Assembly: GCF_018336915.1 (NCBI RefSeq)
Contig: NZ_CP064923.1
Location: forward strand, 5,305,551-5,329,550
Direction of reading: 5' to 3'
From: Acaryochloris marina S15
GTDB lineage: Bacteria > Cyanobacteriota > Cyanobacteriia > Thermosynechococcales > Thermosynechococcaceae
Length of the DNA: 24,000 nt
The translations under genes were made by a program, and so were the position numbers. The notes under the pieces are model-generated. The model was not told the DNA's origin, ran no database searches, and saw only the letters and a program-made list of their open reading frames with translations. Positions 1-24,000 of the stretch are shown one piece after another (the first letter of the stretch is position 1; the number at the start of each line of letters is the position of its first letter).

Positions 1-83
1 CACTCCCTTGGTTTAGGGAAAGAATATGAAACAATAGAGGCTAATCACTCATGAGCCAATAGAAGGTTACGGTTGCTGATTCC

Positions 84-404
84 ATGTCACAGACTTATTC
101 CGTAGAGATTCACCATCAAGACGCCGTCCATACGGTGAGCGTCCCTGAAGACACTACAATTTTGCAAGCTGCTCAGGATGCTGGAGTTGATTTACCCAGT
201 TCTTGCTGTGCTGGCGTATGTACCACTTGTGCTTCTCTGATCTTGGAAGGTGAAGTAGAACAAGAAGATGCAATGGGCTTAGGGCCCGATTTATTGGATC
301 AGGGATATGCACTATTGTGTGTTTCCTACCCACGGTCCGATATCAAGCTTGAATCTAACAAAGAAGAACTGGTATACAAATTGCAGTTTGGGCAAGCTCA
401 GTAA
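84..404 (+). CDS. plant-type [2Fe-2S] ferredoxin (variant paralogue)
   Basis: 106-aa ORF. It has the C-x4-C-x2-C cluster motif (SSCCAGVCTTCAS) and a distal Cys in LLCVSYP. Length and acidic composition are typical of plant-type ferredoxins. Confidence 0.9.
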   Translation: MSQTYSVEIHHQDAVHTVSVPEDTTILQAAQDAGVDLPSSCCAGVCTTCASLILEGEVEQEDAMGLGPDLLDQGYALLCVSYPRSDIKLESNKEELVYKLQFGQAQ

Positions 405-445
405 ATGGGTCCGCTGCACTACCATCAACATTGGAGATAAACATC

Positions 446-634
446 ATGACCACTCATTTTATTGAAGCTGAAATTGAGCTAGATGCTTCAACCACAGAGT
501 TGCAAGCCAATATTGAAGCCAAGCTCCGTGAACAAGGTGAGCCTCTACGTTGGGCCGTCACAGAGGTCCAGTCTGAGACTGCTACCGTTGAAGCGGTGGT
601 TCTAAAGTCAGAGGAAACCGTCTCATCTCGCTAG
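446..634 (+). CDS. small acidic hypothetical protein (62 aa from ATG 446; the ORF track starts at TTG 431)
   Basis: Open frame with GGAG at 433-436, 9 nt upstream of ATG 446. It lies between ferredoxin and the DUF3326-like gene on the same strand. I recognise no motif. Confidence 0.45.
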   Translation: MTTHFIEAEIELDASTTELQANIEAKLREQGEPLRWAVTEVQSETATVEAVVLKSEETVSSR

Positions 635-660
635 CCTCTCGACCTTTTACCGTTGTCTTA

Positions 661-1689
661 TTGGTACCAACAGGCATTGGAGCAGCGATCGGTGGTTATG
701 CAGGGGATGCCATTCCGGTCGCTCGGACCTTGTCAGTGGTTTGCGATCGCATCATCACTCATCCCAATGTTCTCAATGGGGCCCAACTCTACTGGCCCAT
801 CCCTAATACCTGGTATGTAGAAGGCTATGGGTTAGATCAGTTTGCTGCCGGACGGTGGGGGCTACGACCTGTCCACCAAAACCGCATTGGCGTCGTTCTA
901 GACCAAGCCATCGAACCTGATTTGCACCTGCGTCATTTGCAGGCTATTGATGCTGCCCGCGCTACTTTAGGAGTGAGCATCACGGATGTCTGTATCACTG
1001 ATACGCCTTTAGGGGTAACTCTTAAAACCGCTGATTCTGGTGCTACCTGGGGCACCCTGGATCATCCAGACAGTTTGCTAAGAGCCGTTGAACACCTGAT
1101 TACTGACCGTAACGCTAGTGCGATCGCAGTCGTCGCTCGGTTCCCAGATGACTTAGACAGCGATGCACTTCAAGCCTATCGTCAAGGTCAAGGGGTTGAT
1201 GCTTTAGCCGGAGCTGAGGCTGTCATTAGCCATCTGGTCGTCCAACAGTTTCAAATTCCCTGCGCCCATGCCCCTGCCCTCTCCCCCTTACCCCTAGATC
1301 CGCACTTGAATCCCCGGGCAGCCGCCGAAGAATTAGGCTATACCTTTCTCCCTTCCGTTTTAGTTGGGTTATCGCAAGCCCCTCAATTTATTAGTGACTC
1401 CGGCCAGCCCACGGATCTCTGGCAGGATCAAGTTGATGCAGTTGTTGTCCCGGCCAGTGCCTGCGGTAGCGGTGCCATTCTGAGTTTGAATCCAACCCAA
1501 GCTCACATCATTACGGTGGCTGAAAATACCACCACCATGAATGCAACGACTCAGAGCTTGGGCATTGACAGTATCCCTGTGCAGTCCTATGCCGCAGCCG
1601 TGGGCGTACTTGCAGCCCTTAAAGCAGGGGTTGATGAAAAAACATTACGTCCAGCTATTCCCCCCCTCGTCCCTCATAACCTGCTTTAA
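661..1689 (+). CDS. DUF3326-like conserved cyanobacterial/plastid-lineage protein of unknown function
   Basis: 342-aa ORF. The N-terminal PTGIGAAIGGYAGDA motif is recalled as typical of DUF3326. The start is uncertain: TTG 661 is the only canonical-type start in the open frame. Confidence 0.6.
   Translation: MVPTGIGAAIGGYAGDAIPVARTLSVVCDRIITHPNVLNGAQLYWPIPNTWYVEGYGLDQFAAGRWGLRPVHQNRIGVVLDQAIEPDLHLRHLQAIDAARATLGVSITDVCITDTPLGVTLKTADSGATWGTLDHPDSLLRAVEHLITDRNASAIAVVARFPDDLDSDALQAYRQGQGVDALAGAEAVISHLVVQQFQIPCAHAPALSPLPLDPHLNPRAAAEELGYTFLPSVLVGLSQAPQFISDSGQPTDLWQDQVDAVVVPASACGSGAILSLNPTQAHIITVAENTTTMNATTQSLGIDSIPVQSYAAAVGVLAALKAGVDEKTLRPAIPPLVPHNLL
743..750. repeat. HIP1 octamer GCGATCGC
   Basis: Exact match read in the sequence. 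Confidence 0.95.
1120..1127. repeat. HIP1 octamer GCGATCGC
   Basis: Exact match read in the sequence. Confidence 0.95.
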
Positions 1690-1768
1690 TCTGCGGCTCT
1701 ACCTGCGCTATGCGGCCTTTCGCAATAACTGATAGGTTATAGAGGTATTTGAAACTTTTGATATCTTT

Positions 1769-2374
1769 GTGGTTGATCGCCCTAATCAGCAGCCTGAACT
1801 AGAGTCCCTGACTCGCACACAAGTCTTGATTGCCATGGGAGTGACAGCATTACTGTTACTATTTTTGGCTAAGGTTATCCAATATTTTGGGTCATTTGCC
1901 ACCTTACCCATGACTTGGCAACTGCAAAATGCTGTTTTGGGTATCGGCATTGGCTTAGGGATTACAGCTGCTAGTGCTGTTATTTATCAGCTATGGCCCC
2001 AGTATCGGTTATCTGCATCCTTATATTTACAGCTTGTCATTCAGCCCCTCGTCTGGACAGACTTAATCTGGTTAGGGCTGTTACCGGGCCTGAGTGAAGA
2101 ATTACTATTTCGAGGTGTAATCTTCCCGTGGGTAGGCCTGAACTGGGTGGGTCTCATCTTATCTAGCATCGTTTTTGGGGTACTGCATCTCAATAGTCCC
2201 CAACAATGGTCCTATGTGGTTTGGGTCACCGTCGTTGGCTTTGTCCTCGGTTATAGCGCTTGGAGTACAGGCAATTTGCTGGTGCCCGTTATTGCCCATC
2301 TCACCACCAATATCATCACGGGAGTGTCGTGGAAAATCACGCACCCTCCCCAGCATCCCTTGGGGAAGACCTAG
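1769..2374 (+). CDS. CPBP family intramembrane glutamic endopeptidase (CAAX protease-like)
   Basis: Multi-pass hydrophobic 201-aa ORF with the three CPBP motifs: SEELLFRG (EExxxR), FGVLH (FxxxH) and HLTTN (HxxxN). The GTG start is uncertain. Confidence 0.85.
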   Translation: MVDRPNQQPELESLTRTQVLIAMGVTALLLLFLAKVIQYFGSFATLPMTWQLQNAVLGIGIGLGITAASAVIYQLWPQYRLSASLYLQLVIQPLVWTDLIWLGLLPGLSEELLFRGVIFPWVGLNWVGLILSSIVFGVLHLNSPQQWSYVVWVTVVGFVLGYSAWSTGNLLVPVIAHLTTNIITGVSWKITHPPQHPLGKT

Positions 2375-2375
2375 C

Positions 2376-3008
2376 CTAAGAAGAGAATAGAGATGTTTGT
2401 GACGACCCACTGAAGTAAATCTCTTGAATATCCTGGGGCAATGCGTTTTGCAGATCTTGATAGGCGTCTTGTCGATATTGGTTGATATCATCAGACGTGA
2501 TGTCTTGCCCTTCTGCCTGCAAAACTGCCTCAATCCGAGGGTCTTGCCAACGGAAGGTTTGGGACAAGACTAGAATCAGCCTAGGTAAGGGTGGCACATG
2601 ATCCAAAGCAATTTGGATATAGCACCATAGGGGTGGGGGAGCGGTTGACAAAGTGTATTGAATCGTTTCAACCGCCGGGAGCTGATCTTCCGTAATACAG
2701 GCAGCAACCTTATTGGTCATCCATGCCTGTAATGAAAAACTCGGTCCTCCTGTCTCCATCACCAAATGATTGAGTTCATAAAAGATATTGCGCCACACTC
2801 GGGCAAAAAGATAATCGACTTGTAGGTGGGATCTTGCCATATTGCGCAGGAGAGCATAAGACATCGCGCCAAACCGACAAAAAAGAGCGATAAAGTACTT
2901 GCCTTCATCAGGGTGTTGCTGAAACCCTTGCACTAGCTCTTGGTCACTGTAATTTTGCAACGACAGCACCAAGGGATGATTGGATTCTGGGAAGTCTGGC
3001 AGTTTCAT
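2376..3008 (-). CDS. hypothetical protein, divergent sigma-70/ECF-like
   Basis: 210-aa ORF with an ATG start. The N-terminus (YSDQELVQGFQQHPDEGKYFIALFCRFGAMSYALL) resembles ECF sigma region 2. The C-terminus (LPRLILVLSQTFRWQDPRIEAVLQAEGQDITSDDINQYRQDAYQDLQNAL) resembles region 4. Similarity was judged by eye only. Confidence 0.4.
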   Translation of the reverse strand: MKLPDFPESNHPLVLSLQNYSDQELVQGFQQHPDEGKYFIALFCRFGAMSYALLRNMARSHLQVDYLFARVWRNIFYELNHLVMETGGPSFSLQAWMTNKVAACITEDQLPAVETIQYTLSTAPPPLWCYIQIALDHVPPLPRLILVLSQTFRWQDPRIEAVLQAEGQDITSDDINQYRQDAYQDLQNALPQDIQEIYFSGSSQTSLFSS

Positions 3009-3201
3009 AACGGATATTCCATATCTCCTCAGCCTGGCGTGAGAAATTGATCTCGATATTGTAGAGGCTCAACTCATACCAAAGTGATTTTGATGGTGGT
3101 GGAAGTTGGCTCATTTATAAACTTCGACAAAAATATCACAATCTAGACCAGAGAACCCTGCTGTCATCAGTGAGATCTGTTATGATCAGTTTTGCTCACC
3201 C

Positions 3202-3290
3202 GGAGAGGTGGCTGAGTGGTCGAAAGCGGCAGATTGCTAATCTGTTGTACGGTGAATTCCGTACCGAGGGTTCGAATCCCTCCCTCTCCG
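3202..3290 (+). tRNA. tRNA-Ser (anticodon GCU)
   Basis: Manual cloverleaf. Acceptor GGAGAGG pairs with CCTCTCC, with discriminator G. The D-arm contains GCTGAGTGGTC. The anticodon loop is TTGCTAA. The long variable arm is GTACGGTGAATTCCGTAC. The T-arm is GAGGG-TTCGAAT-CCCTC. No CCA is encoded. Confidence 0.93.
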
Positions 3291-3322
3291 TTTTTTGCAG
3301 CTTTTTGTTGGAGTTAAGTTTC

Positions 3323-3559
3323 ATGGGCAAAAAATGCCAATTAACGGGAAAAAAAGCAAATAATGCTTTTGCTGTTTCCCATTCCCACCGCCGAACCCAC
3401 AAGTTGCAAGAAGCAAACTTGCAGTGGAAAAGAATCTGGTGGCCCCAAGAGAAACGCTGGGTCAAGCTCAGAATATCGACTAAAGCGATTAAGACCCTTG
3501 AGAAAAAAGGTCTCGCTACTTTCGCTCGCGAAGCTGGGATTAACCTTAACCAGGTATAG
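3323..3559 (+). CDS. rpmB: 50S ribosomal protein L28
   Basis: 78-aa product [40 protein letters not shown]... matches the L28 signature. GGAG lies 10 nt upstream of ATG 3323. The longer track ORF starting at 3170 runs through the tRNA and is spurious. Confidence 0.93.
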
Positions 3560-3833
3560 CTCGCTGTAAGGTTGAGATTAGTCTTGATAGGTTTACGGTG
3601 CATAGAAGCCGTTAACACTGTTTTGTGAATCGCTACTGTTTTGAGCAGCGAACTGGGTTCACTACAATGTTTGCTTCAATTTTACGGGCAAGCACAAAAC
3701 TAGCAAATATCAACTACGGTTCGTACTCAGTAAAGTGCGATAGGATTTGTGTATCTAAAATCTCTAGCTGCCCAGATTGATAAGAGAAGGCCTCAAGAAT
3801 CACTATAAACCCACCCTGAATGCCTAAGCTTAC

Positions 3834-4901
3834 CTATTGGGCGGAAGAGGGGACCATCCAGATAGGCGGATTACCATCAGCAATCGCATAGGGTCCAGAG
3901 AAAAATGGATTGCGAATTCCCGGCAGGATCTGGACATCAAAAATTTCATCTACGCCGCTTTGAAACTCCAGCAGCCCTAATTGCTTACCAGCATTTAGAT
4001 CTACAACCGCCATTCCGCATTTAAGGTCATCGAAATGGTCACAGATGGGTAAATTGCCGAATGTGGCTGTCTCTCTCACTTTAGATAGTCCTACAAATGC
4101 AAACTGACCTGCTATAGCCAGCCCTCTAGGGTAGCCAGGTAGCTCTAGGACTGTCGAGCGCTCTCCAGAAGATAAATCAACCCGACAGAGTTCTCCACAA
4201 CCTGAGTTCAGGACCCATAACTGATCGTCCCTCACCCGAGGAGAGTGAGGCATGGCTAATCCTTGTGTCACCACTTTGCTGGTGGGCAACTCTAGGACGC
4301 AGCCATTCGTCGCTTTATGAGGCCGCCACCCCCCCGCCGTATTAGTACGATCAAGAACGGTGGCATATTTGGGATATCCGTTCACTAACGCCACCCCATT
4401 CAGGTGGCAACGATCCTCAGGGGCCAACTCCTGAACAAAGTCAGGTCGCCATTGGGGCACAAAGCTATAGTTATTGTCCAATGAGCATAAGCAAGAAAAC
4501 CGGGTATTGGTCACCACCAACTGCTCTGTGCCCCACGCCAATTCATGCACAGCAATTTCGCTGGTATAGTGAGCGCCTCGAGTTAAAAAACAAGCATCAT
4601 GTGTGTTGGGCTCACCGACAGAAGCCGCTAGTTCGGGCGCATTCTTCAGAAAATAGATCCAATCTTTACCTCCCACAGCGATCTGTTTGGAGCTGGCTGC
4701 GACTCCCATGGCTTGCTCAAAATTATGGAAAGAAATCTGAAGTGCCTGGTCATGAACGCCAACAACCACAAGTTTGCCAGCTTGATACGTAGATAGCAGA
4801 AGAGACGCATTCAATTGCATCAGTAATGGCACCAGATTATTAGAGTACTGATAACGTACTTCTCGTTCGGGAAAATTCTCTGAAGCTGTATTTTTTTGCA
4901 T
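3834..4901 (-). CDS. TIGR03032/DUF4915-like uncharacterised protein (beta-propeller-like by sequence pattern)
   Basis: 355-aa ORF with an ATG start. The motifs STYQAGKL, PEDRCHLNGVAL, GGWR and LWVLNSG are recalled as characteristic of the TIGR03032 family. Repeated short beta-strand-like segments are present. Confidence 0.6.
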   Translation of the reverse strand: MQKNTASENFPEREVRYQYSNNLVPLLMQLNASLLLSTYQAGKLVVVGVHDQALQISFHNFEQAMGVAASSKQIAVGGKDWIYFLKNAPELAASVGEPNTHDACFLTRGAHYTSEIAVHELAWGTEQLVVTNTRFSCLCSLDNNYSFVPQWRPDFVQELAPEDRCHLNGVALVNGYPKYATVLDRTNTAGGWRPHKATNGCVLELPTSKVVTQGLAMPHSPRVRDDQLWVLNSGCGELCRVDLSSGERSTVLELPGYPRGLAIAGQFAFVGLSKVRETATFGNLPICDHFDDLKCGMAVVDLNAGKQLGLLEFQSGVDEIFDVQILPGIRNPFFSGPYAIADGNPPIWMVPSSAQ

Positions 4902-5792
4902 AAAAGGTTATGACATCCCAAGAAATTTCAAGCCTGCTTTATGCCCAAAATTACAGCTGACTCTTTGCATGCCATTGAACACTGTTGCTACTATATCTAA
5001 TCAGTTGCGATATAAGTCTTGGGAACAAGTATTAGGATATTTATTTAATACTTAAAAAGTATCAGATAACTCTGGCAAGATAATAAAAAAAATTATTAAG
5101 ACTCTACAAATTCCATCAAAAATACCTACAAAAAAATATCACTTTGGTATATGATTTATACGGACATTAAATCTATTTTTTAAAAAAATAGGTTTAATCG
5201 ATATCTTAAAAATTTCAATAGATAGACTGTCCACAGCCTTTTTAGTGCAGTGTCTCAATTGAGTGCAATTAAAAAAACGTCGCACATTATCACCCTTCAT
5301 CTGTCAGGAGATCTCTGCAATACTTGAGCACTGTTTAACCTATATAAACGCAAATCCAAAGAAGCTTTGCCATAACCATATGGCTAGCTATACTTCTGCC
5401 TGAGTCTTTTCAGGTCCAGTCTAATTTTTTTGTGGACTGAAGAAATATATAAAGCATAATGCTATCGATTCGAGATATAGACATATATTCAGAGGATATA
5501 TACAATCTTCCTGAATAAAATCAGTTATAGGTCAAATAATTAGCTCAAATCAAAACACTTTAGATCGAAAAACTTACAAGTGCAGCCTAGACTTAGAAAT
5601 ACATGCTTACTTAAAAGAGCTTATTTTTTTGCTTGTTTTTAGCACTTAAATATCGAAGTACTTCATCTAGGTTAATCCAATTAACACTGGCATGCTTCAG
5701 CACTATTCATATATAAATAACTAACTTTTTTTATTCAATATCTTGCAATCTCTATTCACTTTTCTTGTTGGAAATAATGTGAGATTCTCAAA
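4902..5792. promoter_or_regulatory. long, very AT-rich, ORF-free divergent intergenic region
   Basis: About 890 bp with no ORF of 60 aa or more. Hand-counted 60-nt lines give about 18-30 % G+C. It lies between the 5' ends of the 3834-4901 (-) and 5793-8270 (+) genes and must hold both promoters. No specific -35/-10 elements were assigned. Confidence 0.6.
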
Positions 5793-8270
5793 ATGAACTC
5801 TAACAATATTGCATTAACTACAGAAATCACAGGAGCACGCCTTCTCAAAGATATCACCCCAGACGGTACGTCTAGATTTCCAGGTGATGACTCCGGTTCT
5901 AATCCATCGAACTTGACCGAATTCGATGGCAAGCTATTTTTTTCAGCGGATGATGGAACCAATGGAAGCGAGCTGTGGATTAGTGACAGGACTACTAATG
6001 GCACACAGCTTTTAAAAGATATTAATCCAATCGAAAGGTACTATAACAGTCTCTATGCATCTAGATATAGATCTTCTAGTTCTAATCCATCGAACTTGAC
6101 CGAATTCGATGGCAAGCTATTTTTTTCAGCGGATGATGGAACCAATGGAAGCGAGCTATGGATTAGTGACGGGACTATTAATGGCACACAACTCTTAAAA
6201 GATATTAATCCAGGAAGCTCGTATAGGGGAATCCCATCCCCAGGTGGCCGGCGGCCTAATAGCTCTCGTATAGCTAACTTCATCGAACTCGATGGTAAGT
6301 TATTTTTTACCGCGACTGATGGCACCTCCGGAGAAGAACTTTGGGTCAGTGATGGGACGGTTGACGGTACACAACTGCTAAAAGATATTTATCCTGGAAG
6401 CTCATTTGAGTCTCGCATAAACCGGGGTTTGCGGCCCAACAGCTCTGGTATATCGAACTTGACCGAATTCGATGGCAAGCTATTTTTTTCAGCGGATGAT
6501 GGTATCAACGGACGGGAGCTTTGGGTTAGTGACGGCACTGAGAATGGCACGCAACTCTTAAAAGATATAAATCCAGGGATTTTATTGAGTAATGGTTCTG
6601 CAGCAGGCTCTATTCCATCTAACTTGACCAAATTCGACGACAAACTATTTTTTACCGCAAATGATGGCATCTCTGGACCAGAACTTTGGGTCAGTGACGG
6701 GACCACCGATGGCACACAACTCTTAAAAGATATAAATCCAGGAATCTCATATAGGCAATATGGGCCTAACTATCCCATACCGTTTGGCTCTGATATATCT
6801 AGCTTGACTGAGTTCGATGGCAAGCTATTTTTTACTGCAAATGATGGAATCAACGGACAGGAGCTTTGGGTTAGTGACGGCACTGAGAATGGAACACAAC
6901 TCCTCAAAGACATAAATCTAGGAAGCTCATCCAATATATTTAACTTAACCGAAGTTAATGGCAAGCTATTTTTTACTGCGAATGATGGAATCAACGGACA
7001 GGAGCTTTGGGTTAGTGACGGCACTGAGAATGGAACACAACTCCTCAAAGACATAAATCCTCCCAATCAACAAGATGGGTATATTTCAAAACTAGTCGTT
7101 GCCGGGAATCTATTCTTTTTCACAACAGGCTTTGATGGAGAATTATGGATTAGTAATGGCACCCGTGAAGGAACGTTGCTTTACCAAGATATTAATCCAG
7201 AAGGTGGTTCATTTCCTGAAGAGTTAACTGTCGTTGGCAATCAACTATTCTTTACGGCTGATGATGGTGTCACTGGCAAAGAGCCCTGGGTCCTCAACAT
7301 TCCAGACAATTTAGTTGTGGGCGATGCGAATAACAATATTCTCAGCGGAAATGCTGGAGTCGATTTGATCAGTGGTTTAGATGGAAATGACATTATTCGT
7401 GGCCGTGGTAATAATGACACTCTGGATGGAGCCAGTGGTGATGATGTCTTATTTGGAGATGAAGGTAACGACAGACTTAGCGGCAGAGCTGGTAATGATC
7501 AGATTTTTGGTGACCAAGGTAACGACGGACTTAGCGGCGGAGCTGGTAACGACATTCTTGAGGGAGGCACTGGTGATGACGAGTTGCAAGGGGATGCTGG
7601 TGATGATGTAATCAACGCAGGCAGCGGAAACGATTCGGTTCGTGTGACTGATTTCTTGGGCGTAGACAACTTTGATGGAGGGCCTGGAACAGACTTGATT
7701 CGATTTACTCCCACAGATAATCGCAACCTACTGGTTTCCCTCGAGGGTGGATTTGTTGGTGATGGGAGAGTTGGGGGGCAGTTTTTTGAAAACTTTGAGC
7801 AATTTATAGCAGGCGGCGGCAATGACCGAATCTTAGGGGACAGTAGAGATACTCTACTGAATGGAGGAGATGGTAATGATGAGATCAGGGGTGAAGCAGG
7901 CCAAGATACACTGATCGGTGAAAGCGGCTCTGATACATTAATCGGCGGTCAAGGAGCGGATGTTCTCAATGGTGGTTTGGGTAGTGACGTGTTAATTGGT
8001 GATCAGGGTGTCAATACGTTTCAATTTGATCAAACATTAAGCACGTTTTTCTTTTTTGATCGCAGTATGGATGTAGACACGATCTTAAATTTTGAGACTG
8101 AAGATGTATTAGATTTTTCTGGCTATCTTGATGCTAGAGGTTCCATCGAGGCCACCAGAGTCACAGATAATTTTCTTCGCATTAATCTGGACCTAAACAA
8201 GACTATTCAAATTTTTGGCACTGCCCAAGGTTTAAATAGCGCTGAAACTCAAATTGAGCCATTGCTATAA
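5793..8270 (+). CDS. ELWxxDGT-repeat (propeller-like) / RTX hemolysin-type calcium-binding repeat protein, probable T1SS substrate
   Basis: 825 aa. About 9 repeats of FDGKLFFxAxDGxxGxELWVSDGTxxGTQLLKDINPG are followed by two blocks of GGxGxDxxx nonapeptides (e.g. GNDRLSGRAGNDQIFGDQGNDGLSGGAGNDILEGGTGDD) and an uncleaved C-terminal domain of about 80 aa. No N-terminal signal peptide is evident. Confidence 0.9.
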   Translation: MNSNNIALTTEITGARLLKDITPDGTSRFPGDDSGSNPSNLTEFDGKLFFSADDGTNGSELWISDRTTNGTQLLKDINPIERYYNSLYASRYRSSSSNPSNLTEFDGKLFFSADDGTNGSELWISDGTINGTQLLKDINPGSSYRGIPSPGGRRPNSSRIANFIELDGKLFFTATDGTSGEELWVSDGTVDGTQLLKDIYPGSSFESRINRGLRPNSSGISNLTEFDGKLFFSADDGINGRELWVSDGTENGTQLLKDINPGILLSNGSAAGSIPSNLTKFDDKLFFTANDGISGPELWVSDGTTDGTQLLKDINPGISYRQYGPNYPIPFGSDISSLTEFDGKLFFTANDGINGQELWVSDGTENGTQLLKDINLGSSSNIFNLTEVNGKLFFTANDGINGQELWVSDGTENGTQLLKDINPPNQQDGYISKLVVAGNLFFFTTGFDGELWISNGTREGTLLYQDINPEGGSFPEELTVVGNQLFFTADDGVTGKEPWVLNIPDNLVVGDANNNILSGNAGVDLISGLDGNDIIRGRGNNDTLDGASGDDVLFGDEGNDRLSGRAGNDQIFGDQGNDGLSGGAGNDILEGGTGDDELQGDAGDDVINAGSGNDSVRVTDFLGVDNFDGGPGTDLIRFTPTDNRNLLVSLEGGFVGDGRVGGQFFENFEQFIAGGGNDRILGDSRDTLLNGGDGNDEIRGEAGQDTLIGESGSDTLIGGQGADVLNGGLGSDVLIGDQGVNTFQFDQTLSTFFFFDRSMDVDTILNFETEDVLDFSGYLDARGSIEATRVTDNFLRINLDLNKTIQIFGTAQGLNSAETQIEPLL
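5896..6212 (+). repeat. intragenic direct repeat: two 134-bp copies (5896-6029 and 6079-6212), offset 183 bp
   Basis: Aligned by eye with about 5 mismatches in 134 nt. Each copy encodes one ELWxxDGT unit. Confidence 0.85.
6817..7059 (+). repeat. intragenic direct repeat: two 102-bp copies (6817-6918 and 6958-7059), offset 141 bp
   Basis: Aligned by eye with 1 mismatch in 102 nt (actgcAaatg vs actgcGaatg). Confidence 0.9.
7320..8009 (+). repeat. RTX nonapeptide (GGxGxDxxx) coding repeats, two blocks
   Basis: The translated sequence shows about 10 plus about 7 tandem nonapeptides. At the DNA level an 18-codon unit is duplicated around 7461-7555 (ggtaacgacRgacttagcggcRgagctggtaaYga). Confidence 0.85.
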
Positions 8271-8405
8271 AGGGAAGCAGATACAACGATCTAAAAGTCT
8301 AAATATACCTACGAGGAGATAGGGTTAACATTAACCTGAACCCCCCCTCTTTTTTCATCCCTTGGTATCCTGAAGACAGCGTTCAACAAACCCTAGAGCA
8401 TCGCA

Positions 8406-9599
8406 ATGACAGGAATCCAGCCAACAATTTGTATCTTAGGGGGTGGCTTTGGGGGGCTCTACACAGCGCTACGCTTGAGCCAGCTCCCGTGGAATGAGCT
8501 GAAACCCCAAATTTTTTTAGTGGATCAGAATGATCATTTCCTGTTTTCACCCTTACTGTATGAATTGGTTACAGGAGAACTCCAGTCTTGGGAAATTGCC
8601 CCACCCTACAGCGAACTCCTAGCCAATACAGAAGTGCGTTTTATTCAAAGCGCTGTTAAGGAGATTGATGTAGCTCAGCAGCAGGTTACCTTATCTGATC
8701 AATCCATCTCCTACGATCGCTTAGTCCTAGCACTAGGAGGAGAAACACCTCTACACCAAGTTCCTGGATCAGCGGAATATGCCCTGCCGTTTCGGACGGT
8801 GCAAGATGCCTATCGCCTTGAAGATCGATTACGAACCTTAGAAACATCCGAAGCGCCAAAAATTCGAGTGGCTGTGGTGGGGGCTGGCCCTAGTGGCGTG
8901 GAACTCGCCTGTAAGTTAGCGGATCGTTTAGGCGATCGCGGTCGGATACGGCTGATCGAACGGAATAATCAAATTCTCAAATCAGCCCCTGAATTCAATC
9001 AAGCAGCGGCCGAAAAAGCCTTAGAAAAACGACAAGTTTGGACGGATCTAGAGACCAGTATTGAATCCCTAGAAGCCAAGCAAATGACGCTTAGGTATAA
9101 GGATAAACCCGATACGCTCCCCGTAGACTTGGTATTGTGGACGGTGGGAACTGCGATCTCACAGCCGATTCAAGCCTTACCTCTTCTCCATAATGACCTC
9201 GGCCAACTCTTAACTGACCCAACCCTGCAGGTCCAAGACTCACCTAATATTTTCGCCTTGGGTGATTTAGCAGACTGTCGTGATCCGCAAGGAAAGCCGA
9301 ATCCCAAAACGGCCCAAGTGGCTATTCAACAAGCAGATTGTGTAGGGTGGAACCTGTGGGCTTCCTTAACCCAACGGCCATTACTGCCGTTTCACTACAC
9401 TCATCTGGGAGAAATGCTGACCTTAGGAGAAGACTCAGCTGCCATGTCTGGACTGGGCGTACAGCTCGATGGCCCCCTCGCATTTATGGCTCGACGTTTG
9501 ATTTATCTTTACCGCATGCCCACCCTCGACCATCAGCTTAAAATTGGGTTTAACTGGATGTTCAAACCTGTTTTATCCGCCCTCAACACAGCTAGATAG
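8406..9599 (+). CDS. ndbB: type II NADH dehydrogenase (NDH-2), NdbB/NDC1-like
   Basis: 397 aa. The N-terminal FAD fold is ICILGGGFGGLYTALRL and a second dinucleotide fold is VAVVGAGPSGVELA. The stretch LVDQNDHFLFSPLLYELVTGELQSWEIAP closely resembles the NDC1/NdbB subgroup as I recall it. Subgroup assignment is less certain than family. Confidence 0.8.
   Translation: MTGIQPTICILGGGFGGLYTALRLSQLPWNELKPQIFLVDQNDHFLFSPLLYELVTGELQSWEIAPPYSELLANTEVRFIQSAVKEIDVAQQQVTLSDQSISYDRLVLALGGETPLHQVPGSAEYALPFRTVQDAYRLEDRLRTLETSEAPKIRVAVVGAGPSGVELACKLADRLGDRGRIRLIERNNQILKSAPEFNQAAAEKALEKRQVWTDLETSIESLEAKQMTLRYKDKPDTLPVDLVLWTVGTAISQPIQALPLLHNDLGQLLTDPTLQVQDSPNIFALGDLADCRDPQGKPNPKTAQVAIQQADCVGWNLWASLTQRPLLPFHYTHLGEMLTLGEDSAAMSGLGVQLDGPLAFMARRLIYLYRMPTLDHQLKIGFNWMFKPVLSALNTAR
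8932..8939. repeat. HIP1 octamer GCGATCGC
   Basis: Exact match read in the sequence. Confidence 0.95.
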
Positions 9600-9784
9600 A
9601 AGCGGTAAAGTTGGTCCCTACAAGCAAGACAGGAAAGCAAATCAGAACGGTTCTGAGTTTGCGGTATAGTGATTGGGGTATAACTGGATTTATGCCATAG
9701 ATACACTCGTTTTTTTGCACGCAGTCGATTGATCTTTGTAGGTATCAGTATCTGCAATCAACACCCTATAGGAGTAATTTGGTT

Positions 9785-10393
9785 ATGTCGCAACACGAAG
9801 CGCATGAATGTTTACGGGTCGGCCAGTCCGCACCTGACTTTACAGCAACGGCTGTTTACGACCAAGAATTTAGTGAAGTCAAACTCTCCAATTACCGGGG
9901 TAAATACGTCGTCATCTTTTTCTATCCCCTTGATTTCACCTTCGTGTGTCCGACGGAAATTACAGCATTTAGTGATCGCTATGATGCCTTTAAGAACTTA
10001 AATACTGAAGTTCTAGGTATTTCTGTAGACAGCGAGTTCTCCCACTTAGCTTGGACCCAGACCGACCGCAAATCTGGAGGAGTCGGCGACCTCAACTACC
10101 CATTGGTTTCTGACATTAAAAAAGAAATTAGCACTGCCTATAACGTTCTAGATCCAGATGCTGGTGTTGCCTTAAGAGGTCTCTTTATCATTGATAAAGA
10201 AGGCGTTGTACAACATGCCACCATTAACAACCTCGCCTTCGGCCGTAACGTTGATGAAACCCTGCGCACCTTGCAGGCTATTCAACATGTTCAGTCTCAT
10301 CCCGATGAGGTTTGTCCAGCAGGCTGGCAGCCAGGGGATAAGACTATGAACCCTGATCCAGTGAAATCTAAGGTTTACTTTGAATCCATCTAA
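9785..10393 (+). CDS. typical 2-Cys peroxiredoxin (AhpC/BAS1-type)
   Basis: The peroxidatic Cys motif is [15 protein letters not shown] and the resolving Cys motif is [14 protein letters not shown] at 9771-9774 favours ATG 9785 over the track start TTG 9779. Confidence 0.93.
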
Positions 10394-10420
10394 CATATTT
10401 TAGGCAACATTTAAGTTGCA

Positions 10421-10467
10421 ACATAGCCCTCAAATACTCACAGAGCTTGCGTATTTGAGGGCTATGT
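10421..10467. terminator. perfect 17-bp stem / 13-nt loop hairpin between convergent genes
   Basis: ACATAGCCCTCAAATAC (10421-10437) pairs with GTATTTGAGGGCTATGT (10451-10467). It lies 28 nt after the prx stop and about 100 nt from the GT2 stop. There is no clear U-tract on either side. Confidence 0.55.
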
Positions 10468-10570
10468 CGTTGGCCCTTCATAGGTCATACAAGCCTTTGC
10501 TTTGCCGAGATTGCTAACCAGATTCAACAACCTGATAGATGGCAATATGCTTATCACCTGGCTTATGCCT

Positions 10571-11560
10571 TCAGTCTGTGGAATTTGTTTGGACAACTTC
10601 TCTTACCCGGTAGATAGGGCGACTTTGCGACTCATGGTAGGTTCGCATTAAGAGCTCTGCTAACAATCCAATTGAAAAGAGCTGAATCCCTGTCAATAAA
10701 AGCACAGCGGATAAAATCAGCAAGGGGCGGTCGGCAATCCCTTCACTCAAGCCGTACTTTAAAAACACTAAATAGCCACCCGTCAAGACCCCTAAGCTAG
10801 TAAAGGTAATCCCCAAAAGCCCAAAAACATGCATGGGACGAGTTAAAAAGGTTTTCATAAAGGATACGGTCAACAAATCCATGACCACCCGGAAAGTCCG
10901 ATCTAGTCCATACTTGCTTTGACCAAATTGGCGGGCATGATGACGCACAGGCAGCTCCGCAATTCTGGCACCTTCAATAAAAGCTAACGCCGGTAAAAAT
11001 CGGTGTAATTCTCCATACAGGTTCATATCAGCAATCAGCTCTGCTCGATAGGCCTTCAGGGAACAACCATAATCATGCAGCTTAACTCCTGTAATCCACC
11101 CAATCATCAAGTTGGCAATCTTAGATGGGAGCAAGCGCGTCAACGCAGCATCTTGTCGATCTTTACGCCAACCACTGACCAAATCGTATCCTTCATTCAT
11201 TTTGGCCAACAGCAATGGAATATCAGCTGGCTCATTTTGCAAGTCACCATCAAGGGTGACAAAAATCTCGCCGTGGGCATGGTTAAATCCAGCAGACATG
11301 GCAGCCGTTTGTCCATAATTTCGGCGCAACACAACTCCCCGTAGCCGGGGGTATAGATCCACTTGTTTTCTTAACAACTCAGTCGTACCATCTACCGAGC
11401 CATCATCTACACAGATTATTTCATAATTGACCTGAGTATCATTTAGGGTATCTGAAATCCTACAAATGAGATGCTCCAGGCTTTCGACCTCATTATAGAT
11501 GGGGATAATGACCGATATTTCGGGCTGAGTGATCTTGGCTTTTTGGTCTTGCATTAGCAT
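10571..11560 (-). CDS. family 2 glycosyltransferase, polyprenyl-phosphate sugar synthase type (ArnC/GtrB/DPM1-like)
   Basis: The N-terminus has ISVIIPIYNE...VDDGSVDGT and the DxD-type motif is LDGDLQNEP. Two C-terminal TM helices (VFGLLGITFTSLGVLTGGYLVFL and LLILSAVLLLTGIQLFSIGLLAELL) are typical of GtrB/ArnC. Confidence 0.85.
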   Translation of the reverse strand: MLMQDQKAKITQPEISVIIPIYNEVESLEHLICRISDTLNDTQVNYEIICVDDGSVDGTTELLRKQVDLYPRLRGVVLRRNYGQTAAMSAGFNHAHGEIFVTLDGDLQNEPADIPLLLAKMNEGYDLVSGWRKDRQDAALTRLLPSKIANLMIGWITGVKLHDYGCSLKAYRAELIADMNLYGELHRFLPALAFIEGARIAELPVRHHARQFGQSKYGLDRTFRVVMDLLTVSFMKTFLTRPMHVFGLLGITFTSLGVLTGGYLVFLKYGLSEGIADRPLLILSAVLLLTGIQLFSIGLLAELLMRTYHESQSRPIYRVREVVQTNSTD

Positions 11561-11837
11561 TGGTAATTTTATCTCACTCGCTATTCATTAACTCACTTCA
11601 GAGGACTTCATTCAAGAAAACTGCCAAGAACGGTATTTAGAGCATTTTTCGCAACTCAACGACCCAGATAAAGCTCAAATACCTTCTATAACTAACATTA
11701 TTTAGGACCAATACTCGCCTCTTCTAGAAGGTAAACTTGGGTAAAATACTTGAGTGCTAAATTCTTAGCAATACCAAATAACGTTCATTAAAGCCTTTTT
11801 ACCTGAAGGCCTAACACCTTTAGTATTAGAGAACCAC

Positions 11838-12422
11838 ATGAGGATTCTACTCTTAGCTCCACATCCATTTTTCCAGACCCGTGGTACACCGATCGCAGTT
11901 GATCTTATGCTCAGAGTGCTATCAGAGAGGGGAGATCAGGTTGATATGCTGACTTTCCCAGAAGGGGATGATGTTGTCTATGACAACGTGCGGATCTATC
12001 GGACTCCTAAATTACCATTTATTAAAAATATCAGTCCAGGTTTTTCTGGGAAAAAACTGGTCTGTGATGGTTTTATGCTGATCCAGGCTATTAACCTCTG
12101 TTTGAAGTATAAATATGATATCGTCCATTCGGTTGAAGAATCGGCTTTTATCGCGTTGGTTCTTAAAGTCGTGTTTAGAACACCCTATATCTATGATATG
12201 GACTCATCCCTGGCACAGCAAATGATTGAGAAATTTTCATTTCTCTCGTCTTTGCGCTTTCTCTTCAATGCTTTTGAAAGACTGGCCGTCCAACAAGCCA
12301 AAGTGGTGATACCTGTTTGCGAAACCTTATCTGAAGATATTCAAGTCTACAAACCGAAGCGAGTGGTTGTTTTACCAGACATTTCGCTTTTAGATTACTC
12401 TGCCCCGAATAAAAAGGCATAA
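11838..12422 (+). CDS. GT4 (GT-B) glycosyltransferase, N-terminal-domain half only
   Basis: The 194-aa product MRILLLAPHPFFQTRGTPIAVDLMLRVLSERGDQVDMLTF is typical of the GT4 acceptor domain. It ends where the inter-domain linker is expected. Confidence 0.7.
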   Translation: MRILLLAPHPFFQTRGTPIAVDLMLRVLSERGDQVDMLTFPEGDDVVYDNVRIYRTPKLPFIKNISPGFSGKKLVCDGFMLIQAINLCLKYKYDIVHSVEESAFIALVLKVVFRTPYIYDMDSSLAQQMIEKFSFLSSLRFLFNAFERLAVQQAKVVIPVCETLSEDIQVYKPKRVVVLPDISLLDYSAPNKKA

Positions 12423-12444
12423 CTGATGAATAGAATCATCTGCA

Positions 12445-13092
12445 GTGACGAAATCTCACCCGTCCAATATGGATAATATCAACGAAAATATCAGAGAGCA
12501 CTGTCAGCCTGATGAGCTCATTCTGATGTATGTCGGTAATTTAGAGCTTTATCAGGGGATTGATTTGCTGCTGGATGGCTTTAAAGTAGCTCAGAATCTT
12601 GCTCTTAATGTCCCTTTAAAGCTCGTCATTATCGGCGGTAAAGATGGCGACATTGCAAAATATAAGTTAAAAACGAAAAATATCGGCATTGACCACCAAG
12701 TTTTATTCTTAGGGCAACGCTCGGTAGAGAATCTAGGGTACTATCTCGCCCAAGCAGACATCCTGCTCTCTCCTCGCATTAAAGGAAGAAATACGCCAAT
12801 GAAATTGTATTCTTATCTTGATAGTGGTAAGCCCGTCCTCGCCACTGATTTGCCAACGCATAATTGGGTTCTGGATAATGAGGTGGCAGTGCTCAGTGCG
12901 CCTAACCCAGAAGCGTTTGCCCAGGGAATTATCCACCTAGCCAACCATCCTCAAATTAGACAAACCCTCGCAGTCGCCGCCAAGAAAATGGTGCAACAAA
13001 GGCACTCATTTTCTGCTTATAAGCAGCAGCTCAATAGCTTATATGATTCATTACAGTTAGAGTTCAACAATGCTGCCTCAATTGATCAATAA
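12445..13092 (+). CDS. GT4 (GT-B) glycosyltransferase, C-terminal nucleotide-sugar-binding half only
   Basis: LILMYVGNLELYQGIDLLL...ADILLSPRIKGRNTPMKLYSYLDSGKPVLATD matches the Glycos_transf_1 donor-binding domain. The start is GTG 12445 or ATG 12469. The frame differs from the N-terminal half. Confidence 0.7.
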   Translation: MTKSHPSNMDNINENIREHCQPDELILMYVGNLELYQGIDLLLDGFKVAQNLALNVPLKLVIIGGKDGDIAKYKLKTKNIGIDHQVLFLGQRSVENLGYYLAQADILLSPRIKGRNTPMKLYSYLDSGKPVLATDLPTHNWVLDNEVAVLSAPNPEAFAQGIIHLANHPQIRQTLAVAAKKMVQQRHSFSAYKQQLNSLYDSLQLEFNNAASIDQ

Positions 13093-13135
13093 TATGCTCT
13101 ATTTTCAGCCAAAGCGTTAGGATGCCACTGGTTTT

Positions 13136-14845
13136 ATGCAACGAAATCTAGAGGAATTATCCAACACTAAATTTGACGTCTTAGTCATAGGCGGCGGCAT
13201 TTATGGGGCTTGTGTTGCCTATGAAGCAATCCTAAGAGGCTTATCCGTTGCTTTAGTCGAAAAACAAGATTTTTGTGGGGCGACCTCAGCTAATAGCCTA
13301 AAAACCATCCATGGTGGCCTGCGATATCTACAGCATGCTGACTTTAAGCGGATGCGAGAGTCTATTTATGAGCGGCGCACATTAATGAAAATTGCGCCTC
13401 ACCTCGTGCATCCCCTGCCTGTGTTGGTGCCGACCTATGGGCATGGATTGAAAGGCATAGAAGCGATGACGGTGGCACTAAAAATTAATGATTGGGTGAG
13501 TTGCGATCGCAACCACGGATTGCCCGATCCTCAACAACATATCCCGGCTGGTCGAACAATATCTGCGACCGAATGCCTACAGACCATGCCAGGCATTTCC
13601 GCAGATGGCCTCACTGGGGGAGCTATTTTCCACGATGCTCAAGTGTTCAATTCAGAGCGGTTAGTGCTTGCCTATTTACAGTCTGCGACTCAGCTCGGGT
13701 TACAAGCTGCCAACTATCTTAAAGTCACTGATTTTTTACAAGATGGAGATACCATCCTTGGCGCTCAAGTGACGGATGCTCTAACTCAAAACACCTTTGA
13801 TATTCAAGCCAAAACAATCATTAATACCAGCGGGCCATGGATTAATGAAGTCCTGGGATTGCTAGATCAACCTCCTTCCTCTCATCAGCCCTTTGCATTA
13901 GCCATGAACCTAGTAACCCGATCGCTATTTGATCATGACTATGCCGTCGGTATCTATAGCAAGACTGACTACACAGATGAAGATGCCATTCTAAAGCGCA
14001 AGAACCGATTACTCTTTATCGCACCTTGGCAAGGGTGCTCTTTAGTGGGTACAACCTATTCACACTACTCTGATACCCCCGATCATTTATCTATACCCCA
14101 GCATGAAATCCAACACTTTTTGGATGACATCAACCATGCCTATCCACTCGCCAATCTAACGGCTCAGGATGTTTATTGGGTGCATCAAGGTCTACTCCCC
14201 AGCAGCCACTCCCCAGCAACCACTCATGTCCAATTAACCAAGCATTACCACATCCAAAATTATCAAGAAGAAGGCTTAAATGGCCTCATCTCCGTCACCG
14301 GAGTTAAATATACAACTGCTCGCAACGTCGCCATCCATGCAGTCGATACTGCAGCAGCGATGTTAAAGAGGCCAGTCCTTCCCTCTCAGTCTGCTCAGCA
14401 ACCCTTACATGGCGGAGCGATCGACAACCTAGATGACTTTTTGGACCAAGGGCATAACCAACTCAGCCGTATCCCTGATCATCCGTCTGTCCAGAATTTT
14501 CTCTACAATTACGGCACAGCCTATTCATCAGTTCTCAAACAGGTACAGCACGGGCAACGAGCAACGCCACGACTAGACCTTCTACAAGCACAAGTCACCT
14601 ATGCAATTGAGGAAGAAATGGCGCAAACCCTCAGTGACGTTATTTTTAGACGCACGGGTATCGGCGCTGCCCAAAAGCCTACCACTGCAGAGTTACAAAC
14701 TTGTGCAGATATTATGTCAAATACACTGTTATGGAATCAGTCTAGAGTAGAACAAGAGATCTCAGAAGTGACATCTAGGTGGTCTTGGTCTACTCCTAAA
14801 CCACCCTCTGTGGGGGAAAAAACAGCAACTATTCAGGGAAGATAG
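13136..14845 (+). CDS. FAD-dependent oxidoreductase of the glycerol-3-phosphate dehydrogenase/oxidase (GlpD/GlpO) family
   Basis: 569 aa. The FAD fold is FDVLVIGGGIYGACVAYEA and the GlpD-type motif is SANSLKTIHGGLRYL. ERRTLMKIAPHLVHPLP is also present. The substrate cannot be determined from sequence alone. Confidence 0.8.
   Translation: MQRNLEELSNTKFDVLVIGGGIYGACVAYEAILRGLSVALVEKQDFCGATSANSLKTIHGGLRYLQHADFKRMRESIYERRTLMKIAPHLVHPLPVLVPTYGHGLKGIEAMTVALKINDWVSCDRNHGLPDPQQHIPAGRTISATECLQTMPGISADGLTGGAIFHDAQVFNSERLVLAYLQSATQLGLQAANYLKVTDFLQDGDTILGAQVTDALTQNTFDIQAKTIINTSGPWINEVLGLLDQPPSSHQPFALAMNLVTRSLFDHDYAVGIYSKTDYTDEDAILKRKNRLLFIAPWQGCSLVGTTYSHYSDTPDHLSIPQHEIQHFLDDINHAYPLANLTAQDVYWVHQGLLPSSHSPATTHVQLTKHYHIQNYQEEGLNGLISVTGVKYTTARNVAIHAVDTAAAMLKRPVLPSQSAQQPLHGGAIDNLDDFLDQGHNQLSRIPDHPSVQNFLYNYGTAYSSVLKQVQHGQRATPRLDLLQAQVTYAIEEEMAQTLSDVIFRRTGIGAAQKPTTAELQTCADIMSNTLLWNQSRVEQEISEVTSRWSWSTPKPPSVGEKTATIQGR
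13503..13510. repeat. HIP1 octamer GCGATCGC
   Basis: Exact match read in the sequence. Confidence 0.95.
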
Positions 14846-14847
14846 CT

Positions 14848-15387
14848 ATGCCTTCTCCCATTGCGCACTCAGCAACTGCATATTTCCTATACAAAATCAC
14901 GCCCCAAAACAATCGCTCTATCCACTTAAACCGACATCGTTGGATTGATCTTGCCTACATCATTGTGATTGGAAACATCGCGGATTTAGACTTTATTCCT
15001 CATCTAATCTTAGAAGGCAGTTTTCATCGAGGTCCTTCCCATAGTCTCTGTATTGCCTTACTGATCAGTATAGGCTGTACCCTTATTTTCAAATGGCTCC
15101 ATCAATCAACCTTCCAACGATTGTTTTTACTCACGTTTGGAATCTATATCTCCCATCTTTTTCTGGATTTCTGGACAGCCGGGGGCTCTGGGATGAAGTT
15201 ACTTTGGCCGTTTACCAATGCTTTTATTAAATCGCCAATTGCTTTTTTTCCCAGTGTTAGGCATTCCGAAGGATTATTCTATCCAGGTCATATCGTCTTT
15301 ATGACCTTTGAGACCATTTACAGTGTCGTCCTGTTGGTATTCATTAATCGATATCAAAAATATAAACGACAGAATCAAAATACATAG
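14848..15387 (+). CDS. membrane-bound metal-dependent hydrolase, YdjM/YbcI (DUF457)-like
   Basis: 179-aa polytopic ORF with the motifs IAHS, HRGPSHS and HLFLDFWTAGGSGMKLLWPF. Its start lies 2 nt after the upstream stop, which suggests translational coupling. Confidence 0.7.
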   Translation: MPSPIAHSATAYFLYKITPQNNRSIHLNRHRWIDLAYIIVIGNIADLDFIPHLILEGSFHRGPSHSLCIALLISIGCTLIFKWLHQSTFQRLFLLTFGIYISHLFLDFWTAGGSGMKLLWPFTNAFIKSPIAFFPSVRHSEGLFYPGHIVFMTFETIYSVVLLVFINRYQKYKRQNQNT

Positions 15388-15422
15388 ACTCAAAAAAAAT
15401 ATTTAAACCCAGATAATACCTA

Positions 15423-16274
15423 GTGAATATGCACGACTCACAACCATCCCATATTCTTGTCGACGCCCATGTGCACCTGCATCACTGTTTTTCCTTACAA
15501 ACAGTGCTCGATTCAGCATTACAGAATTTCCAAGATAATGGCCAATACATAACGACCGGCTTACAGCATCAACTTGGGGTTCTATTCATCAATGAGATAG
15601 GGCACCAGAATTCATTTGCACAATTACGGGCAGACATATCTAACAAGCAAGCGATCACCCTTGATGACTGGACCTTAAACATCACACCTGAACAGGAATC
15701 ACTAGTCGCTCACCATTCCTCCAATCAGCAAATTCTGCTCATTGTAGGCCGTCAAATTGTTACCCACGAAAATATCGAAGTCTTATCACTATTCTCAAGT
15801 ACAACCATCCCAGAACAGCAATCCTTAGAGAAAACACTGCTAAATGTGAGTATGGCAGGAGGGTTAGCCGTCCTGCCCTGGGGATTTGGTAAATGGTTTG
15901 GTAAACGAGGCAAACTCGTGAATCAAGCGATTCAAGCCAGAGATCAAACTGAGATATTGATAGGCGACAACGGCAATAGACCCAGTTTTTGGATTAATCC
16001 AGTTTATCTAAATAAAGCTAAAAAAAAGGGCATCAAGGTATTACCAGGGACAGATCCCTTACCTTTAGCAACAGAAGTGCACCGTCCTGGGAGTTTCGGA
16101 TTCTACACCCAAGGGATCATTCAGGCCAACCATCCTGCAGCTTCTCTCAAACAAATACTGATCGATCCAAACACAAGCCTTCAACCCTATGGATCGCTGG
16201 AAACGCCATTTCGCTTCATTAATAATCAAATTCAATTTAGACTACAAAAGAAAAAACGCAACGCCGTTGAATAG
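15423..16274 (+). CDS. hypothetical protein, possible metal-dependent (PHP/amidohydrolase-like) phosphoesterase
   Basis: 283 aa. The N-terminal ILVDAHVHLH (DxHxH) and a later LPGTDPLP are reminiscent of PHP-type metal-ligand motifs. There is no firm family match. The start is GTG 15423 or ATG 15429. Confidence 0.35.
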   Translation: MNMHDSQPSHILVDAHVHLHHCFSLQTVLDSALQNFQDNGQYITTGLQHQLGVLFINEIGHQNSFAQLRADISNKQAITLDDWTLNITPEQESLVAHHSSNQQILLIVGRQIVTHENIEVLSLFSSTTIPEQQSLEKTLLNVSMAGGLAVLPWGFGKWFGKRGKLVNQAIQARDQTEILIGDNGNRPSFWINPVYLNKAKKKGIKVLPGTDPLPLATEVHRPGSFGFYTQGIIQANHPAASLKQILIDPNTSLQPYGSLETPFRFINNQIQFRLQKKKRNAVE

Positions 16275-16364
16275 TGTGTTCGAGCCCAAAACTGGTTGGA
16301 CCTGCAATCCCTGGAATTGCTGAACCAGATTCATTAGCTCAACCTCAAATGACAACACGCTAGA

Positions 16365-17144
16365 TTGAAAATCAGCCCGAGAAAACATAACGCTCTTTTA
16401 CTCATTAATCAGATGCAGCCGGAGAACAACTTTTTAGAAACAGCAGATATAGAAACATCTTCCGATGACTATGCTTCTCGTTTTCAAGGGCCTACAGGGG
16501 AGTGGCTGCTCCACGTTCAAGAGCAAGCCACCCTGTCTATGCTGACTCAATATCCCAACGCCAGCATTTTAGATGTGGGTGGAGGACATGGGCAGCTAAC
16601 CAAAGCCCTAATCAATAAAGAGTTTTCACTCACCGTTTTGGGTAGTAGCCTGTCTTGCCAAAACCGTATCAAAACTTATATTGACGCTGGACAGTGTGAG
16701 TTCAAGATGGGCGATGTTTTAAGCTTGCCTTACCCAGACAACGCCTTTGATATTGTGATTAGTTATCGGTTTCTAGCACATGTGAACCAGTGGCAAGCGT
16801 TCTTATCTGAGCTAGGGCGTGTTGCCAAAACAGCCGTGATCGTCGATTACCCCACCACTCGCAGCATTAACTACTTATCACCGTTATTATTCAAATTCAA
16901 AAAAGGCGTAGAGGGCAATACGCGAAAATTCATCTGTTACCAAGAGAAAGAGCTATTAGACTTTTGCAGCAGCATTGGGTTAGAGAAGGACAATCGTCAT
17001 CCACAATTTTTTTGGCCAATGGTTCTCCATCGAATGATGAAGCAACCCAAAGTCTCAGAACTCCTGGAGAATCCAGTGAAGAAGCTCGGTTTAACATACG
17101 TATGGGGCTCTCCAGTAATTACAAAATTCCAGAAAGTTCACTAA
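16365..17144 (+). CDS. class I SAM-dependent methyltransferase
   Basis: Motif I is ILDVGGGHGQ and the post-I/II region has FDIVISYRFLAH. The start is uncertain (TTG 16365 or ATG 16413). Confidence 0.8.
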   Translation: MKISPRKHNALLLINQMQPENNFLETADIETSSDDYASRFQGPTGEWLLHVQEQATLSMLTQYPNASILDVGGGHGQLTKALINKEFSLTVLGSSLSCQNRIKTYIDAGQCEFKMGDVLSLPYPDNAFDIVISYRFLAHVNQWQAFLSELGRVAKTAVIVDYPTTRSINYLSPLLFKFKKGVEGNTRKFICYQEKELLDFCSSIGLEKDNRHPQFFWPMVLHRMMKQPKVSELLENPVKKLGLTYVWGSPVITKFQKVH

Positions 17145-17201
17145 TCTATTCATTACTCGAATCCATCATTCATCTAACCATCAACATCCATTAAATACCG
17201 T

Positions 17202-18236
17202 ATGTCTTCAATAATGGCTCACGAGAACACAATCAGCCCTGGTCAACGTGTTTTAGTGACTGGTGCAACTGGCTATACAGGCAGCACCTTAGTCCAAAAA
17301 CTGCTGACCCAGAATGTAGAGGTTGTGGCGATAGCCCGCCAATCATCTGATCTAAGCCGTTGGCAAGATGCACCCATTCAATGGATTAAGGGAGATGTTT
17401 TTGATCCACGGCTTATTCAACAGGCGATGGAAGGAGTGAACTATATATTTCATATGGTCACCCCGTTTCGGGAAGCAAAGTCGTCTGATGATGTTTATTA
17501 CAATGTTCATGTTAAAAGTACACAGCTACTAGCGAAGGCAGCCTTAAACCAACCCGACTTCAAGCGCTTTGTCCATATATCGACGATAGGTGTCCATGGA
17601 CATATCGAAAATCCTCCTGCTGATGAGAACTATAGAACTTCTCCTGGAGATTTATACCAATCCACCAAATTAGAAGGCGAAATATGGATCAAGCAATTTG
17701 GTGCTGAAACTGGACTACCCGTAACCATCATCAGACCGGCAGGCATTATTGGGCCTGGTGAAAAACGGCTGTTAAAAATATACAAGATGGTTTGTTCTGG
17801 CTTGGTACCAGCCATTGGTAATGGGAGTAATCTTCTGCATTTAATTCACGTCGATGATTTGACCAACTGTTTTCTGCTGGCCTCTCAACATCCGAATGCA
17901 GTGGATGAAGTCTTCATTTGTGGAAATCAAGAATCGATTTCTTTCAAAGAAATGGTCAATTTGATCTCCGCGTGTTATCAGAAAAAAGCCACTCTTCTAC
18001 CACTCCCAGCTGCGCCCTTATTCCTATTGGGAGACATGCTTGAGTTTATTTGTAAGCCTCTAAATATTGAGCCTCCCATTTACCGTAGAAGACTTGCCTT
18101 TTACACCAAAGATCGTGCATTCAATGTTAACAAGCTTAAATCGAAACTAGGTTTTGTGCCGCGACATTCCAATGAGCAGTGTGTTGCTGAACTAGCACAA
18201 TGGTATTTACAAGAAGGGTGGACAACAGTTAGCTAA
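17202..18236 (+). CDS. NAD-dependent epimerase/dehydratase (extended SDR)
   Basis: The Rossmann motif is VLVTGATGYTGSTL and the catalytic YxxxK is YQSTK. At 344 aa the length is typical of sugar-nucleotide epimerases/reductases. Confidence 0.85.
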   Translation: MSSIMAHENTISPGQRVLVTGATGYTGSTLVQKLLTQNVEVVAIARQSSDLSRWQDAPIQWIKGDVFDPRLIQQAMEGVNYIFHMVTPFREAKSSDDVYYNVHVKSTQLLAKAALNQPDFKRFVHISTIGVHGHIENPPADENYRTSPGDLYQSTKLEGEIWIKQFGAETGLPVTIIRPAGIIGPGEKRLLKIYKMVCSGLVPAIGNGSNLLHLIHVDDLTNCFLLASQHPNAVDEVFICGNQESISFKEMVNLISACYQKKATLLPLPAAPLFLLGDMLEFICKPLNIEPPIYRRRLAFYTKDRAFNVNKLKSKLGFVPRHSNEQCVAELAQWYLQEGWTTVS

Positions 18237-18327
18237 ATTCATATCAATAGAAAAAGATTATAGCCAATATTACTCAAATATAATCCTCAGGAATCAGTTC
18301 AATAAACGTAAAACAATATATTTTTTA

Positions 18328-20184
18328 GTGATGCTAGATGCTGATATAAAGTCTCAACTAAGAGAAGCTCAGACTCAAACTGATATTTCTATAATATTGA
18401 GGAATATTCACTCCACAGACTTGTCAAGCTCAGATTACTTTTTTATTAGTAGAGTACTGAACAAAAAACATTCTGAATCTTGTTTAAAAATCGCCTACTT
18501 TTCGAATTACACGATTGTTCCTCTGCCTTCTTTTATTGAAGTACAGAGCGCTTTTCATAATATTGAAGTTAGGAGCTATATAGGAGAGTACAATCAGCAC
18601 TATCAGGAAATACTAAATCCCAATTCATCAGCTTTAAGCTTCAGCCCTGATATCGCTTTCTTACTCTTATCTCTACATGAGCTATGCCCTTCTATCCTGT
18701 ACAGTTTTACAAGCCTTACTAATCAGCAAAAACTAGATCAAAAAAACATTATTCTGGAGCATATCTTTAACTGGGTCAATCTCACTATAGACAAAACGAG
18801 TGCTACAGTTTTTGTCAGTGACTTCTTACAACCCACTTTTCCATCTCTTGGAATCGCGGATAGCCAGCAAAGTTATAGCGAACATGAATTCTATATTGAG
18901 CTAAATCTAGCCTTAAAAAAAGAATTTAGAGAAAATCCTAGAGTCTATGTTATTGATATAGATAAGTTAGCTTCCAGATATGGAAAAGAAGATGCTGTAA
19001 ACTCCAAAATGTTTTTTATGGCCAAAGTTCTTTGGCATGAAAAATTTTTACCCACAATTGCTCAAGAGATCATTCGATATCTCACCAGTTATTTGGGTCG
19101 AACTAAAAAATGTTTAGTTTTAGATCTTGACAACACATTATGGGGTGGAGTGGTTGGTGAGGAGGGAATAGAAGGCGTAAAGATTGGCAATGGCGATCCT
19201 ATTAGCGAAGCCTATCTTGCTTTTCAATATAAAATTTCTGCTTTGAAAAACCGAGGCATAATTCTTGGTATATGCAGTAAAAACAATCAAGCAGATGCTT
19301 TAGAAGTCTTTGACAAAAAAGTCGAAATGCCACTAAACATTCAAGACTTTTCAGCAATCGAAATCAACTGGGAACCCAAATATATCAATATCAAGAACAT
19401 CGCTCAGAAGTTAAATATTGGAACTGACAGCATCGTCTTTATTGACGATAATCCTGTAGAGTGTAGTCTTGTTTCTCAAGCACTTCCTGAAGTAACAACT
19501 GTCCAATTACCGAAAGACCCAGCTCTTTACGCTGATGTCCTCGACAAAATTCTTGTATTTGAAAAGTTTAATATCCTAAGCGATGATCTCAACAAAGTAC
19601 AGCAGTATTCGCAAAATGAACAGCGTAAAGAAGAGAAAGAACGAATCGGAGATCTCAACTCTTATCTACATAGCTTAGAGACGAAAGTTAAAATCTGCTT
19701 AGCTGCCGATCAAGATTTACCAAGGGTTCACCAACTCTTTTCTAAAACGAATCAATTCAACCTAACCACTATTCGTTACTCGATGTCCAACATTGAGGAA
19801 TTTCATAAGAATGAGCATGATTCGATTATAATTACCTCTGTTCAAGATAAATTTGGCGATTTGGGCACTGTAGGATTATGCTTACTCAAAAACCAAGAGC
19901 ATCAACTCCTGATTGACAGCTTTATACTGAGTTGTCGGGCGATGGGACGCGGCATTGAGACAGCATTGCTCAACTACATCAAGCGAGAATATCTTTTAGG
20001 TGACCGGTCGCTAAAGCTCATAGGGTCTTACATTCCCACAAAAAAGAACATTCCGACTAGAGACTTTTTAGAATCGCAAGGATTTGTTCTAGTATCAAAA
20101 GGTACTCAGGGAGAAAAATATTATGAGGTGCACTCCGATGATGCATTAGAAGTCTCTTGTCCCTGGATTAACATTATTGATTAG
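18328..20184 (+). CDS. FkbH-like HAD-IIIC family protein (N-terminal unknown domain + HAD phosphatase domain + C-terminal GNAT-like/FkbH domain)
   Basis: The HAD motifs are LVLDLDNTLWGGVVGEEG (I), ICSKNN (II) and K...VFIDDNPVE (III/IV). The C-terminus has TNQFNLTTIRY and ILSCRAMGRGIE. The likely start is ATG 18331. Confidence 0.8.
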   Translation: MMLDADIKSQLREAQTQTDISIILRNIHSTDLSSSDYFFISRVLNKKHSESCLKIAYFSNYTIVPLPSFIEVQSAFHNIEVRSYIGEYNQHYQEILNPNSSALSFSPDIAFLLLSLHELCPSILYSFTSLTNQQKLDQKNIILEHIFNWVNLTIDKTSATVFVSDFLQPTFPSLGIADSQQSYSEHEFYIELNLALKKEFRENPRVYVIDIDKLASRYGKEDAVNSKMFFMAKVLWHEKFLPTIAQEIIRYLTSYLGRTKKCLVLDLDNTLWGGVVGEEGIEGVKIGNGDPISEAYLAFQYKISALKNRGIILGICSKNNQADALEVFDKKVEMPLNIQDFSAIEINWEPKYINIKNIAQKLNIGTDSIVFIDDNPVECSLVSQALPEVTTVQLPKDPALYADVLDKILVFEKFNILSDDLNKVQQYSQNEQRKEEKERIGDLNSYLHSLETKVKICLAADQDLPRVHQLFSKTNQFNLTTIRYSMSNIEEFHKNEHDSIIITSVQDKFGDLGTVGLCLLKNQEHQLLIDSFILSCRAMGRGIETALLNYIKREYLLGDRSLKLIGSYIPTKKNIPTRDFLESQGFVLVSKGTQGEKYYEVHSDDALEVSCPWINIID

Positions 20185-20196
20185 GATAAATAAGTT

Positions 20197-20436
20197 ATGG
20201 CTAAAAGTGGTGTCCAAGAAAGAGTTAAACTGGTTTTTTCTGACGTTCTAGACATCGATCTGCAAACAATTTCAGATGATCTTGGCCCTGACAACTGTGA
20301 TAGCTGGGATTCTATGAATAATCTACGGCTCATTACAGCTTTAGAAGAAGAGTTCAGTATTAATTTCTCAATGGAAGAGATCTCTTCAATGGTTGATATT
20401 AGCCGTGCAATTGAGCTAATTGAAAGCAAAAGCTAG
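20197..20436 (+). CDS. acyl carrier protein
   Basis: 79 aa and acidic. The phosphopantetheine attachment motif is WDSMNNLRLITALEEEF (DSxxxL). The gene starts 12 nt after the FkbH-like stop. Confidence 0.85.
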   Translation: MAKSGVQERVKLVFSDVLDIDLQTISDDLGPDNCDSWDSMNNLRLITALEEEFSINFSMEEISSMVDISRAIELIESKS

Positions 20437-20472
20437 ATAGCGCTTATTCAATCCTCAGATTTGACCTAATAT

Positions 20473-21024
20473 GTGATTTTCAAGGACTATGCTGTAATGG
20501 ATGCTGGTAAAATTGTCCGTAGGTTTTTAGTTCCATCACCTGCAATTACCCTATATTATCTAATAAAGTTTGGGGCTAAAATCAGTCCTAAAGCTGAGGT
20601 TGAACTCAGTTCATTTTTCACAATTGGTCGCCAATCTGTTATCAGTTCATTTACTAAGATTAAGGCATCTGAAGGGCCACTAAAAATTGGTTCACATGTT
20701 TCTATTTCAACGGGATGCTTTATCAGTTCCCATACGGGTGGACTTGAAATTGGTGATTACTGCTTAGTGGGTCCAAATGTAACAATAGTAGGCAATAATT
20801 ATAACTATAGTAAAATTGATGTTCCCTTAGAACAACAAGGAATTATATCTAAAGGAATTAGGATTGGTAGCAATGTTTGGCTAGGTGCGGGTGTATGCGT
20901 TCTCGATGGAGTCACAGTCGGAGATAATTGTATTATCACCCCTAATTCAGTTATCTCGTCAAATATTCCTTCCGGTGCGATCGCAAGTGGGCAACCAGCT
21001 AAAGTTATTTTTAAACGTAGGTAG
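20473..21024 (+). CDS. hexapeptide-repeat (left-handed beta-helix) acyl/acetyltransferase
   Basis: Tandem hexapeptide repeats are present: IGDYCLVGPNVTIVG, IGSNVWLGAGVCVLDGVTVGDNCIITPNSVI. This is WcaF/LacA-like. The start is GTG 20473 or ATG 20497. Confidence 0.85.
   Translation: MIFKDYAVMDAGKIVRRFLVPSPAITLYYLIKFGAKISPKAEVELSSFFTIGRQSVISSFTKIKASEGPLKIGSHVSISTGCFISSHTGGLEIGDYCLVGPNVTIVGNNYNYSKIDVPLEQQGIISKGIRIGSNVWLGAGVCVLDGVTVGDNCIITPNSVISSNIPSGAIASGQPAKVIFKRR
20977..20984. repeat. HIP1 octamer GCGATCGC
   Basis: Exact match read in the sequence. Confidence 0.95.
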
Positions 21025-21217
21025 TGCGCTACAGAGAAATTGCGGTTCGGCAATATCAAATTCATTTCTATCATCACTCTTTTCTGCGATCTAGACTCAT
21101 TCTATTAGTTCCAATATCAGTTGCAATAGGCTAGGTAATTTACCCAAAAAATCTATTATTAGATTCACGAAATATGAAGAATTTATATCAAGTTTCTTTA
21201 TCCTCTAAGTTATTAGT

Positions 21218-22216
21218 ATGTACTCATCTAGCATAAGAAATACTAATCCTATTTTCATCTTCGGATCGGCACGATCAGGAACTTCTTTATTGAGTCGAAT
21301 CATTAATTCTCACCCTAGAATTTCAGTTCCATTTGAATCTCATTTATACGACACTTTTTATCCCTGGCTGAAGTATTACGGCGATTTAAATCTCTCTAAA
21401 AATAGAGAACGCTTAGTCGATGATATTTTAAGTATTGAATGCATGAGAGATTGGAGTCCTAGACCTGGTCGAGAATGTGTTTTAGCAGCAGTCTCACAGA
21501 ATAATTTTGCTGGTATCGTAGATGGATTAATCCGGTCATGGTCTATCAGCCAGGGGAAAAAAAGATGGGGAGAAAAAACACCAGCGCATGCCTTTTTTTG
21601 GCGTGAGATCTTAAATGATTTTCCTAATTGCAAGGTTATTCACATCGTGCGTGATGGCCGCGACTCATCCTTGTCTTTAAAAAATGCTCGTTTTGGCCCC
21701 AAACATTATTATCATTTAGCAAAAGTATGGGTGAAATATTTACAGGTTATTGAAAGCTTAAAATCCAAGATAAATAGTAGCTCTTTTTATGAGATACGCT
21801 ACGAAGATTTGTTGTCTAATACCAATGCTAAATCTAGAGAGATATGTGATTTTCTTGAGGAAGATTTTTCTGAAGAAATGCTCAGTTTCTATAACAATAA
21901 TAATCCATATCCAACTGACAAAGATAATCTCAAAAACCTAGCGAAACCTATCATATCTAGCAATTCCAATAAATGGAAGAGTAGTATGTCTCCTAGAGAT
22001 ATAAGAATATTTGAGTCAGTCGCTGGTCCTTATTTAGAGGCATATGGTTATGAAACAGTAATGAGTCATCCTACAATCTCTTCTATAGAAGAGTGGTTAA
22101 TTAAGTATTTTGAGCATCCTCCCAAAAAGATTTTATCTATGATCAAGAATAGGAAAGGTCATATTGATGGTTTGCGTAGGTTAGCTATTTATACTCGTCT
22201 TGTTATTACTCAATAG
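21218..22216 (+). CDS. PAPS-dependent sulfotransferase family protein
   Basis: The 5'-PSB loop is IFGSARSGTSLL and the 3'-PB motif is HIVRDGRDSSLS. Length is 332 aa. Confidence 0.8.
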   Translation: MYSSSIRNTNPIFIFGSARSGTSLLSRIINSHPRISVPFESHLYDTFYPWLKYYGDLNLSKNRERLVDDILSIECMRDWSPRPGRECVLAAVSQNNFAGIVDGLIRSWSISQGKKRWGEKTPAHAFFWREILNDFPNCKVIHIVRDGRDSSLSLKNARFGPKHYYHLAKVWVKYLQVIESLKSKINSSSFYEIRYEDLLSNTNAKSREICDFLEEDFSEEMLSFYNNNNPYPTDKDNLKNLAKPIISSNSNKWKSSMSPRDIRIFESVAGPYLEAYGYETVMSHPTISSIEEWLIKYFEHPPKKILSMIKNRKGHIDGLRRLAIYTRLVITQ

Positions 22217-22289
22217 TGTTATGCCCGTCATATATTACTGTTGTGTTTTTGAAACATTGAGATTTAAAAATATATACTGAATAACAAGA

Positions 22290-23780
22290 ATGAGTAAGTT
22301 CATTAAGGGCGCTGGTATTTCATTTATTGGGCAACTAGGAAGTACTGGCTTAAAATACCTCACCCAAGTTACTCTAGCCTGGATTTTTGGAGCTGAAGTG
22401 TTTGGTTTATACACCCTGGGTCTCGTTTTCTATCAATTTTGTGACTTATTTGCTCGGTTAGGCTTAGAGTTTGGAGCTGTACGTTATGTTGCCATCAACA
22501 CGACTGCAGAAAGCCGCCCCAACTTAAAAGGGGTTCTACTGACCATACTAGGTCTCCCATTCATATTCGGATGTGTTCTTGGAGGCATACTATTTTATTG
22601 GTCTAGTTTTATTGCCACCGATATTTTTCAAAAACCAGACTTAGCTGTTGTTCTACAGATATTTTCTCTCGCTATACCTGTCGGCGCTAGCATGACCACA
22701 GGCTCGTTTGCAACAACAGGGTTTCAAACTACTTTATATAGAGTCTTAGTATTTGACTTAATTGTGCCATTCACCAATCTATTCTTCGCGATTGGTTTAG
22801 GGCTAATTGGATTCAAGCTATTGGGAGCATCCTTAGCTTGGTTAATAGCATTAATAGTTGGTTTAATACTTATTTTTTATTTTATTTGCAATCTATTTCC
22901 AGATATTTTTTCAAGCAAAGTAAAGCCAGTTTTCAATCTAAAAGAAATCCTTAGTTTCTCTTTACCATTATCTTTTGGAACATTTGTTTGGTTACTTTTA
23001 ATTTGGACTGATATCTTGATGCTAGGCTACTATAGCAGCGCATCAGAAGTCGGGATCTATCGAGCTGCTTCACAAACTGCTTTTTTGATGATCCTTTTTG
23101 ATCGTTCTCTCATCACAATTTTTGTGCCTACAATTGCAAGCTTATTTAATCAAGAGAAACTGTCAGAGGCTAATCAACTATATACAACTTCTACTCGTTG
23201 GAATTTTATCCTAACTTTACCGCTGTTTATCATACTAACTATTTCTAGCCAACATATACTCAAAATTTATGGCTCTGATTTTCAATCTGCATGGATGATT
23301 CTAATTATCTTGGCAACAGGACAATTAACAAGATCAGGGGGCGGTGGCTTATGCATGCATATGTTAGCCATGTCAGGAAACCAATATTTAAAGCTATATG
23401 GTGATATTGCTCTAGCCACTACAAATATAACACTTAATTTTTTGCTCATTCCCTTATGGGGACCACTAGGAGCATCTATTGCTACTGCTTCTAGCATGGC
23501 TGGAATTAATTTAGTGCGCGTGATTCAAGTCAAGTACGTTCTAGGAGTTTATCCATATTCATTTCGTGATTTCAAACTCATTATTTGTGGTGTAGTGGCT
23601 GCTTTGTCTGGCGTCTTAATTCAGTATTTTTTGCATGACATATTTTATTTACTGCTAATTGCAATATCTGCACTTGTCATGATTATTACATACAGCCTGA
23701 TTCTTTTTTTTACAGCACTCAATGAAGATGACAAACTACTTATCAATCAGTATAAAATAAAGCTTAAAAACTTTCTATAA
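22290..23780 (+). CDS. wzx: Wzx-type oligosaccharide/polysaccharide flippase (MOP superfamily)
   Basis: 496 aa with about 12-14 hydrophobic segments. The N-terminus MSKFIKGAGISFIGQLGSTGLKYLTQVTLAWIFGAEVFGLY is typical of Polysacc_synt proteins. Confidence 0.75.
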   Translation: MSKFIKGAGISFIGQLGSTGLKYLTQVTLAWIFGAEVFGLYTLGLVFYQFCDLFARLGLEFGAVRYVAINTTAESRPNLKGVLLTILGLPFIFGCVLGGILFYWSSFIATDIFQKPDLAVVLQIFSLAIPVGASMTTGSFATTGFQTTLYRVLVFDLIVPFTNLFFAIGLGLIGFKLLGASLAWLIALIVGLILIFYFICNLFPDIFSSKVKPVFNLKEILSFSLPLSFGTFVWLLLIWTDILMLGYYSSASEVGIYRAASQTAFLMILFDRSLITIFVPTIASLFNQEKLSEANQLYTTSTRWNFILTLPLFIILTISSQHILKIYGSDFQSAWMILIILATGQLTRSGGGGLCMHMLAMSGNQYLKLYGDIALATTNITLNFLLIPLWGPLGASIATASSMAGINLVRVIQVKYVLGVYPYSFRDFKLIICGVVAALSGVLIQYFLHDIFYLLLIAISALVMIITYSLILFFTALNEDDKLLINQYKIKLKNFL

Positions 23781-24000
23781 GATGAAATTTGCGAAAGAAA
23801 GAATACTATTTCAACAGTACTAATTCAAGAAGCCAGCAACTAAGATAAGTTGTGACAAGGAATGACTTCTATCCCTTATCGGGTAGTTTTATTATATGCT
23901 TTCGCTCATGAGCAAGTCTCAAAATATCTTTTGAATCATTGATTAAATACTTCCTGGTTAGTTCACCGTATAAATTGAGTCAATAGCACAACATAAAGCG

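Follow-up and report, generated by a model that had tools for sequence, protein, structure and literature searches.

The window analysed here, 24,000 nucleotides of Acaryochloris marina S15, loses G+C abruptly behind an SDR gene, and the low-GC stretch that follows (18237–24000, the block) holds five genes. A first-pass annotation saw in them a horizontally acquired or fast-evolving decoration and export cassette appended to a higher-GC operon, and the question is whether the step has that meaning. The explanation that we favour, and hold as a whole with moderate confidence, is that 10.5–25.6 kb is one ancient, widely conserved surface-glycoconjugate cluster with the block genes included, that its variable low-GC 3' zone goes back to an old segment replacement, and that it serves acylation, sulfation and export (Table 1).

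Table 1. Cluster features, in positions of the window
Feature	Position	Strand	Basis or remark
ArnC-like polyprenyl-phosphate glycosyltransferase (GT2)	10571..11560	-	NF007986 230 bits, below cut-off
GT4 glycosyltransferase, split	11838..13092	+	N-terminal ORF 11838-12422, C-terminal ORF 12445-13092
GlpD-like FAD oxidoreductase	13136..14845	+	profiles; holds left edge of inter-strain recombination tract
YdjM-family membrane protein	14848..15387	+	profile
Conserved protein without Pfam family	15423..16274	+	predicted PHP-type metal phosphoesterase fold
Class I SAM methyltransferase	16365..17144	+	profile
Extended SDR, HpnA-like sugar epimerase/dehydratase family	17202..18236	+	last gene before G+C step
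Spacer, 91 nt	18237..18327	none	GC 0.22; G+C step falls here
FkbH-like glyceryl loader	18328..20184	+	HAD-IIIC phosphatase and C-terminal Cys domain
Acyl carrier protein (ACP), 79 aa	20197..20436	+	conserved WDSMNNL serine motif
LbH (left-handed beta-helix, hexapeptide) acyltransferase, 175-aa type	20473..21024	+	profiles
PAPS-dependent sulfotransferase (ST)	21218..22216	+	PF13469 103 bits
Wzx-type flippase, 496 aa	22290..23780	+	PF01943 79 bits

Base composition of the block

The sharp drop reported at the SDR stop codon (18236) is confirmed by a change-point scan (100-nt bins, 11838–24100) with 18238 as the best split (t = 8.1). G+C is 0.446 in 1–18236 versus 0.359 in 18237–24000, the lowest value of any 5764-nt segment within the former being 0.428, and 500-nt sliding windows give 0.32–0.40 beyond 18.25 kb versus 0.39–0.51 in 8.4–18 kb. 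The earlier hand counts overstated the size of this contrast: when computed, 60-nt lines have a 5–95% span of 0.27–0.47 in the block versus 0.34–0.55 in 8.4–14.8 kb. Against the adjacent operon the drop amounts to about 6 points by gene (0.430 to 0.369). On the right the low-GC block ends near 24150, in the contig extension. No terminator-like site was found in the 18237..18327 spacer; a terminator-like hairpin lies 3' of Wzx at 23869–23886.

The five block genes have GC of 0.35–0.38 and GC3 of 0.26–0.34, compared with 0.460 ± 0.034 and 0.443 ± 0.046 for the 24 remaining contig genes (z = −2.2 to −4.0), and in both measures all five lie below all 24 (Mann-Whitney p = 8e-6). The baseline for composition was 34 kb of this contig and 100 kb of plasmid from another strain (A. 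marina pREB1), and about 2.5% of equal-sized pREB1 windows are as low in G+C as the block, which is in the G+C tail but not unique within the genus. One of the five HIP1 sites (743, 1120, 8932, 13503, 20977) does fall in the block, as had been pointed out, a count that is uninformative because 1.2 are expected there by length.

Such a profile might also arise with no transfer at all, if accessory genes with low expression and weak codon selection drifted towards AT, on top of an AT-rich amino acid composition of the membrane protein Wzx and of FYMINK-rich FkbH. It is common for surface-polysaccharide loci to have a lower GC than the genome as a whole, and in unrelated bacteria ACP, LbH and ST genes frequently lie a little below adjacent genes in GC. 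FYMINK residues are abundant in FkbH proteins from all hosts examined, the FYMINK and GARP fractions of FkbH are equal in Acaryochloris and low-GC Okeania, and at codon positions 1 and 2 protein composition explains some of the drop. However, GC3 changes in one step of about 12 points and not gradually. The ST, Wzx and RGL11 orthologues of Moorena and Leptothoe have the GC of their neighbours, so these families are not intrinsically low-GC, and directly observed recombination tracts (see below) show that the locus does exchange DNA. An origin without transfer is thus unlikely, although it keeps some weight.

Proposed acylation, sulfation and export

Profile matches confirm the gene identities first assigned to the block (FkbH-like protein, carrier protein, LbH acyltransferase, PAPS sulfotransferase and Wzx). 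The FkbH-like protein, which likely starts at ATG 18331 (617 aa), scores 288 bits against TIGR01686 (cut-off 147); D266/D268/T270 and C536 are invariant in 15 homologues, the N-terminal half resembles PDB 3slr (B. fragilis BF1531), and the protein is intact. ACP HMM matches to the 79-aa protein stay below curated cut-offs, and its WDSMNNL motif is kept in 11 orthologues. The LbH acyltransferase, with a likely start at ATG 20497, matches PF00132 with 59.7 bits and a WbbJ-like profile with 83.6 bits. In the sulfotransferase the 5'-PSB (R19 S20 G21 T22) and 3'-PB (R145 D146 G147 R148 D149 S153) motifs are intact, as had been read from the sequence, with these residues invariant in 16 orthologues.

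From gene families and conserved gene neighbourhood we infer the following steps. FkbH would take 1,3-bisphosphoglycerate, remove phosphate and load the glyceryl group onto the 79-aa carrier protein. The 175-aa LbH would then pass the glyceroyl group from the carrier to a sugar that is nucleotide- or lipid-linked, at one of its hydroxyl or amino groups, the sulfotransferase would carry out PAPS-dependent sulfation of the glycan itself and not of the glyceroyl group, and Wzx would flip the decorated lipid-linked unit. Two separate decorations of a Wzx-exported unit, ACP-dependent acylation and sulfation, are still the best reading, in line with the original proposal. The locus was also expected to continue past 24000 with Wzy, Wzc and PGT genes; what follows Wzx in the contig extension is an RGL11/FG-GAP gene, the sole further cluster gene, and then Crp, a dynamin-like gene, purF and purL. 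Neither in the window nor in the contig extension does the locus contain Wzy, PCP/OPX or a priming transferase, and the cluster product may be polymeric, a modification by a single unit, or a glycolipid.

The LbH protein could be an ordinary acetyl-CoA O-acetyltransferase, with the FkbH–ACP glycerate used elsewhere, for example as primer or lipid anchor. Its closest solved structures are indeed acetyl-CoA-dependent maltose and galactoside O-acetyltransferases, and its WbbJ-like character points the same way. However, 16 of 19 loci across phyla have an ACP gene directly 5' of this LbH subtype, no matter whether FkbH or a DltA-like adenylation enzyme serves as loader. In Moorena and Leptothoe the position of the 175-aa LbH is filled, without a carrier protein, by a 256-aa LbH, and the 256-aa proteins of such ACP-less clusters are only 31–40% identical to it. 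Among the loci compared, no acyl-ACP-using enzyme other than LbH is conserved beside FkbH–ACP. We give the acetyltransferase alternative little credence.

Very little can be given to a single composite decoration, in which the sulfotransferase would sulfate the glyceryl group, either carrier-bound or already transferred, and the methyltransferase would methylate it, to yield O-methyl-O-sulfo-glycerate. Among cyanobacterial NRPS, BslA (suomilide) and DysB (dysinosin) set a precedent with their FkbH-PCP-OMT-ST loading modules. In many loci ACP, LbH and ST stand close together in this order, and the closest solved structures of the sulfotransferase include the ACP-substrate enzymes of olefin synthase (4gox) and CurM (4gbm). 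Against it, tyrosylprotein sulfotransferases score as high as PKS sulfotransferases, and Moorena, Leptothoe and Hyella have orthologues with 60% identity in the corresponding position of clusters with neither FkbH nor carrier protein. Four metagenome loci with the sulfotransferase (L018, L036, L038, L044) likewise have neither, and the ACP HMM finds no match in them.

Conservation and exchange of the cluster

The ArnC-like GT2 is a conserved cluster member (70–73% identical in Moorena and Leptothoe), and GT4 is split in these two genera as well and fused in Okeania. The product of 15423..16274 is predicted with an AF2 pLDDT of 89.6, its top Foldseek matches are 7rty, 2anu, 5zb8 and 7ug9, and D14/H16/H18 are invariant. 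Clusters of relatives also hold PMT_2 GT-C enzymes and LPG_synthase_TM proteins. Okeania (GT4-GlpD-YdjM-unk-MT-SDR-FkbH-ACP-MaoC/KR-LbH) and a Desulfuromonadales genome (GT2-GT4-unk-DAO-SDR-FkbH-ACP-LbH) have FkbH, ACP and LbH behind this same SDR, and the sulfotransferase, Wzx and RGL11 follow SDR-LbH in Moorena and Leptothoe, where the order SDR-LbH256-ST-Wzx(-RGL11) has uniform GC. Wzx orthologues (49–51% identical) keep this position in Moorena, Leptothoe and Hyella. Metagenome loci have sulfotransferase orthologues beside unk/GT4/GlpD/SDR and/or ACP/LbH. Because of the shared SDR-adjacent orders the block genes and those upstream of them are members of one ancient cluster, and the description of the block as appended to an operon does not hold. 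Amino acid identity to Okeania, Moorena and Leptothoe is alike in both halves (43–66% versus 44–60%), so these values lend no support to separate ancestries.

Within the genus, all four other Acaryochloris genomes examined have the cassette in synteny, with proteins at 83–96% aa identity and a G+C step from 0.42–0.43 to 0.37–0.39; the exception to this synteny is one Acaryochloris strain with other genes in place of sulfotransferase-Wzx. The 3' end of Acaryochloris L007 holds genes for GT4, a deacetylase, a different Wzx and RGL (GC 0.28–0.42), and in this genus the 3' zone keeps its low G+C no matter what it contains, its content varying between strains. The G+C step is thus an old, genus-wide feature inside a conserved surface-glycan cluster and no recent add-on. 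That a strain-specific cassette was recently acquired with its boundary at 18236 is highly improbable and is already largely refuted by synteny: the step exactly at the SDR stop, the joint fall of GC3, GC1 and GC2 and a 34-nt direct repeat (74% identical; 18326 and, in the contig extension, 25930; such a pair in 1% of shuffles) would suit it, but the conserved orders, the lack of any integrase, transposase or tRNA at the block borders and an inter-strain recombination edge at 13.8 kb instead of 18.2 kb do not.

That edge lies at about 13.7–14.1 kb, so that 18236, taken earlier as the boundary of exchange, is not one between these strains. Compared with Acaryochloris L008, nucleotide identity is 95–100% in 8.4–13.8 kb, 62–76% or unalignable in 13.8–25.8 kb and 89–97% beyond 26.1 kb; compared with L006, it is 85–93% and then 92–98% from 14.1 kb, and dS passes from 0.42–0.64 in the flanks to 0.09–0.24 from MT to Wzx. 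FkbH is 59% and SDR 36% identical between strains with ~99% identical flanks. With this allelic replacement and the variation in gene content, the locus is serotype-like, as first suggested. All genes are under purifying selection (dN/dS 0.02–0.21), and the label fast-evolving is not supported, with dN/dS of 0.04–0.20 and dN in the range of the upstream genes.

We can explain the step at 18237 as the point where the 3' zone of the cluster begins; its low G+C most likely stems from an old event in which a homologous segment of a lower-GC cyanobacterium took the place of the 3' half. This event would be older than the split of the sampled Acaryochloris lineages, and recombination has gone on since, the present strain having a tract of ~10–12 kb (13.8 to 24–26 kb) in common with one lineage and flanks in common with another.

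Relation to known systems

Variable low-GC serotype loci with conserved flanking genes, such as those of O-antigen and capsule, are one basis for comparison. The Acaryochloris locus likewise has conserved flanks (Prx/GT2 and Crp), deeply divergent alleles, GC below its surroundings, variable 3' gene content and recombination tracts that take in a flanking part of the cluster. Unlike them, it has no polymerase or chain-length genes, its G+C step is internal to the exchanged tract, and the greater part of the cluster is conserved between different cyanobacterial orders and even different phyla.

The acylation module resembles the FkbH-carrier systems of polyketide/NRPS pathways (TIGR01686; BslA suomilide, DysB dysinosin) in its HAD-IIIC plus Cys-domain architecture, in the pairing with a small carrier and in the proposed chemistry from 1,3-bisphosphoglycerate to glyceryl-S-carrier. 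In contrast to those, the Acaryochloris FkbH is a stand-alone protein of 617 aa with an extra N-terminal domain as in BF1531, sits in a glycan cluster and has an LbH acyltransferase as downstream partner, not a KS or C domain. The closest chemical precedent for glycan glyceroylation, a glycerate-derived acyl on a sugar with an FkbH-domain gene in the locus, is Campylobacter jejuni 11168, whose flagellin carries 5-(2,3-di-O-methylglyceroyl)amino-pseudaminic acid and whose glycosylation locus contains the FkbH-domain gene cj1302 (PMC3068675, PMC7099621). Its link to this function is by locus only (PMC3068675, PMC7099621); organism, sugar (a nonulosonic acid on protein) and pathway differ, and sulfation and Wzx are absent.

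For sulfation, the closest systems are the xss (synechan) cluster of Synechocystis sp. PCC 6803 and the other cyanobacterial EPS clusters with sulfotransferases in the same survey (PMC8205485), which likewise combine glycosyltransferases, a PAPS sulfotransferase (PF13469/PF00685) and Wzx, and 13 sulfotransferases were counted in A. marina MBIC11017 (PMC8205485, supplementary file 3). xss has Wzy, PCP and a priming glycosyltransferase and no FkbH/ACP/LbH acylation genes (PMC8205485), the reverse of the Acaryochloris locus. Other points in which the Acaryochloris cluster differs are its GlpD-like oxidoreductase, its PHP-like phosphoesterase, the split GT4 and the ArnC-like GT2.

G+C profile and gene content of the low-GC block

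The sharp drop in G+C after position 18236, noted in the first-pass annotation, is borne out by the computed profile. G+C is 0.359 over 18237–24000 against 0.446 over 1–18236, sliding 500-nt windows give 0.39–0.51 at 8.4–18 kb and 0.32–0.40 beyond 18.25 kb, and the best split in a change-point scan falls at 18238, immediately 3' of the SDR stop codon; the lowest 5764-nt segment in the remainder of the window has at least 0.428. Lowered G+C is seen at all three codon positions of the block genes. GC3, which falls by ∼12 points at one position, is 0.26–0.34 in the five block genes, 0.38–0.47 in the seven genes immediately 5' of them and 0.443 ± 0.046 for 24 further genes of the contig, every block gene ranking below all 24 (p = 8e-6). 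The original hand counts had the direction right and overstated the size, since the true 5–95% range of 60-nt lines is 0.27–0.47 in the block versus 0.34–0.55 at 8.4–14.8 kb. Likewise, one of five HIP1 sites does fall in the block, but this is uninformative as to depletion because the block makes up 24% of the window. Over 100 kb of an A. marina plasmid, ∼2.5% of windows of this size match or undercut the block, whose G+C is in the tail of the distribution but not unique within the genus.

A contig from a public assembly, identical over the shared 11.7 kb and reaching 9.8 kb further, puts the right end of the block near 24150. The RGL11_C/FG-GAP gene that comes first is followed by genes for a Crp-family regulator, a dynamin-like GTPase and an FGE-sulfatase-family protein and by purF and purL, at G+C 0.41–0.50. 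The FGE-sulfatase-family (PF03781) gene lies at 17911–19071 of this contig (window-equivalent 30200–31360), 6 kb past the sulfotransferase locus. The expectation that the locus continues past 24000 with Wzy, Wzc and a priming transferase was not supported: it goes on for that one RGL11_C/FG-GAP gene only, before Crp, purF and purL. No Wzy, PCP (Wzz/Wzc), OPX (Wza) or priming phosphoglycosyltransferase was found among the scanned window proteins and the called genes of the next 10 kb, and Bac_transf and Wzy_C genes were seen only in related proteobacterial loci.

Features of the window and its contig extension, with profile scores against cut-offs
Feature	Position	Remarks
tRNA-Ser(GCT)	3201–3291	
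ArnC-like GT2	upstream of block	minus strand
GT4 N- and C-domain ORFs	11838–12422 and 12445–13092	separated by a TAA stop and a frame change
Conserved protein (unk)	15423–16274	no Pfam family; predicted PHP-type metal phosphoesterase fold, AlphaFold pLDDT 89.6
FkbH-domain protein	18328–20184	TIGR01686 288.4 bits vs curated cut-off 146.65; HAD-IIIC TIGR01681 78.9 vs 35.75
Small carrier protein (ACP)	20197–20436	below cut-off: PF00550 18.4 bits vs 20.8; NCBIfam ACP models ∼30 vs 66–106
Hexapeptide acyltransferase (LbH)	20473–21024	PF00132 59.7 bits vs 27
PAPS-dependent sulfotransferase (ST)	21218–22216	PF13469 103.2 bits vs 27
Wzx	22290–23780	PF01943 79.4 bits vs 28.2
RGL11_C/FG-GAP protein	24151–25566	GC 0.43; first gene past block

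Of the five gene assignments made for the block, FkbH-like, LbH acyltransferase, sulfotransferase with intact motifs and Wzx are upheld by profile scores above the cut-offs; the probable ACP scores below the HMM cut-offs. In FkbH, HAD motif I (DxDxT; D266, D268 and T270) and, in the C-terminal domain, C536 (SCRxxGRG) do not vary among 15 homologues that are 42–83% identical, and its N-terminal half resembles PDB 3slr, BF1531. The D-S motif of the carrier protein (WDSMNNL) is kept in 11 of 11 orthologues. LbH is nearest to WbbJ and to maltose and galactoside acetyltransferases, and its closest solved relatives use acetyl-CoA. Both PAPS-binding motifs of the sulfotransferase (5'-PSB R19-S20-G21-T22; 3'-PB R145-D146-G147-R148-D149...S153) are invariant in 16 orthologues; its closest solved structures include ACP-substrate sulfotransferases (CurM, OLS), and tyrosylprotein sulfotransferases score equally. 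In the type strain, A. marina MBIC11017, loss of 1 nt from a G/A homopolymer tract (∼14350 of the MBIC11017 locus L002, window ∼21553–21563), just 5' of the conserved KKRWGEKTP motif, puts this gene out of frame. The site reads GGGGAAAAAAA in the window, GGGAAAAAAA in MBIC11017 and GGGAAAAAAAA in the Acaryochloris contig L006, and the frameshift may be a naturally occurring null allele, the product of a site prone to slippage or an error of sequencing.

Upstream of the block, besides the ArnC-like GT2, are a GT4 in two ORFs, a GlpD-like FAD oxidoreductase, YdjM, a methyltransferase (MT) and an HpnA-like SDR. The GT4 split is identical in five of five Acaryochloris genomes and is also found in Moorena and Leptothoe, while in Okeania the enzyme is fused (447 aa). 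Since dN/dS is 0.03–0.11 in both halves, it looks like a functional two-subunit enzyme, not a pseudogene. The conserved protein between YdjM and MT has invariant D14, H16 and H18 and 590 homologues and occurs in the cluster across cyanobacteria and other phyla; its structure model groups it, with high confidence, among PHP-type metal phosphoesterases.

An old step in a mosaic locus

Our comparison covered MBIC11017 and three further Acaryochloris contigs (L006, L007 and L008). The SDR is 91% identical to that of MBIC11017, and the window aligns collinearly with that genome over 8418–23788 (86% nucleotide identity). All four relatives have the order NDH2, Prx, GT2 (minus strand), GT4N, GT4C, GlpD, YdjM, unk, SDR, FkbH, ACP, LbH, with the methyltransferase in all except L008, and all four show the drop at the SDR–FkbH boundary (0.42–0.43 to 0.37–0.39); the G+C step is therefore old and genus-wide. 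The proposal of a recently acquired cassette does not fit a block whose synteny and composition are mostly shared by all four genomes. Of the marks of a recent island, deviating composition is present, and absence from relatives or an empty site was found in none of MBIC11017, L006, L007 and L008. Nor is the block fast-evolving, as had been suggested alternatively: dN/dS is 0.02–0.21 across all genes, that is, purifying selection, and dN and dN/dS of the block are on a par with those of the upstream genes.

Protein identity to L008 is 98–100% in the flanks, then 79% for GlpD, 63% for YdjM, 49% for unk, 36% for SDR and 59% for FkbH, and in the 3' part 53% for ACP, 78% for LbH, 74% for ST and 70% for Wzx. 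At the nucleotide level it is 95–100% until 13.8 kb, 62–76% or unalignable to ∼25.8 kb, and 89–97% thereafter. Identity to L006 shifts the opposite way, climbing from 85–93% to 92–98% at ∼14 kb, with dS of 0.42–0.64 in the flanks and 0.09–0.24 from MT to Wzx. These opposite shifts point to a recombination tract of 10–12 kb in the window, with its left edge inside the GlpD-like gene and the G+C step internal to it. In L007, a GT4, a deacetylase, an unrelated Wzx and RGL11 (GC 0.28–0.42) replace ST-Wzx after LbH, and gene content after Wzx differs among L006, L008 and MBIC11017. The serotype-like character ascribed to the locus is thus confirmed by conserved flanks, the divergent alleles of L008 and the swapped gene content of L007. 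The low-GC zone coincides with the stretch between SDR and Crp that varies among strains, whatever genes occupy it.

In our view the step is best explained if a segment from a lower-GC cyanobacterium replaced the 3' half long ago and exchange has gone on since. In our donor search no lineage stood out as clearly nearer the 3' than the 5' half, and the distance to other cyanobacteria is about the same for the two, so that an origin of the low G+C by drift keeps some weight. A GC3 fall of ∼12 points at a single position and the absence of any drop in the Moorena and Leptothoe orthologues argue against both drift and protein composition. Composition explains part of the step because FkbH is FYMINK-rich in every host examined; as a full cause we reject it, for it covers part of the GC1/GC2 drop in FkbH and fails for GC3 and for the step-less Moorena and Leptothoe. 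Mobile-element signatures were dropped as an explanation: there is no integrase, transposase or tRNA at the block borders (the sole tRNA is that in the table), promoter- and terminator-like sites are not enriched (22 versus 28 and 9 versus 6.5 expected), and the one repeat pair is too weak. A sharp G+C step alone is evidence neither of recent acquisition nor of a functional boundary.

The repeat pair is a 34-nt direct repeat (74% identical, 10-nt exact seed) at window 18326–18359, overlapping the FkbH start codon, and at 13641–13674 of the extension contig L001 (window-equivalent 25930–25963), ∼135 nt upstream of Crp, where the strain-variable zone has its right-hand limit. Such a pair arises in only 1% of shuffles. 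The four other Acaryochloris loci gave no match to the second copy, and the pair may be left over from a junction or be due to chance. Elsewhere, collinearity with MBIC11017 breaks at 3559 and returns at 8418, the intervening 4.9 kb being missing from MBIC11017. This segment encodes a DUF4915 protein (3834–4901, minus strand) and an 825-aa RTX/HemolysinCabind repeat protein (5793–8270), with a spacer of about 0.9 kb and 32% GC at ∼4900–5792. The window has, in 3560–8417, another variable segment apart from the first, which includes a low-GC stretch of its own.

Conservation of the cluster and its variable acylation genes

The FkbH family has >7,900 matches, at ∼45% identity across phyla. Okeania has the order GT4-GlpD-YdjM-unk-MT-MT-SDR-FkbH-ACP-(MaoC dehydratase/ketoreductase)-LbH-GT2 with Wzx nearby and low GC throughout, and a Desulfuromonadales locus has PMT_2-GT2-x-GT4-unk-DAO-SDR-FkbH-ACP-LbH. 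FkbH-ACP-LbH lies amid other glycan genes on a Thermoanaerobaculia contig, and on a gammaproteobacterial contig it is followed by MaoC/KR and an orthologous sulfotransferase. Orthologues of the sulfotransferase are ∼60% identical in many cyanobacteria and ∼53% in Gammaproteobacteria. We examined 80 metagenome loci: in those of at least 41% identity with enough flank the gene, with few exceptions, adjoins unk/GT4/GlpD/SDR and/or ACP/LbH in shuffled orders, and more distant sulfotransferases have none of this neighbourhood. Moorena and Leptothoe carry GT4N-GT4C-GlpD-...-SDR-LbH(256 aa)-ST-Wzx, with RGL11 next in Moorena, and are without FkbH, ACP and the G+C step. As far as gene order tells, one conserved cluster has ST, Wzx and RGL11 among its canonical genes, and its exchangeable part is the acylation module.

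The ACP gene is directly upstream of the 175-aa LbH, the type in the window, in 16 of 19 loci, and where FkbH is absent a DltA-like amino-acid adenylation enzyme takes its place. The DltA-like gene stands with the carrier protein-LbH-ST trio in proteobacterial versions of the cluster (metagenome loci L013, 8981–10528, and L049, 8970–10499). A MaoC-dehydratase/ketoreductase fusion is inserted beside FkbH-ACP in Okeania and a gammaproteobacterium; such a fusion, as in PKS loading modules, would turn glyceryl- into lactyl-carrier protein. The sulfotransferase orthologues in L013, L049 and two further metagenome loci, L018 and L010, lie in glycan clusters of bacteria with sigma-54 activators, Bac_transf priming transferases, DUF5060-GH5 hydrolases and PMT_2 GT-C enzymes, features typical of Proteobacteria, not cyanobacteria. 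The Desulfuromonadales locus (L011) has a sharp G+C step within the same module at 11585–12356, between FkbH (0.49) and the adjoining ACP (0.31) and LbH (0.345), which suggests that the carrier protein-LbH pair itself has been exchanged laterally.

Predicted pathway and known systems

From its family membership and the adjacent carrier protein, FkbH would convert 1,3-bisphosphoglycerate to glyceryl-S-carrier protein. LbH, for which gene context suggests an acyl-ACP donor, would move the glyceroyl group to a sugar; the sulfotransferase would then sulfate the glycan, and Wzx would flip the lipid-linked product. The FkbH-PCP-OMT-ST loading modules of the suomilide (BslA) and dysinosin (DysB) synthetases offer an analogy for sulfated glycerate, with the sulfotransferase acting on glyceryl-ACP. 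We reject this as the main reading and favour a glycan acceptor, because clusters that lack both FkbH and ACP have orthologous sulfotransferases at the corresponding position. The split GT4, GlpD-like, PHP-like and SDR proteins would fit reactions on a phosphorylated sugar or polyol, and the ArnC-like GT2, with PMT_2 GT-C and LPG_synthase_TM in relatives, suggests a polyprenyl-phosphate-linked step.

A broader reading, possible and in our judgement somewhat short of probable, is that the carrier protein and the 175-aa LbH form a cross-phyla glycan-acylation module with interchangeable loaders, serving a conserved sulfated-glycoconjugate pathway. FkbH alone would supply glyceroyl, FkbH with MaoC-dehydratase/ketoreductase lactyl, and the DltA-like enzyme aminoacyl groups. 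The pathway would comprise the ArnC-like GT2, PMT_2 GT-C, split GT4, GlpD-like, PHP-like, SDR and ST proteins and occur in many cyanobacteria and also in Proteobacteria; module and pathway would both be new to the literature. If this is true, sulfated surface glycans among bacteria are no cyanobacterial speciality.

In the open-access literature we found no paper on an FkbH-ACP-LbH triad in a glycan cluster or on this cluster type, none on Acaryochloris sulfotransferases, and FkbH tied to polysaccharide, LPS or capsule genes only where the C. jejuni locus is mentioned. Sulfated bacterial polysaccharides are wanted as biomaterials, and synechan is, to our knowledge, the only cyanobacterial sulfated-polysaccharide pathway dissected genetically. 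The present locus is a cluster type different from synechan and widely conserved; its acylation step appears exchangeable between acetyl-type LbH, FkbH/ACP-dependent glyceroyl and DltA-like aminoacyl versions, and its alleles are swapped between Acaryochloris strains. As natural variants, MBIC11017 (frameshifted ST), L007 (without ST-Wzx) and L008 (divergent allele) could allow genes to be matched with glycan chemistry. Unlike a complete xss-like Wzx/Wzy-dependent EPS locus, the present one has Wzx without Wzy, PCP, OPX or a priming phosphoglycosyltransferase. Sulfotransferase-containing Wzx-type clusters have been reported to be common in cyanobacteria, with 13 sulfotransferases counted in MBIC11017 (PMC8205485), and C. 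jejuni flagellin bears a glyceroyl-type sugar decoration, its glycosylation locus having an FkbH-domain gene (PMC3068675, PMC7099621). Set beside these systems, the locus is of an ordinary kind: the low-GC, variable end of genes for a surface glycan, fitted with a so far uncharacterised modular acylation system.

Follow-up and report, generated by a model that had tools for sequence, protein, structure and literature searches.

Three adjacent genes occupy positions 18328-21024 of the window, the 24,000-nucleotide stretch of Acaryochloris marina S15 DNA that was analysed. They encode an FkbH-family enzyme, a dedicated acyl carrier protein (ACP) of 79 aa and a short left-handed beta-helix (LbH) acyltransferase. 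The ORF calls agree with the first-pass annotation of the sequence, which had placed three genes at exactly these coordinates, and the family matches of the proteins lie far beyond chance. The same annotation had given the intergenic gaps as 12 and 36 nt; the ORF positions stand, except that the second gap is probably longer. Counted from GTG 20473, the LbH ORF (20473..21024, + strand) specifies 183 aa. Since the homologues have 175-176 aa, translation probably starts at ATG 20497, so that the ACP and LbH genes are separated by 60 nt rather than 36. The FkbH ORF (18328..20184, +) specifies 618 aa if counted from GTG 18328, and ATG 18331 is the probable start because database homologues have 617 aa.

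Around these genes lies a base cassette that is found in other cyanobacteria and consists of a GT4 glycosyltransferase, a GlpD-like protein, a YdjM-family protein, a PHP-like protein, a methyltransferase, an SDR and a Wzx flippase. In the window, the GT4 glycosyltransferase (11838..13092, +) is present as two ORFs, the N-terminal half at 11838-12422 and the C-terminal half at 12445-13092, each recognised by Pfam; it is one fused gene in the related loci L085 and L171. It is followed by a GlpD-like FAD-dependent oxidoreductase with the Pfam domains DAO and DAO_C (13136..14845, +), which scores 248 bits against the NCBIfam glycerol-3-phosphate dehydrogenase model, under the cut-off of 360, and by a YdjM-family inner-membrane metal-dependent hydrolase (14848..15387, +; Pfam PF04307, 62 bits). 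The next gene (15423..16274, +) encodes a 283-aa protein that has no Pfam or NCBIfam family match and whose 590 homologues are, every one, annotated as hypothetical. Its AF2 model (pLDDT 89.8) matches PDB 2anu and 7rty in Foldseek, the residues D14, H16 and H18 are invariant, and the protein is predicted to be a PHP-type metal-dependent phosphoesterase. A class I SAM methyltransferase (16365..17144, +; Pfam Methyltransf_11/25) and an extended SDR of the epimerase/dehydratase type (17202..18236, +; Pfam Epimerase, 117 bits) complete the upstream part; the SDR is syntenic and 64-66% identical in L171 and L085. Downstream of the LbH gene are a sulfotransferase (21218..22216, +; Pfam Sulfotransfer_3/1, 103 bits) and a Wzx-type flippase (22290..23780, +; Polysacc_synt, Pfam PF01943, 79 bits), the latter a sign that the glycan of this locus is made by a lipid-linked, Wzx-dependent pathway. 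An ArnC/PgfS-like GT2 of the polyprenyl-phosphate sugar transferase type is encoded on the opposite strand (10571..11560, -; NCBIfam NF007986, 230 bits, under the cut-off). Neither an aminotransferase nor a deacetylase, either of which would suggest an amine as acceptor, is encoded in the window, and the acceptor cannot be named. Past position 24000 the source contig encodes an RGL11_C/FG-GAP protein, a Crp regulator and a dynamin-like protein, and an orthologous A. marina locus resembles it in this region.

The FkbH-family enzyme and its carrier protein

The FkbH-family enzyme (18331..20184, +; 617 aa) consists of an FkbH_N domain, a HAD-IIIC phosphatase domain and a C-terminal domain of GNAT fold. 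It scores 288.4 bits with TIGR01686 (cut-off 146.65; model positions 2-320 of 323) and 78.9 bits with the HAD-IIIC model TIGR01681 (cut-off 35.75). The N-terminal region of about 250 aa, which had been considered unassignable, is FkbH_N (Pfam PF21211; 36.2 bits vs 27, E = 8e-9) and matches the structure of B. fragilis BF1531 (PDB 3SLR; E = 2e-58, TM 0.85). In Foldseek the AF2 model (pLDDT 89.9) matches 3SLR, MDP-1 and, with its C-terminal domain, GNAT folds. The HAD motifs DLDNTLW (19123-19143), CSKNN (19273-19287) and FIDDNP (19438-19455) correspond to D266-L-D268-N-T, S317-K-N and D373-D374 in the 618-aa numbering. They are followed by TNQFNLTT (19747-19770) and ILSCRAMGRGIE (19924-19959), which includes the SCR motif (S535-C536-R537, same numbering) with the TGT codon of the cysteine at 19933-19935. 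The first-pass annotation would have been refuted by a HAD nucleophile or an SCR cysteine that is not conserved, which is not the case: across 77 relatives the HAD motifs are 99-100% and the SCR motif 100% conserved. All motifs also align with those of the FkbH-like protein encoded in a tetronate cassette of Streptomyces (L169), to which the enzyme is 28% identical over 553 aa.

The ACP (20197..20436, +) is matched over its full length by NCBIfam ACP models (E = 3e-7), with scores under the model cut-offs; Pfam PP-binding yields 18.4 bits, under the gathering score of 20.8. The phosphopantetheine is predicted to be attached to Ser39 (codon 20311-20313) in W-D-S-M, a modification that has not been shown. 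W37-D38-S39 is conserved to at least 90% across 61 FkbH-neighbouring ACPs, and genes for AcpS phosphopantetheinyl transferases adjoin FkbH-ACP in four related loci. The linkage of the two genes is observed far beyond the window, as an ACP adjoins FkbH in 74 of 82 loci of bacteria and archaea.

At least 593 relatives are among the matches listed in one genome scan. A survey of related loci for PKS versus glycan context yielded glycan-type neighbours, namely glycosyltransferases, Wzx, deacetylases, sulfotransferases and sugar dehydrogenases; none of 80 related loci, drawn from many phyla of bacteria and archaea, has core motifs of KS, AT or NRPS A domains within 10 kb on either side. A full-text literature search retrieved FkbH solely from PKS/NRPS papers, except for a passing mention of C. 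jejuni cj1302. The first-pass annotation had supposed FkbH-ACP pairs in polysaccharide loci to be widespread but biochemically uncharacterised, and these results support it. Its statement that neither a PKS nor a methoxymalonyl set is present also holds, both in the window and in the 10 kb past it. A methoxymalonyl-ACP pathway was rejected because the window and the 10 kb downstream contain no FkbI acyl-CoA-dehydrogenase-like, FkbK 3-hydroxyacyl-CoA-dehydrogenase-like or FkbG O-methyltransferase gene and no PKS; the only methyltransferase there is the class I Methyltransf_11 enzyme. A tetronate operon was rejected as well, since the FabH-like KAS III, the E2-like acyltransferase and the alpha/beta hydrolase, which the Streptomyces comparator L169 does carry, are absent here and from the 80 related loci.

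It might be argued that the module serves some product other than a glycan (a lipid head group, for instance, a small molecule, or a polyketide whose partner enzymes are encoded elsewhere) and lies in a glycan locus only incidentally. All biochemically characterised FkbH enzymes serve PKS/NRPS pathways, and the GC content of the module is foreign. Arguing against this possibility are the lack of KS, AT, C and A domains in the window, the 10 kb past it and the 80 related loci, the linkage to glycosyltransferases, Wzx and deacetylases, which persists across phyla, and the fact that the module positionally replaces an acyltransferase of the polysaccharide type, as described below. We consider it very unlikely.

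The LbH acyltransferase and its position in cyanobacterial cassettes

The short LbH acyltransferase (20497..21024, +; 175 aa; Hexapep PF00132, 59.7 bits vs 27) belongs to an ACP-linked subfamily whose profile matches 147 LbH structures in the PDB. Its members are 55-66% identical across phyla, and many share contigs with FkbH homologues. The gene directly follows that of the ACP in L007, L008, L011, L017, L085-L087, L088, L089, L090, L091 and L093; L011 contains FkbH, ACP and LbH, but as overlapping high-GC ORFs. L090 has the ACP and no FkbH within 5 kb, and the subfamily member in L092 is accompanied by neither. Of 67 generic LbH proteins used as controls, one has FkbH nearby and none an ACP.

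The protein falls outside LpxA/LpxD (LpxD models 42-45 bits, LpxA 32, cut-offs 207-242) and, at equivalog level, outside the WbbJ-type and maltose/galactoside O-acetyltransferases (WbbJ NF007240, 83.6 bits vs 243). The catalytic His of the maltose/galactoside acetyltransferases, expected in the loop that precedes the C-terminal coils, is missing: it aligns with the invariant Tyr102 of the subfamily, which leaves the chemistry of the LbH protein unclear, and no His is invariant anywhere in the subfamily.

The cassettes L170 and L171 retain GT4, GlpD, YdjM, PHP, SDR and Wzx but lack FkbH, and at the position of the FkbH-ACP-LbH genes of the window each encodes a single WcaF/WbbJ-like LbH protein of 257-265 aa. 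The identity between L171 and the window equals that of the FkbH-containing Okeania locus. FkbH, ACP and short LbH therefore look like the content of a swappable acyl-decoration slot. The methyltransferase does not belong specifically to the FkbH module, because the FkbH-less L171 has it too, with 60% identity. Exactly at the SDR/FkbH junction the GC content falls from about 44% to 36%, from which it is inferred that the FkbH block is a separately acquired segment.

In other loci the carrier protein is joined covalently to an acyltransferase. L052 encodes FkbH-ACP-GNAT as a single polypeptide and L071 an ACP-GNAT fusion, which indicates an acyltransferase as the recipient of the ACP-bound unit. 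The proposal of the first-pass annotation, removal of this unit from the ACP by the hexapeptide transferase, is supported by three independent comparative findings, i.e. the ACP-tied LbH subfamily, its exchange for one longer LbH and the FkbH-ACP-GNAT fusions, but it is unproven, and the functional unit exceeds three genes.

The LbH protein could nevertheless be an ordinary acetyltransferase, because by sequence it is closest to the acetyl-CoA-dependent maltose/galactoside/WbbJ O-acetyltransferases and retains their C-terminal, CoA-binding segment; WbbJ, WcaF and the maltose/galactoside enzymes come out best in family and structure comparisons. FkbH and ACP would then still make glyceryl-ACP, the LbH protein would O-acetylate a sugar or the glyceryl hydroxyl with acetyl-CoA, and the ACP would be off-loaded by the GNAT domain of FkbH, a glycosyltransferase or an unlinked enzyme. 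The LbH proteins in the same slot of the FkbH-less cassettes are probably acetyl-CoA-dependent, and the acyltransferase of the tetronate cassette acetylates a glycerate-derived hydroxyl (PMC7489565). Arguing against this are the missing catalytic His and the specificity of the subfamily for ACP neighbourhoods, in which none of the generic LbH proteins occurs. Moreover, the LbH protein is the one transferase that minimal loci, L086 and L087 among them, always contain, and the ACP of other clades is fused to a GNAT acyltransferase. This alternative is unlikely.

The sulfotransferase and the nature of the acyl group

The sulfotransferase is a probable accessory of the FkbH module; whether its target is the sugar or a glyceryl hydroxyl is undetermined. 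It has the same low GC content as the FkbH block and is missing from L170 and L171. Orthologues, 53-65% identical, directly follow the FkbH-ACP-LbH(-MaoC/KR) block in L087 and the ACP-LbH genes in L088, a short contig that does not reach any FkbH gene. FkbH-ACP has a sulfotransferase beside it in 11 of 80 loci, compared with 1 of 73 controls. These counts are not independent, since 10 of the 11 positive loci are from Acidobacteriaceae.

Another gene that might act on the acyl group is a MaoC-dehydratase/ketoreductase fusion, which occurs in 22 loci, lies between ACP and LbH in most close relatives and is absent from the window. Its position suggests that the group transferred in these loci, and perhaps ancestrally, may be lactyl-like. 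PIG-L or polysaccharide deacetylases adjoin the transferase in many related FkbH-ACP loci.

The transferred group may differ from plain glycerate, either because FkbH uses another acyl phosphate or because the ACP-bound glyceryl unit is tailored, by sulfation as in the 2-O-methylglyceric acid 3-O-sulfate of suomilides or by dehydration and reduction to lactyl in the MaoC/KR relatives. The MaoC/KR fusions and the sulfotransferases behind the module in L087 and L088 would fit such tailoring. On the other hand, the methyltransferase is a base cassette gene that occurs without FkbH, the MaoC/KR fusion is missing here, the sulfotransferase count rests largely on one family, and in cyanobacterial exopolysaccharides the sugars are commonly sulfated. 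A precedent is provided by NRPS loading modules of the type OMT-FkbH-PCP-ST, proposed to make methylated, sulfated glycerate (PMC10143770, PMC13122637). Neither the acyl group nor the acceptor is settled; a sulfated glycerate is conceivable, and a group other than plain glycerate appears doubtful on present evidence.

Proposed route and relation to known systems

In the model that we favour, with a probability of roughly 0.6, the LbH protein delivers an ACP-bound unit of the glyceryl type to a glycan, the three genes forming a self-contained module in a Wzx-dependent locus. Family assignments, intact catalytic residues, linkage of the genes, lack of PKS genes and the natural exchange for one acyltransferase are observations; the steps that follow are inferred, and biochemical evidence exists for none of them. 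FkbH would take a phosphorylated C3 acid, inferred from family precedent to be 1,3-bisphosphoglycerate, bind it as a thioester on Cys536 and remove the phosphate with its HAD domain (Asp266/Asp268). The glyceryl group would then pass to the phosphopantetheine arm at Ser39 of the adjacent ACP, a loading that is likewise inferred. Using this thioester instead of a CoA thioester, the 175-aa LbH protein is presumed to attach the group to a sugar, at either a hydroxyl or an amino position. The inferred acceptor would be built by the surrounding cassette, the sulfotransferase may sulfate the sugar or the free glyceryl hydroxyl, and Wzx would export the decorated product, whose final chemical structure can only be surmised.

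The loaders of the FkbH/OzmB/Tmn16 type belong to the same family and share FkbH_N, the HAD-IIIC DxDxT, the C-terminal SCR cysteine and a discrete ACP immediately downstream, but in the window the partner is an LbH protein in a Wzx-dependent glycan locus, and the tetronate, FkbG/I/K and PKS partners are missing. LpxA and LpxD are LbH enzymes with acyl-ACP donors and exemplify the proposed principle, the movement of an acyl group from a carrier protein to the O or N of a sugar; the LbH protein studied here lies outside their family, and a C3 hydroxy-acid on a dedicated ACP would replace a fatty acid on the housekeeping AcpP. In the ACP-dependent N-acylation of an oligosaccharide by NodF-NodE/NodB/NodA, a specialised ACP provides an unusual acyl group after de-N-acetylation, a parallel to the related FkbH-ACP loci with deacetylases, although the enzyme families are unrelated and the window encodes no deacetylase. 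The rfb O-antigen locus of V. cholerae O1 contains a dedicated ACP, and 3-deoxy-L-glycero-tetronic acid N-acylates perosamine. There too an ACP in a glycan locus carries a short hydroxy-acid for a sugar, but the acid is activated by enzymes of the ligase/reductase type and not by an FkbH phosphatase-transferase. The flagellin of C. jejuni bears pseudaminic acid modified with di-O-methylglyceroyl. To our knowledge, no role of cj1302 has been demonstrated biochemically. This FkbH-domain gene is located in the flagellin glycosylation locus (PMC7099621) with ACP genes nearby, as in the loci described here; the sequence relationship was not compared. The OMT-FkbH-PCP-ST modules of the suomilide/varlaxin aeruginosins are cyanobacterial and combine FkbH-loaded glycerate with a sulfotransferase (PMC10143770, PMC13122637). 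They differ in that the domains are fused in an NRPS and the unit caps the N-terminus of a peptide, whereas the proteins of the window are discrete and no NRPS is present.

A more far-reaching and rather improbable proposal is that FkbH, ACP and short LbH, with or without the sulfotransferase, form a mobile, swappable cassette that converts ordinary surface-glycan acetylation into addition of a glycerate-derived, possibly 3-O-sulfated substituent. If so, the sulfotransferase would act on the glyceryl hydroxyl, as in the Mgs unit of suomilide, and a strongly anionic sulfo-glyceroyl polysaccharide would result. LbH, GNAT or MBOAT transferases together with deacetylases would then explain glyceroyl and lactyl substituents of bacterial and archaeal glycans for which the genes have yet to be identified, for example the N-glyceroyl of Tannerella Pse5Am7Gra.

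Glyceroyl, methylglyceroyl and lactyl groups decorate bacterial surface sugars, among them pseudaminic and legionaminic acids, and exopolysaccharides, and they shape antigenicity, phage recognition and the charge of the polymers. Few of the genes responsible for adding them have been identified; in Tannerella forsythia, a candidate gene for the N-glyceroyl group "remains elusive" (PMC6120980). The FkbH-ACP-LbH module offers a specific candidate: three proteins suffice to reconstitute it, its relatives occur across many phyla of bacteria as well as in archaea, and the sister cyanobacteria with a plain acyltransferase in its place offer a ready natural comparison. Its proposed chemistry is in part known from antibiotic pathways, but no biochemical test of the widespread use of this chemistry in glycan loci is known. 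If the favoured mechanism is true, the carrier-protein strategy of antibiotic assembly lines would extend to the tailoring of glycans, and the module would supply parts for the engineering of charged or functionalised polysaccharides.

The FkbH-type enzyme, its carrier protein and the acyltransferase

The first-pass annotation placed here three consecutive ORFs, encoding an FkbH-family enzyme (protein 1, 18328-20184, +), an ACP (protein 2, 20197-20436, +) and a left-handed beta-helix (LbH) acyltransferase (protein 3, 20473-21024, +). These coordinates match the ORF listing, and every motif it quoted was found, including the Cys codon at 19933-19935. Because the homologues of protein 1 consist of 617 residues and those of protein 3 of 175-176 residues, the ATG codons at 18331 and 20497 are probably the true starts, as judged by sequence comparison. 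With the revised starts the intergenic gaps amount to 12 and 60 nt; the 12 nt originally given stands and the 36 nt is probably 60 nt. An 82-aa antisense ORF at 20181-20429, opposite the ACP gene, is merely a product of mechanical ORF listing. A promoter and terminator scan of 11000-24000 gave counts at or near chance.

Protein 1 scores 288 bits against the curated TIGR01686 FkbH model (cut-off 147) and also passes the HAD-IIIC model. Its N-terminal region, left unassigned in the first-pass annotation, is the Pfam FkbH_N domain, which together with the HAD domain matches PDB 3SLR, a structural-genomics entry of B. fragilis BF1531 (E = 2e-58). The PDB contains no full-length FkbH structure. An AlphaFold model built from 21 homologues (pLDDT 89.9) predicts three domains, with FkbH_N plus HAD resembling 3SLR (TM 0.85), an MDP-1-like HAD core and a C-terminal GNAT fold. 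Protein 1 is 28% identical over 553 aligned residues to the FkbH-like protein of a canonical tetronate cassette on a Streptomyces plasmid, and the alignment spans the N-terminal domain and all catalytic motifs; that cassette contains KAS III, FkbH-like, ACP, E2-like and alpha/beta hydrolase genes. Residues D266, D268, S317, D373/D374 and S535-C536-R537 are 99-100% conserved among 77 full-length relatives, which bears out the expected conservation of the HAD nucleophile and the SCR cysteine. The ACP matches Pfam PP-binding weakly, below the gathering score; NCBIfam ACP models align with it end to end, and 61 FkbH-adjacent ACPs show at least 90% conservation of W-D-S39.

The best matches of protein 3, a hexapeptide beta-helix acyltransferase, are WbbJ, WcaF and the maltose/galactoside O-acetyltransferases, all below the equivalog cut-offs. 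The subfamily in which it falls is tight: its members are 175-176 aa long and 55-66% identical across Cyanobacteria, Acidobacteriota, Gammaproteobacteria, Geminicoccaceae and others, and many of them share a contig with close FkbH homologues. With one exception, members with sufficient flanking sequence lie directly after an ACP gene, and usually also downstream of FkbH (nine loci); the exception, L092, has an SDR-LbH arrangement. A metagenome scan seeded with the subfamily alignment picked up, owing to generic hexapeptide patterns, for the most part distant LbH genes. Among these, taken as a negative control, FkbH was present in 1 of 67 loci and an ACP in none of the 67. In a further exceptional locus (L090, 6631-7531) an ACP is followed by a subfamily member (53% identity) without FkbH within 5 kb upstream. 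A degenerate FkbH upstream of this pair was searched for and not found, and the upstream ORFs, which have no Pfam match, could encode an alternative loader that serves this pair.

At the position of the catalytic His of maltose/galactoside acetyltransferases, the subfamily has an invariant Tyr102 (within N-N-Y-x-Y), and the subfamily alignment contains no invariant histidine. The exchange was considered as a signature of ACP use and rejected, as Tyr is also found in the LbH protein of an FkbH-less locus (L171) and His in that of another (L170). The conserved N-terminal segment RRFLVP...K of the subfamily has no counterpart in solved relatives.

FkbH-ACP pairs and the absence of polyketide synthases

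A scan of species-representative genomes yielded at least 593 FkbH relatives, of which 80 loci were examined with 10-kb flanks on either side; they represent many phyla of bacteria as well as Thor- and Promethearchaeota, Nitrososphaerales and Nanoarchaeota. An ACP ORF adjoins FkbH in 74 of 82 loci. Recurrent neighbours are GT4/GT2 glycosyltransferases, Wzx flippases, UDP-glucose dehydrogenase, polysaccharide and PIG-L deacetylases, sulfotransferases, AcpS, MaoC hot-dog dehydratases with or without a FabG-type ketoreductase, and asparagine-synthase-like and FemAB/GNAT proteins of the kind usually found in exosortase-type EPS loci. Core motifs of KS (DTACSS), AT (GHSxGE) and NRPS A3 were found in none of the 80 loci with their 10-kb flanks.

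The gene that follows the ACP varies, being LbH in about one-third of the loci and GNAT in others. In a planctomycete (Aureliella, L052, 1903-5157) a single 1084-aa polypeptide combines FkbH_N, HAD, ACP and GNAT, and a Verrucomicrobiia contig (L071, 11778-13139) has an ACP-GNAT fusion immediately 3' of FkbH. On pSymB of S. meliloti 2011 (622285-641586) the order is MBOAT, a 409-aa protein, a 687-aa FkbH-like protein and small ORFs; the MBOAT gene thus lies upstream, and Capsule_synth/ABC-2 capsule-export genes are situated a few kb away in a record that was unannotated here. Here the carrier-bound unit may be passed on through a membrane O-acyltransferase, which would make the locus a Dlt-like variant.

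Seven archaeal loci (Thor- and Promethearchaeota, Nitrososphaerales, Nanoarchaeota) contain FkbH-ACP pairs, which is notable given how rarely archaea have dedicated ACPs; genes for an AcpS phosphopantetheinyl transferase and a small MaoC hot-dog protein are often found beside these pairs. Eight Acidobacteriaceae loci display the fixed order (sulfotransferase/glyoxalase)-FkbH-ACP-372-aa protein; genes for a sulfotransferase, a FemAB/GNAT-like protein and UDP-glucose dehydrogenase come next, on the other strand. The 372-aa protein matches nothing in Pfam, does not resemble the GNAT partner in another comparison locus (L022), and may represent a new transferase family.

The proteins closest to those of the module are from Acaryochloris (83-100% identity). 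Beyond 24000 the source contig encodes an RGL11_C/FG-GAP protein, a Crp regulator and a dynamin-like GTPase, and the continuation on the A. marina chromosome comprises a transposase, a GT4, a polysaccharide deacetylase and a second flippase. Neither continuation contains a PKS, an NRPS or a methoxymalonyl tailoring set, any of which just beyond 24000 would have refuted the reading of the first-pass annotation that an ACP-tethered acyl unit is transferred to a sugar. Protein 1 belongs to the FkbH family, and the locus is neither a methoxymalonyl nor a tetronate system, since the defining partners of both were searched for and are absent.

A cassette with and without the module

The module sits within a conserved set of genes: upstream lie, in order, a split GT4, a GlpD-like flavoenzyme, YdjM, a 283-aa protein, a methyltransferase and an extended SDR, and downstream a sulfotransferase and Wzx. 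The cassette including FkbH-ACP-LbH also occurs in Okeania (L085), Calothrix, a Thioalkalispiraceae genome and two metagenome contigs. Neither FkbH nor ACP is present in Halomicronema (L170) or on a Limnoraphis-type contig (L171), where the gene after the SDR encodes a single WcaF/WbbJ-like LbH of 257-265 aa, which is 34-36% identical to that of the window over the shared core. The base cassette of the FkbH-less L171 is as similar to the window as that of the FkbH-containing Okeania locus: identities in L171 and Okeania, respectively, are 57% and 54% for the N-terminal and 54% and 53% for the C-terminal half of GT4, 52% and 53% for the GlpD-like protein, 45% and 43% for the PHP-like 283-aa protein, 60% and 63% for the methyltransferase and 64% and 66% for the SDR. 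In the simplest reading these loci share one acyl-decoration slot, which holds a single acyltransferase gene in some and a three-gene donor-plus-transferase module in others. GC content changes exactly at the SDR/FkbH boundary (about 18240-18330), from 40-47% in the upstream genes to 35-38% in the downstream genes FkbH, ACP, LbH, sulfotransferase and Wzx (GC3 25-34%). This sharp step suggests that the block downstream of the junction was acquired separately.

Two ORFs 22 nt apart (11838-12422 and 12445-13092) encode the N- and C-terminal Rossmann halves of GT4. Acaryochloris and Halomicronema share this division, and the halves are fused in Okeania and L171; the gene seems to encode a truly two-part enzyme, and the division does not look like a sequencing error. 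The 283-aa protein (15423-16274) belongs to no Pfam or NCBIfam family, and its approximately 590 homologues are all annotated as hypothetical. Its model predicts with high confidence (pLDDT 89.8) a PHP-type metal phosphoesterase fold, and D14, H16 and H18 are invariant. Wherever it occurs in glycan loci of cyanobacteria, gammaproteobacteria and planctomycetes, it is accompanied by a GlpD-like flavoenzyme and an extended SDR. The predicted fold and this constant company point to an undescribed pathway of sugar- or glycerol-phosphate modification.

A divergent GT2 (10571-11560, -) is of the ArnC/PgfS-like polyprenyl-phosphate sugar transferase type, and three related loci contain PMT_2/ArnT-like GT-C proteins, which hints that part of the pathway decorates a glycan on the membrane's outer face via a lipid-phosphate-sugar donor. 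The 825-aa product of 5793-8270 carries eight ELWxxDGT repeats and, after them, RTX-type calcium-binding repeats, and a TIGR03032-family protein (400 bits; 3834-4901, -) is encoded upstream of the glycan locus.

The acyl group and its proposed transfer

In most close relatives a MaoC-dehydratase/ketoreductase fusion is encoded beside the module, mostly between ACP and LbH. In some PKS loading modules the MaoC/ketoreductase logic converts the FkbH product to lactate (PMC7901079). The fusion is absent from the window, so glyceryl is the default acyl group. The sulfotransferase travels with the module, with orthologues of 53-65% identity directly 3' in L087 and L088. Sulfotransferases were found near FkbH in 11 of 80 loci and in 1 of 73 controls; a single family contributes 10 of those 11 loci, so that the enrichment counts only as weak evidence. 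Cyanobacterial NRPS modules with the order OMT-FkbH-PCP-ST were proposed to make 2-O-methylglyceric acid 3-O-sulfate (PMC10143770, PMC13122637). By analogy with these modules, and given the company of the sulfotransferase, a sulfo-glyceroyl substituent is possible and remains unproven. A role of the methyltransferase as glycerate O-methyltransferase, in analogy to suomilide, was rejected, as the same gene (60% identity) occurs in the FkbH-less L171; it is a gene of the base cassette and is no evidence for glycerate methylation.

In the proposed mechanism FkbH would load a glyceryl unit from 1,3-bisphosphoglycerate onto the ACP. This activity is inferred from family membership and the intact residues; the reaction is established for FkbH, OzmB and the tetronate enzymes (PMC7489565). 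The acyl group would then pass from ACP to LbH, an inference drawn from genetic linkage, the natural swap and the fusions. LpxA and LpxD are beta-helix enzymes able to use acyl-ACP, and oligosaccharide acylation by NodF/NodA/NodB depends on an ACP. No aminotransferase or deacetylase is encoded in the window and no acceptor was identified; in related loci, PIG-L or polysaccharide deacetylases suggest N-acyl replacement. Linkage, swap and fusions thus support the transfer envisaged at the outset as far as comparative genomics can, without biochemistry, and for the full mechanism, in which FkbH loads the ACP and LbH moves a glyceryl-type unit to a glycan, we estimate a probability of about 0.6.

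In full-text searches FkbH was discussed only in PKS/NRPS contexts, except for a passing mention of cj1302, an FkbH-domain gene in the flagellar glycosylation locus of C. jejuni (PMC7099621); most subscription journals were outside the scope of the search, and a biochemical study is not excluded. Within that scope, and with at least 593 relatives, the description of such pairs as widespread but uncharacterised holds. As late as 2018 the gene that installs the N-glyceroyl group on T. forsythia pseudaminic acid was described as elusive (PMC6120980). What is known is the loading chemistry; what would be new is its proposed widespread use, so far uncharacterised, in glycan tailoring.
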